Shown here: in pieces, positions 1-64,000 of the stretch
Position numbering within the stretch: position 1 is the first letter of the stretch
Layout of the letters: each line of letters begins with the position of its first letter
NCBI GenBank assembly: GCA_964001285.1
Contig: CAXFAF010000003.1
Location: forward strand, 8,641 to 72,640
DNA: 64,000 nucleotides
Reading direction: 5' to 3'
Source: an uncultured bacterium
Lineage (GTDB): Bacteria; Pseudomonadota; Alphaproteobacteria; MED-G09
Position numbers and translations under genes: made by a program
The notes under the pieces: generated by a model
Seen by the model: the letters and a program-made list of their open reading frames with translations, nothing else
Told to the model about the DNA's origin: nothing
The model's database searches: none

Positions 1-78
1 GCAGCTCATAATGAGATGTTGCTTGGTGAAAGTGATGACAATCCAGAGGTTTCCGATGAAGGAAAGGTTTTAATTTAG
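1..78 (+). CDS. 3' end of an ORF entering from upstream; by position probably acetolactate synthase large subunit
   Basis: Frame 1 is open from base 1 to TAG at 76-78 (...EVSDEGKVLI*). Only 25 codons are visible. The assignment rests on large subunit-ilvH-ilvC synteny (1-nt spacer to ilvH), not on a motif. Confidence 0.45.
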   Translation, partial: AAHNEMLLGESDDNPEVSDEGKVLI

Positions 79-79
79 T

Positions 80-1637
<1,558 letters not shown>

Positions 1638-1689
1638 TTTTCTTGAATAAATACAAATTTTCATGCATTTATCTTTCAAAGGTAATGAA

Positions 1690-1826
1690 ATGAAACAACT
1701 AAGTTTAAATAGAAAGTTATTTGATAATGATGCCTCATCATTAAACAATCAAACTTTGCTTGTTTCAAATTTACTAGCATTACTCCTGATCTGCCTCTGA
1801 GATACTTTTTTTGTAATTCTCAGAGG
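1690..1826 (+). promoter_or_regulatory. candidate leucine leader peptide (36 codons, 1690-1800) plus 9-bp hairpin (1794-1802 / 1818-1826) upstream of leuA
   Basis: uORF MKQLSLNRKLFDNDASSLNNQTLLVSNLLALLLICL* has 12 Leu in 36 codons and 6 Leu in the last 9, using CTA/CTC/CTG. AAAGG lies 7 nt upstream of its ATG. Its TGA stop lies inside the 5' arm CCTCTGAGA of the hairpin. Confidence 0.5.
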
Positions 1827-1859
1827 TAAAAAACAAATTCATTAATATTGGAGTAAGTT

Positions 1860-3407
1860 ATGAGTAAAGAAGAAAACTATATAAAAATTTTTGACACAAC
1901 CCTTCGGGATGGTGAGCAGTCACCAGGAGCATCCATGTCTCTTGATGAAAAACTGCAAATTGCAGAAATTTTTGATGAAATGGGAATTGATATAATTGAA
2001 GCAGGTTTTCCTATTGCTTCAAATGGTGATTTTGAAGCTGTCAGTGAAGTTTCAAAAATTATCAAGAATGTGAAAGTTTGTGGACTTTCTAGGGCTGGTC
2101 AAAAGGATATTGATAGGGCAGGAGAGGCTTTAAAGCTAGCAAAGAATCCTAGAATACATACCTTTATTTCAACTAGTCCAGTTCATATGGAATATAAACT
2201 TCAAATGAGTGAAGAAGAGGTGCTTGATGCTATAAATTTTTCAGTATCTAGAGCGAGAAATTTGGTTGATGATGTTCAGTGGTCTGCTGAAGATGCGACA
2301 CGGACTGATAGGGAATTTTTATTTAAATGTGTCGATATGGCAATTTCATCGGGTGCAACAACAATTAATATTCCTGATACAGTTGGATATACTACCCCAG
2401 ATGAGTATTATGAAATTATAAGTTCATTGATAAACAATATCCCTTCATCTGACAAAGTAATTTTTTCTACACATTGTCATAATGACTTAGGACTTGCTGT
2501 AGCAAATTCTTTATCTGGTGTTAGAGCTGGGGCAAGACAAATTGAATGCACTATGAACGGCATAGGTGAAAGAGCAGGTAATGCAGCTTTAGAAGAAATA
2601 GTTATGTCTATGAAAGTGAGAAGTGATATTTTAAATTATAAATCAGATGTTGATACTACTCTTTTTACAAGAGCTTCAAAATTAGTTTCTTCGGTTACAT
2701 CGTTTCCAGTTCAATACAATAAAGCTATTGTTGGAAAAAATGCGTTTGCTCATGAATCAGGAATCCATCAAGATGGTATGCTTAAAAATAATGAAACATA
2801 TGAGATTATGACTCCAGAAAGTATCGGTCTAAATGAATCGACATTAGTCATGGGCAAACATTCAGGAAGACATGCTTTTAAAGAAAAAGCCAAAGAGTTA
2901 GGATATTTACTTGCAGACAATCAGTTAAATGATGCTTTTTATAGATTTAAAGACTTAGCGGATAAAAAAAAGGAAGTATTTGATGATGATATTATTGCTT
3001 TAATTGATGATGAATACTCGAAAGGTTTAGATGTAATAAAATTGATTTCTTTATTTATTCAAGCTGGCACAGAAGGGCCTCAATATGCAGATCTTACATT
3101 AGATTTTGATGGAAAGATCGTTCAAAAGAAGTGTGAAGGTGATGGGCCTGTAGATGCTTTATTTAATGCTATAAAAGCTATTGTACCACATACAGCCAGT
3201 TTACAACTATATCAAGTTCATGCTGTTACGGAAGGAACTGATGCACAAGCAGAAGTTAGTGTAAGATTGCACGAATCAGGTAAGACAGTTATTGGAAGAG
3301 GTGCTGATACAGATACTTTAGTCGCTTCTGCAAGGGCATATATAAGTGCTTTAAATCGATTAATGGTTAAAAGAGAAAAAAATGTACCCGAGGAGATAGC
3401 GAATTAA
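1860..3407 (+). CDS. leuA: 2-isopropylmalate synthase
   Basis: 515 aa with the FDTTLRDGEQSPG and HCHNDLGLAVANS motifs and a C-terminal LeuA dimerisation/regulatory domain. Confidence 0.95.
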   Translation: MSKEENYIKIFDTTLRDGEQSPGASMSLDEKLQIAEIFDEMGIDIIEAGFPIASNGDFEAVSEVSKIIKNVKVCGLSRAGQKDIDRAGEALKLAKNPRIHTFISTSPVHMEYKLQMSEEEVLDAINFSVSRARNLVDDVQWSAEDATRTDREFLFKCVDMAISSGATTINIPDTVGYTTPDEYYEIISSLINNIPSSDKVIFSTHCHNDLGLAVANSLSGVRAGARQIECTMNGIGERAGNAALEEIVMSMKVRSDILNYKSDVDTTLFTRASKLVSSVTSFPVQYNKAIVGKNAFAHESGIHQDGMLKNNETYEIMTPESIGLNESTLVMGKHSGRHAFKEKAKELGYLLADNQLNDAFYRFKDLADKKKEVFDDDIIALIDDEYSKGLDVIKLISLFIQAGTEGPQYADLTLDFDGKIVQKKCEGDGPVDALFNAIKAIVPHTASLQLYQVHAVTEGTDAQAEVSVRLHESGKTVIGRGADTDTLVASARAYISALNRLMVKREKNVPEEIAN

Positions 3408-3424
3408 CCATTAAGGAGATCTTC

Positions 3425-4471
3425 TTGAAGAGTATTTTCAATTTTTTAAGTTCTGATTTAGCAATTGATTTAGGGACCGTAAATACTCTTATATATTTAA
3501 AAGAAAATGGTGTTGTTTTAAATGAGCCTTCAGTATTAGCAATAGATACATCTGAAAGAAAAATGAATATATTGGCTATAGGAAATAAAGCCAAAAAGAT
3601 GGTAGGAAGAACGCCAGAGAATATAAAAACAGTTACTCCAATGCAGGAGGGTGTAATTGCAGATTTTTTGGCTGCAGAGGAGATGATAAAATATTTTATT
3701 AAAAAATCTTCCGATAGTAGAAAATTATTTAGTCCTAAGCTTATTATTTGTGTTCCCGCCAATTCTACTCCAGTAGAAAGAAAAGCTATTTTAGAAACTG
3801 GTCTTGCTGCGGGCGCAAGAAAAGTATATCTCATAGAAGAACCTTTAGCAGCTGCAATCGGCGCTAATCTCCCTATTATGGAAGCAAAAGGTTCGATGAT
3901 TATTGATATAGGTGGAGGTACAACTGAAATTGCAATTATTTCTCTTGGTGGTGTTGTATTTTCTAAGTCTATAAAAGTTGGAGGAAATAAATTTGATGAA
4001 TCAATAATTTCTTATTTAAGAAGAAATGAGAATATTTTAATTGGAGAAGTTACTTCGGAAGATCTTAAAAAAAATATTGGTTCAGGAATAATTCCAAAAC
4101 ATGGTGAAGGTAAAAAAATGAGAATTAAAGGTAGAGAGATTACTGAAGGTGTTCCTGTTGAGAAAGATATTTCTGAGAGACATGTTGCTGAAAGCCTTGC
4201 AGAACCGCTTTTTGAAATTGTTGAAGCTATTAAAGAAGCCCTTGAATCAGCTCCCCCTGAACTTACCGGTGATATATATGATGATGGCGTAATGCTTACT
4301 GGAGGAGGCTCCTTGTTAAAAAACACTGATATAGTAATTGAAAAGGCAACAGGGTTAAAAGTAAAATATGCTTCTGATCCATTATTATCTGTTGCTAATG
4401 GATCTGGAAAAGTATTAGAAAATATTAGAACTATGAGAAAGTCCTTAAGTTCAACTTATGCCAGTTATTAG
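3425..4471 (+). CDS. mreB: rod shape-determining actin homologue MreB
   Basis: The N-terminus DLAIDLGTVNTLIY and blocks DIGGGTTEIA and LTGGGSLL match MreB. A TTG start is required (no in-frame ATG nearby), with AAGGAG 6 nt upstream. Confidence 0.92.
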   Translation: MKSIFNFLSSDLAIDLGTVNTLIYLKENGVVLNEPSVLAIDTSERKMNILAIGNKAKKMVGRTPENIKTVTPMQEGVIADFLAAEEMIKYFIKKSSDSRKLFSPKLIICVPANSTPVERKAILETGLAAGARKVYLIEEPLAAAIGANLPIMEAKGSMIIDIGGGTTEIAIISLGGVVFSKSIKVGGNKFDESIISYLRRNENILIGEVTSEDLKKNIGSGIIPKHGEGKKMRIKGREITEGVPVEKDISERHVAESLAEPLFEIVEAIKEALESAPPELTGDIYDDGVMLTGGGSLLKNTDIVIEKATGLKVKYASDPLLSVANGSGKVLENIRTMRKSLSSTYASY

Positions 4472-4492
4472 CGGAATCAGTTTAAATAAACT

Positions 4493-6280
4493 ATGTATGA
4501 AAAAAACAACGACATAAACCGTCGTGTATTTTTTGTGGGCGGCGGAATGGTTTTACTTTCCTCATTCCTTCTTTCTAGGTTGTGGAGCCTTCAAATAAAT
4601 CAAAATAATAAGTTTTCTCTACTATCTGATAAAAATCGTATTAGATTAGTTCCGGTAAATCCTAAAAGAGGAAACTTTTTTGATAGGAACGGACAGCCTT
4701 TAGCAATTAATACATCCAATTTTAAGTTAATATTTAATCCGAATAAATCATTATTAAATGAAGAATTAATACAAAAGATCTCTCAGCATATAAGTTTAAA
4801 CTCTAATGAGCTAAAAAGAATAAATAAATCATTAAGAAAAAACTCCAACGGTAAGATCAATATTAAAGATAACCTAACCATTGAAGAGATTTATTTATTA
4901 AATAATTTGGATGTCGATTTCCAACATTTCCAAGTAGAGGATGATTCAAAAAGATCATATTTAGATTCGACAAGTTTTTCTCATGTAATTGGGTATATAG
5001 GTGAGGTTAATAATAAAAATTCGAACAGAACTGTTATTTCTGGTGTTGTAGGTCTAGAGGCAAGATACAATGATATTTTATCCGGCCATCTTGGGCACAT
5101 AAAAACGGAAGTTAATTCATCAGAAAAGAATGTTCGTGTTCTAGAAAAAAACCAAGCTATTGACGGGCAAGATATCATCTTAACTATTGATAAAAATCTT
5201 CAAAAGGATGTTTTTTCTATAATGGGTAAAAATACTGGTGCCGCAACAGTCATGAATGTACAAAATGGAGAGTTACTTGCCTTATGTTCTACCCCAAGTT
5301 TTGATAACAATAAATTTATTGATGGTTTTAGCGTAAAAGAATGGGATGAATTATCGAATAATGAAAAAAATCCATTCTTAAATAAAGCCATTAATGGCGA
5401 ATATCCTCCAGGTTCTACATTTAAAATTGTAACCGCTTTAGCTGGTTTGGAAGAAGGCCTTCTTAACCCTAACGATAAGATTTTTTGTGAAGGAAAAACA
5501 ACTTATGGAGATAGAGATTTTCATTGTTGGAAGGACAAAGGACATAAAGAAGTAGATTTAAGAAAAGCCATTAAAGAGTCTTGTGATGTTTATTTTTATA
5601 GTCTTGCTAGTAAATTAGGAGTTAAAAAGATAAGTAAAATGGCGTTTCGTTTAGGTTTAGGAAAAAATTATAATTTAATAAGCAATAATGAAAGAAAAGG
5701 ACTTCTTCCTACAAGAGAATGGATAAAAAATAATTTAAATAATAAATGGAATTTGGGGGATACCTTAGTAGCTGGTATAGGGCAGGGATATATTTCTGCG
5801 ACTCCAATTCAGTTAAATGTAATGATAGCCATGATTGCAAATAAAGGGTTTTATATTGAACCTAGTATTATTAAATCTCCCAAAATTAAAGAAAAAAGAA
5901 GATTAACAAAACCAGCAGGGTTTAATTTTGATAATGTTGATCTTATAAGGAATTTACTTGATATAGCCGTTAATGAAAGCGGAAGTAATGCCTATTCTAG
6001 CAGAATTATAAAAAATGACTGGAGAATGGCCGGGAAAACAGGAACTTCTCAGGTAAAAGAGATAACCGCTGAGGAAAGAAATCAAGAGGTAATTATTTCA
6101 AAGAATTGGGAAGAAAGAGACCATGCTCTTTTCGTTGGCTATGCACCAACAAAAAAACCTAAATATGCCGTTTCAATAGTTATTGAACATGGAGGATCAG
6201 GAAGTCAAAAAGCTGCCCCATTAGGAAGAGATATATTATTAGCCTGTCAAAATATTAAAGGCTCTAGATATAGGGTTTAA
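4493..6280 (+). CDS. mrdA: penicillin-binding protein 2 (elongasome transpeptidase)
   Basis: 595 aa with an N-terminal TM anchor and the PGSTFK (SxxK) and KTGTSQ (KTG) motifs. Followed by rodA. Confidence 0.9.
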   Translation: MYEKNNDINRRVFFVGGGMVLLSSFLLSRLWSLQINQNNKFSLLSDKNRIRLVPVNPKRGNFFDRNGQPLAINTSNFKLIFNPNKSLLNEELIQKISQHISLNSNELKRINKSLRKNSNGKINIKDNLTIEEIYLLNNLDVDFQHFQVEDDSKRSYLDSTSFSHVIGYIGEVNNKNSNRTVISGVVGLEARYNDILSGHLGHIKTEVNSSEKNVRVLEKNQAIDGQDIILTIDKNLQKDVFSIMGKNTGAATVMNVQNGELLALCSTPSFDNNKFIDGFSVKEWDELSNNEKNPFLNKAINGEYPPGSTFKIVTALAGLEEGLLNPNDKIFCEGKTTYGDRDFHCWKDKGHKEVDLRKAIKESCDVYFYSLASKLGVKKISKMAFRLGLGKNYNLISNNERKGLLPTREWIKNNLNNKWNLGDTLVAGIGQGYISATPIQLNVMIAMIANKGFYIEPSIIKSPKIKEKRRLTKPAGFNFDNVDLIRNLLDIAVNESGSNAYSSRIIKNDWRMAGKTGTSQVKEITAEERNQEVIISKNWEERDHALFVGYAPTKKPKYAVSIVIEHGGSGSQKAAPLGRDILLACQNIKGSRYRV

Positions 6281-6284
6281 AATT

Positions 6285-7427
6285 ATGAATCAAAATCTTG
6301 GACAAAATTTAATTTATAAAGAAAGAAATTTCTTTGAGAGAATATCGAGAATAAATTATGGAATACCATTTTGTTTAATAATTTTAGGTTCGACCGGCGT
6401 GCTAATGCTGTTTTCGGTTTCTGGCGGAGTGTATAACGATTTGGTTTTTAATCATATAATACGTCTTTTGATAGGTTTTTGTTTTTTTCTTTTTTTTTCT
6501 TTTATAAGTTTCAGAATTCTAAGAATAATTTCTCCACCGATATATTTCTTGATTCTGATGATGCTATTTTGGTTATATTTTTTCGATACTAATAATGTAT
6601 CAAGGTGGGTAAATTTAGGTAATACAAGTTTTCAGCCATCAGAATTCTTAAAATTTATCTTAATTATTACTATCGCTTCCTATTATAGTTTTTTTGGAGA
6701 AAATAAATCAAAGAAGTTAAGGTACAGTATTGCCCCTATTTTTTTAATTACGCTTCCTGCTTTTTTAATTATTAATCAACCAGACCTTGGAACGGCTATT
6801 TTAATTCTCATAGCTGGTTTTGCTACTATTTTTTTCTCAGGATTGTATTTAAAATGGGTATTTTTTGGTTCTCTATCAGTGTTTGCATCTATTCCGTTGA
6901 TAATAAATAATCTTAAGCCTTATCAGATGAAAAGATTAGAAGTTTTCTTTGATCCTGAAAAAGATCCTTTTGGTTCTGGTTATCATATTATTCAGTCAAA
7001 AATAGCAATAGGTTCTGGGGGATTGACAGGTAAAGGTTTTATGAACGGTACCCAAAGTAAATTAAATTTTCTTCCAGAAAAACATAATGATTTTATGTTA
7101 GCAGTTTTACTTGAAGAGACAGGTTTAATTGGAGGCATATTTATTTTTTCTATCTTTTTATATTTAATAATAATTTCCGTACACACATCAATTATAGCGA
7201 GAAGTCGATTTAGTTCTATAGCATGCGGAGCTATTGCGGTTTTGATTTTTTTATATTTCTTTATAAATTGTGCGATGATCACTGGTTTAATTCCTATTGT
7301 AGGAGTTCCAATTCCGATGTTATCTTATGGGGGATCGGCGATAATTTCTATGTGTGCAGCTATGGGCTTTGTCCTTAATGCGAGACTGAATAGGGATGTG
7401 AGGATAGAAAGTTTTCTTGATGGATAA
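6285..7427 (+). CDS. rodA: SEDS-family peptidoglycan glycosyltransferase RodA
   Basis: 380 aa polytopic membrane protein with the FtsW/RodA blocks QPSEFLK, NQPDLGTA and PIPMLSYGGSA. Confidence 0.9.
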   Translation: MNQNLGQNLIYKERNFFERISRINYGIPFCLIILGSTGVLMLFSVSGGVYNDLVFNHIIRLLIGFCFFLFFSFISFRILRIISPPIYFLILMMLFWLYFFDTNNVSRWVNLGNTSFQPSEFLKFILIITIASYYSFFGENKSKKLRYSIAPIFLITLPAFLIINQPDLGTAILILIAGFATIFFSGLYLKWVFFGSLSVFASIPLIINNLKPYQMKRLEVFFDPEKDPFGSGYHIIQSKIAIGSGGLTGKGFMNGTQSKLNFLPEKHNDFMLAVLLEETGLIGGIFIFSIFLYLIIISVHTSIIARSRFSSIACGAIAVLIFLYFFINCAMITGLIPIVGVPIPMLSYGGSAIISMCAAMGFVLNARLNRDVRIESFLDG

Positions 7428-8250
7428 AGAGTTACATCCAATTGATCAAATAATTGAGGAAAGATGCCCCAAACTCATGAGAAATAAATTTTTCTGGTCG
7501 TTGGTTAGGCCTACAATTTATAAAGTCTTTAAATATCAGACAGCAAAAAATATAACCGATGATATTTCCAATAAGTCAGGTTATGGTTGTTTTGAATATC
7601 TAACAAATCTTCTTAATTTTAATCTAGAAATTAAGAATCTGAACAATATCCCAAAAAAAGGCCCAATAATATTAGCAGGAAACCATCCTACAGGCTTAAC
7701 TGATGGAATTGTTATGTTTGAAGTCCTAAAAGACAGAAGACCTGATTATACTCTTTATGCCAATATTGACATGATAAAGTTATCCAAAGGATTTGAAGAC
7801 ATAATAATCCCGGTAGACTGGAACGAAAAAAATAAAACCGCGCAAAAGAGTAGAGAAATTTTAAAAAGAACTAAGATGACTCTTAATAAAGGAAATTGTT
7901 TGTTGGTATTTCCTTCTTCAAGGCTTTCAAAAAGGGTAGGGCTTAAATTAATTGAAAGGCCATGGCTGAATACAATTATCAAATTGTCTAAAAAATATAA
8001 TGCTCCAATAATTCCGTTCCATATGACGGGTCATAATTCTCTTTTTTATTATTTTTTAGATATTTTTAATGAGGAGCTTAAAAATATTAGTTTATTTAGT
8101 GAACTTGTTAATAAAAAAGAGTTTAAATATAAAATTACTTTTGGAAAAATAATTGATCCAGATTCTTTGAAGGCTGATCTCCAAAAAGAAACTGAGAAAA
8201 TACAAAAATATGTAGAATTTACTCTTGGTAAACCGCCTCTAATCTTGTAA
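7417..8250 (+). CDS. lysophospholipid acyltransferase (PlsC-like) family protein
   Basis: 277 aa. GNHPTGLTDG matches the HX4D acyltransferase motif and VFPSSR matches block III. Overlaps the rodA stop by 11 nt. Confidence 0.6.
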   Translation: MMDKELHPIDQIIEERCPKLMRNKFFWSLVRPTIYKVFKYQTAKNITDDISNKSGYGCFEYLTNLLNFNLEIKNLNNIPKKGPIILAGNHPTGLTDGIVMFEVLKDRRPDYTLYANIDMIKLSKGFEDIIIPVDWNEKNKTAQKSREILKRTKMTLNKGNCLLVFPSSRLSKRVGLKLIERPWLNTIIKLSKKYNAPIIPFHMTGHNSLFYYFLDIFNEELKNISLFSELVNKKEFKYKITFGKIIDPDSLKADLQKETEKIQKYVEFTLGKPPLIL

Positions 8251-8282
8251 TTTTAAGGGGTCAATAATTTTAAGAGGAACAA

Positions 8283-9554
8283 ATGAAGGAAGTTTCAAAA
8301 AACCCTGAAAATTATAATCTTTTAGATCCAAAAGTTATTGAGAGCCCTTACGATGCTTATGCAGCATATAGAGAGAATGCCCCAGTTTATTTAAGCCCCG
8401 ATACGGGGTTTTATATTGTTACCAAATATGATGATTTAAAAAGAGTTCTGACTGATTATGAATTTTTTTCTAGAGACATAGCCGCCTATTGGGAAAAGAA
8501 TGTTAAGAAAAAGAAGAAAGGGTATTGGAAGCATGGAAATAGTGTAGGAAAGGTTTTTCAAGAAAAAGGATGGCGTCAGGTTCCTTGTTTTGGAGCGGAA
8601 CCGCCCCACCATACAAGATTCAGAAAGGCGGCTAACCCATCTTTTACCGCTAGCAGGGTTAAAAAAATGGAACCCTACATAATAAATCTAATTAACGATT
8701 TAATAGATACCTTTATAAATGATGGAGAGGTAGAATTTGTAACCCAGTTTTGTATTCCGCTTCCAATGAATGTTATTCAAGATAGACTTGGGTTTCCTAA
8801 GGAAGATTTACCAAGACTTAAGGCTTGGTCCCAAGACACATCTTCAGGATTAAGTCAGATGTTAAGTGAAGAAGAGGAGATTGCGTGTGCAGAGCGATTA
8901 GTTCAATTTCAGCATTACATGGTTAAAACATTTGAAGAAAAGAAAAAGAATCCTAAAGATGATATTATTTCCGATCTTGTTCACTATGTTGATGAAGATG
9001 ACAATCATTTAAAAACTGAAGAACTAATATCAATTGTAAGTGATTTAAATATTGGAGGAAATGAAACAACCACCGATTCATTGGGAAGTGGGATGTTAAT
9101 GCTTATGCAGAAGAGAAATAAACTAGATGATTTGTTGTCAGGAAAAGCAAAATTTAAAAACTTTATTGAAGAAATTATCCGCTTGGAAACCCCCGTTCAA
9201 AGTTTATTTAGAAGAGTAAGAAAAGATGTAGAGATTTCAGGAGTCATTGTTCCTGAAGGATCTATAATAGATATGCGCTTTGGTGCCGCGAACAGAGACG
9301 AAGATCAATTTAATTGTCCAATGGAAATGGATTTAGAAAGAAAAAATCCTGGGAAACATTTAGCTTATGGTACAGCTCATCATCATTGTATAGGTGCGCC
9401 ATTAGCTCGTCAGGAAATGCGTTTGGCTTTTGAAATCCTTCTAACAAGGCTTAAAAATATCCAACTTTCAGAGGATAAAAATGATTTATTGCATCGTTCC
9501 CATTATGCCTTAAGAGGACTTAACAAATTACACTTAACCTTTGAAAAAGCTTAA
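8283..9554 (+). CDS. cytochrome P450
   Basis: 423 aa with I-helix NIGGNETTTDS, ExxR (EIIRLETP) and the heme-thiolate loop YGTAHHHCIGAPLA. Confidence 0.9.
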   Translation: MKEVSKNPENYNLLDPKVIESPYDAYAAYRENAPVYLSPDTGFYIVTKYDDLKRVLTDYEFFSRDIAAYWEKNVKKKKKGYWKHGNSVGKVFQEKGWRQVPCFGAEPPHHTRFRKAANPSFTASRVKKMEPYIINLINDLIDTFINDGEVEFVTQFCIPLPMNVIQDRLGFPKEDLPRLKAWSQDTSSGLSQMLSEEEEIACAERLVQFQHYMVKTFEEKKKNPKDDIISDLVHYVDEDDNHLKTEELISIVSDLNIGGNETTTDSLGSGMLMLMQKRNKLDDLLSGKAKFKNFIEEIIRLETPVQSLFRRVRKDVEISGVIVPEGSIIDMRFGAANRDEDQFNCPMEMDLERKNPGKHLAYGTAHHHCIGAPLARQEMRLAFEILLTRLKNIQLSEDKNDLLHRSHYALRGLNKLHLTFEKA

Positions 9555-10300
9555 AGAATCTTAGGGATAATTATTTTTCTGTCTGAAGGATATTCTTCAA
9601 ACTTTTGTTTATACCATCTGTGATGACTAATTGCCCTTGGCACAAGATTGAAGATGGTCCAAAAGAAAAATACAACACCGGAAATACTCCAAGTAAGAAT
9701 AGCCCAACCAAGCCATTCAATGATTTCCCCAAGATAATTTGGGCTTGTTATATATTTATAAAGACCGCCTTGAGGTATTTGATAATTGCCCTGTGAATTC
9801 TTCGATAGTTTCATTAGTAAATTATCTGAATGAATATTTATTATCATACCAATAATGAAAATTAAAAAACCTATAATAAATACAGGTTCAAAAAACCACG
9901 ATGTATCATACTGTTTATCCATTAAGAAAAACCAGTATCCGTGAAAAAAAGTGTTAATTGCATTAAAGGCAAAAGCCATTAATGCAACTAGAAGAGGCAT
10001 TGAGCCATCTTTTTTTATCCTTAAGGGCCAAACAATACTTCGGTTAAAATAATGTATTGACCAAATAGCCAGAAAGAAAATAAGCACTATATTCTGAAAA
10101 CCATTATACCAAAAATAATATATCCACATGAGATACAATGCTGGGCTTTCCATTAAAATCCAACCAACTTTCTTTGGAAGCGAGTACCCCCAACCGGCCC
10201 TTAAATGTCTTCCATAAGGGGCGCTAATTATAAGAAGAGTAAAAAATGTTATTACACCAATCGCTATCCATATATTTATAAGAATTTCATACATTTTCAT
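9551..10300 (-). CDS. steroid 5-alpha-reductase / DUF1295-like polytopic membrane oxidoreductase
   Basis: 249 aa, multi-TM. The C-terminal block ITSPNYLGEIIEWLGWAI is typical of the 3-oxo-5-alpha-steroid 4-dehydrogenase family. Confidence 0.65.
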   Translation of the reverse strand: MKMYEILINIWIAIGVITFFTLLIISAPYGRHLRAGWGYSLPKKVGWILMESPALYLMWIYYFWYNGFQNIVLIFFLAIWSIHYFNRSIVWPLRIKKDGSMPLLVALMAFAFNAINTFFHGYWFFLMDKQYDTSWFFEPVFIIGFLIFIIGMIINIHSDNLLMKLSKNSQGNYQIPQGGLYKYITSPNYLGEIIEWLGWAILTWSISGVVFFFWTIFNLVPRAISHHRWYKQKFEEYPSDRKIIIPKIL

Positions 10301-10350
10301 TTCTAGGTTAACATAGGGAATTAAAGAGTGATTCTTAAATAAAGGAAATT

Positions 10351-11274
10351 ATGTCGAGAAAAATATGGATAAATGGATCTTATGTTAATTGGGAAGATGC
10401 TTCTGTGCATATTTTGTCACATTCACATCAAAGAGGGTCTTTAATATTTGGTTTTACCCCCATATTTGAAAATGATAATGGTACTCATATTTTTCGATTG
10501 GATAAACATACCGATAGACTCTTTAAATCCTGTGAAACCGCAGGAATTCCTTTGAATTACAGTAAGGATGAAATAAAGGACGGCATTATTGATACTGTTC
10601 GAACAAATCCTGGAAGCAAATTCATAAAGATAAGTGTTTATATTGCCTCCGTTGAGATTGATGTTGTGCCTCAGGACCCTTTCACAACAGTTGCTATAGC
10701 TGCCTACGAGCCTCAGGAAGATATTATTGAAAAGAATTCGCAACCTTTTCATAGTTCTCAGGAGTTAAGTGTATGGGTTGAGAAAGTCCGCCATCAAAGA
10801 CGACCGGATATTATCGATCCCCAGGTCAAGATTGCAGCTAATTATACATCCCCAATGATGGCAAAATGGGAAGCTAGAAAAAACGGATATGATGAAATTA
10901 TTCTTACAGATAGTGAAGGATATGTAACTGAAGCGCCAACTTCCAATGTTTTTATTGTCAGTTCCGATGGCGTACTGATGACCGCTCATGAAGATGATAT
11001 TTTGCACGGAATTACGAGAATGAGCATTCTTGAAATAGCTGAAGATGAAGGGTTAAAAGTAAATGTCGGAAAGGTTCCTTTAAAAGATCTTGAAGAGGCG
11101 AGGGAAGTTTTTGTCACTTCCTCTTCTCACCTTGTATGCCCTGTTATTAAAATTGACGGAAACCCTGTTGGTGACGGAAAAGTTGGAGAGATTACTAATC
11201 TCTTAAAACAACGCTTTCAAGAAGTTATTAGTGGAAAAGATAATAAGTTTCAGGAATGGTTGTATAAAATTTAA
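10351..11274 (+). CDS. class IV (branched-chain / D-amino acid) aminotransferase
   Basis: 307 aa with a fold-type IV pattern, including EAPTSNVFIV and GITR. Confidence 0.75.
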   Translation: MSRKIWINGSYVNWEDASVHILSHSHQRGSLIFGFTPIFENDNGTHIFRLDKHTDRLFKSCETAGIPLNYSKDEIKDGIIDTVRTNPGSKFIKISVYIASVEIDVVPQDPFTTVAIAAYEPQEDIIEKNSQPFHSSQELSVWVEKVRHQRRPDIIDPQVKIAANYTSPMMAKWEARKNGYDEIILTDSEGYVTEAPTSNVFIVSSDGVLMTAHEDDILHGITRMSILEIAEDEGLKVNVGKVPLKDLEEAREVFVTSSSHLVCPVIKIDGNPVGDGKVGEITNLLKQRFQEVISGKDNKFQEWLYKI

Positions 11275-11281
11275 TTAAGAT

Positions 11282-12622
11282 TTAAATTCTGTCATATGAT
11301 ACTTTTCTTAAACGTGAAGTAATCAATAAGGCAAATATTACCAAACCAACAATCATACTTACCCACATTCCGCTTGCTCCCATAGGTTCGTTTATTCCGT
11401 AATATGTTAAAAAATATCCGAACGGGATAGCAAAAACCCAATAGGATATGACTAGAAACACCATTGTCATAAAGGTATCCTTATAACCTCTTAACGCACC
11501 TAGACTTCCCATGCCAATGCCATCTGGAATTTGGAAAATTGCCGCAAAAATAATAAGATGACTAGCAATTGAGAAAACCAGAACATCAGTTGTGTATAAT
11601 GAAATGAGTTTGTCACCTAATGTGAAAAGTAATGTCATATTAAATAACGCACCGAAAAAACAAAGAGAAACAGAAATGAATGATGAATAGCGTGCATCAG
11701 TAAATCTCTTTTCCCCTAATAGGTTGCCTACCCTTGTTGACGCAGCAAGACCTATTGCAAGGGGTAGCATAAAAACAATACTTGCTATACTTAATGCTAC
11801 AGCATGACCGGAGACAATATTTTCACCGAGAGGTGCGAGAATGATTGCTGCTCCTGAATACATACTCATTTCAGCAAATATTCCAAAACCTATCGGTGTC
11901 CCAAGTTTTAGAACCTCAATGGAAGTCTTTATAGATGGACCATTAAACTTACTAAATAATTTATTTTTCTTGTAAGGTTTAGAAAATAGGACGATACAAA
12001 GCATTGCAATAAACATTAGTGTCGAGACTATTGAAGTGGCGTATCCACAACCAACTCCACCCATTTCAGGAACTCCGAAATATCCATATACAAATATTAT
12101 ATCCAAGGGAATATTTATTAATGCACCGCTAAAAACAACGAAGAAAACTGGCAAGGTAAGAGTTAGACCTTCACTATAAGAACTTAATAATCGATACATT
12201 ATATAAAAAAACATACCAATTGAGATAGCCTTTAGATAAGAAATTGATATGGAGGTTATTTTTTCGTCAATGGGTAGAAGAGACATCAACTCGCTTCCGA
12301 AATAAAAAATAACAATCAAAAGAAATCCTAGGAAAAGAGTTAACCAAAATGTTTCCCTGATTTTTTGACCTATTTCCAGATCTTTTTTTGCTCCATTAAG
12401 TTGAGCTACTATCGGGATAACGGAAAAAATGATACCCGCCATAAACATATAAATTGGAAATGTAAAAGAATTAGCAATTACCAGACCCGCTAGTTGATCA
12501 GCCCCAGCTCTTCCAGCAACTATTGTATCTGTAGCTGACATGATCATAAATGATAGCTGGGATCCAAGCATCGGAACTCCTATTCGAAAGAAATGCCTCG
12601 TTTCAGCAAAAAATTTATTCAT
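11282..12622 (-). CDS. MATE family efflux transporter
   Basis: 446 aa with about 12 TM segments and a NorM/MatE-like N-terminus (RIGVPMLGSQLSFMIM). Its start overlaps the phnE stop by 8 nt. Confidence 0.85.
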   Translation of the reverse strand: MNKFFAETRHFFRIGVPMLGSQLSFMIMSATDTIVAGRAGADQLAGLVIANSFTFPIYMFMAGIIFSVIPIVAQLNGAKKDLEIGQKIRETFWLTLFLGFLLIVIFYFGSELMSLLPIDEKITSISISYLKAISIGMFFYIMYRLLSSYSEGLTLTLPVFFVVFSGALINIPLDIIFVYGYFGVPEMGGVGCGYATSIVSTLMFIAMLCIVLFSKPYKKNKLFSKFNGPSIKTSIEVLKLGTPIGFGIFAEMSMYSGAAIILAPLGENIVSGHAVALSIASIVFMLPLAIGLAASTRVGNLLGEKRFTDARYSSFISVSLCFFGALFNMTLLFTLGDKLISLYTTDVLVFSIASHLIIFAAIFQIPDGIGMGSLGALRGYKDTFMTMVFLVISYWVFAIPFGYFLTYYGINEPMGASGMWVSMIVGLVIFALLITSRLRKVSYDRI

Positions 12623-13439
12623 CGATTATGCTCTTTCGAACAGCTCTTGAAATAGTATCAATTATAGCAACCATTATAAGTATTAGTATTATGATAAAGA
12701 GTGTTTGATCCCAATATTGTGCTCGCATTCTTTCAGTTAATTGCAAACCAATCCCTCCTGCCCCTACCACGCCCAAAATTACAGCTGAACGAGTATTAGA
12801 TTCAAAGAAATAGAGACTCTGAGAAATAAAAATAGGAAAAATTTGAGGAATTAATCCATAACGAATTACCGAAGCTTTATTTGACCCGGTTGATTGCATT
12901 CCTTCGATTTGTCGAGTATCCGCATTATCGGTTGCTTCAGAAAATAATTTTCCAAGAGTGCCAACATCAGCAGTAAATATTGATAGTAATCCAGCAAAAG
13001 GTCCTAGGCCAAATGCTCTAACATAGATTATGGCCCAGATTAAAATATCTACACCTCTAATAAAGTCTAAAATACGTTTTATAAGAAATCGAAATAATCC
13101 AAATTTGAAAATTTGTCGAGAAGCGATAAAGCTGATGGGTATACAAACCAATGAAGCTAAAAATGTTCCTAAAAATGCCATCCCAAGTGTCTGCGCTAAT
13201 CCTTTAAAAATAGAATTAAAGTTCCAGCTAAAGAAATCGTTCCAGGTAAACATTGCAGTCAAAACAGGTTTCATATTTGACAGACCAGAAATTATCTTAC
13301 CTATAGAGAAATCAAAATAAATTACGCAGAAAACAAGGTAAATAAAGGCTAAAACGCAACCTAAAAAGGATAATGGAGAGCGCCTCCAGAAAGGCTGAAA
13401 TACAGTTGGACAAAGGGCTATTGTATCTTTTTCAGTCAT
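12615..13439 (-). CDS. phnE: phosphonate ABC transporter permease
   Basis: 274 aa with a PhnE-type EAA loop, LFSEATDNADTRQIEGMQSTG. Confidence 0.85.
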   Translation of the reverse strand: MTEKDTIALCPTVFQPFWRRSPLSFLGCVLAFIYLVFCVIYFDFSIGKIISGLSNMKPVLTAMFTWNDFFSWNFNSIFKGLAQTLGMAFLGTFLASLVCIPISFIASRQIFKFGLFRFLIKRILDFIRGVDILIWAIIYVRAFGLGPFAGLLSIFTADVGTLGKLFSEATDNADTRQIEGMQSTGSNKASVIRYGLIPQIFPIFISQSLYFFESNTRSAVILGVVGAGGIGLQLTERMRAQYWDQTLFIIILILIMVAIIDTISRAVRKSIIDE

Positions 13440-14316
13440 TCAATTCTCCGATAACCCTTTGTCTAATACTTCCAGATATTAAATCGATAGTAATAACAGT
13501 TAAAATAATAAGGAGGATAATTGCACTTACTTCTTCGTAATAATTAAAGTTAATAACAAGGTAAAGTTCCTGGCCTATTCCTCCCGCTCCGACAAACCCA
13601 ATAACTGTTGATGCCCTAATGTTTATTTCAAATCTTAAAAGGGCATAAGAAATTATATTTGGAAGGACTTTGGGTATAATGCCGTATCTCATTTCAGACA
13701 CCCAATTTCCTCCATGTGATCGAATAGCTTCACAAGATTTTAGGTCTGCGTTTTCATGAACTTCAGAAAACAGCTTACCCAAAGCTCCTGTTGTGTGAAT
13801 GGTTATGGCAATTATACCAGCAAGAGGACCGACACCAAGCGCCCAAACGAAAAGTATGGCGAAGATGATTTCAGGAACGCCTCTTAAAAATTCTAAAAAT
13901 CTTTTTACTAAATGATAACTATATATATTTGGAGTTATATTTTTAGCAGATAGAAAGCTTAAAATGAGCGCAAACAAAACCCCTAAAAAAGTTGATAGGA
14001 CAGCCATATTAAAGGTTTCGTATAAAAGAACACCGTATTTTTTAAAATTAAAATACCAGTAAGCTATCGATCCTTCAGTTTTAGAGTTTTCAAATAAGAG
14101 GTTAGTTTCAAGATTAGGGAATATTTTTATTGCGTAATCCCCAAGTCTAGGAAAGCCATTAATTATCTTAGAAAAATTAAAATCTATTACTGACGAGCTC
14201 ATAAAAAAAGCTAGAGTAAAAATAAAAAAAATAAAGATAGTCCACAATCTTCTGCTTTTTATTTGTCCAGAGTAAAGTGACGCATGGTTTTCAAGAAGAG
14301 TATTATTCATTTTCAA
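13432..14316 (-). CDS. phnE: phosphonate ABC transporter permease (second copy)
   Basis: 294 aa with a PhnE-type loop, LFSEVHENADLKSCEAIRSHG. Overlaps both neighbours. Confidence 0.85.
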   Translation of the reverse strand: MKMNNTLLENHASLYSGQIKSRRLWTIFIFFIFTLAFFMSSSVIDFNFSKIINGFPRLGDYAIKIFPNLETNLLFENSKTEGSIAYWYFNFKKYGVLLYETFNMAVLSTFLGVLFALILSFLSAKNITPNIYSYHLVKRFLEFLRGVPEIIFAILFVWALGVGPLAGIIAITIHTTGALGKLFSEVHENADLKSCEAIRSHGGNWVSEMRYGIIPKVLPNIISYALLRFEINIRASTVIGFVGAGGIGQELYLVINFNYYEEVSAIILLIILTVITIDLISGSIRQRVIGELND

Positions 14317-15049
14317 GGTCGTATAATTGTTCGGCTAATTCTTTCGTAAGTTCAGAAGGGTGGCCATCAAACACTATCTTTCCGTCCGAAAGTCCTATTA
14401 GGCGCTCACAATATTCTTTTGCAACATCAAGCGAATGAAGATTGCATATAGCCATAATACCTTCTTGTTGGTTAATTTTTTTTATATCATCCATAACAAT
14501 TTTAGAATTCTTTGGGTCTAGAGAAGAAATAGGTTCATCAGCTAGTAAAATCTTAGGTTTTTGCATCATTGCTCTTGCAATAGCTACCCTTTGCTGTTGA
14601 CCACCTGATAATGTTTCAACCCTTTGAAGTGCTTTATTAGAAAGGCCTAGATTATGGAGATAAGTTAGCGCATCTAATTTTTCTTTTTTATTATAAATTT
14701 TTAATAATTTCAATAAGTTAAAGTTAATACCTAATGTTCCACTTAAAACATTTGTTAAAACATCTAATCGCTCAATTAAATTAAATTGCTGAAAAATCAT
14801 TGCACATTTCGAGCGCCAAATTTTTAATTTTTTTCTCTTTAAGGAAGTAATTTCAACTCCATCATAAATAATAGTTCCGCTTGTCGGCTCTATTAATCGG
14901 TTTATTAATCTTAGAAGAGTTGATTTTCCAGCTCCAGATTTTCCTATTATTCCAATCATTTCACCATCGGAAATTTTTAACGAAACTTCATCTAAGGCTG
15001 TCGTTTCGGAAAATTTCTTAACCAATGAATTAATTTCAAGAGAAGCCAT
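14303..15049 (-). CDS. phnC: phosphonate ABC transporter ATP-binding protein
   Basis: 248 aa with Walker A GKSGAGKSTLL, signature LSGGQQQRVAIARA and Walker B ILLADEP. The N-terminus is PhnC-like. Confidence 0.85.
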   Translation of the reverse strand: MASLEINSLVKKFSETTALDEVSLKISDGEMIGIIGKSGAGKSTLLRLINRLIEPTSGTIIYDGVEITSLKRKKLKIWRSKCAMIFQQFNLIERLDVLTNVLSGTLGINFNLLKLLKIYNKKEKLDALTYLHNLGLSNKALQRVETLSGGQQQRVAIARAMMQKPKILLADEPISSLDPKNSKIVMDDIKKINQQEGIMAICNLHSLDVAKEYCERLIGLSDGKIVFDGHPSELTKELAEQLYDLENE

Positions 15050-15134
15050 ATTTATCCTAAAAAAATATTTAATTGTTTGTATTTAAATATTTACCAAATA
15101 ATATCCTATTTAATCTATAGGATTACTCAGTTTT

Positions 15135-16628
15135 ATGAAAAGAAATATATATAAAATAATTTTGTTAACTTTAACATCATTAAATCCAATTAAACTTTTT
15201 GCAGGGATTGATGAAAATATAAATAATTTTTTAGAGCCGATATCCGAAATCGTTTCAAGTATAGTATTTTACAGCTTGCCATTGGGCTCAACGAATGTTG
15301 AGTTGATCGTCATATGGCTTATTTTGGGCGGTCTGTTTTGTACCTTTTATTTTCGTTTTGTAAATTTCTCAGCTTTTAGACATTCAATTGATCTCGTGAG
15401 AGGCAAGTTCTCAGATAGTGATTCTTCTGGAGAAGTTTCGCATTTTAAGGCTCTTTCGACAGCTTTGTCTGGTACGGTGGGCTTGGGTAATATAGGCGGA
15501 GTAGCTGTTGCAATTTCTCTTGGTGGCCCGGGTGCAACATTTTGGATGATATTGTCTGGATTGCTTGGAATGTCACTTAAATTTTGCGAATGTACTTTAG
15601 GAGTTAAATATAGAAATTTAAATGCAGATGGCAGTGTCTCAGGCGGTGCTATGTATTACCTTACGAAAGGTTTATCTGAAAAGGGAATGCCTTTGTTAGG
15701 AAAGTTTCTGGCTTACATGTTCGCTATTTTTTGTGTTTTTGCATCTCTTGGTGGTGGTAACATGTTCCAAGTCAACCAATCGCTTGATTTGGTCGTTTAT
15801 GTTTCTGGAGGGCAAGGAGGTTTTTTAGATACTAATTCATGGGTTTATGGCCTCATTTTTGCATTTTTCTTAGGCATTGTTATAATTGGTGGCATTCAAA
15901 GAATTGCTTCTGTAACTTCTAAGCTTGTTCCAAGTATGGCCATAATTTACTTAATTGCTGCACTTATTATATTAATAGTTAATGCAGAATATTTACCAGA
16001 AGCTGTAAAATCTATTTTTGTTGGCGCCTTTTCTCCTGAAGGTGTAACTGGTGGATTTTTAGGTGTTCTAATACTTGGTTTTAGAAGAGCGGTTTTTTCC
16101 AATGAAGCTGGAATCGGATCCGCCCCCATTGCACATTCTGCTGTAAAAACTAATGAACCAGTTACAGAAGGTATTGTATCATTACTGGAACCATTTATAG
16201 ATACAGTTGTTATATGTACGATTACTGCACTTGTGATTGTCACTACAGGTGTTTTTAATACGGGTGAAGGAATAGAAGGCGCACGTATGACTTCAGAGGC
16301 TTTTGGCTCTGTCCTTCCTTGGTTTCCTTATATACTTGCTTTAGTAGCAATGTTATTTGCTTTTTCAACTGCTATCTCTTGGTCTTATTATGGAGTTAAG
16401 GCAATAACATTTATTTTTGGTGAAAGAAAATTTGTAGAACTTTCTTATAAATTAATTTTTTGCTTCTTCGCAATTATTGGCGCATCTTTGGATTTAACCA
16501 AGGTTATAGATTTATCTGACTCCTCACTTTTCTTGATGGCAATACCAAATTTAATTGGTGTTTATCTTCTTGCTGGTGTTGTTAAAAAAGAATTTGCAAA
16601 GTACAAAGAAAAGCACATAACTCAGTAA
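15135..16628 (+). CDS. alanine/glycine:cation symporter (AGCS family)
   Basis: 497 aa with the AGCS blocks FKALSTALSGTVGLGNIGGVA and FSNEAGIGSAPIAHSA. Confidence 0.88.
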   Translation: MKRNIYKIILLTLTSLNPIKLFAGIDENINNFLEPISEIVSSIVFYSLPLGSTNVELIVIWLILGGLFCTFYFRFVNFSAFRHSIDLVRGKFSDSDSSGEVSHFKALSTALSGTVGLGNIGGVAVAISLGGPGATFWMILSGLLGMSLKFCECTLGVKYRNLNADGSVSGGAMYYLTKGLSEKGMPLLGKFLAYMFAIFCVFASLGGGNMFQVNQSLDLVVYVSGGQGGFLDTNSWVYGLIFAFFLGIVIIGGIQRIASVTSKLVPSMAIIYLIAALIILIVNAEYLPEAVKSIFVGAFSPEGVTGGFLGVLILGFRRAVFSNEAGIGSAPIAHSAVKTNEPVTEGIVSLLEPFIDTVVICTITALVIVTTGVFNTGEGIEGARMTSEAFGSVLPWFPYILALVAMLFAFSTAISWSYYGVKAITFIFGERKFVELSYKLIFCFFAIIGASLDLTKVIDLSDSSLFLMAIPNLIGVYLLAGVVKKEFAKYKEKHITQ

Positions 16629-16635
16629 AAAAATT

Positions 16636-17316
16636 ATGAAAATTTGTCTATATTTGCTGCTTACCTTAACCATTATATCTTTTGGAAATTCTTCGCTCTC
16701 TCACCCTGGTCGGACAGACTCTAATGGAGGTCACTACAATAGGTCAACCTCCGTCTATCATTGTCACATCATAACTTGCTCAGACCTTATAGGTGATGCA
16801 ACGGACAATAATACAGGGATAACGCGATATAATAGAAAAGACTGGAGGCATTGGATAGATGAAGATGGAGACTGTCAGAACACTCGGGCAGAAATATTGA
16901 TATCGCAATCACAAGTAAGTGTAGAATTTGCCACTTCCAGAGATTGCCGAGTAATTAAAGGTTCTTGGATCGGTCGACTAACTGGAGTTCTTCTTTCCGA
17001 TGCATCAGATGTAGACATAGATCATGTAATTCCGCTTAGTTATGCTCATGGGCATGGAGGCTTTTCCTGGTCGCCGTCCAAAAAAAAGCAATTTGCAAAC
17101 GATCCACTAAACCTTATCCCTACATATGATATCGAAAACAGAAGAAAATCTGACAAGGGACCATCTGAATATTTACCGTCTGATAAAGATCTTGCCTGTT
17201 CTTATATAAAAAGATGGCAAGCGATACGAATTAAGTACGACTTAAATATCGCACCAGATGACAAGGTTATTATCCGAAATATGATTTCTACTACCTCCGC
17301 AGAGCGTTCTTGCTAA
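16636..17316 (+). CDS. secreted YHYH-domain plus HNH/DUF1524 (His-Me finger) nuclease-like protein
   Basis: 226 aa. It has a signal peptide (MKICLYLLLTLTIISFGNSSLS), an HPGRTDSNGGHYNRSTSVYHCH block (YHYH-type) and DIDHVIPLSYAHGHGG...NLIP...ENRRKSDK (HNH/GmrSD C-terminal type). Its GC is about 43-47% against about 30% in neighbours. Confidence 0.65.
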   Translation: MKICLYLLLTLTIISFGNSSLSHPGRTDSNGGHYNRSTSVYHCHIITCSDLIGDATDNNTGITRYNRKDWRHWIDEDGDCQNTRAEILISQSQVSVEFATSRDCRVIKGSWIGRLTGVLLSDASDVDIDHVIPLSYAHGHGGFSWSPSKKKQFANDPLNLIPTYDIENRRKSDKGPSEYLPSDKDLACSYIKRWQAIRIKYDLNIAPDDKVIIRNMISTTSAERSC

Positions 17317-17418
17317 AGTAAGTGTTAGCGAAGTAAAATGAAAAGCATATAAATCATTAATTAATTTAATCCTTTATATATAAGGACTTAATGAGTATAT
17401 TACCGTTAGAGATCAGAT

Positions 17419-19164
17419 ATGCATGATTATGTAATTAGAAATGGTTTAGTTTATGACGGACTTGGTGGAGAGCCTTATGAGGCAGATATTGCATTTTCTG
17501 GAAATAAACTTTCTCATGTTGGTAAAGTAAAAGATTCTGGAAAAGAAGAAATTGATGCAAAAGATAAGATTGTAACTCCTGGGTTTGTTGATATTCATAC
17601 ACATTTTGACGGTCAAATAACTTGGGATCCGTTTTTAAGCCCCTCTCATTATCACGGAGTCACAACAGCTATCATGGGAAATTGTGGGGTAGGATTTGCA
17701 CCATGTAAACCTGAGAGACATGAATGGTTGATAGGTTTAATGGAAGGTGTGGAGGATATTCCAGGCACTGCATTATCTGAAGGTATAAATTGGAATTGGG
17801 AAACATTTCCTGAATTTATGGATGCTGTTGATGATATGGAGCTTTCAATTGATGTTGGACTTCAAATTCCTCATGGAGCTTTGAGAGCATATGTTATGGA
17901 TGAAAGAGCGGCACAATTAGAGCCTGCGAATGATAGAGACATAGAATTAATGTCAAACCATGTAAAAGAATCCTTAAATGCTGGCGCTTTAGGGTTCTCT
18001 ACATCAAGGACAGAAAAGCACAGGGATAAAGACGGGAACAATACACCTACTTTTAAAGCTCAGGATAAGGAACTTCACGGCATCGCAAAAGGAATGAGTG
18101 AGGTTGATAAAGGCGTTATACAGCTCATTGCAGATTTTTGGGACTTTGATTATGAATTTTTTATGATTAAAGAAATGGCAAGGATTTCTGGGAGGCCTTT
18201 ATCTTTAACAATAGAGCAAGATTATCGATATCCTGATTTGTGGAAAAAAACACTTGATAGTATTTCAATTGCAAATGAAGAGGGTATTAATATGAAAGGT
18301 CAAGTTCCGCCAAGACCAACAGGAGTTTTACAGGGATTATCAGCCACTCTTAATCCTTTTGTTTTTTATCCAAGTTTTCAAAAATTAAGAGATTTATCAG
18401 TTGATGAGAAAGTATCAACATTAAAAAATCCAGATTTTAGAAAACAAATTCTTTCTGAAAAAGTAGATCTTGACCCGGATAATATTTTGTCACTAATTTT
18501 GACTCATTTTGATAAGATTTTTGTTTTTGGTGATTCGCCCAATTATGAGCCAACTTATGAAGAGTCTGTTGAATACCTTTCAAAACAAAAAGGGGTAAGC
18601 TCATTGGAATTTATTTTGGATTATATGACTGAAGATAATGGATATAGCTTACTTTATATGCCAATTATGAATTATGTTAAGGGTAACCTTGACGATGTTC
18701 ATTATATGTTAACTCATAAATATACAGCTTTTGGTCTTGGTGACGGAGGTGCTCATTGTGGAATAATGACAGATTATAGTTTTCCTTCTACATTATTAAC
18801 CCATTGGGCTAGGGATAGAAGTAGAGGCCCTAAATTACCTTTAGAATTTATAATAAAAAGACAAACAAGGGATAATGCAATGCATATAGGGTTATACGAT
18901 AGGGGTGTGTTAGCTGAAGGTATGAAAGCGGATATTAACATTATCGATTTTGATAATTATAAACTTCTTAAGCCAAAAATTGCATATGATCTTCCTTTAG
19001 GTGGTAAAAGATTCATTCAAAAAACTGAGGGAATGTTATATTCATTTGCGTCCGGAGAGATGATATCTAAGGATGGTGTTCCAACAGGATCGAAAAAAGG
19101 TAAATTAATTAGAGGTATTCAGGAAAAAGCTAATTTAACTAATTCTAATGTAGCTGCAGAATAA
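17419..19164 (+). CDS. N-acyl-D-amino-acid deacylase (D-aminoacylase) family amidohydrolase
   Basis: 581 aa. The N-terminus IRNGLVYDG...PGFVDIHTHFDGQ and GNCGVGFAP are typical of this amidohydrolase subfamily. Confidence 0.8.
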   Translation: MHDYVIRNGLVYDGLGGEPYEADIAFSGNKLSHVGKVKDSGKEEIDAKDKIVTPGFVDIHTHFDGQITWDPFLSPSHYHGVTTAIMGNCGVGFAPCKPERHEWLIGLMEGVEDIPGTALSEGINWNWETFPEFMDAVDDMELSIDVGLQIPHGALRAYVMDERAAQLEPANDRDIELMSNHVKESLNAGALGFSTSRTEKHRDKDGNNTPTFKAQDKELHGIAKGMSEVDKGVIQLIADFWDFDYEFFMIKEMARISGRPLSLTIEQDYRYPDLWKKTLDSISIANEEGINMKGQVPPRPTGVLQGLSATLNPFVFYPSFQKLRDLSVDEKVSTLKNPDFRKQILSEKVDLDPDNILSLILTHFDKIFVFGDSPNYEPTYEESVEYLSKQKGVSSLEFILDYMTEDNGYSLLYMPIMNYVKGNLDDVHYMLTHKYTAFGLGDGGAHCGIMTDYSFPSTLLTHWARDRSRGPKLPLEFIIKRQTRDNAMHIGLYDRGVLAEGMKADINIIDFDNYKLLKPKIAYDLPLGGKRFIQKTEGMLYSFASGEMISKDGVPTGSKKGKLIRGIQEKANLTNSNVAAE

Positions 19165-19171
19165 ATCACTA

Positions 19172-19789
19172 TTGAAACTCCCTTCCAATTTTAATTCTGT
19201 TAAAGGTTTTATTGATCATGATGAAGGCATTTGTCTTTATAATCACGCATTAAGTTCTTCAAAAAAAGGCCCGATACTAGAAATAGGATCTTATTGCGGT
19301 AAATCAACAATATATCTCGGATCTGCTGCTAAAGAATTTAATGGGTGTGTTTATTCTGTGGATCATCACACTGGATCAGAAGAGAATCAAATTGGTTGGG
19401 AATATCATGACAAAGATTTATTTGATAATGAGACTGGGAGAATAAATTCTTTTCCTGAGTTTATGAGAAATATTAGAAAAGCAGATTTACTTGATACTGT
19501 TATTCCTATTGTCTCGGATTCTTCTCTTGTTTCTAGATATTGGAATATTCCACTTTCAATGCTGTTTATCGATGGAGGTCATACTATGGATGCTGCCATG
19601 AGTGATTATAATAATTGGCATGATAAAATTATTAGTGACAATGGCATTTTGGCTATTCACGATGTTTTTCCGAATCCTGATGACGGAGGAAGACCTCCTT
19701 ATGAAATATATAAGTTGGCATTGTCGAGTGATAAATTTGAGGAAATTGAATCTGTTCAATCATTAAGGATTTTAAGAAGATTAAATTAA
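19172..19789 (+). CDS. class I SAM-dependent methyltransferase (Methyltransf_24-like)
   Basis: 205 aa with LEIGSYCGKSTIYLG (motif I) and FIDGGH. The TTG start is inferred because there is no nearby in-frame ATG, so it is uncertain. Confidence 0.6.
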   Translation: MKLPSNFNSVKGFIDHDEGICLYNHALSSSKKGPILEIGSYCGKSTIYLGSAAKEFNGCVYSVDHHTGSEENQIGWEYHDKDLFDNETGRINSFPEFMRNIRKADLLDTVIPIVSDSSLVSRYWNIPLSMLFIDGGHTMDAAMSDYNNWHDKIISDNGILAIHDVFPNPDDGGRPPYEIYKLALSSDKFEEIESVQSLRILRRLN

Positions 19790-20833
19790 TTTATCTTTAA
19801 GAAATATTTCTGATCCTTTGCTAAAATTATTGATCGCATCATAGGCTAATATAACCGCAGCTGAAGTCCATCCTGGTTTTTCAGATGGCCAAAAAACATT
19901 TTCAACATACTGTTTACCCATCCAGTAAGCGCCATCCTTATCTTTGCAATTTTCGATCCATGATAAAAGTTCCATTGCCTTATCTTTTTCACCTATTTTT
20001 GTTAACGTAATAGCAAGTTCTGCGGTTTCCGCGATAGTTACCCAAGGCTGATCAGAAACACATAAACAACCTAATTCCTCAATAACAAAAGTGTTCCAAT
20101 TATCAGATATCCTTATTTTGCTTTCTTCATCATTCATTACCCCACATAAAACAGGGTAATACCAGTCCATAGAAAATCTTTTTTTTGATTCCCAGGTTTT
20201 ATCAAAACTTTCTGGATTATTAATAATACTACTTTGAAGTCTTTCGAGAGATTTTCTCCAATCAGGCTTACTTATTCCAAGTTTTGATGCACAATTAATA
20301 GCGCAAATAAGACTTTTTGTTATTGAACAGCATCCCGTTAATAGTGAATCATCTTTTGGGGCTTCAGGGCTTTCAGCTGCCCATCTGATCGACCCATTTT
20401 CTAATTGATTGCTTAATACAAAATTTACTGCTGAATCAATCATTTTCCAATTCTTATTTAGGTCTTCGATTGATTCATTTACTAAAAAATCATGCCAACA
20501 TGCAGTTGCAATATATGCCGCAAAATTAGTATCTCTGTAAAAAACTTTCGAGTTATCTTCTCTGTTTATAAATTTTCCACTTTTTTCGTCAATTTCTAGT
20601 GTACTTCCTAATTCTCCTAGCCACGAGCCATCTTCAAGTTGATTTTCCCTTAAAAAAGAAAAACCAAATTCAACTTCATCCGAATATCCTAAGACATTTA
20701 GGGCCATTAAACATTCTAAATGGTTCCAGGCATCAAATACACCATTCTTAAACCATGGAATAGACCCATCACCATTCTGTAATTCAATTATTCGTTCAGA
20801 AGAGCCCTTAAAATATTGTATAAATTTACTCAT
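19781..20833 (-). CDS. alpha/alpha-toroid protein with prenyltransferase/squalene-oxidase-type repeats
   Basis: 350 aa with four spaced QW-like repeats (LQNGDGSIPW, ENQLEDGSW, NQLENGSIRW, KDKDGAYW). A glycoside-hydrolase-like (alpha/alpha)6 fold cannot be excluded. Confidence 0.5.
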   Translation of the reverse strand: MSKFIQYFKGSSERIIELQNGDGSIPWFKNGVFDAWNHLECLMALNVLGYSDEVEFGFSFLRENQLEDGSWLGELGSTLEIDEKSGKFINREDNSKVFYRDTNFAAYIATACWHDFLVNESIEDLNKNWKMIDSAVNFVLSNQLENGSIRWAAESPEAPKDDSLLTGCCSITKSLICAINCASKLGISKPDWRKSLERLQSSIINNPESFDKTWESKKRFSMDWYYPVLCGVMNDEESKIRISDNWNTFVIEELGCLCVSDQPWVTIAETAELAITLTKIGEKDKAMELLSWIENCKDKDGAYWMGKQYVENVFWPSEKPGWTSAAVILAYDAINNFSKGSEIFLKDKLI

Positions 20834-20848
20834 GCTGTATTTAGTTAA

Positions 20849-21559
20849 TTATTTTTTTTCTAGATAAAGAACTACGGATTTTCCAATTATAGGATCAAAT
20901 ATCTTTTCTAATAATCTTGTTGTTAAAGGTCTATCAATAATATCCCATTCAAGAAATCTTTTATATAAATTTACAAATATGTTGTCTTCTTTTTTTACTC
21001 CTACAAGACATTTAAGCCACCAATAAGGGGAATGTAACCCATGTTTAAAATCTTTTCCTAAGTAAACAAACCCATTTTTAGTGAAAGCATTTCTTAAATT
21101 TTTGAATCTAAATATCCTAATATGACCACCAGGTTCATTATGGTAATCTTCAGATAATGCCCAGCATATTTTTTCAGGTAACCATCTTGGTACCGATATT
21201 CCAATTTTTGCTCCAGGTTTTGATATTCTATAAATTTCTTTGATTACTTTTTCAAAATCTTCAATATGCTCTAAAACCTCTGAACAAATAATATTATCAA
21301 AAGAATTATCTTTAAAAGGAAGCTTTATCGCCGTTCCTGCCATTAAACTAAATTTTCTTTCTTTTTCCTCGCTTATATCAGGATATTGTTCGAATCCTTG
21401 ATATGTTACTTTTAATTCTTCAATTGATAAATCTAGTCCTACGACATGACATTTGCTGAAATAATATAATTTATGGAGATGACGGCCTTTACCACAACCT
21501 AAATCTAAAATGGTAGACCTATTGGATATTTCTAGTTTTTCAAGATCTATTGTTAGCAT
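20849..21559 (-). CDS. class I SAM-dependent methyltransferase (Methyltransf_11-like)
   Basis: 236 aa with ILDLGCGKGRH (motif I) and NIICSEVLEHIED. Confidence 0.8.
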   Translation of the reverse strand: MLTIDLEKLEISNRSTILDLGCGKGRHLHKLYYFSKCHVVGLDLSIEELKVTYQGFEQYPDISEEKERKFSLMAGTAIKLPFKDNSFDNIICSEVLEHIEDFEKVIKEIYRISKPGAKIGISVPRWLPEKICWALSEDYHNEPGGHIRIFRFKNLRNAFTKNGFVYLGKDFKHGLHSPYWWLKCLVGVKKEDNIFVNLYKRFLEWDIIDRPLTTRLLEKIFDPIIGKSVVLYLEKK

Positions 21560-22811
21560 TATTTATTGCCTCTTTATAAACATCTACCAATTCTTTTGCC
21601 GCTCTTTTCCATGTAAACTTATCAAGAACCCTTTCCCTACCTTTTTTTCCATATTCCAATCTTTTTTCTTCATTATCTAATAAAAACTTCACTCCTTCCA
21701 AAAGAGCTTTAGGGTTTGAATGATCAACTATAATACCAGCACCACCAACAACTTCTGGCAACGATCCACCATTTGTTGAAACTAATGGTATTCCGCATGA
21801 CATAGCTTCTCCAGCAGGGAAACCAAAACCTTCATATACTGACGGGGATACCGCTATGGTTGATTCGGCGTAAAGTTTAGCAATTTCATCGCCGGTTAAA
21901 TCTGTTACGAATTTAACTCTCTCTTTTATACCCCTTTTCTCTAATTCTTTTGAGGTAGGCCCCTCTCTTAATCTGCCAATTACAATTAATTGTAAATCTG
22001 GATATTCTTTTAAAAGATCGTCATATGCTCTAATGAGATAAATGAGGCCCTTCAACGGAACATCCGCGCTAGCAGTGGTAATGATTTGATTTTTCTTCCT
22101 TTCTATTTCTTCTATAGGCCGGAATGTTAAATGATCAATTCCATGCAGAACTTTTCTTGTTTTTTTAGGATCAATTCCAAAATCTTTTTCTAAATCTTTT
22201 CTTGTATTTTCTGATACTACGATTATTGGATCTAATTTCCTAGCAACTCTTATTTGCATATTTAAAAAGCTGTACCACCTCCACTTTAATAATTTTAAGG
22301 ATATAGTTTCAGCATGCTGAATATCTATTTTTTTATCCATTGTTATTGGGTGATGAATTGTTCCTACAACTGGTACCCCTAAATCCTTTAATTTAAGAAG
22401 CCCCCAGGCAAGAGTTTGATTGTCATGAACAACATCGAACTGTGTATAATTATTTAATGCCCATTTTGCCATTCTCTCCCCAAATGTATAAGGTTCCGAA
22501 AAGCCACCTGTTAGATGACTTATCCATTCGTATAAGTCGATCCTATTCTTTAAAATATTTAAATTAAAAGCCTTTAATGGATTATCATATGAATAGAGGT
22601 CCAATGATGGAAGTTTAGTTAAATTAACTCCTTCATCAAGGATTGGATATGGTTGTCCAGATAAAACCTCAACCTTATGCCCTAAATCAATCATAGCTTT
22701 AGTTACTAGTCGCATATATATTCCTTGTCCTCCTGTGTAAGGATGGCTCCTATAACTTGGCATAAGAATATTTAAAGGACGGTCATTAAGATTGCTTATC
22801 TTTTCGTTCAT
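21540..22811 (-). CDS. glycosyltransferase family 4 (GT-B)
   Basis: 423 aa. The C-terminal EGFGFPAGEAMSCGIPLVSTNGGSLPEVV is an EX7E-type GT4 motif. Overlaps the downstream methyltransferase by 20 nt. Confidence 0.85.
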   Translation of the reverse strand: MNEKISNLNDRPLNILMPSYRSHPYTGGQGIYMRLVTKAMIDLGHKVEVLSGQPYPILDEGVNLTKLPSLDLYSYDNPLKAFNLNILKNRIDLYEWISHLTGGFSEPYTFGERMAKWALNNYTQFDVVHDNQTLAWGLLKLKDLGVPVVGTIHHPITMDKKIDIQHAETISLKLLKWRWYSFLNMQIRVARKLDPIIVVSENTRKDLEKDFGIDPKKTRKVLHGIDHLTFRPIEEIERKKNQIITTASADVPLKGLIYLIRAYDDLLKEYPDLQLIVIGRLREGPTSKELEKRGIKERVKFVTDLTGDEIAKLYAESTIAVSPSVYEGFGFPAGEAMSCGIPLVSTNGGSLPEVVGGAGIIVDHSNPKALLEGVKFLLDNEEKRLEYGKKGRERVLDKFTWKRAAKELVDVYKEAINNANNRS

Positions 22812-22940
22812 ATTTTATATTTCTTTTATCAGTAAAATTGTGTATTCAGAGTTGTAAAGACTTAAATAATCCTTGTAAATAACTAGATTTATTCGTTAAA
22901 AAGCATAGTAAAGAATGAAAGTTAAGAGGTAAATTTATTA

Positions 22941-23261
22941 ATGGTAAAAGTTACATTTATAGAATTCGATAAAACTGAACATACAATTGACGCTGAAAAC
23001 GAAATGTCATTGATGGAAGTAGCAATTCAGAATGGAGTCCCTGGCATTGATGCTGACTGCGGAGGTGCATGCGCTTGCGCAACTTGTCATGTTTATATTG
23101 ATTCCAACTGGATAGATAAAACGGGTACTGCAGAACAAATGGAGCAAGATATGCTTGATTTCGCATTTGATGTAACTGATCAAAGCCGACTGTCATGTCA
23201 AATTAAGGTTTCTGATGATTTAGATGGCCTAGTGGTTAATCTTCCAGAAAAACAATTTTAA
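22941..23261 (+). CDS. 2Fe-2S ferredoxin, adrenodoxin/putidaredoxin type
   Basis: 106 aa with the [12 protein letters not shown]...SC cysteine pattern of vertebrate-type ferredoxins. Confidence 0.88.
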
Positions 23262-23264
23262 ACC

Positions 23265-24296
23265 ATGAATACAAAAAATATTGAAACAGATTGTTTAATT
23301 ATAGGGGCTGGCCCTGTCGGTCTCTTTTCAGTTTTTGAATTAGGTTTATTGGATATTAAATGTAATGTTATTGATATTTTAGATAAACCAGGTGGTCAGT
23401 GTGCAGAACTTTATCCAGATAAGCCAATTTATGATATACCTGGAATTCCCGAGATTTCTGGTGACGGGTTAGTTCAGGCACTTCTCAGGCAGATTAAGCC
23501 ATTTAATCCATCCTTTCATTTATCAAGAATTGTAACGGAGCTTAAAAAAAATGATCAAAATTTATGGGAAGTAAAAACTGATTTGAATGAAACTTTTATC
23601 ACTAAAGTGATCGTTATCGCCGCTGGAGGAGGTAGCTTCCAACCAAAAAAACCACCAATAGCCGATATTGAAAAATATGAAGAAAAATCAGTATTTTATT
23701 CTATTAGAGATAAAAAGAATTTTAACGACAAGGACATCGTTATAGTTGGAGGAGGTGACTCAGCTCTTGATTGGGCTTTAGACCTACATGAACAAGCTAA
23801 TTCTTTAACGCTCATTCACAGAAGAAAAGAATTTAGAGCCTCGCCAGATAGTGTAAATAAAGTTTTTGATTTAATTGATAAGGGATTGATAAGTTTTGAA
23901 TTAGGACAAGTTAAGGACCTTATTGGTAATGATGGAGTTTTAGAATCTATTATTTTTAAAAATAAAGATGATGGAGAAGAAAAATTAAAATGTGAAATCT
24001 TATTGCCATTTTTCGGTTTGACTATGAAATTGGGACCTGTGGCTGATTGGGGTTTAAATTTAAATGAAAACCTTATTGAAGTTGATACAGAAAAATTTGA
24101 AACTAGTGAAAAAGGTATCTTTGCGATTGGAGATATTAATACTTATCCAGGAAAATTGAAATTAATACTTTGTGGTTTTCATGAGGCGGCGCTTATGTCT
24201 CAAAAGGCACATAACTATATATTCCCTGACAAAAAAATTACTTTTCAATATACTACATCAAGCACTAGTTTAAGAAAAAAGCTCGGCGTTATTTAA
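23265..24296 (+). CDS. ferredoxin-NADP+ reductase, thioredoxin-reductase-like type
   Basis: 343 aa with IIGAGPVGLF (FAD binding), GGQCAELYPDKPIYDIPG and VGGGDSALDWA (NADPH binding). Lies 3 nt after the ferredoxin. Confidence 0.85.
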   Translation: MNTKNIETDCLIIGAGPVGLFSVFELGLLDIKCNVIDILDKPGGQCAELYPDKPIYDIPGIPEISGDGLVQALLRQIKPFNPSFHLSRIVTELKKNDQNLWEVKTDLNETFITKVIVIAAGGGSFQPKKPPIADIEKYEEKSVFYSIRDKKNFNDKDIVIVGGGDSALDWALDLHEQANSLTLIHRRKEFRASPDSVNKVFDLIDKGLISFELGQVKDLIGNDGVLESIIFKNKDDGEEKLKCEILLPFFGLTMKLGPVADWGLNLNENLIEVDTEKFETSEKGIFAIGDINTYPGKLKLILCGFHEAALMSQKAHNYIFPDKKITFQYTTSSTSLRKKLGVI

Positions 24297-24554
24297 TTAA
24301 CAATAATACCATCTACGGCAAAATCTATCATCTAGACCATTTCTTTTTATGGCTTGAGTAGTTTTATCCTGAGCTCTTATTGATTTTAATGTAAGTCTAC
24401 AACCGCCATATGCCTCAGTATCTTCTTTAAACCCTAAGTTGAGACATTCTTCATGATCAATTTTTGCCTCTAAAGCCAATCTTTCTTCTTTTGTTAGGTT
24501 AGTTGCGCAACCTATAAAAAATATACATATTAAAGTTATAATATAGTTTTTCAT
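24297..24554 (-). CDS. small Cys-rich lipoprotein, unknown function
   Basis: 85 aa with a signal peptide and lipobox (LICIFFIGC) and several Cys in the mature part. Confidence 0.5.
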   Translation of the reverse strand: MKNYIITLICIFFIGCATNLTKEERLALEAKIDHEECLNLGFKEDTEAYGGCRLTLKSIRAQDKTTQAIKRNGLDDRFCRRWYYC

Positions 24555-24558
24555 TTTT

Positions 24559-25740
24559 TTACTTCTTCATACTTAATTCTTTCATAGCTTTATCAATACC
24601 GTCAAGTGTAAGGGGAAACATTCTTCCTGAAAAAATTTGGTTAATTATTTGTGCTGATGGAGTAAATTCCCAATGTTTTTCTTCAACTGGGTTTAACCAA
24701 ATGGTGTTTGCATAAATATTATTTATCCTTTCTAACCACATACCGCCCGGTTCTTCATTCCAATGTTCTACACTTCCACCAGAATAAGTAATTTCGTAAG
24801 GACTCATCGACGCATCCCCTACAAATATTACTTTATAATCAGATGAGTATTTATGAAGAATGTCCCAAGTATTTAATCTTTCAGAATGACGCCTTCTATT
24901 ATCTTTCCAAACAAATTCATAAAGGCAATTATGAAAATAAAAATTTTCCATGTTTTTGAATTCTGTTCTTGCTGCAGAAAATAATTCTTCACACAGTTTA
25001 ACATGTGGATCCATTGAGCCACCAATGTCGAAAAATAAAAGAACTTTTACTTTGTTTCTTCTTTCAGGAACAAGAGATATGTCTAAATAACCCTTGTCAG
25101 CAGTATTTTTAATTGTTCCCGGTAGATCCAATGTGTCCGCAGCACCTTCTCTTGCGAATTTTCTTAGACGCCGAAGGGCTAGCTTTATATTCCTAATCCC
25201 AATTTCAACATCATCATCAAGGTTTTTAAATTCTCTTTTATCCCAAACTTTAACAGCCTTGAAATTTTTATTATTTTTTTGGCCAATTCTTACGCCTTCT
25301 GGATTGTATCCTTCGGCGCCGTAAGGAGATGTGCCAGCTGTTCCAATCCATTTTGATCCGCCTTCATGTCTTTTTTCTTGCTCTTCAAGTCTTTTTTTGA
25401 GCTCTTCCATTAATTTTTCCCATCCACCCATGGACTCTATTTGTTGTTTTTCTTCTTCGGTTAAGTATTTCTCGTTTAATAATTTTAACCATTCCTCAGG
25501 TATTTCTGCGGTTTCTAATTCTTCTAGATTTTCTAAACCTTTAAACACATGGCCAAATACTCTATCAAACTTATCCAGGTTTCTTTCATCTTTTACTAAA
25601 GTTGACCTTGATAAATAATAGAAATCTTCGACTTTCCTTTGAGGTATGTCTTCGTTTAATGCTTCAATAAGAGTTAGATATTCTCTTAATGTAACAGGTA
25701 TATTGGCTTGTTTGAGTTCCTGAAAAAAATTAATGAACAT
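24559..25740 (-). CDS. VWA domain protein, CoxE-like
   Basis: 393 aa with a MIDAS-like FFDIGGSMD in the C-terminal VWA domain. Lies directly downstream of a MoxR ATPase. Confidence 0.75.
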   Translation of the reverse strand: MFINFFQELKQANIPVTLREYLTLIEALNEDIPQRKVEDFYYLSRSTLVKDERNLDKFDRVFGHVFKGLENLEELETAEIPEEWLKLLNEKYLTEEEKQQIESMGGWEKLMEELKKRLEEQEKRHEGGSKWIGTAGTSPYGAEGYNPEGVRIGQKNNKNFKAVKVWDKREFKNLDDDVEIGIRNIKLALRRLRKFAREGAADTLDLPGTIKNTADKGYLDISLVPERRNKVKVLLFFDIGGSMDPHVKLCEELFSAARTEFKNMENFYFHNCLYEFVWKDNRRRHSERLNTWDILHKYSSDYKVIFVGDASMSPYEITYSGGSVEHWNEEPGGMWLERINNIYANTIWLNPVEEKHWEFTPSAQIINQIFSGRMFPLTLDGIDKAMKELSMKK

Positions 25741-25742
25741 AT

Positions 25743-26594
25743 CTAATTTTGATTATTCTCCCTTCTAGCAAGAAAAGCTAATCTTTCAAATAAATGGACA
25801 TCTTGTTCATTCTTTAATAATGCTCCATGAAGAGGAGGAATAATATTGCTTGAGTTTTTCTCTCTAAGCATTTCAGGAGTAATATCTTCATTCATTAATA
25901 ATTTTAGCCAGTCAAGAAGTTCAGAAGTAGAAGGTTTTTTCTTTAAACCCGGTATTTCTCTGAGCTCATAAAAAACTTTTAAAGATTCAGATACTAATTT
26001 TGACTTAATGTCAGGATAATGCACATCAACTATTTTCTTCATTGTTTCATTATCCGGAAAGCTAATATAATGGAAAAAACACCTTCTCAAGAAGGCATCG
26101 GGAAGTTCTTTTTCATTATTTGAGGTAATAATAACTACAGGTCGCTTTTCTGCTACTATTGTTTCTCCTGTTTCGTAAACATAAAACTCCATCCTATCTA
26201 ATTCTTGTAATAGATCATTTGGAAATTCGATATCAGCTTTATCAATTTCATCAATTAATAAAATAGGTCTTTTGTCCGAATCAAAAGCATCCCAAAGCTT
26301 TCCTTTTTTTATATAATTTTTTACATCTTTTACTCTTTCATCCCCCAATTGAGAGTCTCTTAATCTAGTAATTGCATCATATTCATATAATCCTTGTTGA
26401 GCCTTTGTTGTTGATTTTATATGCCAGGTTATAATTGGCATATCTAAGGCTTTAGCAATTTCTTCAGCTAGCACAGTTTTTCCTGTTCCTGGCTCACCTT
26501 TAACTAATAATGGTCTCTCTAAACTAATTGAGGCATTTACAGCAACTCTTAAGTCTTCCGTAGCTATATAATCTTTTGTACCTTCGAATTTCAT
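25743..26594 (-). CDS. MoxR-family AAA+ ATPase (CoxD/APE2220-like)
   Basis: 283 aa with Walker A GEPGTGKT, Walker B ILLIDEIDKA and the RCFFHYI sensor region. Confidence 0.85.
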   Translation of the reverse strand: MKFEGTKDYIATEDLRVAVNASISLERPLLVKGEPGTGKTVLAEEIAKALDMPIITWHIKSTTKAQQGLYEYDAITRLRDSQLGDERVKDVKNYIKKGKLWDAFDSDKRPILLIDEIDKADIEFPNDLLQELDRMEFYVYETGETIVAEKRPVVIITSNNEKELPDAFLRRCFFHYISFPDNETMKKIVDVHYPDIKSKLVSESLKVFYELREIPGLKKKPSTSELLDWLKLLMNEDITPEMLREKNSSNIIPPLHGALLKNEQDVHLFERLAFLARRENNQN

Positions 26595-26737
26595 ACTTCA
26601 CCTTCTTTGCTTGTTTTAAACACTTGAACAACTTACTTATCAAAGCTCTTAATTTCAATAAAGTTTATTTTTATTTATAAAACTATTGCGGTTTGCATAT
26701 TTATGTTTTAAATACCCCCCTGCATAATGAGTGAAAG

Positions 26738-27154
26738 ATGGCTACACGTTTACCTAAAAATTATTTACCTACAGAGAAAGAACCCTTTATGAATGCCAAA
26801 CAAAAAGAGTTTTTTAGAAGAAAGCTTCAAACTTGGCGTAGTGAAATTATTAGTGAAACTAAGGAAACTCTTAATAATCTTCAATATGAATCTTCCAACT
26901 TTTCTGATCTTGCCGACAGGGCGTCATCAGAAACAGATAGATCTCTTGAGTTAAGATCAAGAGATAGGCAAAGAAAGCTAATCGCTAAAATTGATGATGC
27001 TTTATTGCGTATAGATGACGGTTCGTATGGCTATTGTGAAGAAACTGGAGAAGAGATTAGTCTAAAAAGATTAATTGCAAGACCCATTGCTACCCTATCT
27101 ATCGATGCGCAAGAACTTCATGAACGCAAAGAGAAAATATATAGGGATGATTAA
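26738..27154 (+). CDS. dksA: RNA polymerase-binding transcription factor DksA
   Basis: 138 aa. The coiled-coil has the acidic tip DLADRASSETD and there is a C-terminal DksA/TraR zinc-finger-like region. Confidence 0.85.
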   Translation: MATRLPKNYLPTEKEPFMNAKQKEFFRRKLQTWRSEIISETKETLNNLQYESSNFSDLADRASSETDRSLELRSRDRQRKLIAKIDDALLRIDDGSYGYCEETGEEISLKRLIARPIATLSIDAQELHERKEKIYRDD

Positions 27155-27162
27155 TATCATAT

Positions 27163-27179
27163 GAACGATTCGTTTTTTT
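27163..27179 (+). terminator. weak candidate intrinsic terminator after dksA
   Basis: GAACG-att-CGTTT followed by a T run. The stem is only 4-5 bp. Confidence 0.3.
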
Positions 27180-27259
27180 CGTACCTTAATCTACCATTAA
27201 AATAGATCAAAAAAAGAACATTATTAATTTTATCTAAATTTTTCAAGTACTTATTTTTG

Positions 27260-27288
27260 TTGCAAAAAAAGAACAAAAGTAGTACAAA
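27260..27288 (+). promoter_or_regulatory. candidate recA promoter overlapped by a near-consensus alphaproteobacterial SOS box
   Basis: TTGCAA (27260-65), a 17-nt spacer, then TACAAA (27283-88). GAAC-N7-GTAC at 27271-27285 differs by one base from GAAC-N7-GAAC. Confidence 0.3.
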
Positions 27289-27323
27289 TAACTAGTTGAC
27301 CTGTTAAAGAATGGAGTAGAAGA

Positions 27324-28424
27324 ATGAGTAAATCGTTAAAAGTTATTGAAAGTAAAGATATGGATAAATCAAAGTCTCTAGATGCTGCACTAAGTCAGAT
27401 TGAAAAACAATTCGGCAAAGGCTCTATAATGAAATTAGGATCAGAGAACGCTATTGCAGAGATTTCTTCTATATCTAGTGGATCACTGGGTCTTGATATT
27501 GGTCTAGGAATAGGCGGTTTTCCGAAAGGAAGGGTAATTGAGATTTATGGTCCGGAAAGTTCTGGAAAGACAACGCTGGCGTTACATGCTTTGGCTGAGG
27601 CTCAGAAGCAGGGTGGTATTTGCGGTTTTATAGATGCCGAACATGCGTTAGACCCAGTTTATGCCAGAAATTTGGGCGTTAATATCGAAGAACTTCTCAT
27701 TTCGCAACCAGACCATGGTGAGCAGGCGTTAGAAATTGCTGATACTTTAGTTCGTTCTGCTGCCGTTGATGTCATTGTCATCGATTCAGTAGCCGCTCTG
27801 ACTCCAAAAGCTGAGTTAGATGGAGATATGGGAGATAGTTTGCCTGGATTACAAGCTAGATTGATGAGTCAGGCCTTAAGAAAGTTAACGGGGTCGATTT
27901 CGAAATCAAATTGCATGATAATATTCATTAATCAAATTAGAATGAAAATTGGAGTTATGTTTGGGAGTCCTGAAACAACAACAGGAGGTAACGCTCTTAA
28001 ATTTTATTCATCAGTTAGGGTTGATATTAGAAGGATTGGAGCAATAAAAGAGAGAGAACAAATTGTTGGAAATCAAACAAGAGTTAAAATCGTTAAGAAT
28101 AAGGTAGCGCCACCATTTAAAATAATTGAGTTTGATATTATGTATGGAAAAGGAATCTCAAAAAAGGGTGAGATTATAGATTTGGGCGTTGAAGCGGGAA
28201 TTGTTGAAAAATCTGGCACTTGGTATTCTTATGAAGGAGAACGGATGGGCCAAGGCCGTGAAAACGCAAAAGTTTTCCTGGAAGAAAACCCAGATATTTC
28301 GAATCAAATTGAATTTGCCATACGTGAAAGTGCTGGACTTACAAAAGATAGCGAAAAAAATATAGATTCAAGTGATGTAGTTGAAGTTGAAGAAAATAAA
28401 ACAGAATCTATAGCTTCAAAATAA
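27324..28424 (+). CDS. recA: recombinase RecA
   Basis: 366 aa with [12 protein letters not shown] and the L1/L2 region [28 protein letters not shown]. Confidence 0.97.
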
Positions 28425-28487
28425 ATTTATATTTATTAAAACATTAATCATTGTGCCAATTTCTGAATTTCTGTTATTTTGACACAA

Positions 28488-31055
28488 ATGGTTACTACAG
28501 AGAAAATACGCGAGACTTTTTTAAATTTTTTTGAAATGAACGATCATAAGATTGTTCATTCAAGCCCTCTCGTTCCGATTAACGATCCAACATTAATGTT
28601 TGTTAATGCAGGGATGGTGCCTTTCAAAAATTATTTTATCGGAAATGAAACTCCAGAATTTTTAAAAGCGGTGAGTTCACAAAAGTGTGTTAGAGCAGGC
28701 GGAAAACACAATGATCTAGATAATGTAGGCCATACTACAAGGCATTTAACCTTTTTCGAAATGTTAGGTAACTTTTCTTTTGGAGATTATTTCAAAGAGG
28801 AGGCTATAAAATTATCGTGGGATTTATTAATACATGAGTTTGATATACCTGCTGATAAGTTAATTATTACAATTTTTAGTGAAGATGATGAAGCTTTAAA
28901 AATATGGAAAAAAGTTTCAGGTTTTTCCGATAATAAAATTATCAGAATTTCTACTGATGATAATTTTTGGTCTATGGGAGATGAAGGACCTTGTGGACCT
29001 TGTTCTGAAATATTTTTTGATCACGGTGATAAAATTGAAGGAGGCCCCCCTGGTTCAAGAAATGAGGATGGAGATAGGTTTGTAGAGATATGGAATCTTG
29101 TTTTTATGCAGTATTTGCAACATAAAAATTCGGACCGAACGTTATTACCAAAACCATCTATTGATACTGGAATGGGGTTGGAAAGAATTTCGACTGTTCT
29201 TCAAGGCAAAACCAGTAATTTTGAGAATGATTTATTTATTTTGTTAATAAAGGAAATTGAAAATTTATTAAAAATTAACAGCTCAAAAGAAAATATTGCA
29301 AGTTTTAGAATTATTGCTGATCACCTTAGGTCTATTGTTTTTTTAATTGCTGATGGTGTTTTGCCTTCAAATGAAGGAAGAGGTTATGTCTTAAGAAGAA
29401 TTATGCGAAGAGCAATGAGGCATGCATATCTTTTAAATATTAAAAAACCAATTCTTTTCGAACTTACAGCTAATGTAATTAATTTGATGAAAGGTGCTTA
29501 CCCAGAATTAAGTAGGGCCGAGAAATTAATCGGGTTAACTTTATATAATGAAGAGGAAAGGTTTTTATCTACTCTTTCTAAAGGTATTAAAATATTAGAG
29601 AATGAAGCTAAAATTTTAAAATCCGGAGATATTTTCAATGGATCGATTGCCTTTAAACTTTATGACACTTACGGCTTCCCTTTAGACTTAACTGAAGACT
29701 TATTAAGAGATAAAGATTTAACTCTTGATAGAAAAAGTTTTGATGTTGCTATGCAAAAGCAAAAAGATGACGCAAAGAAGTCATGGTCTGGATCTGGTGA
29801 TAAGAAAACAGAAGAAATTTGGTTTAATATTTTAGATATTTGTAATCCTACAGAATTCCTTGGATATACAAATAAAGAAGCCATGGGTGAGGTTTCTGCA
29901 ATTATTCACAATAATAGTATTGTTGAAAATATTAAAGATGGTGATGAAGCAATTATAGTTTTTAATCAAAGTCCATTTTATGCTGAAAGTGGGGGGCAGT
30001 TAGGAGATATAGGTACAATTTATTCTGATAAAGTTTTGTTTAAAGTTAAAGATACTAAAAAAAAGTTAAATAACTTTCATGCTCATTATGGAAAATTAGA
30101 AAAAGGATCTTTGTCTAATGGAGATTTATTAAAATTAAAAATAGATAATGATCATAGAAAAAAAATTACTTCAAATCATTCGGCAACACATCTTCTGCAT
30201 GAGACATTAAGAAGGGTTTTGGGAGAGCATGTAACTCAAAAGGGATCGCAAGTTTCTTCAGAGAAGCTAAGATTTGATTTTAGTCATCAAAAATCACTTG
30301 AAAGTGATGAAATTATAGAAATTGAGAAGGTAATTAATAATCTAATTGATAAAAATTCATTGGTTGAAATAGATGTTCTTTCTTACGAGAAAGCTATAAA
30401 AAGTGGCGCACTTGCTTTATTTGGTGAGAAATATGATGATGAAGTTAGAGTTCTTTCCATGGGTGATAATTCTTTCTCTAAAGAATTTTGTGGAGGTACT
30501 CATGTCAAGAATCTGGGTGAAATAAAAACATTCAAAATTATTGCACAAAGTTCAGTAGCATCTGGAATAAGAAGGGTTGAGGCAATGACAGGCGCTAACG
30601 CTCACTCAACTCAGTCATTGTTAGATAAACTTTCAGAAAAACTGGAATCTAAAAAAGAAAAAAAATCAGAAAAATCTAAAGTTCATAGAATATCAAAATC
30701 GATATTGAAGGGTAAAATTATTGAAGCTGGAAATACAAAACTTTTTATTGATATACTCGATAATGTTGATCCAAAGAGTTTAAGATTTCTAATTGATGAG
30801 TGTAAAAAAGATATGGTTTCTGGGGTCATATGTTTAATTGCTGATTATAATGATAAACTATCAATCGCAATCGGTGTTACTGAAGATTTATTAGATAAGT
30901 TTGACGCTGTTGAGTTAGTAAAAATAGGATCAGTTGCTATGGGTGGAAAAGGCGGAGGAGGTCGAAGAGATATGGCTTTAGCTGGAGCAAAAAATAAAGA
31001 AAAATCCACAGATGTAATTGAGCTTATAAAAAATGAAATTAGTAAAAAAAGTTAA
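28488..31055 (+). CDS. alaS: alanine--tRNA ligase
   Basis: Contains [14 protein letters not shown], the editing HxxxH (HSATHLLH) and a C-terminal DHHA1 domain ([12 protein letters not shown]). I prefer the ATG at 28488 over the TTG at 28479 in the track. Confidence 0.93.
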
Positions 31056-32266
31056 GACATCTTTTTTTGTAAGTTTGTATCAATTTTATTTATAAAATCT
31101 TGAGTATTCAGCCAAGTTTGTTTGGGCCCGACAAGCAATGCAAGATCTTTTGTCATAAATCCTTTTTCTACAGTTCTTATGCAAACTTTTTCTATGAGAT
31201 TTGCAAAGTCTTTTAGTTTTTCATTCTCATCAAGTTTAGCCCTATGAGCTAATCCTCTAGTCCATGCAAATATTGAAGCGATAGAGTTTGTTGAGGTTTC
31301 CTCACCTTTTTGGTGAAGTCTATAATGCCTTGTAACCGTTCCATGAGCTGCTTCAGCTTCAACAGTCTTGCCATCGGGTGTCATTAATACGCTAGACATC
31401 AACCCTAAAGAACCAAAACCTTGTGCAACAGTATCGGACTGAACATCACCATCATAATTCTTGCATGCCCAAATAAATGCACCAGACCACTTTAATGCAC
31501 AAGCAACCATATCATCTATAAGCCTATGCTCATATTCAATATTTAATTTATCCATTTTATCTTTATATTCTGTTTCATACACTTCTTGAAAAAGGTCTTT
31601 AAATCTCCCATCGTATTTTTTTAGAATGGTGTTTTTTGTGGATAGATAAACAGGCCATCCTCTATCAATTCCATAATTTAAACAAGCTCTAGCAAAATCT
31701 CTAATTGAATCATCGTGATTATACATACCCATAGCTATTCCGCTATTATCAAAATTATATATTTCCTCTTCTATCTTTTCTTTGCCGTCTTCTGATTCCC
31801 ATTTTATTGATAATTTACCTTTACCCGGCACTACAAAATCTGTTGCTCGATACTGATCGCCAAAAGCATGTCTTCCTATTACTATAGGTTGTGTCCATCC
31901 TGGAACTAACCTTGGAATATTTGAACAAATTATAGGTTCTCTAAAAACTGTCCCACCTAAAATATTTCTTATTGTGCCGTTAGGTGATTTCCACATTTCT
32001 TTTAGTCCGAACTCTTCAACCCTGTCTTCATCAGGTGTTATTGTCGCACACTTAACACCAACTCCATGTTTTTGTATTGCTTCAGCAGCATCTATAGTAA
32101 TTTGATCATTGGTTTTATCTCTGTACTCAACTCCAAGATCATAGTAATGAAGGTCAATTTCTAAATACGGTAGTAATAGTTTTTCTTTGATAAGATCCCA
32201 TATAATTCTTGTCATCTCATCGCCATCAATTTCGACGACTGGGTTATTTACTTTTATCTTCGACAT
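31052..32266 (-). CDS. icd: NADP-dependent isocitrate dehydrogenase, eukaryote-like homodimeric type
   Basis: 404 aa with [21 protein letters not shown] and [14 protein letters not shown]. Confidence 0.93.
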
Positions 32267-32358
32267 AAATGTACCAATTTAATTCCCTCAACTATTGAAT
32301 ATCATATAGCGTATATATTTCAAGAATATGTTAGGTATATATAAGGATAATTGTAAAA

Positions 32359-33174
32359 ATGCAAAAGATAGAGAAGAATAAAATTAAAATAATATTAGTA
32401 GAACCTCAATTATCAGAAAATATTGGTACTTCTGCAAGGGCAATGCTAAATTTTGGTTTAACTAAACTATATCTTGTCTCTCCAAAACAAAATCACCTTT
32501 CTAAAAAATCTTTGAACGCTTCTGCCGGTGCCGATACTGTCCTAAAAAAAGCAAAAATTTTTTATTCTCTTGAAGATGCTTTGGCGAGTATCTCGTATGT
32601 CTTTGCGTGTACAGTTAGAGATAGAGATATGATAAAACCTTTCTGTGGACCTATAGAATTATCTAATATTATTAATAGTATAGACAGTAAATTTAACATA
32701 GGCATTATGTTTGGAAGAGAGAAATCTGGATTAACCAACAATCAAGTTTCTTATGCAAATACAATAGTTCAAATTCCGACTAATCAAAAATTTTCTTCGT
32801 TAAATTTAGCCCAAGCTGTTGCTATTATAGCCTCTGAAATTAATCGCATTAATGAAGATTATGGTAAAAGTGAATTATTCATGAGCGATTCAATTCCGGC
32901 TAAAAAGAAAGAAATAATCAGTTTTTTTAACCATCTCGAAAGAGCTCTTGATGCCTCAGGTTTTTTGAGGCCTAAAGAAAAGAAATCGACAATGATGATT
33001 AATTTAAGGAATATTTTCTCAAGAACTGATTTAACAAACCAGGATGTTCAAACATTAAGAGGAGTCATTACATCGTTATTAAGGTGGCCTGAGGGATACA
33101 GAGATAAAGAAATACTTAAGAAAACAAAGATTATTGCCGATGGATATGATAAAAACAAACAACAAAGAAATTGA
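32359..33174 (+). CDS. SpoU/TrmH-family RNA 2'-O-methyltransferase (TrmJ-like)
   Basis: 271 aa with IILVEPQLSENIGTSARAMLNFG, FGREKSGL and LNLAQAV. Confidence 0.75.
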   Translation: MQKIEKNKIKIILVEPQLSENIGTSARAMLNFGLTKLYLVSPKQNHLSKKSLNASAGADTVLKKAKIFYSLEDALASISYVFACTVRDRDMIKPFCGPIELSNIINSIDSKFNIGIMFGREKSGLTNNQVSYANTIVQIPTNQKFSSLNLAQAVAIIASEINRINEDYGKSELFMSDSIPAKKKEIISFFNHLERALDASGFLRPKEKKSTMMINLRNIFSRTDLTNQDVQTLRGVITSLLRWPEGYRDKEILKKTKIIADGYDKNKQQRN

Positions 33175-33232
33175 CTTATTTAATTTAGAAATGTACTAAG
33201 CCGTGTAGTGAATTTTAAGGTATATTTTATTA

Positions 33233-33853
33233 ATGACAAAAAGATTAAGAGCAAAATATAAGATTGATCGAAGGATGGGCGAGAATATTTGGGGAAGACC
33301 AAAAAGTCCCGTCAATCTTCGTTCTTATGGACCTGGCCAACACGGCCAATTGAGAAAAGCTAAACTTTCTGACTTTGGGCTTCAAATTAGAGCTAAACAA
33401 AAACTTAAGGGTTATTATGGCAATATAAATGAAAGGCAGTTTAAAAATATATTTAAAGAGGCCGTAAGAATCAAAGGTGATACCTCAGAAAATATAATAG
33501 GCTTGCTTGAAAGAAGGCTTGATGCTGTTATTTATCGATCCAAGTTTGTACCTACAGTTTTTTCAGCAAGGCAATTTGTTAATCACGGGCATATTAAGGT
33601 AAATGGGAAAAGAGTTAATATTCCTTCTTATAGGTTAAAGACTGGAGATTTAGTAGAGATCAAAGATAAATCTAAAAGTTTAGACATCGTTTTAAATGGT
33701 CAAGAATCTAGTGAGAGAGATGTGCCTGATTATATAGAATGTGACCAAAAGAAACTAACAGCAAAATTAACGAGAATACCTAAACTAGACGAAGTTCCTT
33801 ATCCAGTGCAGATGGAACCAAACTTAGTTGTTGAATTTTATTCAAGAAACTAA
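33233..33853 (+). CDS. rpsD: 30S ribosomal protein S4
   Basis: 206 aa with [16 protein letters not shown]-like and LERRLD blocks and an S4 domain. Confidence 0.95.
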
Positions 33854-34176
33854 TTCTTTTCGATTACTTCTTTTAATTCTTGTTGTAATTCACCTGATTC
33901 AAACATTTCTTTTATGATGTCGCAACCTCCTATAAGTTCACCTTTTAAGTATAGTTGAGGTATCGTTGGCCAATTAGAAAATTCTTTTATTCCTTCTCTT
34001 ATATTTTCATCTTCAAGAACATTTGTGGAAGAAAAAGGTGCTTCAATATATGTTAATATTTGTACAACAGTACTAGAAAAACCACATTCTGGAAATAATG
34101 GAGTTCCCTTCATAAACAAATGAAGATCATCATTATCAATTTTATCTTCTAGTATTTTCTTTACATTTTCATCCAT
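33850..34176 (-). CDS. grxD: monothiol glutaredoxin (Grx4 family)
   Basis: 108 aa with the CGFS active site (PECGFS) and WPTIPQLY. Confidence 0.92.
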
Positions 34177-34180
34177 GACT

Positions 34181-34411
34181 CTATTCGCCTATGGTTTTAA
34201 TAGATAAAGCATGAAGTTCGTTACCCATTTTATTACCTAATGCCTCATATACCATTTTATGTTGCTTAATCCTAGACAAACCGATAAATTTTTTAGACCT
34301 TATAGTCACAGAAAAATGATTATCATCTCCGGCCAAATCTTTAATTTCTATATCAGATTCAGGAAATGATTCTTCTATTATTTTTAATAAATCATCTTTT
34401 TTTATTGTCAT
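34181..34411 (-). CDS. BolA family protein
   Basis: 76 aa with a BolA-like HF...RIKQHKMVY...LHALSIKT. The bolA-grxD pairing downstream of purL is typical of alphaproteobacteria. Confidence 0.8.
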   Translation of the reverse strand: MTIKKDDLLKIIEESFPESDIEIKDLAGDDNHFSVTIRSKKFIGLSRIKQHKMVYEALGNKMGNELHALSIKTIGE

Positions 34412-34413
34412 TT

Positions 34414-36600
34414 TTAATCTTTATTTAGATAATTAATAAACCAATTTTCATATAAATCTTTAATCTCTTTTATTTCCATTTGTTCATCATTAACTATAAT
34501 ATTACCTTTAGTAGTTGTTCCAATTATTTCGTATATTATATTTTCTTCCTTCAATATAGATACAATATTATCTACATTATCTTTAGTAGAGGAAATTACA
34601 TATCTTGACTGATCCTCTCCAAAAAGGAAGTAATGTGAATTGTTTTTATCAGTATTAATTTTAAAACCAATCTCATTTTTCATAGACATTTCTGAGAGAG
34701 TTAAGAGTAACCCGCCATCTGAAATATCATGACAAGTATCAATTAAAGATGCTTCAATTATTCTCTTAACTGCTAAACCATTTGTTTTTTCTTCTTTTAG
34801 ATCTACTTTTGGGGGCAAACCTTCATTAAATTTAAGCAATTCAGTTGCGTATATTGATTGAGTTAAATGTCCTTCCGTTTTACCAATAACAATTATGACA
34901 TCATTCTCCCTTTTAAAATTATGATCGGCAATAATTTTTAAATCATTGATGACACCAACCCCGCCTATTACTGGCGTAGGATTTATTCCTTTTCCATTGG
35001 TCTCATTGTAAAGAGATACATTTCCAGAAACGACAGGAAAATCCAGCTCTGTACAAGCAGAAATCATTCCTTTAACAACACCTGCAAATTGCCCCATAAT
35101 GTCTTCTTTTTCGGGATTACCAAAATTCATACAATCGGTTATTGCGATAGGCCTAGATCCAACAGAAATAAGATTTCTCCAAGCTTCGGAAACCGCTTGC
35201 TTTCCACCTTCGATAGGATCTGAAGCACAATAACGGGGTGTAGAATCAGAAGTTAATGACAATCCTTTATTGGTTCCATGTACCCTAATGACAGCTGAGT
35301 CACCACCCGGTAATAACACTGTATCAGTCATTACCATGTGGTCATATTGTTCCCAGATCCATTTTCTACTGCATAAATTTGGAGATCCTATTAACTCTTT
35401 TAAGACCTCGATGGGATTTATTTTTAGGAGCATTTCTTTAGTTATTTCTGTTTCAGGAAATGAATTTATACTATAAGGTCTCTCGTAAGAAGGGGCGCCT
35501 TTTTCAAGAATATCCAATACTATTTCAGCCTTTTTATTTTTTTTATGATTGATTACTAATTTCTTTGTATCAGTTAATTTACCAATCACAGAAAAATCTA
35601 ATTCCCATTTATCAAAAACCTCTTTAGCAATATTTTCTTTTTTTGGCTCTAAAATCATCAGCATTCTTTCTTGACTTTCTGAAAGCATAATTTCATAAGC
35701 TGACATAGCTTTTTCTCTACAAGGAACCTTATCTAAATCTAATTCGATTCCTAGCTCTCCTTTTCCCGCCATTTCAACAGCTGAAGAGGTAAGGCCGGCC
35801 GCCCCCATATCTTGAATCGCGACTATTACATCCATTTTCATCAATTCTAAGCATGCCTCTAAGAGTAATTTTTCTGAAAATGGGTCTCCTACTTGTACAG
35901 TAGGTCTTTTTTCATCTGAGTTATCATCAAATTCAGCTGAAGCCATCGTTGCGCCATGAATCCCATCTCTACCTGTTTTTGATCCAACATAGACAACTGA
36001 ATTTCCTACTCCAGAAGCTTTTGAATAAAAAATTTTATCGGATTTTGCAATCCCAACACACATTGCATTAACTAGGATATTATCATTATATGAAGAATTA
36101 AATTCTACTTCACCACCTACTGTAGGTATTCCCATGCAATTACCATAGCCTCCTATTCCCGAAACGACACCCGTCAAAAGATGTTTTGTCTTCTCATGAG
36201 AAATGTCACCAAACCTTAATGCGTTGAGTAAGGCTACTGGTCTTGCACCCATAGTAAAAACATCTCTCAATATACCACCAACTCCTGTAGCAGCCCCTTG
36301 ATAAGGTTCAATAAAAGATGGATGATTGTGACTTTCCATTTTAAATACTGCGGCAAAACCATCTCCTATATCAATCACGCCTGCATTTTCCCCAGGCCCT
36401 TGGATAACGTATTTATTTTCTGTAGGAAGTTGTTTAAGCCAAAATTTAGAAGATTTATATGAGCAATGCTCTGACCACATCGCAGAAAATATTCCCAGTT
36501 CAGTTAATGTAGGTTCTCTCTTTAAAGACTTAAGAATGAAATTATATTCCTGTTCATTAATTCCATGTTCTTCCACTAATTCTTTTGAGATCTGGCTCAT
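34414..36600 (-). CDS. purL: phosphoribosylformylglycinamidine synthase subunit PurL
   Basis: 728 aa with [22 protein letters not shown]. Confidence 0.95.
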
Positions 36601-37286
36601 AGTAAAGATTCCGCGATAGATTTAAAAAGTTTTTCTCCATCAGTTAATTTTGTAATTTCACATGTTGCTCTTTCGGGATGTGGCATCATCCCCAATACAT
36701 TACCTTCTTTGTTAATTATTCCCGCTACATTTTCAATTGAACCGTTTGGATTAGAGTTTAAATTAATATTGCCCTCCAAGTCACAATATCTAAAAACAAT
36801 CTGATCTCCATCTATTATTTCTTTTAAGGTATCTTCATTGGCAAAAAAGTTACCTTCATTATGAGCTATTGGGATATTAATTATTTCATTCTCTGAATAT
36901 TTATTTGAAAATTTTGTATTGCAATTGTTAACTTTTAAACTCACAGTTTTACATAAAAAAGAAAGACAATTATTTTTAATAAGTGTACCGGGAAGAAGAC
37001 CAGATTCAGCTAAAATTTGGAATCCATTACATACTCCAAGTGTCGGCATTCCTTTATTTGCTTCTTTTTTGATGTCTTTCATTATAGGGCTATTAGCTGC
37101 AATTGAACCACAGCGAAGGTAATCACCAAATGTAAATCCTCCAGGAACAATTACCAAATTACAATCAGGTAAACTTGTTTCTTTATGCCACACCATTGTG
37201 GTTTTGATGTTTGTAACTTTTTCTAATGATACCGCAATATCTCTATCGCAATTTGAGCCAGGAAAAACAATTATGGCCGCTTTCAT
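36597..37286 (-). CDS. purQ: phosphoribosylformylglycinamidine synthase glutaminase subunit PurQ
   Basis: 229 aa with GVCNGFQIL (catalytic Cys) and MMPHPER. Confidence 0.93.
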
Positions 37287-37532
37287 TTATTCTTCCTTAT
37301 CGATTATTATTTCATAATCTTCTATAATGAGATTAACCAAAAGCTTTTTACACATATCATCCACAATTTCTAAAGCTATTTCTTTTTCTTCATTAAGATC
37401 AATTTCTATAATTTTACCCTGCCTAACATTATTTATATTCTTAAAACCTAATTGGATTAAAGAATTTTCAATGGCTTTACCTTGAGGGTCTAAAACGCCA
37501 CCTTTTGGCATAATTTTTACATTTAATTTCAT
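37287..37532 (-). CDS. purS: phosphoribosylformylglycinamidine synthase subunit PurS
   Basis: 81 aa with VLDPQGKAIENSL. Positioned between purC and purQ. Confidence 0.88.
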   Translation of the reverse strand: MKLNVKIMPKGGVLDPQGKAIENSLIQLGFKNINNVRQGKIIEIDLNEEKEIALEIVDDMCKKLLVNLIIEDYEIIIDKEE

Positions 37533-37535
37533 TTG

Positions 37536-38270
37536 TTAAATTTGTTTTTGAAAGTCTATTCCTAACCGAGTCGCAACTTCTTTGTAAGCATCAATTAATC
37601 CCCCTAAGTTTTTTCTAAATCGATCTTTATCTAGTTTTTCTGAAGAAGATTTATCCCATAATCTGCATGAGTCAGGGCTTATTTCATCAGCTAAAATAAT
37701 TTTAGTTATTTTATTTTCATTAATTCGGCCAAATTCAATTTTAAAATCAACCAATTTTATATTTATAGATGCAAATAGATTGCTTAGTAGGTCATTAATT
37801 ATTAATCCTTGATTTTTAATATCATTTATTTCCTTATCAGAAGCATATCCGAGAACATCAATATGTTCTTCAGATAAAATAGGGTCGTCTAATTCATCGC
37901 TTTTAAGAGTAAATTCAACTAGAGGTCTATTTAATTTCAAACCTTCTTTAACACCTAATCTTTTACTTAAGGTCCCTGTAGCTATATTTCTTATAATTAC
38001 TTCGACAGGTATTATTTCAACTTTTTTTATTAACTGTTCTCTATTATTTAGTCGTTCGATAAAGTGGTTATCAATTCCATTATCTTTTAGATACTTAAAT
38101 ATGTATTCACTTATAAGATTATTAAGTATCCCTTTTTCACTTATTACTTCGTGTTTCTTTTTATTAAATGCCGTTGCATCATCTTTAAAAAATTGAATAA
38201 TTTTATCATTATCTTCGTGAGCAAATAATTTCTTTGCTTTTCCTTCATAAATTAAATCTTTATTTTTCAT
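37536..38270 (-). CDS. purC: phosphoribosylaminoimidazole-succinocarboxamide synthase
   Basis: 244 aa with YEGKAKKLF and SPDSCRLWD. Confidence 0.93.
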   Translation of the reverse strand: MKNKDLIYEGKAKKLFAHEDNDKIIQFFKDDATAFNKKKHEVISEKGILNNLISEYIFKYLKDNGIDNHFIERLNNREQLIKKVEIIPVEVIIRNIATGTLSKRLGVKEGLKLNRPLVEFTLKSDELDDPILSEEHIDVLGYASDKEINDIKNQGLIINDLLSNLFASINIKLVDFKIEFGRINENKITKIILADEISPDSCRLWDKSSSEKLDKDRFRKNLGGLIDAYKEVATRLGIDFQKQI

Positions 38271-38293
38271 TCTCTTCTTCTAATTGTTTTGAT

Positions 38294-39046
38294 CTATTTA
38301 TATTTAATAGATTCTTCCGACAATTGTACTTTTAAATAACTAATAGCTTTTTCTAAAGAAAGTTTATTTTTTGATGATAGTTCAATATTTACTCCAAAAT
38401 CTTTTTTAGAATCAAAGAAGGGGTAACTTCCTATATCTATATCTGAATAAGTTTTTATAATTTTTTCTAATATCTTAGCTATTTCACCTTCTGGAACTTT
38501 TACTTGTATATTTGCGCGATTAATTTTTTTTTGTGGATTAATGTATTTAAGCGATTCCTGTAGCATAGATTGCATAATCTTAGGAATACCAGCAAATACA
38601 AAAACATTGTCTATTTTAAAACCTGGAGCAGCCGATATGTTGTTTAGAATTAACTCTGCTCCAATAGGAATTCTTGCCATTCTTTGACGAACTTCATTAA
38701 ATTCATAATTATTTTTATTATAATAATTTTCTAAGATATTATAGGCTTCTTCACTTGTTTCTATTTTTACTCCAAAAGCTTCAGCAATGCTTTCGGATGT
38801 TATATCGTCATGGGTAGGCCCTATACCGCCAGTTGTAAAAACATATTTATATTTCTTTCGTAAGGTATTTATTGATGAAATTATTTCGTTCTTATCATCT
38901 AGAATAGTTCGGCATTCTAAAACTGAAACACCATAATCGTTTAAAGCCCTTACAATATAGCTAAAATTAAGATCTTGTGTCCTACCCGATAAAATCTCAT
39001 TACCAATAATAAGAATTGCAGCATTTTCTGATTTAGATTTATCCAT
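38294..39046 (-). CDS. CinA-like molybdopterin-binding (MoCF_BD) domain protein
   Basis: 250 aa with IIGNEILSGRTQDLN and TTGGIGPTHDDIT. Confidence 0.75.
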   Translation of the reverse strand: MDKSKSENAAILIIGNEILSGRTQDLNFSYIVRALNDYGVSVLECRTILDDKNEIISSINTLRKKYKYVFTTGGIGPTHDDITSESIAEAFGVKIETSEEAYNILENYYNKNNYEFNEVRQRMARIPIGAELILNNISAAPGFKIDNVFVFAGIPKIMQSMLQESLKYINPQKKINRANIQVKVPEGEIAKILEKIIKTYSDIDIGSYPFFDSKKDFGVNIELSSKNKLSLEKAISYLKVQLSEESIKYK

Positions 39047-39124
39047 ATTATTTTTTATCAGTTTAGTTTAATGGCGACAATACAGATACTAGAAGTAAAA
39101 GAAATTTTAATATATAAGTTTGTA

Positions 39125-39946
39125 ATGGATTATATTGAAGAAAGAGAAGCTTCCGGAAGAATAACTGGACAAATAAAATTACATCAAAAAGAAGATTTTG
39201 ATGGAATGAGAAAAGTTGGAAGACTTGCGGCTCAATTACTTGATTTATTTGTCAAAGAGGTTAAGCCAGGTATAACAACTGAAGCACTTGATAAGATTGC
39301 GGTTGAGTTTACTTTAGATAATAATGCTATATCCGCTCCATTAAATTATAGAGGATTTAAAAAATCAATATGCACCTCAGTAAATCATGTAGTTTGTCAT
39401 GGAATCCCAGGAGATAAGGTTTTAAATGAAGGCGATATAGTAAATATTGATGTAACTTTAATTTTGGATGGATGGCATGGAGATTCTTCAAGAATGTATT
39501 GCGCAGGAGATCCTTCAATTAAATCCAAAAGATTAATAAATACTACTTATGAAAGCTTAGCTTCTTCTCTTAAATTAATTAAACCAGGTTTTTTATTGGG
39601 TGATTTAGGTAGTTACATTCAAAAATATGCTGAAGATAGAGGTTTTTCTGTTGTTAGAGAATTTTGTGGGCATGGTATTGGAAGGATATTTCATGATGAG
39701 CCAAATATCTTACATTATGGAGTTGAAGGTACTGGAGTAGAAATTAAGGAAGGAATGTTTTTTACTGTTGAGCCTATGGTTAACATAGGAAAACCCGGTA
39801 CAAAAATGCTTTCAGATGGATGGACTGCTGTGACTAGAGATAGAAGTTTATCTGCTCAATTTGAACATTCAATAGGAGTAACTTCTGATGGAATAGAGAT
39901 TTTTACAGAATCTCTTAATAATACAGGTAATCCAATTGCTTCATAA
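39125..39946 (+). CDS. map: type I methionine aminopeptidase
   Basis: Contains HGIPG, DVT...DGWHGDSS, FCGHGIG, FTVEP and FEHS. I prefer the ATG at 39125 to the track start at 39071. Confidence 0.92.
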   Translation: MDYIEEREASGRITGQIKLHQKEDFDGMRKVGRLAAQLLDLFVKEVKPGITTEALDKIAVEFTLDNNAISAPLNYRGFKKSICTSVNHVVCHGIPGDKVLNEGDIVNIDVTLILDGWHGDSSRMYCAGDPSIKSKRLINTTYESLASSLKLIKPGFLLGDLGSYIQKYAEDRGFSVVREFCGHGIGRIFHDEPNILHYGVEGTGVEIKEGMFFTVEPMVNIGKPGTKMLSDGWTAVTRDRSLSAQFEHSIGVTSDGIEIFTESLNNTGNPIAS

Positions 39947-39973
39947 TTCCGTATACTCAAAAAAGGATAAAAT

Positions 39974-41281
39974 ATGATACCTAGATATTCTAGAAAAGTA
40001 ATGACTGAAATTTGGGAAGAGAAAAACAGATTTAATATTTGGATAAATATTGAAGTTGCGGCTTTAGAAGCTATGGAAGAATTAGAAATCGTTCCTAGAG
40101 GCACTGCTTCAAAAGTAAATAAAAAGGCCAATTTTGATATTAATAGAATTAATGAAATTGAAAAAGAAATTAAACATGATGTTTTAGCGTTTTTGACAAA
40201 TTTATCAGAGAATGTTGGGCCGGAGTCTCGTTTTATTCATCAGGGCATGACTTCATCAGATGTAATAGATACTTGTTTAAATATTCAGCTTAAGGAGGCA
40301 GGAAATATTTTATTAAATGGAATAGATAATCTTCTTGAGGCCCTAAAAAGAAAAGCTATCGAACATAAAAATACGGTTTGTATTGGTAGAAGTCACGGAA
40401 TTCATGCAGAGCCAACAACATTTGGTTTAAAGATGCTTCAAGCTTATGAGGAATTTCAAAGAAATAAGAAAAGATTAAATAATGCAATTGAAGAAATAAG
40501 CACATGTGCAATTTCAGGTTCAGTAGGAACTTTTGCAAATATTGATCCTTATGTAGAAGAGTATGTTGCCAAAAAATTAAAACTTAAGGTTGAGCCTGTT
40601 TCTACTCAAATTATTCCAAGAGATCGACATGCAGCCTTTTTCTCAACATTAGCAATAATTGCAAGCTCTATTGAGAGACTTTCTTCAGAAATTAGACATT
40701 TGCAAAGATCAGAGGTTATGGAGGTTGCAGAGTTCTTTTCTGAAAATCAAAAGGGTTCATCTTCTATGCCCCATAAAAGAAACCCGATTTTAACAGAGAA
40801 TCTAAGCGGTCTCGCAAGGATTGTAAGAAGTTCAATAATTCCTGCCTTAGAGAATGTAGTACTTTGGCACGAAAGAGACATATCTCATTCTAGCGTTGAG
40901 CGAATGATAGCGCCTGATTCAACTGTAACTTTAGACTTTGCAATAAATAGGCTTGTAAATGTTATTGAAGAGTTAATAGTGTATCCTGAGCATATGGAAA
41001 GAAACTTAAATCAGTTTGGAGGCTTAGTTTTTTCTCAACGTCTATTACTTGAATTAACGCAAAAGGATGTTAGTAGAGAAGAATCATATAAAGCAGTACA
41101 AAAAAATGCAATGCAGGCATGGGAAAGCTACGGTATGTCAGAGTCACTTAATTTTGAAGAATTAATTAAAAAAGATAAATTCATATCTTCAATTTTGTCT
41201 AAGAAAGAGATAGAAGATATTTTTGATTTAGGGTATCACATGAAAAATATAGATAAGATTTATAAGAGAATATTGGGATAA
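39974..41281 (+). CDS. purB: adenylosuccinate lyase
   Basis: 435 aa with the fumarate-lyase signature GSSSMPHKRNP. Confidence 0.95.
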   Translation: MIPRYSRKVMTEIWEEKNRFNIWINIEVAALEAMEELEIVPRGTASKVNKKANFDINRINEIEKEIKHDVLAFLTNLSENVGPESRFIHQGMTSSDVIDTCLNIQLKEAGNILLNGIDNLLEALKRKAIEHKNTVCIGRSHGIHAEPTTFGLKMLQAYEEFQRNKKRLNNAIEEISTCAISGSVGTFANIDPYVEEYVAKKLKLKVEPVSTQIIPRDRHAAFFSTLAIIASSIERLSSEIRHLQRSEVMEVAEFFSENQKGSSSMPHKRNPILTENLSGLARIVRSSIIPALENVVLWHERDISHSSVERMIAPDSTVTLDFAINRLVNVIEELIVYPEHMERNLNQFGGLVFSQRLLLELTQKDVSREESYKAVQKNAMQAWESYGMSESLNFEELIKKDKFISSILSKKEIEDIFDLGYHMKNIDKIYKRILG

Positions 41282-41286
41282 TCAAT

Positions 41287-41374
41287 GCGGACATGGTGGA
41301 ATTGGTAGACACATCAGACTTAAAATCTGAAGGAGATTATCTCCGTCCCGGTTCGAGTCCGGGTGTCCGCACCA
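41287..41374 (+). tRNA. tRNA-Leu (anticodon UAA), CCA encoded
   Basis: Hand-folded cloverleaf: acceptor GCGGACA/TGTCCGC; anticodon stem TCAGA/TCTGA with loop CTTAAAA; long variable arm GGAGA-tta-TCTCC; T arm CCCGG-TTCGAGT-CCGGG; then A-CCA. Confidence 0.93.
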
Positions 41375-41379
41375 AAAAT

Positions 41380-41595
41380 TTACTCATTTTTTAGAGATTC
41401 TAAATAATCAATAGCATCAATTAATTTATATAATGTTCCACAATAAGGGCATATTATTTCATTTTTCTCCCCCATTTCTAAATACACATGAGGATGGTCA
41501 TGGGGTTCAGAAGCGCCAATGCACGTGAACCTTGAAAAAGTTAATTCTATAATCTTCTCGCCTTTGTCATTAGCTATTTTTGGAATTTCATTCAT
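41380..41595 (-). CDS. zinc-finger (zf-CHCC, NDUFS6-like) domain protein
   Basis: Contains HPHVYLEMGEKNEIICPYCGTLY. I prefer the start at MNEIPK (41595), 1 nt after the upstream SDR gene, to the overlapping track start. Confidence 0.7.
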   Translation of the reverse strand: MNEIPKIANDKGEKIIELTFSRFTCIGASEPHDHPHVYLEMGEKNEIICPYCGTLYKLIDAIDYLESLKNE

Positions 41596-41596
41596 T

Positions 41597-42379
41597 TTAT
41601 AAATTCTTAGGTAAATAAAGATGCATACCCGCATCTGAAATTAATGTTTCTCCAGTTATATGTTCTGCGCCTTCAATACAAAAAAATACAACGCTATCAG
41701 CGATATCATCTGGAGTTCCTGCTTTTTTTAAAGGAGTTATATTTTCTTGATCTTTTTTTATCTTCTCAAATGTTTCTTTTCCAAATCTATTTTCAAACCA
41801 TCCCGTTGCTATAAAACCAGGGCAAACTGTGTTTACTCTAATTTCGGGACCTAAGGATTTTGCTAGAGACAAAGTCATTGTATTTAGAGCACCTTTAGAA
41901 GCAGCGTAAGCAATGGACGATCCAATACCTGTTTTACCCGCAATTGAAGATATATTGACTACAGAACCGAAACCATTTTTTTTCATATGGGGTTCAACAG
42001 CTCTTATCATTTGATAAGGGCCTATAACATTAACTTTATAAATATTAATAAAATCTTCATCAGATAATTGATCAAGTTTGGAATGATCTGCAAACTTAGT
42101 TGTTCCAGCATTATTAACTAAAATATCAATTTTTCCGAACTTATCTATGGTTGTCTGAACCAGTTTTTTGCAATCATCATCTTTAGCGACATCAGCTTTT
42201 TCAATAATAGCCTCAACACCATTCTTAATACATAGCTTCATCGTTTCTTTGGCAAGCTTTTCATTGCTTGAGTAATTAATAACTACATTTATTCCTTTTT
42301 CAGATAATTTTATAGCAATTGCAGCACCTAATCCCTGAGATGACCCCGTTATAATTGCGATTTTTTTATTTTGATTCAT
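41597..42379 (-). CDS. SDR family oxidoreductase (FabG-like)
   Basis: 260 aa with TGSSQGLG, NNAG and the YAASKGAL catalytic motif. Confidence 0.85.
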   Translation of the reverse strand: MNQNKKIAIITGSSQGLGAAIAIKLSEKGINVVINYSSNEKLAKETMKLCIKNGVEAIIEKADVAKDDDCKKLVQTTIDKFGKIDILVNNAGTTKFADHSKLDQLSDEDFINIYKVNVIGPYQMIRAVEPHMKKNGFGSVVNISSIAGKTGIGSSIAYAASKGALNTMTLSLAKSLGPEIRVNTVCPGFIATGWFENRFGKETFEKIKKDQENITPLKKAGTPDDIADSVVFFCIEGAEHITGETLISDAGMHLYLPKNL

Positions 42380-42474
42380 TTTAATCTTTCTTTTTATATA
42401 TCAATGTAGTTATAAGTTTATAATAAAGTAAATATCGAAAAATACTTATTTTATTAAAAAACTTTAGGGAAATA

Positions 42475-43209
42475 ATGGGTAAAGAATTATTCGCAGAAGA
42501 TTTATGGAATCAAATTACTAAAGAAGTCTCATCTTTGATTAATGATGATAAAAGTCTAGAATCTATTTTTAAAAGAAATATTTTAGATTTTACTAATATA
42601 AAAGATTCTATCGTTTTTATCATTAGTAACAAATTATCTTCTGATGATCTTTCTTCAGATGATATTAATAGCAGTATTAAAGAAGCTTTTTCTGATAAAG
42701 AAATAATTCTTGCTCTTGAAAGAGATATAAATGCTATCTTTTTTAAAGACCCCGCTTGTAATTATTTTTTCCAACCACTTCTATTTTTTAAAGGTTTTCA
42801 CTCTATACAATCATATAGGGTCGCGAATTATTGGCGGGATAAAAAATTAGCTCTATCTTTGTATATACAATCAAAGGTTTCAGAAATATTTAATGTTGAC
42901 ATTCATCCAAATTGTCAAATTGGAAGCGGAATAATGATAGATCATGCATCGGGTGTGGTAATAGGAGAAACAGCTGAAGTTGGTGATAATTGTTCTATTT
43001 TTCATGGAGTAACTTTGGGAGGAATAGGATCAGAAAAGGGTAAAAGGCATCCTAAAGTAGGCGAAGGCACACTTTTATCAGCAAATTCGATTATACTTGG
43101 CAATATAACAATTGGAGATAATGTCAAAATAGGCGCGGGATCTGTTGTTTTAGAAAATATACCTGATAATTCTACGGCTGTAGGAATCCCAGCAAAAGTA
43201 ATTAACTAA
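42475..43209 (+). CDS. cysE: serine O-acetyltransferase
   Basis: 244 aa with an N-terminal SATase helical domain and hexapeptide repeats (DIHPNCQIGSGIMIDHASGVVIGETAEVG). Confidence 0.88.
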   Translation: MGKELFAEDLWNQITKEVSSLINDDKSLESIFKRNILDFTNIKDSIVFIISNKLSSDDLSSDDINSSIKEAFSDKEIILALERDINAIFFKDPACNYFFQPLLFFKGFHSIQSYRVANYWRDKKLALSLYIQSKVSEIFNVDIHPNCQIGSGIMIDHASGVVIGETAEVGDNCSIFHGVTLGGIGSEKGKRHPKVGEGTLLSANSIILGNITIGDNVKIGAGSVVLENIPDNSTAVGIPAKVIN

Positions 43210-43219
43210 AGGATCAAAA

Positions 43220-43630
43220 ATGAATAATGATGAAATTCTTTTAATACAAAATTATCTGAGAGATATTTTTGATAATGAAGAAATATCAATAAGAAAAGAA
43301 CAGGAAGTGCCGCCTATAGCTAAGTTTTTTTTAGGAAAAGAGGCCATTGGCTTCTTAAAAAAAGATGATGATTCCGACGAAGATGATATTTCTTATTCTT
43401 TAACTGTTTTTGTTGAATCAGATATTAATAATTCTGAAGATTTACAAAATAAAATACAAAGCATATCCAAGAAGAAGAGAATAATAATTTCTGACAGAGG
43501 CGCTATTGAAGATTCAAAAGAGGTTTCGATTATAACTGTTGATAACGAAGAAGAGTTTTTAGGCATTATATTCGAAGATAATGAAGCGTCTTGTATATTT
43601 TCGATGTCAATTTTGGATTTTGATCTGTAG
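43220..43630 (+). CDS. DUF3126-like protein, apparently an internal tandem duplication
   Basis: 136 aa. Both halves carry the pattern hydrophobic-I-I/R...EV/AK...FLG...(acidic)...S-h-S-h-x-I/V. A DUF3126 gene after cysE is a common alphaproteobacterial arrangement (from memory). Confidence 0.5.
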   Translation: MNNDEILLIQNYLRDIFDNEEISIRKEQEVPPIAKFFLGKEAIGFLKKDDDSDEDDISYSLTVFVESDINNSEDLQNKIQSISKKKRIIISDRGAIEDSKEVSIITVDNEEEFLGIIFEDNEASCIFSMSILDFDL

Positions 43631-43640
43631 TATTAGATGT

Positions 43641-44171
43641 ATGCCGATATACAAACTTAATGATAAAGAGCCTATCCTACCAGATGATGGAAAATATTGG
43701 GTTGCTCCTGATGCTAATGTTATTGGTGATGTATTAATGAAAAAAAATTCAAGTGTTTGGTTCTCATCAACTTTAAGAGGTGATTGTGAAAGAATTACTC
43801 TTGGAGAAAATAGCAATGTACAAGACGGAAGTGTTTTACATACAGATATCAGTTTTCCGTTAAATATAGGAAAAGATGTTACAGTTGGCCATCAGGTAAT
43901 GCTTCATGGATGTGAAATAGGGGATAATTCTTTAATTGGTATTGGTGCTGTAGTACTCAATGGTGCGAAAATAGGTAAAAATTGTCTAATAGGTTCAAAA
44001 ACTTTAATAGGTGAAAAAAAAGAAATTCCAGATAACTCTATGGTAATTGGGATACCAGGTAAAGTAATCAAAACAATTGATAGTGACATGGAAATATTTT
44101 TAAAGGCTTCTGCAGATCATTATTGTGAAAATTGGAAAAATTTTAACCAAAATCTTAAACTAGTCAAATAG
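43641..44171 (+). CDS. gamma-carbonic anhydrase-like / hexapeptide-repeat protein (YrdA/PaaY family)
   Basis: Contains WVAPDANVIGDV, LRGD, GHQVMLHGC and left-handed beta-helix repeats. I prefer the ATG at 43641 to the overlapping track start at 43581. Confidence 0.8.
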   Translation: MPIYKLNDKEPILPDDGKYWVAPDANVIGDVLMKKNSSVWFSSTLRGDCERITLGENSNVQDGSVLHTDISFPLNIGKDVTVGHQVMLHGCEIGDNSLIGIGAVVLNGAKIGKNCLIGSKTLIGEKKEIPDNSMVIGIPGKVIKTIDSDMEIFLKASADHYCENWKNFNQNLKLVK

Positions 44172-44179
44172 GAGGTCAA

Positions 44180-44956
44180 ATGGCTTATGAATATGCTTTA
44201 TTAGAAAAAAAAGAGAATTTATGGATTGTTACCTTAAATAGGCCCGAAAGAATGAACGCTTTACATTCACCTGCCCATAAGGAACTGGATGAAATTTTTA
44301 ATAGCTTTCATCAAGACCCAAGTGCATGGGTGGCAATAGTTACTGGAGCAGGAGATAGAGCTTTTTCTGCTGGAAATGATCTTAAATATCAAGCTGAGGG
44401 CGGAAAAATGGAAAGAATTCCATCTGGTTTTGCAGGTCTTACATCTAGATATGATCTAGATAAACCTATCATTGCGGCAGTAAATGGTGTTGCTATGGGT
44501 GGAGGTTTTGAGATTGCTTTGGCATGCGATATAATAATTGCTTCAGATAATGCAACTTTTGCTTTACCAGAGCCGAAAGTAGGTTTAGCAGCTCTTGCAG
44601 GAGGCATGCACAGATTACCAAGGCAAATTGGCTTAAAAAGGGCCATGGGAATGATGCTAACTGGAAGAACGGTTGGTGCTGATGAAGGTAGAAATTTAGG
44701 TTTCGTTAACGATGTTGTATCTCAAAATAATTTAATGAAAAGATCTGAGGAATGGGCAAAAATGATTATGGAGTGTTCGCCTGTATCAATTAGGACAACA
44801 AAGAATGTCGTATTAGAAGGTCTAAATTTTTCAGCTATTGAAGAAGCAATGTCTCAAAAATATGAATCTGTTAATACTTTATTTTCTAGTGAGGACTTTG
44901 TTGAAGGACCTTTAGCTTTTTCTCAAAAAAGAAAACCTGATTGGAAAGGTAAATAG
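44180..44956 (+). CDS. enoyl-CoA hydratase/isomerase (crotonase) family protein
   Basis: 258 aa with FSAGNDLK and VNGVAMGGGFEIALACD. Confidence 0.85.
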   Translation: MAYEYALLEKKENLWIVTLNRPERMNALHSPAHKELDEIFNSFHQDPSAWVAIVTGAGDRAFSAGNDLKYQAEGGKMERIPSGFAGLTSRYDLDKPIIAAVNGVAMGGGFEIALACDIIIASDNATFALPEPKVGLAALAGGMHRLPRQIGLKRAMGMMLTGRTVGADEGRNLGFVNDVVSQNNLMKRSEEWAKMIMECSPVSIRTTKNVVLEGLNFSAIEEAMSQKYESVNTLFSSEDFVEGPLAFSQKRKPDWKGK

Positions 44957-44961
44957 TTTTT

Positions 44962-45576
44962 ATGGTGAAAATGGAGTTTTTCTTTGATTGTTCATCACCT
45001 TGGACATACCTTGCCTTCTCAAGAATTCAATCTATTATAGAGAAATATCCTCTAGAAGTTATCTGGAAGCCAATTCTTGTTGGAGGTGTTTTTAACGAAG
45101 TCAATGATGAAATATACGCTCAAAGAGCTAACCCTAATCCTTTAAAGTTTAAATATTCAAGAAAGGATATGCAAGATTGGGCTGAATTGAGCAATATTAT
45201 CATTAAATGGCCCTCTATTTTCCCTGTTAACGCTGTTAAAATGATGCGTATAGCAATCATTGCCATTGACGAGGATTGCTTAGTTTCTTATGCAACCAAA
45301 TGTTTTAAGTCTTATTGGGAAGAGGATAAGGATGTAAGTAATGATAATATTTTGAAGAAAATAATTTTATCTTGTGGAATGGATGATAAAAAAGTTTTTG
45401 ATTTAATTCAAATGGATAAAATAAAAAATAAATTAAAATCAAATACCTCTAATTTAATTGAAAGGGGCGGCTTTGGGTCACCGACAATTTTTTTAAATGA
45501 TCATGATATGTATTTTGGTAATGATCGTTTAGAGTTGATTGATTATAAATTAGGTATATTAACCAAGAATTTTTAA
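44962..45576 (+). CDS. 2-hydroxychromene-2-carboxylate isomerase / DsbA-like thioredoxin-fold protein
   Basis: 204 aa with an FFFDCSSPWTYLA N-terminus and GSPTIFLND...YFGNDRL at the C-terminus. Confidence 0.75.
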   Translation: MVKMEFFFDCSSPWTYLAFSRIQSIIEKYPLEVIWKPILVGGVFNEVNDEIYAQRANPNPLKFKYSRKDMQDWAELSNIIIKWPSIFPVNAVKMMRIAIIAIDEDCLVSYATKCFKSYWEEDKDVSNDNILKKIILSCGMDDKKVFDLIQMDKIKNKLKSNTSNLIERGGFGSPTIFLNDHDMYFGNDRLELIDYKLGILTKNF

Positions 45577-45622
45577 ATTTTTTTAGTTGATATACAAAAT
45601 TTATTGTGAAAGATTTGTTATT

Positions 45623-45970
45623 ATGAATGAAGAATATAAGAGTAAGAACGAAGAAATTCAGACTAATGATGTATCTGAAGAGACTAGCAGTGAAAATAAA
45701 CCAACTGATGACCAGATTGCTTTAAAGGTTTTTCAGTACATAAAGGATTTTATTTTCTGTGTGGGCTTTTTAGTTCTTGCTTGGATGTCTTTTTGGGTAG
45801 TTGTTGTTTTATCAATTCTATCATTTATTGTCCGTGCTGTTGATTCCGATCAATTATCCGAATTAAATGAATTTTCTAGAAGACTTTCTCTCTACATAAA
45901 AGAGTGTCTTTTATTTTCAACAGGTAACGACAACAAGAAGCCATTTCCTTTTGAAAAATTTCCTGAATAA
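45623..45970 (+). CDS. small membrane protein, DUF4389-like
   Basis: Has an acidic N-terminus, two TM helices and a C-terminal KPFPFEKFP resembling the DUF4389 PFPF tail (from memory). The start at the ATG 45623 is preferred. Confidence 0.45.
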   Translation: MNEEYKSKNEEIQTNDVSEETSSENKPTDDQIALKVFQYIKDFIFCVGFLVLAWMSFWVVVVLSILSFIVRAVDSDQLSELNEFSRRLSLYIKECLLFSTGNDNKKPFPFEKFPE

Positions 45971-46459
45971 TTATATTTTTGTTGGATTAGGTAAATCTTT
46001 ATAAACTTCTTTAGGATCGAATAACTTCTCGTTATCTTTCATCTCGAGCGTTAATTCTTCATTAACATTAGTTTTAAGAGGTATTGATCTATAGAAACAT
46101 GATTTATAGCCAACATGACAGCTGGCTCCAGATCCTTCAACATTAACAGATATCCATAAAGAATCTTGGTCATCATCAATTCTCATTTCAATTATATTTT
46201 GTTTTAAACCCGAAACTGAACCTTTATGCCATACCTTTTCTTGTGATCTGCTATAATAATATGCTTCTCCCGTTTCAATAGTTTTGGTTAAAGATTCTGC
46301 ATTCATATAACCCACCATTAAAACTTCTCCCGTTTTATTATCTGTAGTAATACAAGGAATGAGACCTTTTTCATCAAATTTAGGACTTAATTTAAGTCCT
46401 TCTTCAATTTCTTCAATAGATGATCTTTTTTTAAAATTATTTTGAAAATTATATGACAA
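45971..46459 (-). CDS. hisI: phosphoribosyl-AMP cyclohydrolase
   Basis: 162 aa with GLIPCITTD..TGEVLMVGYMN, YYYSRSQEKVWHKG and ASCHVGYKSCFY. Confidence 0.9.
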   Translation of the reverse strand: MSYNFQNNFKKRSSIEEIEEGLKLSPKFDEKGLIPCITTDNKTGEVLMVGYMNAESLTKTIETGEAYYYSRSQEKVWHKGSVSGLKQNIIEMRIDDDQDSLWISVNVEGSGASCHVGYKSCFYRSIPLKTNVNEELTLEMKDNEKLFDPKEVYKDLPNPTKI

Positions 46460-46461
46460 AA

Positions 46462-47091
46462 CTAGCCTTGTGATTGAGTTAATCTTATAAATCTCTCTCT
46501 TAACTCGGTGTCTTTAGAAAATGAACCCGAAAATTTTGTAGTAACTGTAGAAACATTAGGTTTACTTATGCCCCTAGTAGTCATGCATTGATGCTTTGCA
46601 TCAATCATCACTGCTGTACCATATGGATTAAGAGCTTTATCGATAGTTTGTAGAACTTGCATTGTCATTGTTTCTTGTGTTTGAAGTCTTTTTGCAAAAA
46701 TTTCAACAACTCGAGCAAGTTTCGATATGCCCACAACTTTTTCTTTTGGTAAATATGCAACATGCGCAACACCAATTATTGGAACCATATGGTGTTCGCA
46801 ATGTGTCTCAATATTAATATCTCTAAGGAAAACTATATCGTCATAACCCTCTACATCCTCGAATGTTTTACCTAAAACTGCCAATGGATCTTGCTCGTAT
46901 CCTGAAAAAAACTCTTCATAAGCCTTTACAACCCTTTGAGGTGTATCTAATAGTCCTTCTCTTAGTGGGTTATCTCCTGCCCAGGAGATTAAAGTTTTTA
47001 CGGCATCCATAGCCTGTTCTCTAGATGGCTTTTCTTGATTTAATTTTTCTTTTAAATCAATTGTTTCGCTTTTATTGACCTTCATATCCAT
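46462..47091 (-). CDS. folE: GTP cyclohydrolase I
   Basis: 209 aa with CEHHMVPIIG and HQCMTTRG. Confidence 0.93.
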   Translation of the reverse strand: MDMKVNKSETIDLKEKLNQEKPSREQAMDAVKTLISWAGDNPLREGLLDTPQRVVKAYEEFFSGYEQDPLAVLGKTFEDVEGYDDIVFLRDINIETHCEHHMVPIIGVAHVAYLPKEKVVGISKLARVVEIFAKRLQTQETMTMQVLQTIDKALNPYGTAVMIDAKHQCMTTRGISKPNVSTVTTKFSGSFSKDTELRERFIRLTQSQG

Positions 47092-47208
47092 AAATAAACT
47101 CCTAAACTAAAAGATTTAACAGAAATCTTTTACAATGAATGTTTTTCTAATATAGCATTCTATATGATATTAATATAAGAAATTACAAGTATTTTATAAT
47201 TAATTACA

Positions 47209-48579
47209 ATGAAAATTCGTTTATATAATTCTAAAAGTAAGAAAAAAGAGGTCTTTAATCCTATAAACGACCAAAATGTGACAATGTATGTATGTGGGCC
47301 AACAGTTTATGGAGCTCATCATATAGGCAATGCTAGACCTGCTGTAGTTTTTGATATATTGGCTAAATTATTAAGAGAAAAGTTTGAAAATGTTACTTAT
47401 GCAAGAAATATTACCGATATAGATGACAAAATTATTAATGCAGCAATTTCAGAAAATCTAGATATAGCTGAAATTAGCGAAAGATCAACCAAGCAATATC
47501 ATTCCGATATGATTACTCTAAATGTTGATGACCCTGATAGAGAGCCTTATGCTACAGAGCATATTCCTGAGATGATTAACTTTATAGAGGATCTTTTAAG
47601 AAAAAAAAATGCATATGAGTCAGATAAACATATTCTTTTTGATATTACTTCATATAATAATTATGGAGAATTATCAGGGCGAGACCCTAAAGATATGATT
47701 GCTGGTTCTAGAGTTGAGGTCCAATCATATAAAAGAAATCCTTTAGATTTTGTATTATGGAAACCTTCCAAAGATGATGAAGTTGGTTGGTCAAGTCCTT
47801 GGGGCAAGGGAAGACCAGGCTGGCACCTTGAATGTTCTACAATGATTTTAAAAATGTTTGGAGAAACTATAGATATTCATGGTGGAGGAGAGGATTTAAG
47901 ATTTCCTCATCACGAGAATGAATGTGCACAATCATTTTGTAGAAATGATGGGAAGGCTTTAGCTAATTATTGGCTACATAATGGAATGGTGCAAATGGAG
48001 AATTCAAAGATGTCAAAATCATTAGGTAATATTTTATTAATAAAAGATTTAATAAAAGATATCCCTGGTGAAGTAATTAGACTTGCCCTAATTAGCGCTC
48101 ATTATCGTCAACCATTAAAATGGTCTGATGAGCTTATAGATCAATCTAAAAAAACATTAAGAAATATGTATTCCTTTTTAGAAGAATTTGAAGATGGTGA
48201 TCTTATTGAATCTGGTCCAGATAAAAAATTCCTGGAGGCTTTATCTGATGATTTAAATACTCCTAAAGCTATTTCTATTATTCATTCTATGTTTAAGGAA
48301 TTAAAAAAATCTCCAAAGGATATCAATTTAAGATCAAGTTTTATCAAATCTGCTAATTTTTTGGGTCTTTTACAGTCAAAACCTAGTGAATGGGGTTTTA
48401 AGTCAAATGAAAATATTGATAAAAAGATGGTAAATGATCTAATAGAAAGAAGAAATCAAGCTAGAAAAGATAAAAATTTTGAAGAATCAGACCATATCCG
48501 AGAACAATTATTGAGTATGGGTATCATTATTGAAGATAATGAAGACGGAACTGTTTGGAGAAAAACTGATGGTAAATGA
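47209..48579 (+). CDS. cysS: cysteine--tRNA ligase
   Basis: 456 aa with YVCGPTVYGAHHIGNARP (HIGH) and KMSKSLGN. Confidence 0.95.
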   Translation: MKIRLYNSKSKKKEVFNPINDQNVTMYVCGPTVYGAHHIGNARPAVVFDILAKLLREKFENVTYARNITDIDDKIINAAISENLDIAEISERSTKQYHSDMITLNVDDPDREPYATEHIPEMINFIEDLLRKKNAYESDKHILFDITSYNNYGELSGRDPKDMIAGSRVEVQSYKRNPLDFVLWKPSKDDEVGWSSPWGKGRPGWHLECSTMILKMFGETIDIHGGGEDLRFPHHENECAQSFCRNDGKALANYWLHNGMVQMENSKMSKSLGNILLIKDLIKDIPGEVIRLALISAHYRQPLKWSDELIDQSKKTLRNMYSFLEEFEDGDLIESGPDKKFLEALSDDLNTPKAISIIHSMFKELKKSPKDINLRSSFIKSANFLGLLQSKPSEWGFKSNENIDKKMVNDLIERRNQARKDKNFEESDHIREQLLSMGIIIEDNEDGTVWRKTDGK

Positions 48580-48991
48580 TCTTTATAATACTAAGATCTT
48601 AAATTTATCTTCAGATATTCCTAGATTGGGAAAATTAGATAATCCTCAAGTTTCTGCGACTGTGGTTAGTAAATTATGTGGATCAAAAGTTACTGTTTAT
48701 TTGAATACCAAGGATGACTTTGTTGTTGATTTTTCTCACGAAGTTAAAGCTTGCTCCTTAGGGCAGGCTGCCTCATCAGTTATGGCAAGAAATGTTATTG
48801 GTTCGAGCTCCAGCGAATTATTAGAACTTAAAAAAAGTATGTATGAAATGTTAAAAAATGAAGGACTTCCACCCAAAGGTAAATGGGATGATTTAAAATT
48901 TCTTCAACCTGTTAAAGACTATAAAGGTAGACATGCATCTGTAATGCTAACTTTTGATGCCGTTGAAGAATGTTTGGTTAAGGTAAAATAA
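48569..48991 (+). CDS. NifU/IscU N-terminal-domain-like Fe-S scaffold family protein
   Basis: Contains LCGSKVTVYL and EVKACSLGQAASSVM. I prefer the ATG at 48569 (11-nt overlap with cysS) to the track start at 48530. Confidence 0.65.
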   Translation: MVNDLYNTKILNLSSDIPRLGKLDNPQVSATVVSKLCGSKVTVYLNTKDDFVVDFSHEVKACSLGQAASSVMARNVIGSSSSELLELKKSMYEMLKNEGLPPKGKWDDLKFLQPVKDYKGRHASVMLTFDAVEECLVKVK

Positions 48992-49021
48992 AAAAAGGGA
49001 ACCCACATCGAGTTCCCTTTT
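48991..49021. terminator. bidirectional intrinsic terminator
   Basis: AAAAGGGAAC-ccacatcga-GTTCCCTTTT. It is followed by T4 on the + strand (end of the NifU-like gene) and T7 on the - strand (end of the candidate ncRNA). Confidence 0.7.
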
Positions 49022-49221
49022 AAAGGACCTAATCGCCCCCGATTAAGCCTGGCAAGTCGCTCTCTAAGTATAGAGTTTATCCCTTTCAGGTAAACTTACT
49101 AAGCCTAGAGTGGTTATTCTCAGGATATCGCTATCCCTACCTTCTCCATGGGTCAAAGACCAGTCAACCCTCAATGCGGCTTGTCACCCGCCCAACGATT
49201 ATTGGTCATTTCAATCGTCAC
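48992..49221 (-). ncRNA. candidate stand-alone structured RNA, family unassigned
   Basis: Gene-free GC-rich block (hand count 86/180 = 48% at 49021-49200, against 18% at 49261-49320). On the minus strand: TTGACC (49255-49250), an 18-nt spacer, TAGGAT (49231-49226). GNRA hairpin GGGAUA-GCGA-UAUCCU (49137-49122), whose G-U pair would be A-C in + orientation. Hairpin AGUUUA-ccugaaaggga-UAAACU (49096-49074). A 10-bp long-range helix joins 49207-49196 to 49035-49026. Ends in a T7 terminator. Confidence 0.55.
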
Positions 49222-49274
49222 AATTATCCTACACATAATAACTGATGCCGGTCAATTATGTGATGATGTTTTTT

Positions 49275-49303
49275 TGTGGATAAAAGAATTTTTCTGTGGA
49301 TAA
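49275..49303 (-). promoter_or_regulatory. two perfect DnaA boxes (TTATCCACA on the minus strand) in direct repeat
   Basis: TGTGGATAA occurs at 49275-49283 and 49295-49303, 20 bp centre to centre. They lie between the divergent ncRNA candidate and yidD. Confidence 0.6.
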
Positions 49304-49350
49304 TTTTTTAAATTAATTTATAGCAATATAGAATAGCTTTTTTAGTTTTT

Positions 49351-49590
49351 ATGAATATAGCAAGTAAAATATCAATTATTCTCATCAAGGGTTATAAATA
49401 TTTAATTTCTCCTTTTCTTGGGAAGTCATGTAGGTTTGAACCTTCTTGCTCCACCTATGCTTTAGAAGCTTTTAGTAGATATGGATTCTTTAAAGGTTTT
49501 AAATTATCATTAATTCGTATAATTCGTTGTAACCCTTGGGGCGGTTATGGTTATGATCCTGTCCCTATAAATGAAGAAAAAAGCAAATAA
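49351..49590 (+). CDS. yidD: membrane protein insertion efficiency factor YidD
   Basis: 79 aa with [21 protein letters not shown]......G..KG..L...RI.RCNPW. Confidence 0.9.
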
Positions 49591-51507
49591 ATGCCAAAAA
49601 TAACACTGCCAGATGGAACGGTTAAGGAGTTTGATAATCCGTTAAATTTTGATGAAATAGCTTTATCAATTGGAAAAGGTTTAGCCAAAGCAACTGTTGC
49701 CGGTTCATTAAATGGTAAACTTGTAGATGCTTCAGAAATGATAGATAAGGATTCAAATGTTGTTATTATTACAAATTCTGATGAAGAAGGAATAGAAATA
49801 ATTAGACATTCATGCGCACATTTGTTTGGGCATGCAATTAAACAGTTATATCCAAATGCAAAAATGGCCATAGGGCCAACAATTGAAAATGGTTTCTATT
49901 ATGATATTGACCTTGAGGAATCCTTAAGTGAGAAAGATCTAGAAAAAATTGAAAAAAGAATGAAGGAGTTAGCTCAAACAGAATATCCAGTAATTAGAGA
50001 AGTGGTTACAAGAAAGCAAGCAATTAAAACATTTACTGAAAGAGATGAACCCTACAAGATAGAAATAATTAATGAGATACCAGATGATGAAATAATTGCT
50101 CTTTATCATCATAATGAATACATAGATATGTGTAGAGGACCTCATGTTACCTCCGTTCGACATTTAAAAGCTTTTAAACTAACTAAAATTGCCGGAGCTT
50201 ATTGGAGAGGTAAATCTGACAACAAAATGCTTCAAAGAATTTATGGAACAGCATGGACAAGTGAAAAAGAATTAAAAAATCATTTAGTTTTGCTTGAAGA
50301 GGCAGAAAAAAGGGATCACAGGAAATTGGGAAAAGAAATGGACCTTTTTCATTTTCAGGATGAAGCGCCTGGAATGGTTTTTTGGCATTCAAATGGTTGG
50401 TCAATTTACAGAGAGCTCGAAGATTATATTCGGAGAAAGATATCAAAAAAAGGATACCAAGAAATTAAAACACCTCAAATATTGGATAAAGAATTATGGG
50501 TAGAGTCAGGACATTGGGATAAATATGTAGAGAACATGTATACGACTATCATTGATGATAGAGAATTAATGATTAAACCAATGAATTGTCCAGGACATGT
50601 TCAAATATATAATCAAGGCATTAAAAGTTATAAGGATTTACCCTTAAGAATGGCAGAATTTGGTTCTTGCCATAGAAATGAGCCGTCCGGTGCTCTTCAT
50701 GGATTAATGAGGGTGCGTAATTTTGTTCAAGATGATGCACATATTTTTTGTACCGAAGATCAAATTGAAAAAGAAACAATTAACTTTTGTGAGTTATTGC
50801 AAGAAGTTTACAAGGAGCTAGGTTTTGAAAAAATATCTATTATGTATGCTGATAGACCGGAACAAAGGGTTGGTTCTGATGAAATTTGGAATAAAGCAGA
50901 GTCTGCTTTATTGAATGCCGCTAAAGCAACAGGACTTCCTTTTGATGAAAATAAAGGTGACGGAGCATTTTATGGTCCCAAACTAGACTTTTACCTTCAT
51001 GATGCTATTGGAAGAATTTGGCAATGTGGAACTCTTCAGGTTGATTTTAATATGCCAGGTAGATTAGGGGCTAGTTATATTGGTGAAGATAATAATAAAC
51101 ATACACCTGTTATGCTTCACAGAGCTATTTTGGGAAGTCTTGAAAGATTTACAGGAATCCTAATTGAGCATTATGAGGGGCGTTTCCCTTTATGGTTGTC
51201 GCCGATACAAGTTGTTGTTGCGACAATTACATCCAAAGCTAATGATTATGCTAAAGAAATTGAAGCTGCTTTAATAAGTAAAGGTATAAGGGTCATACTA
51301 GATATAAGGAATGAAAAGATTAGTTATAAAGTAAGAGAGCATTCTGTTAACAAAATTCCATTTATATTTGTGGTAGGCAATAATGAAACGGATAATAAAA
51401 CAATCGCATTAAGAAGATTGGGGTCTAAAGAGCAGGAAATTTTGAATTTAGATGACAGTATAGCATTGTTAGAAGATAATTCTTTGCCGCCAGATATGAA
51501 CAATTAA
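49591..51507 (+). CDS. thrS: threonine--tRNA ligase
   Basis: 638 aa with an N-terminal TGS domain, an editing domain (HSCAHL), the class II core ([30 protein letters not shown]) and an anticodon-binding domain. Confidence 0.95.
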
Positions 51508-51508
51508 A

Positions 51509-52720
51509 TTAACTTTTTCCTATAATTCCATCTTTAATCATTTTATTTATTTCTTCTTTACTGAATCCCATTTCTCCTAATATTTCTTTATTATGTTGTC
51601 CTAAAGTTGGAGCTGGGCCTTTAGGGCCATCATCACTATTGTGAAATTTAACCGGGGCAGAAATTGATCTATATTTTTCATCGCATTCAGGGTCTTCTAT
51701 TTCTACAAAAGAATCTGAGGCTATAGCCTGTTGATCTTGAGCTACTTCAGTTAAGTTCTGTACTGGGGCCCAAATCAAATCTTCTTTATCAAGTTTTTCT
51801 CCCCATTCTTCAAGAGTATATTGACTAAAGGCATCATCCATGGCTTTTACAAATTCTGTTGAATTTGATCTTCTACCATGATGTGAATTAAATCTTTCAT
51901 CTTCAAGCCATTCTTCTCTACCTATAGCTCTTGCAACTTGAGGTAAGTCCCAATCACCTCCAGCTCTTGGGCTTAAACAAATCCATCTATCATCTTTTGT
52001 TTTAAAAAAATTCGCTATTGGGTTTATTTGTTCATCTCTTTTTTTAGTTGAAGGAACTCTACCAAATCTTAACTGAAGAGCCATATCGGAACCAATTGAA
52101 TAAATACCTGTCCTTAAAAGTGAACTTTCTACAACTTTCCCTTTACCTGTTTTCTCTCTCTCATATACCGCGGCCAATATTCCACTCACGGTAGCTATTG
52201 ATGTTATATGGTCTCCAACAGCAACTCTAATTGGTAATGGTTCTTCTCCTTTTCTTTGTGTTAAATGTGCCATTCCGGATCTAGCCCAAAATGCAGCTAT
52301 ATCAAACCCAGGTCTATCTCTTTCTTCTCCATCTAATCCATATCCCGATAATGAACAATAAATAAGCTTTGGATTAATCTCTAATAGAGTTTTGTGATCT
52401 AACTTTGAATTCTCCAGAGAGGTTGGTCTAACATTCGTAAGAAAAATATCAGAAGATTTTATCAATTCTCTAACTATATCTGCGCCTTTTTCATTGCTTG
52501 TATTTATTGTCATCCCTTTTTTTCCTCGATTATCAAGGCTAAAAATTGGATTGCCAATAATTTCTAATTTAGATTTTGTTCCTTCAAAAAATTTTCTCAT
52601 TGGGCAACCAGTTAATGGTTCAACCTTAATAACCTCTGCACCCCAATCTCTTAACATTCCGCCTGCACCAGGAGCTGCCACATATGTTGACATCTCTATT
52701 ACTTTAAGTCCCTCAAGCAT
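51509..52720 (-). CDS. family III CoA-transferase (CaiB/BaiF family)
   Basis: 403 aa with the N-terminus LEGLKVIEMSTYVAAPGAGGMLRDWGAEVIKVEP and the GD.ITS region. Confidence 0.85.
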   Translation of the reverse strand: MLEGLKVIEMSTYVAAPGAGGMLRDWGAEVIKVEPLTGCPMRKFFEGTKSKLEIIGNPIFSLDNRGKKGMTINTSNEKGADIVRELIKSSDIFLTNVRPTSLENSKLDHKTLLEINPKLIYCSLSGYGLDGEERDRPGFDIAAFWARSGMAHLTQRKGEEPLPIRVAVGDHITSIATVSGILAAVYEREKTGKGKVVESSLLRTGIYSIGSDMALQLRFGRVPSTKKRDEQINPIANFFKTKDDRWICLSPRAGGDWDLPQVARAIGREEWLEDERFNSHHGRRSNSTEFVKAMDDAFSQYTLEEWGEKLDKEDLIWAPVQNLTEVAQDQQAIASDSFVEIEDPECDEKYRSISAPVKFHNSDDGPKGPAPTLGQHNKEILGEMGFSKEEINKMIKDGIIGKS

Positions 52721-52781
52721 TTTCTTACCTCATCAAAAATATTATGATTTAATTAAGTGAATTATGCTATAGCATTATCTC

Positions 52782-53573
52782 ATGAAAAATTCTTCAAATA
52801 AATTAATACCTGCATCTACTGTTTTAATAGTAAGGGATGGAAAAAATGATTTGGAGGTCTTCATGGTTGTTAGACACCATGAAATTGATTTTGCATCAGG
52901 GGCGCTTGTTTTTCCTGGAGGAAAAGTTGATCAAGAGGATCTTAATATCCAAATCAATCAATTTATTAATAAAGAAAAGAAAATTAGCGATGAAGAGATG
53001 GGTTTTCGTATTGCTGGTATTAGAGAATGTTATGAGGAAGCAGGCGTTTTATTTGCAAATTCTTCTGAAAACAGTATGAGAATAACAAAGAATAGATTAT
53101 CTCAATTAGAAGTTTGGAGGGATAGATTTAACAATAAAGAGTCTTCAATGTATGATTTTGCTTCCCAAGAAAACTTAACCTTTACCGTGGATGATTTAAT
53201 TCCTTATGCGCATTGGATTACCCCTGACATGATGCCAAAAAGGTTCGATACTCGTTTTTATATTGCTGAAGCGCCAGACGGTCATAAAGGTTTGCATGAT
53301 GGGGGTGAATCCGTAGATTCTATTTGGATAAGCCCAAAACGAGCCATAGAAGATTGTAATGCAAATAAAAGAACTATTATTTTTCCTACAAGAATGAATT
53401 TAGAAAAGTTATCAAAATTTGATAATGTTGAAGACGCAATAACTTCCTTAAGAAAAGAAGAAATTGTTACCGTTGAACCCAAGATTGAAAAAAATGATGA
53501 TGGTGTATTTTTAACAATTCCTGAAAATGCAGGTTATGGAAAAATTCGCGAACCAATAGAAAATTTAAAATAA
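52782..53573 (+). CDS. NUDIX hydrolase family protein
   Basis: 263 aa with a Nudix box bearing an insertion: FPGGKVD...IRECYEEAGVL. Confidence 0.7.
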   Translation: MKNSSNKLIPASTVLIVRDGKNDLEVFMVVRHHEIDFASGALVFPGGKVDQEDLNIQINQFINKEKKISDEEMGFRIAGIRECYEEAGVLFANSSENSMRITKNRLSQLEVWRDRFNNKESSMYDFASQENLTFTVDDLIPYAHWITPDMMPKRFDTRFYIAEAPDGHKGLHDGGESVDSIWISPKRAIEDCNANKRTIIFPTRMNLEKLSKFDNVEDAITSLRKEEIVTVEPKIEKNDDGVFLTIPENAGYGKIREPIENLK

Positions 53574-53574
53574 T

Positions 53575-54342
53575 TTAAGAGTAGGTGAATTGTTCTTCTA
53601 TAATTTTTTCTTCAAGATTTGTTTCTGAATCAAAAAGCATAAATAATTCTGTATCCCTATCTTCATTAATTTTTACTGATAATACATCTCTAATTTCAAG
53701 ATTATCAGCAACCGCACTTACAGGTCTTTTTTTATTTTCTAAAATATTTATTTCTACTTCAGAATTATGTGGGATTAAGGCTCCTTTCCATCTCCTAGGT
53801 CTGAAAGCTGATATCGGAGTTAAAGCTAGTAGGTTTGAGGTTATAGGTAGAATAGGTCCATGAGCGGATAAATTATAAGCAGTACTTCCTGCGGGAGTTG
53901 ATAATAGGACGCCATCACAAATTAATTCCTCTAATCTATTTTTCCCGTCAATCTTAATTCCTAATTTTGCTGCTTGGTAACTTTGTCTTAAAAGAGAAAC
54001 TTCATTAATTGCTTTAGCTAAAACCTCTTCATTCTCTGTTTTAGCATACATCTGAAGAGGATGAACCATAGTTGAGGTTGCAGAATTAATTCTTTCCATA
54101 AGGTTATCATTATTAAATTCGTTCATTAGGAATCCAACAGAACCTCTGTTAATTCCAAATATAGGTTTTGCTTGTTCAATGTTATCATGAAGTGTTTGAA
54201 GCATTAATCCATCTCCGCCGAGCGCTACTATTACATCAGCCTCAGAAACTGAAAAATTCTTATACTCTTCCATTAAATCTTTCTTAGCCTTTATGGCTTC
54301 AGTATTTTCACTCGATACAAAATGTAATTTTTTATCTGCCAT
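53575..54342 (-). CDS. nadK: NAD+ kinase
   Basis: 255 aa with the GGDGLML motif and [17 protein letters not shown]. Confidence 0.9.
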
Positions 54343-54449
54343 TTTCTAGTTTTACTATTTTTCTTGTTTAATATCACTTCCTCTTGAAAATTAATACTTA
54401 TATTACTAAAGTTTGAAAAGGGAAAAAATTAGTCAAATATGGCTTTCAA

Positions 54450-55613
54450 ATGAATATTAACTTAAATAAAATAGATTTAATGAGTTCGGAAGAGCTTAAA
54501 GATCCATCTATATCTGCTAAAAAATTGCTTAAAAGTGAACCCGCTTATTATTATGATTTATATAATCCCCCATTTTATATTCTTTCTAGATATAATGATG
54601 TTCGTACCGCATTACATGATCCTGAAACATTTATGGAAGGTTTAGGAAATGGACCAAATTTTGTTGAATCTAACGGTATTTTATCCGACGGCAAACATCA
54701 TACTTTAATAAGAAGAATAGTTCAGCCAAATTTTCTTATGGGATCTATTGCAAATTTAGAAAAAAGATTAATAGAAATTGCTGAAGAATTGTTAGAAAGT
54801 GTTGTTGCTAAAGAAGTTTGGGATATCCATGATGATTTATCTTTTCCTCTTCCAGTGATTATCATTTGTGAAATTCTAGGTATCCCTACTAATGACATAA
54901 AGAAATTCAAGAAATGGGCAGATGCTTCTGTTGCTCAAATGTGCTCAGAAGACCCTCTAGAATTTATTGAAGAATTAAGTAAAAAAGATAAATATTTTTT
55001 AGATCTTATTCATAAAAAAAGGAACGAACAAGAGGAAGACACTTTGATATCAAAAATTGCTCATGCAAAAATAGATTCCGAATATCTATCGGATGATGAG
55101 TCCGTTAATTTAGCTAGTCAAATTTTTGTTGCTGGAAATGAAACCACTACATCGTTAATTTCCAATCTAATTTGGAGAATGTTATCTATCGAAAACCTAT
55201 GGAAGGATTTTGTTGAGGGTAAGATAAATATTGATAATGCAATAAATGAAAGCTTACGCTTTGATCCTCCTTTATTAGGTTTATTTAAAACAACAACAAG
55301 AGATATTGATATTAATGGATCAACTATTCCTGCGAATACAAAGGTTTTGATGCATTATGGGGCTGCAAACAGGGATCCTAAGGTATTTAGTAAGCCCAAT
55401 GAATTTGATGTTGCTCGAGACGGAACAAAAGTAATATCTTTTAGTGTAGGAATCCATATTTGCTTAGGAAGAGAATTAGCCAAACTGGAGACTCGTGTAG
55501 CGTTAAATGTTTTAAGAAAAAAATTTCCTAATTTGAATTTAATCAATAATGGTGAGCGTGTTGGCCCTTTTCTTTTTTGGGGAAGAAGTAAATTACCCGT
55601 TTCACACAAATAA
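54450..55613 (+). CDS. cytochrome P450
   Basis: 387 aa with I-helix FVAGNETTTS, ExxR (ESLRFDPP) and heme loop FSVGIHICLGRELA. Confidence 0.9.
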   Translation: MNINLNKIDLMSSEELKDPSISAKKLLKSEPAYYYDLYNPPFYILSRYNDVRTALHDPETFMEGLGNGPNFVESNGILSDGKHHTLIRRIVQPNFLMGSIANLEKRLIEIAEELLESVVAKEVWDIHDDLSFPLPVIIICEILGIPTNDIKKFKKWADASVAQMCSEDPLEFIEELSKKDKYFLDLIHKKRNEQEEDTLISKIAHAKIDSEYLSDDESVNLASQIFVAGNETTTSLISNLIWRMLSIENLWKDFVEGKINIDNAINESLRFDPPLLGLFKTTTRDIDINGSTIPANTKVLMHYGAANRDPKVFSKPNEFDVARDGTKVISFSVGIHICLGRELAKLETRVALNVLRKKFPNLNLINNGERVGPFLFWGRSKLPVSHK

Positions 55614-55622
55614 AAGGTCATT

Positions 55623-57107
55623 ATGTTTTTAGTTATTGATCAAGGCACTACATCAACAAAAGTCGTTCTTTTCGACATAGAGGGAAAAAAGATAGATGTT
55701 TCGCAAAAGAGTTTTAAACAAATTTTTCCTGAAAATGGTTGGGTAGAACATAATCCTAAAGAAATAATTGAAACGGTTATAAATTGTTGTAATGAAATTA
55801 TTGACAGGAATCCTGATAAAAAAATTTCCTCTTTAGGAATAACTAATCAAAGAGAAACAACAGTTTTATGGAATAAGGAAACAGGAGAACCCCTTTATAA
55901 TGCTATTGTTTGGCAAGATAGAAGAACTGAAGAAACATGCAAGAAGTTAAAAGAAAGAGATTTAGAGAAGAAAATTAGTGAAAAGACCGGGCTATTATTA
56001 GATCCCTATTTTTCCTCTACAAAGATCTCATGGATAATTGAAAATATTGAAGGGATACAAGATAAAATAAAAAATGATCAGATTTGTGCAGGCACTATAG
56101 ATTCATGGATAATATGGAATTTAACCAATGGAGAAACGTTTGCTACCGATGTGACTAATGCTTCTAGGACTAATCTTTATAATATTAAGAGTCTAGAGTG
56201 GGACGAAGACTTATTGCAAATTTTTAAGATTAATAAAAAAATTCTTCCAGAAGTGAGAAATTCAGATGCTTTTTATGGAGAAACTAAAGCTTTAGTTAAA
56301 AAATTACCCATTTATGGGGTTATAGGAGACCAGCAATCTGCAGCTATTGGACAATTTTGCTTTAACGAAGGAGATATCAAGTCAACATATGGAACGGGAT
56401 CTTTTGTTTTGCTAAACACTGGTAAAAATATTGTTCATTCCAATAATGGTATTTTATCTACCATAGGATATAAAATTAAAGATGAAATATCTTATGCCTT
56501 AGAAGGATCGATTTTTATGGCAGGGGCAGTAGTAGATTGGTTGAAGAATAATCTACAAGTATTTGATAATATTAAACAAATGGAAGTTATATTAAGAGAT
56601 ACTAATATAAATCCAAATGTTGTTTTAATACCTGCATTTACTGGATTAGGCGCGCCGCATTGGAGTCCAAATAGCCGCGCATCTATTTTTGGTTTAACTA
56701 GAGACACAAATAAGGATGAGATCATTGTATCTTCGATTCAAGCTATTTCACTACAAACTTATGATCTGTTAAATTTACTAAATGATGATATTTCTCAACA
56801 TAATATAAAACCATTTAATAAAATAAGGATTGATGGAGGAATGACTGAAAACCAATGGTTTTTACAAAACCTTTCAGATATTTGCAATATAACAATAAGC
56901 AAATCTTATGAGAAAGAAGCAACTTCTTTAGGCGCTGCAATAGTATCTGGAATAGGCTCTAGAAACATTAAGGATTTAGTGGAGTTTGAGTCAATTTTAT
57001 CTAAGAGTGAAACATTTAGACCAAAAATGGAAAATAAGTTAAGAGATAAAATTATTTCTAATTGGAATTCTGCTATTAAACAAACTATGGGTATGTCTTT
57101 TGAATAA
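55623..57107 (+). CDS. glpK: glycerol kinase
   Basis: 494 aa FGGY kinase with IDQGTTSTK, GITNQRETTVLWN, VWQDRRT and GDQQSA. Confidence 0.92.
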   Translation: MFLVIDQGTTSTKVVLFDIEGKKIDVSQKSFKQIFPENGWVEHNPKEIIETVINCCNEIIDRNPDKKISSLGITNQRETTVLWNKETGEPLYNAIVWQDRRTEETCKKLKERDLEKKISEKTGLLLDPYFSSTKISWIIENIEGIQDKIKNDQICAGTIDSWIIWNLTNGETFATDVTNASRTNLYNIKSLEWDEDLLQIFKINKKILPEVRNSDAFYGETKALVKKLPIYGVIGDQQSAAIGQFCFNEGDIKSTYGTGSFVLLNTGKNIVHSNNGILSTIGYKIKDEISYALEGSIFMAGAVVDWLKNNLQVFDNIKQMEVILRDTNINPNVVLIPAFTGLGAPHWSPNSRASIFGLTRDTNKDEIIVSSIQAISLQTYDLLNLLNDDISQHNIKPFNKIRIDGGMTENQWFLQNLSDICNITISKSYEKEATSLGAAIVSGIGSRNIKDLVEFESILSKSETFRPKMENKLRDKIISNWNSAIKQTMGMSFE

Positions 57108-57145
57108 AGCTGGTTTTATATTTGTAAAAATTGTAGAGTCATAAA

Positions 57146-57901
57146 ATGAACTCAAAAATTAAAGATACGGTATCTGAAGAGGAGTGGGATGCTAGAGTTG
57201 AACTTGCGGCTCTTTATAGATTGGTCGCTCTTTATGGTTGGGATGATCTTGTTTTTACTCATATTTCGGTAAGAGTCCCATCAGAACCGGAACATTTTCT
57301 TTTAAATCCTTACGGCTTATTGTTTGATGAGATTTGCGCATCTGATCTAGTTAAAATTGATCTTGAGGGAAATAAAGTTTCTGAAACAAATTACAATGTT
57401 AATGCAGCTGGTTTTACAATCCATTCTGCAGTTCATTCTTCAGGAACTAATAATCATGCCGTTATTCATACTCACTCAAATGATGGTGTAGCCGTAGCTG
57501 CGCAAGAAAATGGATTACTGCCGATAAGTCAACATGCAATGATAATAAGAAATGATTGTGCCTATCATGATTATGAGGGAATAGCTTTGAATCTTGATGA
57601 ACGTGAAAGACTGATCGAAGATTTATCAGACAAACATTGTTTAATACTTAAAAATCACGGTCTTCTTACTACAGGAGCTACTTGTGGAGATGCATGGTTA
57701 AGACTCTTCTTTCTTGAAAGGGCATGTACAATGCAAATAAAAGCATTAACAGGCGGCTCAAAGTTAAATGATGTACCAAATGATGTGGTAGAGTTAGTTA
57801 CTGAGCAAGGCCAAATGGCTTCAGATGATGGCATTGGTCAATTAGCTTGGCCAGGACTATTAAGAAAATTAGATAAATTAGATCCTAGCTATAAACAATA
57901 A
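57146..57901 (+). CDS. class II aldolase/adducin-fold protein
   Basis: 251 aa with metal ligands AVIHTHS and LKNHGLLT. Its specific activity is not assignable. Confidence 0.75.
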   Translation: MNSKIKDTVSEEEWDARVELAALYRLVALYGWDDLVFTHISVRVPSEPEHFLLNPYGLLFDEICASDLVKIDLEGNKVSETNYNVNAAGFTIHSAVHSSGTNNHAVIHTHSNDGVAVAAQENGLLPISQHAMIIRNDCAYHDYEGIALNLDERERLIEDLSDKHCLILKNHGLLTTGATCGDAWLRLFFLERACTMQIKALTGGSKLNDVPNDVVELVTEQGQMASDDGIGQLAWPGLLRKLDKLDPSYKQ

Positions 57902-57915
57902 ATTAGGGAGTATTT

Positions 57916-60228
57916 ATGAAATTTGCTGTTGGTCAACCTGTAACGCGTATTGAAGATACCCGATTAATAAAAGGTAAGGGCACATATACTGACGATATAA
58001 AATTCCAAAACATGTGTTATGGGGTTTTTGTAAGATCACCTTATGCTCATGCTAAAATCCTAAGCGTTGATATTCAAGAAGCAAAAAAAATGCCCGGTGT
58101 CGTAGATATTTACACTGGGGCAACTTTTACTAACGATGGCATTACTCACATGTCAGTAATAGATTTTTTACAAAACAAAGACGGATCACCAATGAGTGCA
58201 AGTAAAAGACCAATCCTTGCAGTTGATAGAGTAAGGCATGTTGGGGACCCTGTTGTTTTTATTTTAGCAGAATCTGTTAATGAAGCTTTAGATGCATCGG
58301 ATCTTGTTGTTATTGAATATGAAGAATTACCAAGTAATTCTGATACCGCTAAAGCTCTTGATACAGATTCTCCAAAGCTATTTGAAGAATTTTCGTCAAA
58401 CTGCGCAGTTGATTGGGGAATTGGATCTGATGAAGACTGGGAAAAGGTAAAAAAAGAAGCTCATCATGTATCTCATGTTCATCTTATTAATAATAGGATT
58501 GTAGTTAATCCTATTGAGCCTCGTTCTGCTATATCAACTTTTGATAAAGATTCTAACAAATATACAATGCATGTTGAAAGCCAAGGTCCGCATGCAATGC
58601 GAGAAAGATTAGCCAATACTTTAAATATAAAAGAAGATGATATCCAGGTAATCACTAAAGATGTAGGTGGTGGTTTTGGTTTAAAAATGATGTGCTTCCC
58701 TGAGTATATTGCGGTAATGCATGCTAGCAGGCATTTATCACGACCAGTAAAATGGACTGCTACGCGCTCAGAATCATTTCTAAGTGACGCACAAGGAAGA
58801 GATCATGTTACGGATGCCTATTTAGCATTAGATAAAGACGGAAAATTTCTTGGCGTTAATGTTGGTACAACTGCTGCTGTAGGGGCTTATTTATCTCAGT
58901 ATGGTATTTTTATTCCTACTTTAGCAGCAGCGGGAATGCATGTGGGAGTTTATAATATCCCTGTTATGATTAACAATGTTAAAGTTGTTTACACAAATAC
59001 GGTTCCCATTGATGCTTATCGTGGAGCAGGGAGACCAGAGGCAAGTTATGTAATTGAACGATTGGTAGATCAGGCTGCTAAAGATATGTCAATGAATCCA
59101 ATTGAAATTAGAAAGATAAATTATGTTCAATCTTCTGATTTAGGAAAAACCGAGGACCCTGTTATTCCTTTTGATAGTTGTGACTTTGATAAAACAACCG
59201 ATAGATCTATAATAAATTCTTCTTTAGAAGATTTTGAAGTACGAAAAAGCAATTCAGAAGAAAAGAATAAATTAAGAGGTGTAGGTATTTCTTATTATGT
59301 AGAAAGAACTCAAGGAGAAGGGTCGGAGGATTCAAGAATAATTGTTTCTAGTGACGGACAGGTAAAAGTATTTACTGGAACTATGGCTACAGGACAGGGT
59401 CACGAAACAGCATGGACTCAAATCGTTGTTGAGAAACTTGGAGTTAATCCTGAAGATGTATCAATTATTTTTGGAGATAGTAATGATTTACCAAGTGGAG
59501 GAGGAACAGGAGGATCCAAATCTTTATATTTTGCTGCTGGTGCTATAAATGATGCTTCAGATAATGTTCTGACCAAAGGAAAAGAAATTGCAGCAAGTCA
59601 GTTAGAGTCTTCTATTGATGAGATAGAATATAATACAGATTCAGGTCCTTTGTTTCAGGTAAAAGATACCAATAGAAATATTGATTTATTTTCTGTAGCT
59701 AAGATTGCAGAAGAACAATCTAACACAAAAACATTTGATGGAATTGCTGCTTACGAACACAAAGATCCAACTTATCCAAATGGTTGTCATATTTGTGAAG
59801 TAGAAATCGATAGAGATACAGGGAATATCGATTTAGTTGATTATTATGCTGTCGACGACTTTGGAAAAATTATTAATCCTTTACTTGTTGCAGGACAAGT
59901 ACATGGAGGGATAGTGCAAGGACTTGGCCAAGCTATGTGTGAGCATGCCATTTATGAAGATGAAACTGGGCAATTAGTTAATGGTTCATATATGGACTAT
60001 CAAATGCCAAGAGCCGATGATTTTCCTCATTTTAATATTGAGTTCAATGAAGATGCTGAATGCACAACAAATTTATTAGGGGCTAAAGGCTGCGGAGAAG
60101 CAGGAACTGTGGCCTCAACTACAGCTTATGTAAATGCTGTTTTAAACGCTTTGAAAGATTACAATACTGAAGATTTAAATATGCCAATTAACCCCAAAAA
60201 AGTATGGGAGATTATCAATAATGATTAA
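57916..60228 (+). CDS. xanthine dehydrogenase-family molybdopterin-binding large subunit, form-II CoxL-like
   Basis: 770 aa with N-terminus [23 protein letters not shown] and active-site loop AYRGAGRPE (form II, not the VAYRCSFR of true CO dehydrogenases). No adjacent small (2Fe-2S) or medium (FAD) subunit. Confidence 0.88.
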
Positions 60229-61480
60229 AGAGCTTTTACATCCAGAAAAATGGAATCCAAATATCGATCCTTCCTCTATTCCAATTGAAGAATTTGATAT
60301 GGCTAATTCAGATATTTTTATGTATGGAGATGCAATATACCCATTATTTGAAAGATTAAGGAATGAAGACCCAGTCCATTTTTGTCCGGAATCTTGTGTG
60401 GAGGGAGCAGGAGCTTATTGGTCAGTAACAAAATATAATGATATTATGAGTGTTGATACAAACCATAAAGTTTTCTCATCTGAAGGCGCGATTACACTGT
60501 TTGACCCAGAAGAGGATTTTACCACTCCAATGTTTATAGCTATGGATCCTCCTAAACACGATGTTCAAAGAAAAGCTGTTAATCCAGTAGTTGCACCTAG
60601 CAATTTAGTTAATATGGAGGGTTTGATAAGAGAGAGAACACAAGAAGTTTTAGATAGTTTACCAAGAAATAAAAAATTTAACTGGGTTGAGCATGTGTCT
60701 ATTGAATTAACAACCAGAATGTTAGCAACATTATTTGATTTTCCTTTTGAGGACCGAAGAAAGTTAACGCGTTGGTCGGATGTATCAACTGCAAGACCAG
60801 GTGATGGCATTGTTGAATCAGAAGAACAAAGAGAGCAGGAATTATATGAGTGTCTAGAATATTTCACACGATTGTGGAATGAAAGGGTAAACTCTGAACC
60901 AAAAACTGATTTAATATCTATGTTAGCTCATAACCCTGAGACAAGAAATATGGATCCTATGGAATATCTTGGTAATCTTATCCTTTTAATTGTCGGAGGA
61001 AATGATACTACCAGAAACTCGATGACAGGAGGTATTTTGGCTTTAAATGAAAATCCTGATCAGTACGATAAATTAAGAAACGATCATTCTTTAATTAAAT
61101 CAATGGTACCAGAAATTATCAGATGGCAGACACCTCTTGCATATATGAGGAGAACAGCACTCGAGGATATTGAATTGGGCGGAAAGCTCATAAAAAAAGG
61201 TGATAAAGTTATAATGTGGTATGTTTCAGGAAATAGGGATGACGATGTAATTAAGGACCCAAATTCCTTTATTATTGACAGAGAAAGACCTAGAACTCAT
61301 CTCTCTTATGGATTTGGAATTCATAGATGCGTAGGCAATAGATTGGCCGATCTTCAATTAGAGATCTTGTGGGAAGAAATCATGAAGAGGTTTGAAAATA
61401 TTGAAGTTGTTGGTGAGCCTTCTAGAATAAGGTCTAGCTTTGTCAAAGGTTATGCAGATCTTCCAGTAATTATACATTAA
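60221..61480 (+). CDS. cytochrome P450, CYP153 (terminal alkane/alkyl hydroxylase) family signature
   Basis: 419 aa with [12 protein letters not shown]-helix [21 protein letters not shown] and heme loop [14 protein letters not shown]. Overlaps the upstream Mo-enzyme gene by 8 nt. Confidence 0.85.
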
Positions 61481-61488
61481 CTAACTCC

Positions 61489-61968
61489 ATGTTAGATAAA
61501 TCAAACAAAGAATTACGCAAAACCTTTGGGAGGTTTGCTACTGGCGTTGCGGTTATAACTTTTGAGAATATTAAGGGGCAAAAATTAGGAATAACTATTA
61601 ATTCTTTCACTTCTTTATCTTTAAAACCACCTATGATTTTATGGTGTCTCGACAAATCTTCGGACTTATATGAAGAGATTTTAAATATTAATCACTATAC
61701 TGTCAGTTTTCTTTCAGAATTACAGGAAGAAATTGCACATTCTTTGGCTCAAAAAAATGACCACTCCTTGGATTCAATTAAGCATAAAGAGGTATCAAAT
61801 GGATTAATAATAGAGGGATGCATTGGTTGGATATCTTGCACTAATAACAAAACTATCGATTCAGGAGATCACTCTATTCTTGTAGCTGATGTTATAGATT
61901 GTAAAGAAAATAGCGGAAAACCGTTAATTTTTTGGGGAAGTGAGTATACTAATTTAATTTCAAGTTAA
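61489..61968 (+). CDS. flavin reductase-like (HpaC/RutF-type) FMN-binding protein
   Basis: 159 aa with FGRFATGVAVIT....G...G.T.NSF.S.SL.PP..L.C. Confidence 0.8.
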   Translation: MLDKSNKELRKTFGRFATGVAVITFENIKGQKLGITINSFTSLSLKPPMILWCLDKSSDLYEEILNINHYTVSFLSELQEEIAHSLAQKNDHSLDSIKHKEVSNGLIIEGCIGWISCTNNKTIDSGDHSILVADVIDCKENSGKPLIFWGSEYTNLISS

Positions 61969-62035
61969 TTATTTGATTTAAATTGAAAATTTAAGATTTT
62001 TGTATAAAATGGTTTAAGCCCTGGGGAGGATAAAA

Positions 62036-64000
62036 ATGAAATTGTTTACTGTTAAATTAACTATTTTTAGTTTTTTGTTGATTTCTTTATTTCCTTTAGA
62101 TCTTGCTTTTTCTCAAGATAGTGAGACTTTAGAAGGAATTGAAGAAATTGTTGTTACTGCTCGTAAGAGAGAAGAGAATATTCAAGAGACCGCACTTTCG
62201 GTTAGCGCTTTAAGTAGTAGAGATCTTGATAGAAGGTTTCCCAACGATATTAGAGATTTGGCTGGAGATTCACCAAACTTAATTATTGATGATTTACAAC
62301 AAGGACCCGGAAGTCCAACAGCTATTTTTATTAGAGGTATAGGTGTTTCAGATGTAGAAAAGAATTTTGACCCTACAACTGGTGTTGTCATTGATGGCGT
62401 TTTTGTAGGCGCTAACTCTGGAGCAATGTTAAAAACTATTGATCTTGAGAAAGTTGAAATTTTAAGAGGTCCTCAAGGCACTTTATTTGGACGAAATACA
62501 GTTGCTGGCGTAATAAATCTGACTCGTACTCGACCAACTGGAGAAGTTGGAGGAAAAGTAAGAGTAGGTTATGGAGATTATGATACCAGCCTTGTAGATG
62601 CCATTTTTAATTTTGGAAATGAAACAGCAGCTTTTAAAATTAGCACTACTCATAGAGAACAAAAAGAAGGATTTTTAACAAATTTAGTAGATGGATCAGA
62701 TCTTGGCAGAGAAGAATATTACCAGGTAACCGCAAATGCTCTTTTTTCATTTAATGAGAATGTTGAAATAGAATTAACATTCACTGATGAACAACAAGAT
62801 CAAGATGCTCATACAAGTTTAAATCTTGGCGCCGCGGGAACTTGGTGGTGTGCAGCTTACGGACAGTGTTCACCTGGTATTGGAATTCCTCAAAGTGGTG
62901 ACAGATGGGCGGTATATAACAATGAACCTAAAAGAAGAGATGCATTTTTTGAAAGTAAAACTGGAATTCTCGAAGTTCGTTGGGATTTATCTGATAATTA
63001 TAGAGTAGATTATATTTTAGGAAGAAAAACTACAGACGAAGAAGTCGATCAAGATTGGGACGGTACACCGCTCACATTGTATCATACTGATAGAAGAGCG
63101 GAATATGAACAAGACAGCCATGAATTGAGACTAACAAGTGATCTTGATGGTAGTTTTAATTTTGTTGTTGGTCTATATAAATGGGACTCTGAGTATACAA
63201 TTCCAATGGAAAGTAGAATTGGATTTTTTGATTTATTTGGTGCTGTTCCAAGGACTGACCCATTGATTGTTGTTCCTATTTACGCTTTTACAAACCAAGA
63301 AACAGATTCTATTGCAGTCTTTTTTGAAGGTGATTATGACATTAATGATCAATGGACTTTAACACTAGGAGGTCGTTTTATTGATGAAGAGAAGCAAACA
63401 TATGCGTGTCAAGGACCTGGGCCATACCCTGATTGCAGTCAGTTAGATGTTTCAGCTAAAAAATCATGGGATGAATTCACACCTAAAGTTGCAGTAAGCT
63501 ATCAGATGAATGAGGATATTTTATATTATCTATCTTATTCCGAAGGCTTCCGTAGTGGTGGATTTAATGGAAGATGGGGAAATGCATTTACCGCAACAAC
63601 ACCTTATGATCCTGAAACAGTAACAAATATTGAGGTTGGGGTTAAATCAACGCTTATGAATAATAGGCTAAGACTAAATGTTGCAGTTTTTGATATGGAA
63701 TATGATGATAAGCAAATTGATGTTGATGTTGCAGATCCATCTGCAGCCTTAGGTCGTTCAACTGTTTCAGCAAATGTTGCCGAAGCAACTTTCAGCGGAG
63801 TTGAATTAGAGATCTATGCTATTGTTAATCAAAATTTATCTCTTGATTTAAATGTGGGTATTCTAGATGCAGAATATGATCAGTTTTTTGCTGATTTCCT
63901 AGGAACAGGAACACCAAAAGATTATTCTTATCTTGAACCACTAAGAGCTCCTGAATTAACATGGACTTTTGGTATTAACTATGAATGGCCGCTTGGTCCT
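62036..64000 (+). CDS. TonB-dependent receptor (5' portion; runs off the window end)
   Basis: Not in the ORF track because no stop is reached. I translated it by hand in frame from the ATG at 62036 (GGAGGA 6 nt upstream) with no stop to 64000 (655 codons). It has a signal peptide, the plug GIEEIVVTARKREENIQETALSVSALS, VEILRGPQGTLFGRNTVAGVINLTR and barrel YLSYSEGFRSGGFNGR. Confidence 0.88.
   Translation, partial: MKLFTVKLTIFSFLLISLFPLDLAFSQDSETLEGIEEIVVTARKREENIQETALSVSALSSRDLDRRFPNDIRDLAGDSPNLIIDDLQQGPGSPTAIFIRGIGVSDVEKNFDPTTGVVIDGVFVGANSGAMLKTIDLEKVEILRGPQGTLFGRNTVAGVINLTRTRPTGEVGGKVRVGYGDYDTSLVDAIFNFGNETAAFKISTTHREQKEGFLTNLVDGSDLGREEYYQVTANALFSFNENVEIELTFTDEQQDQDAHTSLNLGAAGTWWCAAYGQCSPGIGIPQSGDRWAVYNNEPKRRDAFFESKTGILEVRWDLSDNYRVDYILGRKTTDEEVDQDWDGTPLTLYHTDRRAEYEQDSHELRLTSDLDGSFNFVVGLYKWDSEYTIPMESRIGFFDLFGAVPRTDPLIVVPIYAFTNQETDSIAVFFEGDYDINDQWTLTLGGRFIDEEKQTYACQGPGPYPDCSQLDVSAKKSWDEFTPKVAVSYQMNEDILYYLSYSEGFRSGGFNGRWGNAFTATTPYDPETVTNIEVGVKSTLMNNRLRLNVAVFDMEYDDKQIDVDVADPSAALGRSTVSANVAEATFSGVELEIYAIVNQNLSLDLNVGILDAEYDQFFADFLGTGTPKDYSYLEPLRAPELTWTFGINYEWPLGP

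What the first reader, a model, noticed from the sequence alone, without database searches (positions are those of the whole stretch)
48992..49260. GC-rich, gene-free, structured element: candidate novel stand-alone RNA on the minus strand
The longest intergenic region in the window (359 nt) contains a block at about 48% GC flanked by about 18% GC spacer (hand counts). This contrast is typical of structured RNAs in AT-rich genomes. Minus-strand reading gives a sigma70-like promoter (TTGACC, 18-nt spacer, TAGGAT) and a strong terminator (10-bp stem plus U7). It also gives a GCGA (GNRA) tetraloop hairpin closed by a G-U pair that would be A-C on the other strand, and a second hairpin with a UGAAA-containing loop. 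A 10-bp helix pairs the 5' region (49207-49196) with the 3' region (49035-49026). Nothing lies downstream to regulate, because the next gene is convergent, so it is a trans-acting or catalytic RNA rather than a riboswitch. I could not match it to tmRNA, SRP or RNase P (details are in noticed_but_rejected). At about 225 nt, 6S is the nearest known class by size, but the multi-hairpin fold is not 6S-like.
Basis: seen in the sequence. Interest (0 to 1): 0.65.

Follow-up and report, generated by a model that had tools for sequence, protein, structure and literature searches.

The report
Hyper-abundant new structured RNA, DnaA-box promoter
The GC-rich gap holds a real gene for a 200-230 base folded non-coding RNA that matches no described RNA family, is among the most abundant transcripts of the marine PS1/OCS116 bacteria in ocean samples, and always carries two perfect DnaA (replication initiator) binding sites just upstream of its promoter.

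Summary
Window 48992-49350 is the longest ORF-free gap, and its core is 47% GC against a 19% GC spacer. On the minus strand lie a sigma70-type promoter, a transcription start at G 49219 and an intrinsic terminator (49021-48990).

The RNA is conserved in 18 of 25 species of one marine alphaproteobacterial order, PS1/OCS116 (not Pelagibacter). Across 38 distinct sequences, 94.6% of cells are paired, 33 pairs show double-sided changes, and one pseudoknot covaries. Many G-U pairs fix the strand.

Rfam 15 gives no match. RNase P RNA and tmRNA lie elsewhere in the genome. No ORF is conserved.

Marine metatranscriptomes from many studies hold contigs that cover only 49023-49219. Their depth is tens to hundreds of times that of tmRNA-like contigs, and about 10^5 times that of thrS mRNA in one run.

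Two phased perfect DnaA boxes (TTATCCACA, about -56 to -84) accompany every copy, whatever the genomic context. This box pair occurs nowhere else in these genomes.

The function is not shown. My best reading is a trans-acting, protein-binding structured RNA whose synthesis is controlled by DnaA.

Side finding: the whole order seems to lack Ffh, FtsY and SRP RNA.

The parts
49295..49303 (-). Distal DnaA box TTATCCACA, about -76 to -84 from the start site
   Evidence: Perfect consensus. Present upstream of all 18 copies examined, in three genera and three genomic contexts. The box pair occurs once per genome, only at this gene.
49275..49283 (-). Proximal DnaA box TTATCCACA, about -56 to -64, 20 bp from the distal box and in the same orientation
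   Evidence: The 1.31-Mb genome holds only 13 perfect boxes.
49250..49255 (-). -35 hexamer TTGACC
   Evidence: Position conserved in relatives: TTGACC or TTGACG in most of g1 and in g3, TTGATT/TTGCTT in the type-b copies, TTGTTT in g2.
49226..49231 (-). -10 hexamer TAGGAT
   Evidence: Relatives have TAAAAT, TAGAAT or TATAAT at the same position. The start site lies 7 nt downstream.
48986..49219 (-). The RNA gene. Start at G 49219; primary transcript about 230 nt, ending in the T run. Transcript contigs cover 49219-49023 (197 nt).
   Evidence: Metatranscriptome contigs end at 49219 (runs X2, X11) and at 49023-49026, with none on the flanking genes. An ortholog gives a 215-nt contig with adapter remnants at both ends. 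CM score is 243.6 bits.
49194..49219 (-). P1 hairpin (8 bp) with 10-nt loop L1, AAAUGACCAA (AUGACCA invariant)
   Evidence: Four pairs with double-sided changes, 98.8% of cells paired.
49176..49191 (-). P2 hairpin GCGG/CCGC (invariant). Loop L2 (49187-49180) forms the 5' strand of the pseudoknot.
49150..49170 (-). P3 hairpin with loop UGGUC (49162-49158), complementary to GACCA of L1 (candidate kissing pair)
   Evidence: P3 stem: 7 of 8 pairs covary. The kissing pair is almost invariant (only its outermost pair departs, unpaired in 5 sequences), so it is neither supported nor refuted by covariation.
49111..49148 (-). P4 (UGG./.CCA), a large conserved internal loop, and P4a hairpin capped by a GNRA tetraloop (GCGA, 49131-49128)
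   Evidence: P4a: 5 of 5 pairs covary, 100% paired. The loop is GCGA, GCAA, GAAA or GUAA in relatives.
49062..49110 (-). P5 variable arm. Its base helix covaries. It is about 60 nt longer in genus g2, with two extra short GC-rich hairpins capped by UUCG/CUCG/UUAG-type loops.
   Evidence: helix 8: 4 of 4 pairs covary.
49050..49061 (-). Invariant AGCG, then the 3' strand of the pseudoknot (CUUGCCA, 49056-49050), which pairs with L2 (UGACAAG, 49186-49180)
   Evidence: Pairs 39-243, 40-242 and 41-241 of alignment A3 change on both sides (AU/UG, CG/UA, AU/GC).
49028..49047 (-). P6 hairpin CUUAAUCG-GGGG-CGAUUAGG, nearly invariant in sequence
   Evidence: 100% paired, only wobble changes.
48990..49021 (-). 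Intrinsic terminator hairpin plus U7. It reads as a terminator on both strands and also ends the convergent iscU-like gene.
   Evidence: Four pairs covary.

Best explanation
SHOWN.
- Window 49303-48986 (minus strand) is a self-contained gene module: two phased DnaA boxes, a sigma70-type promoter, a highly structured non-coding RNA of about 200-230 nt, and an intrinsic terminator.
- The RNA folds into six helices (P1-P6) tied together by at least one covarying pseudoknot.
- Its peripheral arm P5 is free to vary and expand, while several loops and two helices are invariant in sequence.
- It is confined to the marine alphaproteobacterial order PS1/OCS116 and belongs to no Rfam family.
- It accumulates in the sea far above the level of tmRNA.

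INFERRED, with my odds.
(a) It acts in trans as a folded particle that binds one or more proteins, either as an RNP core or as a sequestering regulator in the manner of 6S RNA. It is not a simple base-pairing sRNA. About 0.4.
(b) DnaA bound at about -60 and -80 sets its transcription, which would couple the RNA's level to replication or growth status. About 0.6 that DnaA regulates it. The sign is unknown; the upstream position favours activation.

Neither the partner nor the cellular process is identified.
For: Real gene and strand.
- The -35/-10 elements and the terminator keep their positions in all relatives.
- There are many G-U pairs that would be A-C on the other strand.
- Transcript contigs cover only 49023-49219 and end at the predicted start site. 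The same holds for an ortholog.

Structure.
- 38 distinct sequences give 94.6% paired cells, against 30-45% when partners are slid.
- 33 pairs change on both sides, and 0 of 500 shuffles reach the observed score.
- The pseudoknot covaries at 3 pairs.

Not a known family.
- Rfam gives nothing at the gathering threshold or at E<=10 in four lineages.
- RNase P RNA is at C7:44632-44979 and permuted tmRNA at C7:72430-72747.
- No ORF is conserved.

Abundance.
- Runs from about 30 studies hold the RNA.
- X2: word depth 1,600-9,300 in the depth bins across the core, against 61 for the best same-organism tmRNA contig.
- X25 and X27: 0.2-1.5 million, against 600-14,000 for tmRNA-like contigs; thrS mRNA stands at 8 in X27.

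DnaA link.
- TTATCCACA-N11/12-TTATCCACA lies upstream of all 18 copies in three different contexts.
- The pair occurs once per genome, only at this gene (twice in G004, which has two copies of the gene). It is absent from every genome that lacks the RNA.
- The genome holds only 13 perfect boxes. dnaA is present.

Trans action.
- The downstream gene is convergent.
- The flanking genes differ between genera.
Against: - No protein partner, target or phenotype is known.
- The strand was not measured directly. Only assembler contigs were available, with no stranded raw reads.
- Contig word depths are crude. They sum strain variants, and the most extreme values come from one study (P2).
- DnaA binding is inferred from sequence only. 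Boxes at -56 to -84 could also serve DnaA titration rather than promoter control.
- Six of ten genomes of genus g2, three of them 93-97% complete, lack the module entirely. The function is therefore dispensable in close relatives.
- A terminator with a U tail, a preceding A/U-rich stretch and an hfq gene also fit an Hfq-dependent sRNA.
Confidence: 0.6

Rival explanations
1. It is an Hfq-dependent, base-pairing regulatory sRNA. One invariant loop (for example L1, AAAUGACCAAU) would be the seed that pairs with several mRNAs.
For: It has an intrinsic terminator with U7 preceded by an A/U-rich stretch. An hfq homolog is present and CsrA is absent. It stands alone with its own promoter.
Against: - The fold is far more elaborate than that of typical sRNAs: six helices and a covarying pseudoknot.
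- The best seed candidate, L1, is complementary to L3 of the same RNA.
- Exact matches to anti-L1 or anti-L6 words in the genome show no enrichment at gene starts.
- A crude duplex scan singled out no gene and did not single out dnaA (uninformative).
- Abundance tens to hundreds of times that of tmRNA-like contigs (six- to tenfold in run X29) is unusual for a stoichiometric sRNA.
Confidence: 0.18
2. It is a functional analogue of 6S RNA, binding RNA polymerase holoenzyme in genera where no 6S RNA is detectable.
For: Rfam 6S finds nothing in genera g1 and g2. The g3 6S-like RNA has no BLAST relative in this genome. The size and the very high abundance fit 6S.
Against: - There is no Rfam 6S score at all on this RNA.
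- The fold is not a rod with a central bubble.
- Genus g3 has both a near-threshold 6S (44 bits) and this RNA.
- Six g2 genomes have neither.
Confidence: 0.1
3. It is a ribozyme or a ligand-sensing RNA acting on its own. It would be a globular catalytic or aptamer fold.
For: It has a compact pseudoknotted architecture, invariant junction nucleotides, a GNRA loop and a peripheral arm that tolerates expansion. These features are shared with RNase P RNA and group I introns.
Against: No substrate, cleavage site or associated gene is known. Nothing lies downstream to regulate. No known ribozyme or riboswitch model matches.
Confidence: 0.08
4. The DNA is the functional element. The box pair would be a chromosomal DnaA-titrating or DnaA-recharging site (datA- or DARS-like), with the strong transcription unit only modulating it.
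For: It is the only double perfect DnaA box in each genome. The boxes lie upstream of the core promoter rather than over it.
Against: Selection clearly acts on the RNA fold: 33 covarying pairs, G-U pairs and a pseudoknot. The RNA also accumulates massively. Neither is explained by a DNA-only role. The two roles could coexist.
Confidence: 0.05
5. It is a small protein-coding gene, or a cis-acting leader of yidD-thrS on the plus strand.
For: This copy has a 51-codon plus-strand ORF (49148-49303) and a 36-codon minus-strand ORF.
Against: - Neither ORF is kept in relatives. Starts, lengths and frames all change.
- Substitutions preserve base pairs, not codons.
- Transcript contigs stop at 49219 and never reach yidD.
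- The module occurs away from yidD in g2 and in the type-b copies.
Confidence: 0.02

Closest known systems
6S RNA (SsrS, Rfam RF00013)
   Same: A stand-alone, very abundant, stable RNA of about 150-200 nt that acts in trans by binding a protein machine. No 6S RNA is detected in this genus.
   Different: No sequence or structure match. The fold is multi-hairpin and pseudoknotted, not a rod with a bubble. It coexists with a 6S-like RNA in genus g3.
Lineage-specific hyper-abundant marine ncRNAs of unknown function: Yfr103 of marine picocyanobacteria and Tan1 of Thalassoarchaea (PMC5069720); IMES RNAs (Weinberg et al. 2009, from my own knowledge)
   Same: A structured RNA of 200-330 nt confined to one planktonic lineage, among the top transcripts in situ, sometimes with paralogs, function unknown. 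A conserved motif upstream of the Yfr103 start site was also proposed as a transcription-factor binding site (PMC5069720).
   Different: No homology; the IMES models are in Rfam and do not match. This one is from PS1/OCS116 alphaproteobacteria and carries an identifiable regulator site (a DnaA box pair).
CcnA of Caulobacter crescentus (PMC8959179)
   Same: An alphaproteobacterial ncRNA tied to the replication and cell-cycle circuitry through its promoter.
   Different: CcnA is controlled by CtrA, lies at the origin and works by base pairing with the ctrA and gcrA mRNAs. It has no sequence or structural similarity to this RNA, and nothing here suggests mRNA pairing.
Orphan GC-rich-IGR structured RNA candidates from the Breaker laboratory pipelines (PMC2704228, PMC11109978)
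   Same: Found in the same way, as a GC-rich island in an AT-rich genome. Complex fold and no assigned function.
   Different: It is not among the Rfam-deposited motifs. It is unusually abundant and has a defined promoter architecture.

Membership tests
6S RNA (RF00013) | Scores with the family covariance model | tested here: not met
   No hit on the element even at E<=10. A whole-genome search of 25 genomes hits only another locus, in g3.
6S RNA (RF00013) | Extended irregular duplex formed by the 5' and 3' ends, with a large central bubble | tested here: not met
   The consensus fold is six local or nested helices plus a pseudoknot. The 5' end forms a local hairpin.
RNase P RNA (RF00010) | Model match; one copy per genome | tested here: not met
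   The genome's RNase P RNA is at C7:44632-44979 with 338 bits. The element gives no hit.
tmRNA (two-piece alphaproteobacterial) | tRNA-like domain and tag reading frame | tested here: not met
   ARAGORN finds none in the element. It finds the permuted tmRNA (tag ANDDYAELPLAA) at C7:72430-72747.
SRP RNA (RF00169) | Helix 8 motif (GNAR loop, symmetric loop with AGCA) and the partner protein Ffh | tested here: not met
   No model hit. No helix-8 word anywhere in the genome. No Ffh or FtsY in any of the 25 genomes.
CsrB/RsmZ-type protein sponge | CsrA/RsmA protein encoded; repeated GGA loops | tested here: not met
   tblastn finds no CsrA homolog in the genome. The P5 arm is purine-rich, but it is not an array of GGA loops.
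Hfq-dependent trans-acting sRNA | Intrinsic terminator with U tail, Hfq present, conserved single-stranded seed with mRNA targets | tested here: inconclusive
   The terminator with U7 and an hfq gene are present. No seed-target relation was found.
DnaA regulon member | Consensus DnaA boxes at a conserved position relative to the promoter; DnaA binding; DnaA-dependent expression | tested here: inconclusive
   The sequence part is met strongly. Binding and dependence cannot be tested with these tools.

The most novel reading that the evidence does not exclude
The RNA is the core of a previously unknown ribonucleoprotein or catalytic particle, a new class of globular RNA. Its production would be set directly by the replication initiator DnaA, tying a major cellular process to replication status in an abundant ocean bacterium.

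In the boldest form, it takes part in ribosome-linked or membrane-protein handling in an order that has lost the SRP pathway. I give that form about 0.03, because six relatives lack both SRP and this RNA.
Probability: 0.25. Interest if true: 0.9.

Novelty: categorically new. Interest (0 to 1): 0.74.

Why it matters
Complex-folded RNAs that are both new and hugely abundant are rare. Past examples, such as 6S RNA and OLE (and HEARO, whose RNA proved to be the guide of IscB nucleases), each opened a field.

This RNA comes from a widespread marine clade and dominates some metatranscriptomes, so it must already be inflating the 'unassigned' reads in ocean data sets.

A perfect, phased DnaA-box pair is wedded exclusively to its promoter. 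That gives a concrete, testable regulatory link between replication initiation and a structured RNA. I found no described precedent for such a link.

The RNA is also small enough (about 200 nt) for direct structural and biochemical work.

Tried and rejected
- **Rfam.** I ran it at the gathering threshold and at E<=10 on this copy and on four other lineages. Only noise came back: RmaA and Atu_C8, both driven by the terminator.
- **Class-wide CM search (400 genomes).** The only outside hits were terminators, plus one full-length 23-bit hit that lies inside an infC-like ORF. All rejected.
- **Pattern scan of 185,579 species genomes.** All 80-odd hits outside PS1/OCS116 are chance matches in GC-rich or coding DNA.
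Not kept in relatives.
- **Coding potential.** No ORF is conserved. The invariant AUG at 49149-49147 opens 5-11 codon frames whose peptides differ freely, and it forms part of J3/4 and P4.
- **oriC idea.** The boxes also sit directly after a tRNA (g2) or after the thrS 3' end (type-b copies), with no AT-rich unwinding region. One genome has two copies.
- **SRP RNA idea.** This arose because no SRP RNA is found in the order. I rejected it because Ffh and FtsY are absent too, there is no helix-8 motif, and six genomes lack the RNA.
- **Target prediction.** Exact anti-loop words and RNAduplex over 1,203 start regions were uninformative, and dnaA is not an outlier.
- **Direct strand measurement.** Not possible. 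All runs offered were assembler contigs.

Full report
**1. The observation**

Window 48992-49350 (359 nt) is the longest stretch of the window without an ORF of 75 aa or more. Its core, 49023-49219, is 47.2% GC. The spacer 49261-49350 is 18.9% GC and the window average is 32.9%.

On the minus strand the consensus scan finds TTGACC-18-TAGGAT (49255..49226). It also finds a 13-pair terminator (49021..48993) followed by a T run.

Both strands fold better than shuffled sequence, with z = -3.1 on the minus strand and -4.7 on the plus strand. Folding energy therefore says nothing about the strand.

**2. Is it a known RNA?**

Rfam 15 gives nothing on the element at the gathering threshold. At E<=10 it gives nothing either, in this copy or in four other lineages, apart from terminator-driven noise. 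ARAGORN finds nothing in the element.

The genome's own housekeeping RNAs are elsewhere:
- RNase P RNA at contig C7:44632-44979, 338 bits.
- A permuted two-piece tmRNA at C7:72430-72747.

Rfam 6S finds only a near-threshold RNA (44 bits) at a different locus in genus g3. That genus also has the present RNA. The g3 6S-like RNA has no BLAST relative in this genome.

**3. Who has it?**

Record titles of the matching contigs name the organisms as PS1 clade, OCS116 cluster or 'Rhodobiaceae' MAGs. These are marine alphaproteobacteria, not Pelagibacter.

BLAST and a covariance model (R1) find the RNA in 17 of the 25 species genomes of the family, which is also the whole GTDB order. An 18th genome, G011, has the promoter at a contig end, with the gene cut off. 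By genus:
- g1: 11 of 12 genomes.
- g3: 3 of 3.
- g2: 4 of 10. Three g2 genomes that are 93-97% complete lack it even at E<=1.

In 400 other genomes of the class, only terminator-driven hits and one hit inside an infC-like ORF appear. A motif scan of 185,579 species genomes gives real copies only in this family. A metagenome scan added 24 loci.

**4. Structure and strand**

A model-guided alignment of 41 copies (38 distinct) supports six helices:
- P1: 49219-49194.
- P2: 49191-49176.
- P3: 49170-49150.
- P4/P4a with a GNRA loop: 49148-49111.
- P5, a variable arm: 49110-49062.
- P6: 49047-49028.

The terminator follows P6.

Across the proposed structure, 94.6% of cells are paired, against 30-45% when the partners are slid by 1-3 columns. 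Thirty-three pairs change on both sides, and 0 of 500 shuffles reach the observed covariation.

The loop of P2 (UGACAAG, 49186-49180) pairs with CUUGCCA (49056-49050). Three of these pairs change on both sides, including CG to UA and AU to GC, so this is a real pseudoknot.

The loops of P1 (GACCA) and P3 (UGGUC) are complementary and nearly invariant (only the outermost pair is unpaired, in 5 sequences). A kissing interaction is plausible but untested.

Many pairs are G-U in many sequences and would be A-C on the other strand. Together with the conserved -35/-10 elements and terminator, this fixes the minus strand.

P1 covaries locally while P6 is constant.

In genus g2 the P5 arm carries about 60 extra nucleotides, which form two more short GC-rich hairpins with UUCG/CUCG/UUAG-type loops. 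This is the behaviour of a peripheral element on a globular RNA.

No ORF is conserved on either strand.

**5. Expression**

Two searches found the RNA in 40 marine RNA runs, spread over about 30 studies, some of them tiny (7-25 million letters).

Laid on the window, the contigs cover 49023-49219 only. Nothing lies on the iscU-like gene, and the only piece on yidD is a divergent (4 mismatches in 41 nt) fragment in run X11. Two contigs end exactly at 49219, seven bases after the -10 hexamer. For the ortholog of genome G005, one contig of 215 nt with adapter remnants at both ends runs from the predicted start into the terminator loop.

Contigs stop before or inside the terminator hairpin. Whether the 3' end is trimmed therefore stays open.

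Word depths in the same runs (crude, because they sum strain variants):

| Run | This RNA | Comparison |
|---|---|---|
| X2 | 1,600-9,300 across the core (5,021 in the deepest single contig) | 61 for the best same-organism tmRNA contig |
| X25, X27 | 0.2-1.5 million | 600-14,000 for tmRNA-like contigs; 8 for thrS mRNA (X27) |
| X29 | 530-1,830 | 9-320 for tmRNA-like contigs |

The most extreme values come from one study. The order of magnitude still places this RNA among the most abundant non-ribosomal transcripts of these cells.

**6. The promoter carries two DnaA boxes**

A first-reader note on the same window (e1-4593721) had flagged two TGTGGATAA words at 49275-49303. I tested whether they belong to yidD-thrS or to the RNA.

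Read in the RNA's orientation, TTATCCACA-N11/12-TTATCCACA lies at about -84 to -56 upstream of every one of the 18 copies examined. That includes:
- the g2 copies, where the boxes follow a tRNA gene;
- the second ('type b') copies, where the boxes follow the 3' end of thrS.

A pattern search of all 25 genomes finds this pair once per genome (twice in G004, which has two RNA genes), always at the RNA gene. It is never found in genomes without the RNA, and the reversed control pattern gives zero hits.

The 1.31-Mb genome holds only 13 perfect boxes and encodes DnaA. The box pair is therefore part of the RNA gene module.

The boxes lie on the same helical face, upstream of the -35 element. That position is typical of an activator. 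Binding and sign of regulation are not shown. It is not an origin: there is no AT-rich unwinding element in two of the three contexts, and one genome has two copies.

**7. Context**

In g1 and g3 the order is cysS > iscU-like > < RNA | yidD > thrS >. In g2 the RNA lies between a dipeptidase gene and a tRNA.

In G004 two inverted RNA copies flank an inverted yidD-thrS segment; G006 shows the same type-b arrangement, but its contig ends before a second copy could be seen.

The gene downstream of the RNA is always convergent, so the RNA acts in trans.

**8. Mechanism**

Shown: a compact pseudoknotted fold, invariant loops and helices (P2, P6), an expandable peripheral arm, very high steady-state level, and a dedicated promoter with a DnaA-box pair.

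Inferred: the RNA works as a folded particle that binds protein, either as an RNP core or as a sequestering regulator (about 0.4). DnaA controls its synthesis (about 0.6).

Alternatives, with my odds:
- Hfq-dependent base-pairing sRNA, 0.18. An hfq gene is present and csrA is absent, but no seed-target relation was found.
- 6S-like RNA polymerase regulator, 0.10.
- Ribozyme or sensor, 0.08.
- DNA-level DnaA titration site, 0.05.
- Coding gene or cis-acting leader, 0.02.

**9. Comparison with earlier work**

An earlier agent of this scan, working on a related genome (e1-689826), reached the same basic reading: a new structured RNA downstream of two DnaA sites. I saw that note only after my own tests.

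New here are the in-situ abundance and transcript ends, the exclusive genome-wide pairing of the box pair with the gene, the distribution including the g2 absences, the covarying pseudoknot, and the paralogs.

In kind, the closest things are lineage-specific hyper-abundant marine ncRNAs such as Yfr103 and Tan1 (PMC5069720). There is no homology to them.

**10. Side finding**

No genome of the order has:
- a detectable small SRP RNA (0 of 25 at E<=0.1);
- an SRP54-type GTPase domain, meaning neither Ffh nor FtsY (0 of 25 apart from two weak partial hits (25.8 and 20.5 bits) covering only the N-terminal third of the domain, while all 14 control genomes ring).

My tblastn finds SecA, SecY, YidC, RpsP, TrmD and RplS in this genome, but neither Ffh nor FtsY. 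dapF lies directly beside rpsP, where Pelagibacter has ffh next to dapF (PMC2704228).

The RNA studied here is not a simple substitute, because six genomes lack both it and SRP. An order-wide loss of SRP in free-living bacteria would be remarkable and deserves its own follow-up.

Noticed in passing
Whole genome G000 and all 25 genomes of the order; G000 contig C42:2170-3530: The SRP pathway appears to be missing from the whole PS1/OCS116 order. There is no small SRP RNA (RF00169), and no SRP54-type GTPase domain (Ffh, FtsY) in 25 of 25 genomes, while all control genomes ring. tblastn with E. coli Ffh and FtsY finds nothing in G000, although SecA, SecY and YidC are found. dapF sits directly next to rpsP, where relatives have ffh.
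   Followed up: partly
L009/L018 (G004:C1:51774-54618) and L013 (G006:C8): In G004 two diverged copies of the RNA gene (types a and b, each with its DnaA-box pair) lie in inverted orientation around an inverted yidD-thrS segment. G006 shows the type-b side of the same arrangement; its contig ends before any second copy. This suggests an inversion between, or creating, the two copies.
   Followed up: partly
Genus g3 loci L145-L147; G000 whole genome: An Rfam 6S match just under threshold (42-44 bits, 149 nt) exists only in genus g3. Genera g1 and g2 show no 6S RNA, and the g3 RNA has no BLAST relative in G000.
   Followed up: partly
G000 contig C7:44999-45007: A single perfect DnaA box (in the context AAGTTATCCACAA) lies 20 nt after the 3' end of the RNase P RNA gene. 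Several other single boxes share the AGTTATCCACA context.
   Followed up: no
L095 (JAPOHW010000052.1, 678 nt): A 678-nt contig filed under an 'Actinomycetota bacterium' MAG matches, over the 110 nt I compared, the OCS116 (g2) copy of this RNA gene. It is probably a mis-binned contig.
   Followed up: no
window 48990-49021: The terminator hairpin is flanked by an A run on one side and a T run on the other. It can therefore end both the iscU-like gene (plus strand) and the RNA (minus strand). The same arrangement holds in g2 with a different convergent gene.
   Followed up: partly
window 49351-51507: yidD is detached from rnpA and yidC. Its stop codon abuts the thrS start codon. This yidD-thrS pair is conserved in g1 and g3 (also the first-reader note e1-4593732).
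   Followed up: no

Follow-up and report, generated by a model that had tools for sequence, protein, structure and literature searches.

The seven genes at the right-hand end of the analysed DNA (the window, 64,000 nt) are probably a mosaic rather than one pathway: on the core chromosome of a PS1/OCS116-type bacterium with a streamlined genome, an old string of genes is followed by a newer, strain-variable island with a presumed role in hydrocarbon oxidation. A single pathway that dismantles an imported glycerol-linked lipid, as the earlier note had proposed, is not supported, because the genes of the row differ in evolutionary age, and the receptor comes and goes among relatives. The features discussed are listed below.

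22941-23261, + strand: ferredoxin, adrenodoxin/putidaredoxin-type [2Fe-2S], 106 aa (Cys motif; TIGR02007 63 bits, below cut-off)
23265-24296, + strand: ferredoxin-NADP reductase (FNR), thioredoxin-reductase-type, 343 aa (PF07992 and PF13738; TRX_reduct 121 bits, below cut-off)
52782-53573, + strand: NUDIX-like protein, 263 aa (weak PF00293 match)
53575-54342, - strand: NAD kinase, divergent from the row (PF01513 and PF20143)
54450-55613, + strand: P450a, class I-type cytochrome P450 (PF00067, 108 bits)
55623-57107, + strand: GlpK, glycerol kinase (TIGR01311, 612.9 against a cut-off of 590.35)
57146-57901, + strand: AldII, class II aldolase/adducin-fold protein (PF00596, 156 bits; NF005451, 369 bits)
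57916-60228, + strand: MoL, form-II CoxL-like molybdopterin-binding large subunit of the xanthine-oxidase family (PF01315, PF02738, PF20256)
60221-61480, + strand: CYP153A-subfamily P450 (600 bits and 67% identity to 7ant; 588 bits and 65% to CYP153A7, 3rwl)
61489-61968, + strand: FlaRed, NAD(P)H:flavin reductase (PF01613, 110 bits)
62036-64000, + strand, cut by the window end: TonB-dependent outer-membrane receptor (TBDR), first 655 of 745 aa (PF07715 plug and PF00593 barrel)

Packing of the gene row

All seven ORFs lie on the + strand, the last running past the end of the window, and the re-measured junctions are exactly 9, 38, 14, -8, 8 and 67 nt. Profile searches assigned a family to every ORF in the row. 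These identities agree with the earlier note, whose seven gene calls and junction lengths are likewise borne out by the ORF coordinates.

The packing of the row is the norm for this genome and not above chance. Between same-strand neighbours in the rest of the window the median gap is 7 nt (n=33), compared with 11.5 nt in the row (Mann-Whitney p=0.53). About 95% of the DNA is coding, and a second same-strand run in the window consists of eight plainly unrelated genes. No cluster gene is anomalous in GC or GC3, and a consensus promoter and terminator scan of the row performed no better than shuffles. The short junctions reflect genome streamlining and are no demonstration of shared function; the genes are probably co-transcribed. 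In the window the last 8 nt of MoL are shared with the start of CYP153, a hint of translational coupling in the window's subclade. The overlap is specific to that subclade, with a 66-nt gap in L011 and a gene for a luciferase-like monooxygenase (LLM) in between in L019 and L107. The host belongs to a PS1/OCS116-type lineage of marine alphaproteobacteria (Parvibaculales), and PS1/OCS116 is an abundant marine group.

Layers of conservation

About 180 related loci, from GTDB species genomes and metagenomes among others, were compared. In the GTDB species genomes, grouped by the identity of their MoL to that of the window, the genes of the row were found as follows.

MoL at least 80%: AldII 4/4, GlpK 4/4, P450a 4/4, CYP153 4/4, FlaRed 4/4, TBDR 2/4
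MoL 70-80%: AldII 3/3, GlpK 3/3, P450a 0/3, CYP153 2/2, FlaRed 2/2, TBDR 1/2
MoL 48-56%: AldII 15/19, GlpK 15/16, P450a 0/16, CYP153 0/17, FlaRed 0/17, TBDR 0/15

The oldest layer, NAD kinase followed by glpK-AldII-MoL, is common to Parvibaculum and more distant Alphaproteobacteria. In Parvibaculaceae, Micropepsaceae, Rhizomicrobium and Acetobacteraceae genomes the glpK-AldII-MoL genes occur at loci that lack P450s, the flavin reductase and the receptor. NAD kinase marks the left border of this backbone. The NUDIX-like gene has stayed beside NAD kinase in PS1 as well as in Parvibaculum, Micropepsaceae and Rhizomicrobium; it belongs to the ancient syntenic backbone and not to the oxidative row. 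The ancient module in relatives reads AldII-MoL-(TetR)-unk345-SDR-LLM, where unk345 is an unannotated 345-aa protein; unk345, SDR and LLM are steadier companions of AldII than glpK is.

CYP153A and the flavin reductase make up a PS1-wide layer. MoL is directly followed by CYP153 in every PS1-type locus with enough flank (apart from the LLM gene between them in L019 and L107), whereas no locus outside PS1 has this order. When CYP153 is taken as the starting point, MoL immediately precedes it in 11 of 11 low-GC PS1-type contigs with an upstream flank, and MoL, AldII, GlpK and FlaRed are near none of the 66 non-PS1 CYP153 loci.

P450a is restricted to loci in which MoL shares at least 82% identity with that of the window, and there it stands between NAD kinase and glpK. 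It is missing from PS1 relatives with a MoL 71-75% identical, which keep GlpK-AldII-MoL-CYP153 and in which nothing but a spacer of about 75 nt separates NAD kinase from glpK (L011). Wherever P450a occurs in PS1 it is directly upstream of glpK. A search of 1.84 billion representatives gave one full-length match at 55%, with no glpK following it, and the rest at 39% or less. The protein carries the heme loop FSVGIHICLG and the I-helix motif AGNETT, and among solved structures CYP109B1/YjiB and Vdh match it best (about 175-182 bits). It appears to represent an isolated family, inserted between NAD kinase and glpK in a single PS1 subclade. When recurrence of the gene order was checked, the six genes from P450a to FlaRed were found in the same order across this whole subclade, with P450a differing by up to 30%, so the row is not the accident of one genome.

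The TonB receptor is best read from its distribution as a strain-variable insertion. It is present in L017, L019, L021, L106, L107, L111, L114 and L115 and absent from L016, L018, L011/12, L020, L096-98, L103, L108-110 and L113; slightly more than half of the pooled close-relative loci carry it. In L001, where the receptor is complete, it carries a signal peptide and ends in Phe; solved structures match the receptor only weakly (best PDB score 64 bits).

That the receptor closes the cluster, as the earlier note had it, is an artefact of the window edge, and the row continues beyond it. The genes just past the edge encode an SRPBCC protein, a Baeyer-Villiger monooxygenase (BVMO), three SDRs, an esterase, an Fe-alcohol dehydrogenase (Fe-ADH) and a Rieske oxygenase. 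The BVMO is of type I (467 bits to TmCHMO/PAMO) and the esterase is HSL-type; the esterase and the Fe-ADH are backed by family matches. The block of BVMO, two SDRs, esterase and Fe-ADH is also strain-variable, being absent in L096-98. Because the three SDRs and the Fe-ADH lie within 7 kb downstream of the row, the supposed lack of an alcohol dehydrogenase is another edge artefact. No aldehyde dehydrogenase (PF00171) was found in the Pfam scans of the window or in the 10 kb downstream.

Predicted functions and known systems

GlpK is an ordinary orthologue, scoring 492 bits against the Sinorhizobium enzyme (4e1j) and 456 bits against that of E. coli, and its glycerol-contact motifs (RE, WQDRR, YFS, GDQQ, GTGSF) are readable. 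In 15 of 16 Parvibaculaceae-level loci, and also in Micropepsaceae, Rhizomicrobium and Acetobacteraceae loci, its gene is found upstream of AldII-MoL; it was not seen with ordinary glp genes in the relatives, a setting that the earlier note had considered. It is dispensable to the AldII-MoL pair, three loci having the pair without it (L043, L048, L100); it is also absent from the AldII locus L099.

No gene of the row is better conserved than AldII (93-94% identity to L016-21), and MoL and CYP153 come next. The structure closest to AldII is 3ocr, of unknown function. Compared with FucA the His triad is retained but Ser71-Ser72-Glu73 is replaced by Ala-Ala-Gly, which removes the catalytic Glu (the acid/base residue) and the phosphate-binding serines. 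AldII is predicted to be a metal enzyme but not a canonical sugar-phosphate aldolase, and it is the conserved partner of MoL. Sugar pathways with an FGGY kinase and a class II aldolase are represented by fucK/fucA, araB/araD and rhaB/rhaD. The row likewise has an FGGY kinase gene directly upstream of a PF00596 gene; however, this kinase is an orthologous glycerol kinase, and AldII, with its altered FucA residues, is nearest to the uncharacterised 3ocr and to adducin heads.

MoL has the same three large-subunit domains as coxSLM-type enzymes (8uem, 7dqx, 1t3q, 1ffu), and the motifs AYRGAGR (form-II), GGGFG and GEAG are invariant among its orthologues. Its best solved relative is M. smegmatis CoxL (8uem, 405 bits), and its best NCBIfam match is the glyceraldehyde dehydrogenase alpha subunit (586 against a cut-off of 790), with CO dehydrogenases scoring almost as well. 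Unlike the coxSLM-type enzymes, MoL is preceded by an aldolase-fold gene and has no FeS or FAD subunit gene in the 64-kb window, the next 10 kb or about 35 AldII-linked loci. A CoxL-type subunit that lacks CoxS and CoxM, as described earlier, was confirmed in the window: a regular expression for the CoxS motif that found 13 positive-control loci gave no hit, and neither Fer2_2 nor FAD_binding_5 turned up in Pfam scans of 56 of the window's 58 ORFs with 110 aa or more. Paralogues of MoL from the same search have CoxS directly upstream in 13 loci, and the AldII-linked MoLs group separately from the CoxS-linked ones.

CYP153A is predicted from its family to be an alkyl-chain terminal hydroxylase that heads a PS1-specific oxidation island. 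Two signature motifs, [12 protein letters not shown] and [14 protein letters not shown], can be read in it, as can GGNDTTRN. CYP153A alkane and fatty-acid omega-hydroxylase operons include that of CYP153A7 of Sphingopyxis macrogoltabida (3rwl) and the fdx-CYP153-FdR clusters of Alcanivorax, Marinobacter and Mycobacterium HXN-1500. The window protein resembles these in sequence, but its gene has no adjacent ferredoxin, reductase or AraC-type regulator and is wedged between a Mo-hydroxylase subunit and a flavin reductase, an arrangement found in none of the 66 non-PS1 loci. The earlier observation that neither P450 of the row is adjoined by a ferredoxin or ferredoxin reductase holds, and the remote pair at 22941-24296 is real: it lies 31 kb upstream of the row, and the reductase gene starts 3 nt past the ferredoxin gene. 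The ferredoxin is 49-60% identical to ferredoxins directly beside CYP153 in 12 of the 66 non-PS1 metagenome loci. It probably supplies the P450s of the row with electrons in trans, with the reductase as its likely partner.

Of all genes in the row FlaRed varies most (57-61% identity to L016-21), and L011 has a truncated copy. The protein resembles the FerA, StyB and HpaC types in size and profile, with all scores below their cut-offs. It is probably the reductase half of a two-component flavin monooxygenase whose partner is missing from the locus in the window's lineage. The two-component systems HpaBC, StyAB, LuxAB/Fre and LLM with reductase are comparable in that the PF01613 reductase has, in sister lineages (L019, L107), an LLM two genes upstream. 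They differ in that the window's lineage has no oxygenase partner in the window or the next 10 kb, and that the reductase evolves faster than the rest of the row.

TonB-dependent uptake of hydrophobic and aromatic catabolic substrates is exemplified by DdvT of Sphingobium SYK-6. Here too the receptor gene lies inside a catabolic oxygenase cluster, with genes for SRPBCC ligand-binding proteins flanking, but the receptor has no close characterised relative, and closely related loci differ in whether they have it; the window showed no TonB/ExbBD genes. Baeyer-Villiger routes serve ketones, cycloalkanols and subterminal alkane oxidation (chnABCD-type, and the BVMO and esterase pairs acmAB and mekAB). 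The BVMO, two SDRs, HSL-type esterase and Fe-ADH past the window end form one block as in these routes, but this block varies between strains and has no aldehyde dehydrogenase or regulator.

Origin of the row and competing explanations

According to the mosaic reading, the string NUDIX-like gene, NAD kinase and glpK-AldII-MoL would be inherited from an ancestor shared with Parvibaculum and beyond, and would continue outside PS1 into the TetR, unk345, SDR and LLM genes. GlpK would be the cell's normal glycerol kinase, and AldII-MoL a conserved pair to which no substrate is assigned. An island for hydrophobic compounds would have been placed right after MoL in the PS1 ancestor. CYP153A would hydroxylate the alkyl terminus, and the SDRs, type I BVMO, HSL-type esterase and Fe-ADH would process alcohol, ketone and ester intermediates, as happens in classical terminal and subterminal routes; the SRPBCC protein probably binds a lipophilic ligand. 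The P450s would draw electrons in trans from the ferredoxin/FNR pair. The flavin reductase may be a leftover partner of the LLM that sister lineages retain between MoL and CYP153, and P450a and the receptor would be later, lineage-specific additions. Since the 10 kb downstream hold no aldehyde dehydrogenase, MoL could have been recruited as the aldehyde-oxidising step. That lack, the six-gene order held across PS1 lineages and the 8-nt overlap were counted against the mosaic.

The same three observations would fit a PS1-specific operon in which parts of different origin are welded into a unit for alkyl-chain oxidation, an explanation considered rather unlikely. The P450s would yield alcohols, the downstream dehydrogenases aldehydes, and MoL, as an aldehyde oxidoreductase, might pass electrons to a free [2Fe-2S] ferredoxin feeding the P450s. 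The aldehyde-oxidising nature of the best NCBIfam match and the strong conservation of AldII, MoL and CYP153 agree with this. However, AldII and MoL were adjacent before any P450 was at the locus, the overlap is confined to a subclade, and the glyceraldehyde dehydrogenase score is well under its cut-off and nearly equalled by CO dehydrogenases. Such an operon also leaves glpK and AldII without a role and has no FeS subunit to relay electrons. The NCBIfam match is shared by a triose or glycerol module, in which cleavage by AldII gives glyceraldehyde or a related aldehyde, MoL oxidises it to the acid like the archaeal glyceraldehyde oxidoreductase, and GlpK phosphorylates glycerol or triose. An FGGY kinase with a class II aldolase is a classical catabolic pairing, and GlpK precedes AldII-MoL widely, but the score below cut-off, the residues lost from AldII, the standard rather than divergent kinase, its absence from four loci and the steadier company of unk345, SDR and LLM make this module improbable.

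The alkylglycerol or ether-lipid model of the earlier note is the least probable explanation and is regarded as very doubtful. It has the receptor import the lipid, P450a hydroxylate beside the ether bond and so release glycerol and a fatty aldehyde, GlpK trap the glycerol, MoL oxidise the aldehyde and CYP153 attack the alkyl terminus. Every gene identity that it needs is correct, and P450a, an isolated family to which no substrate is assigned, always directly precedes glpK in PS1. On the other hand, about half of the close relatives that keep the other genes lack the receptor, some PS1 lineages have GlpK-AldII-MoL-CYP153 without P450a, other orders have GlpK-AldII-MoL without any P450, and the single 55% relative of P450a lacks the glpK neighbour. 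The model gives no part to AldII or the flavin reductase, and PF04116, the known type of ether-lipid-cleaving enzyme, is absent from the Pfam hits.

Composition, setting and packing of the row

The seven genes that run on the forward strand at 54450-64000 correspond to the description in the earlier note. There are six complete reading frames and one cut by the window end, the positions and the junctions of 9, 38, 14, -8, 8 and 67 nt are all exact, and the family call of each gene was borne out by profile searches, with an unambiguous profile and solved-structure match for every reading frame. Judged by sequence, every component belongs to a described family.

Genes of the row (coordinates, strand, assignment)
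54450-55613, +, P450a, the first P450 of the row; class I-type, nearest solved relatives CYP109B1/YjiB and Vdh (about 180 bits)
55623-57107, +, GlpK, glycerol kinase; TIGR01311 score 612.9 against a cut-off of 590.35
57146-57901, +, AldII, class II aldolase/adducin-fold protein; closest to the uncharacterised 3ocr
57916-60228, +, MoL, CoxL-like large subunit of the xanthine-oxidase family; form-II motif AYRGAGR
60221-61480, +, CYP153A; 65% to CYP153A7, 67% to 7ant
61489-61968, +, flavin reductase; PF01613, 110 bits
62036 onward, +, TonB-dependent receptor; plug and barrel domains

The window is core chromosome (ilvHC, leuA, mreB-PBP2-rodA, recA, alaS, purLQC, cysS, thrS) with a GC content of about 33% and a coding density of about 95%. 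The nearest genomes are those of Rhodobiaceae, the PS1 clade and the OCS116 cluster, and the next nearest group is Parvibaculum/Parvibaculaceae. Recent horizontal transfer of the row genes is ruled out because GC and GC3 of every one of them are in line with the housekeeping genes, without deviation. Rfam and tRNA scans found no riboswitch or other RNA element in the row, and the sole RNA gene detected in the window (Rfam, ARAGORN) is tRNA-Leu(taa) at 41287-41374 (+). The longest same-strand gap of the window (599 nt, 48992-49590) extends from a NifU-like gene to thrS, and a short YidD reading frame is annotated at the same place in relatives. Encoded at 16636-17316 (+), between a sodium:alanine symporter and an amidohydrolase, is a small protein that carries a GmrSD_C restriction-endonuclease domain.

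The tight packing of the row is not meaningful because other same-strand junctions in the window are equally tight, the median being 11.5 nt in the row versus 7 nt for the 33 others (Mann-Whitney p=0.53). Another same-strand run of eight genes, at 80-9554, combines branched-chain amino-acid synthesis, cell shape, an acyltransferase and a P450. Short same-strand spacing is the default of a 95%-coding genome and no sign of an operon. The junctions of the row are not shorter than the genomic background, nor is the gene set inherited together across genomes, where conservation is layered. A consensus scan gave 40 promoter-like sites against 43.5 expected from shuffles and 4 terminator-like sites against 5.1, a scan that cannot judge junctions. 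One promoter-like site, at 61983-62010, falls inside the 67-nt gap before the receptor; overall the scan showed no enrichment over shuffles. Given the spacing, the row is likely to be co-transcribed, which does not imply one pathway. Tight packing in such a genome is uninformative on operons, and the modules are separated here only by comparative layering.

Layered conservation of the row

The window proteins were compared by tblastn with three sets of related genome or metagenome loci (L-numbers): 80 species-level genome loci found through MoL, loci reached via homologues of MoL, P450a and AldII, and 80 metagenome loci found through CYP153. The oldest layer consists of a NUDIX-like gene (+), NAD kinase (-), optionally MoaA, GlpK, optionally a GlcD-like FAD oxidase, AldII and MoL. 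In Parvibaculaceae, where MoL is 48-56% identical, this layer includes AldII in 15 of 19 cases and GlpK in 15 of 16. It is also found in Micropepsaceae (L060), Rhizomicrobium (L091), an Acetobacteraceae MAG (L047) and several unclassified Alphaproteobacteria, with MoL at 42-49%. Outside PS1 it runs on with TetR, an unannotated protein of about 345 amino acids (unk345), a short-chain dehydrogenase type protein (SDR) and a luciferase-like monooxygenase (LLM). GlpK is dispensable to the AldII-MoL module and is missing beside it in L043, L048 and L100. One locus, L099:8001-11804, has AldII, unk345, LLM and SDR with neither a Mo subunit nor glpK; the function of AldII is therefore not strictly dependent on MoL. 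The molybdenum cofactor (Moco) biosynthesis gene MoaA is found next to NAD kinase and upstream of GlpK/AldII-MoL at L013:4916-5941, L100:6924-7919, L041, L043, L047, L060 and one further non-PS1 locus, and is missing from this position in all PS1 loci.

The second layer is PS1-wide. CYP153A and the flavin reductase follow MoL in all six PS1 genomes and in all 11 low-GC metagenome contigs of PS1 type with enough flank, and at no locus of Parvibaculaceae or of more remote groups. MoL, AldII, GlpK or flavin reductase was found near CYP153 in none of 66 non-PS1 CYP153 loci. P450a forms a subclade layer, confined to loci whose MoL has an identity of 82% or more with that of the window; in the PS1 lineages with 71-75% MoL identity, NAD kinase abuts GlpK directly and P450a is absent. 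The receptor belongs to a strain-variable layer: it is present in L017, L019, L021, L106, L107, L111, L114 and L115, and absent from L016, L018, L011/12, L020, L096-98, L103, L108-110 and L113, where L096-98 represent a variant that also lacks the Baeyer-Villiger monooxygenase (BVMO) and the esterase found past the window end. What follows the flavin reductase is a flexible island, as shown by the different content of L011, a PS1 lineage at 71%, where a Rieske oxygenase and DUF2805 on the opposite strand are found in addition to a protein of 183 aa and an APH-type phosphotransferase (L011:14114-15609, 17342-18937).

Beyond PS1, only AldII-MoL travels, usually with GlpK, and within PS1 both P450a and the receptor vary. 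The gene order is conserved at the level of the PS1 clade, but the layers of the row have different histories, and a unified reading of the row is not supported. The row is probably a mosaic, in which an ancient string (glpK with AldII-MoL) abuts a PS1-specific, strain-variable island for oxidation of hydrophobic compounds. The ancient alphaproteobacterial string would have supplied glpK and the AldII-MoL pair, CYP153A would head the oxidation island that BVMO, esterase and dehydrogenase genes continue past the window, and P450a and the receptor would be later additions.

Glycerol kinase, the AldII-MoL pair and rival readings

GlpK scores above the curated equivalog cut-offs of TIGR01311 and NF000756 (608.9 versus 498 for the latter) and reaches 456-492 bits to solved glycerol kinases. 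The glycerol-contact motifs NQRETT, VWQDRR, PYFS, GDQQSA and YGTGSF were recognised in the translation by inspection, without structural alignment; the contacts in E. coli GlpK are R83, E84, W103, Y135, D245 and F270. The protein is an ordinary orthologue. Counterparts of glpD, glpF and glpR beside glpK were not found, in that Pfam searches of the window and related loci gave no DAO-type GlpD, MIP channel or DeoR regulator.

AldII has the PF00596 fold (155.6 bits). In alignment with E. coli FucA, the His-His-His metal site is retained: H108, H110 and H171 correspond to H92, H94 and H155 and are kept in 36 orthologues. Ala-Ala-Gly (VNAAGFTIH) stands at Ser71-Ser72-Glu73, of which Glu73 is catalytic and Ser71/Ser72 phosphate-binding. 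The FucA, AraD and MtnB models give 20-40 bits against cut-offs of 137-400. A canonical sugar-phosphate aldolase or epimerase (FucA, AraD, RhaD) was rejected because of this replacement of the Ser-Ser-Glu motif and the sub-cut-off model scores. Decarboxylases and oxygenases are members of the superfamily too, for example NovR, PhtC and HMPDdc.

MoL has the hammerhead and two Moco-binding domains (PF01315, PF02738 and PF20256, each above cut-off). It is under selection, since its Moco and catalytic motifs do not vary from one orthologue to another. The earlier observation of a CoxL-type subunit without CoxS/CoxM holds locally. The CoxS signature QCG[FY]C..G, a regular expression that recovered 13 loci as a positive control, is absent from the six frames of the window, from L001-L010 and from every AldII-linked locus, and Pfam searches, which covered 56 of the 58 window reading frames of at least 110 aa, gave no Fer2_2 or FAD_binding_5. 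A neighbour-joining tree places the AldII-linked MoLs apart from CoxS-linked paralogues of Azospirillum and Reyranella. Form I aerobic CO dehydrogenase was rejected (loop AYRGAGR versus AYXCSFR; TIGR02416 439 versus a cut-off of 991), as was the alpha subunit of glyceraldehyde oxidoreductase, the best NCBIfam match (NF041018, 586 bits versus a cut-off of 790); MoL is matched almost as well by CO-dehydrogenase models as by glyceraldehyde dehydrogenase alpha. In the PS1 MAG locus L019:9591-11894, an in-frame TAG at MoL codon 709 is a strain mutation or an assembly error, because the gene is intact in the equivalent metagenome contig L107.

Two candidates elsewhere in the window were considered and dismissed as support for MoL. 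A VWA protein (CoxE-like, 29 bits) and an AAA MoxR-like ATPase are encoded at 24559-26594 (-), and NCBIfam made no CoxD/E call that would make them a support for MoL. The PF00994 protein at 38294-39046 is CinA-like and not a Moco-synthesis enzyme.

Two neighbours of the pair in relatives deserve mention. unk345 is 53-94% identical across several alphaproteobacterial orders, where it lies beside AldII/MoL, SDR and LLM; it has ExxH-like motifs and one Cys, and no Pfam, NCBIfam or PDB match. LLM resembles the luciferase family only generically. Its identity of 72-94% among PS1, Parvibaculaceae and unclassified Alphaproteobacteria is unusually high for a catabolic LLM; between the orders outside PS1 it is 72-80%. 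In L019 and L107, of one PS1 lineage, it stands between MoL and CYP153; it has been lost in the lineage of the window.

Neighbours of AldII-MoL in relatives
L026:14555-15589, L013:13199-14233, L099:8741-9763 and 20 other loci: unk345 (absent from the window)
L019:11933-13186, L107:7745-9000, L100:11120-12331, L099:9790-11079: LLM

The only unexplained feature, and the real loose end, is the deep conservation with which an aldolase-fold gene is paired with the gene of a Mo-hydroxylase large subunit, with no FeS/FAD electron-transfer subunit genes nearby. It might be taken to mean that AldII and a lone MoL, joined in relatives by unk345, SDR and LLM, are the core of an undescribed, widely conserved alphaproteobacterial pathway in which a xanthine-oxidase-family subunit does without dedicated FeS/FAD subunits. 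In PS1 this subunit would be translationally coupled to CYP153A and might share a free [2Fe-2S] ferredoxin with the P450s, the oxidation of aldehydes thereby helping to pay for hydroxylation. We regard this as distinctly unlikely. Another reading, in which PS1 has functionally welded the modules and MoL oxidises the aldehydes formed from P450 products, is favoured by a gene order that PS1 members share, by the lack of any aldehyde dehydrogenase in the vicinity and by the overlap of MoL and CYP153, the 8 nt of which are limited to the subclade of the window (the gap in L011 is 66 nt); it is unlikely but has some claim to attention.

A triose or glycerol module of GlpK, AldII and MoL is very unlikely, since AldII lacks the catalytic residues and some loci lack GlpK. 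The alkylglycerol or ether-lipid pathway that the earlier note proposed for the row as a whole fares worst and must be considered extremely improbable: the receptor, P450a and glpK have independent histories, and AldII and the flavin reductase are left without a role. PF04116, the fatty-acid hydroxylase superfamily that includes enzymes of the alkylglycerol-monooxygenase type, was absent among Pfam matches of the 56 scanned window reading frames and of the downstream genes; ether-lipid cleavage by a P450 would be another conceivable route.

P450 systems and the region past the window end

Members of the same P450 subfamily share at least 55% identity with a named member. The protein encoded at 60221-61480 has 65% over 398 aligned residues to CYP153A7 (3rwl) and 67% to 7ant, and its translation contains the heme-thiolate loop and the I-helix signature GGNDTTRN aligned with the same motifs of both structures; it is accordingly assigned, from sequence, to the CYP153A subfamily, with terminal hydroxylation of alkanes, alcohols or fatty acids as its predicted activity. 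The canonical CYP153 operon has an adjacent ferredoxin or reductase gene, whereas none is found in the row or in the 10 kb downstream; among the non-PS1 CYP153 loci, 12 of 66 have an adjacent ferredoxin. The Pfam scans agree with the earlier note that neither a ferredoxin, a ferredoxin reductase nor a regulator domain lies near the row. The ferredoxin and reductase pair that it pointed out at a distance exists as described, and the 64 kb contain no other candidates for redox partners of the P450s.

Candidate redox partners
22941-23261, +, ferredoxin, adrenodoxin-type [2Fe-2S]
23265-24296, +, FNR, TrxR-type, 3 nt after the ferredoxin

A role of this ferredoxin as in-trans electron partner of the P450s is supported by its 49-60% identity to ferredoxins directly beside CYP153 in 12 other bacteria. 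P450a represents an isolated family, with one full-length match at 55% and the rest at or below 39% among 1.84 billion representatives; the 55% relative is on a 1.6-kb contig where the downstream fragment is not glpK. A third P450 (423 aa, 8283-9554, +) converges on and overlaps by 4 nt a PF02544 membrane protein (9551-10300, -) that is 3-oxo-5-alpha-steroid 4-dehydrogenase-like, and the two may be a separate sterol or terpenoid-modifying pair.

The flavin reductase is the least conserved gene of the row, with 57-61% to L016-21 versus 93-94% for AldII, and is truncated in one relative. Low conservation and truncation fit the loss of the oxygenase partner in a two-component flavin monooxygenase system; no such partner was found in the window or the next 10 kb, and at the homologous site L019 and L107 have the LLM. 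The exact protein occurs on at least 22 marine metagenome contigs and in one MAG, and 71 indexed blocks of the assembly collection contain its exact sequence. Clusters of homologues of the row genes have hundreds of members.

On metagenome contigs the row runs on past the window with receptor, SRPBCC, type I BVMO (opposite strand; 467 bits to TmCHMO/PAMO), SDR, SDR, HSL-type esterase, Fe-alcohol dehydrogenase, SDR and Rieske oxygenase alpha. Because dehydrogenases follow here, the claims that the receptor closes the cluster and that there is no alcohol dehydrogenase prove to be artefacts of the window edge.

No published description of CYP153A, the BVMO block or the receptor was found for this clade. 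Literature on PS1 genomes, CYP153 and related topics gave no description of the cluster, and the hydrocarbon-cycle surveys consulted assign CYP153 to other taxa, without mention of PS1. PS1/OCS116 is abundant in surface-ocean metagenomes. Its conserved CYP153A, with BVMO, esterase, dehydrogenase and receptor genes following in varying combination, would make PS1 a candidate for the consumption of alkanes or other alkyl compounds within the hydrocarbon cycle of the open ocean.

The receptor combines a plug (PF07715) with a barrel domain (PF00593), which in TonB-dependent receptors has 22 strands; the signal peptide and the C-terminal aromatic residue are found in the full-length L001 protein (745 aa), which starts MKLFTVKLTIFSFLLISLFPLDLAFSQ and ends in F. 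A distant receptor homologue (24%) directly after CYP153 on a non-PS1 contig (L179:10876 onward, GC 0.55) is the sole such case in the 66 non-PS1 loci. SRPBCC genes (START/Bet v 1-like) occur in tandem duplicate in L016:14052-14980, L017:14063-17300, L021, L106 and L108. Where present, the receptor sits between two SRPBCC copies, which suggests its insertion into an SRPBCC pair or its excision from one.
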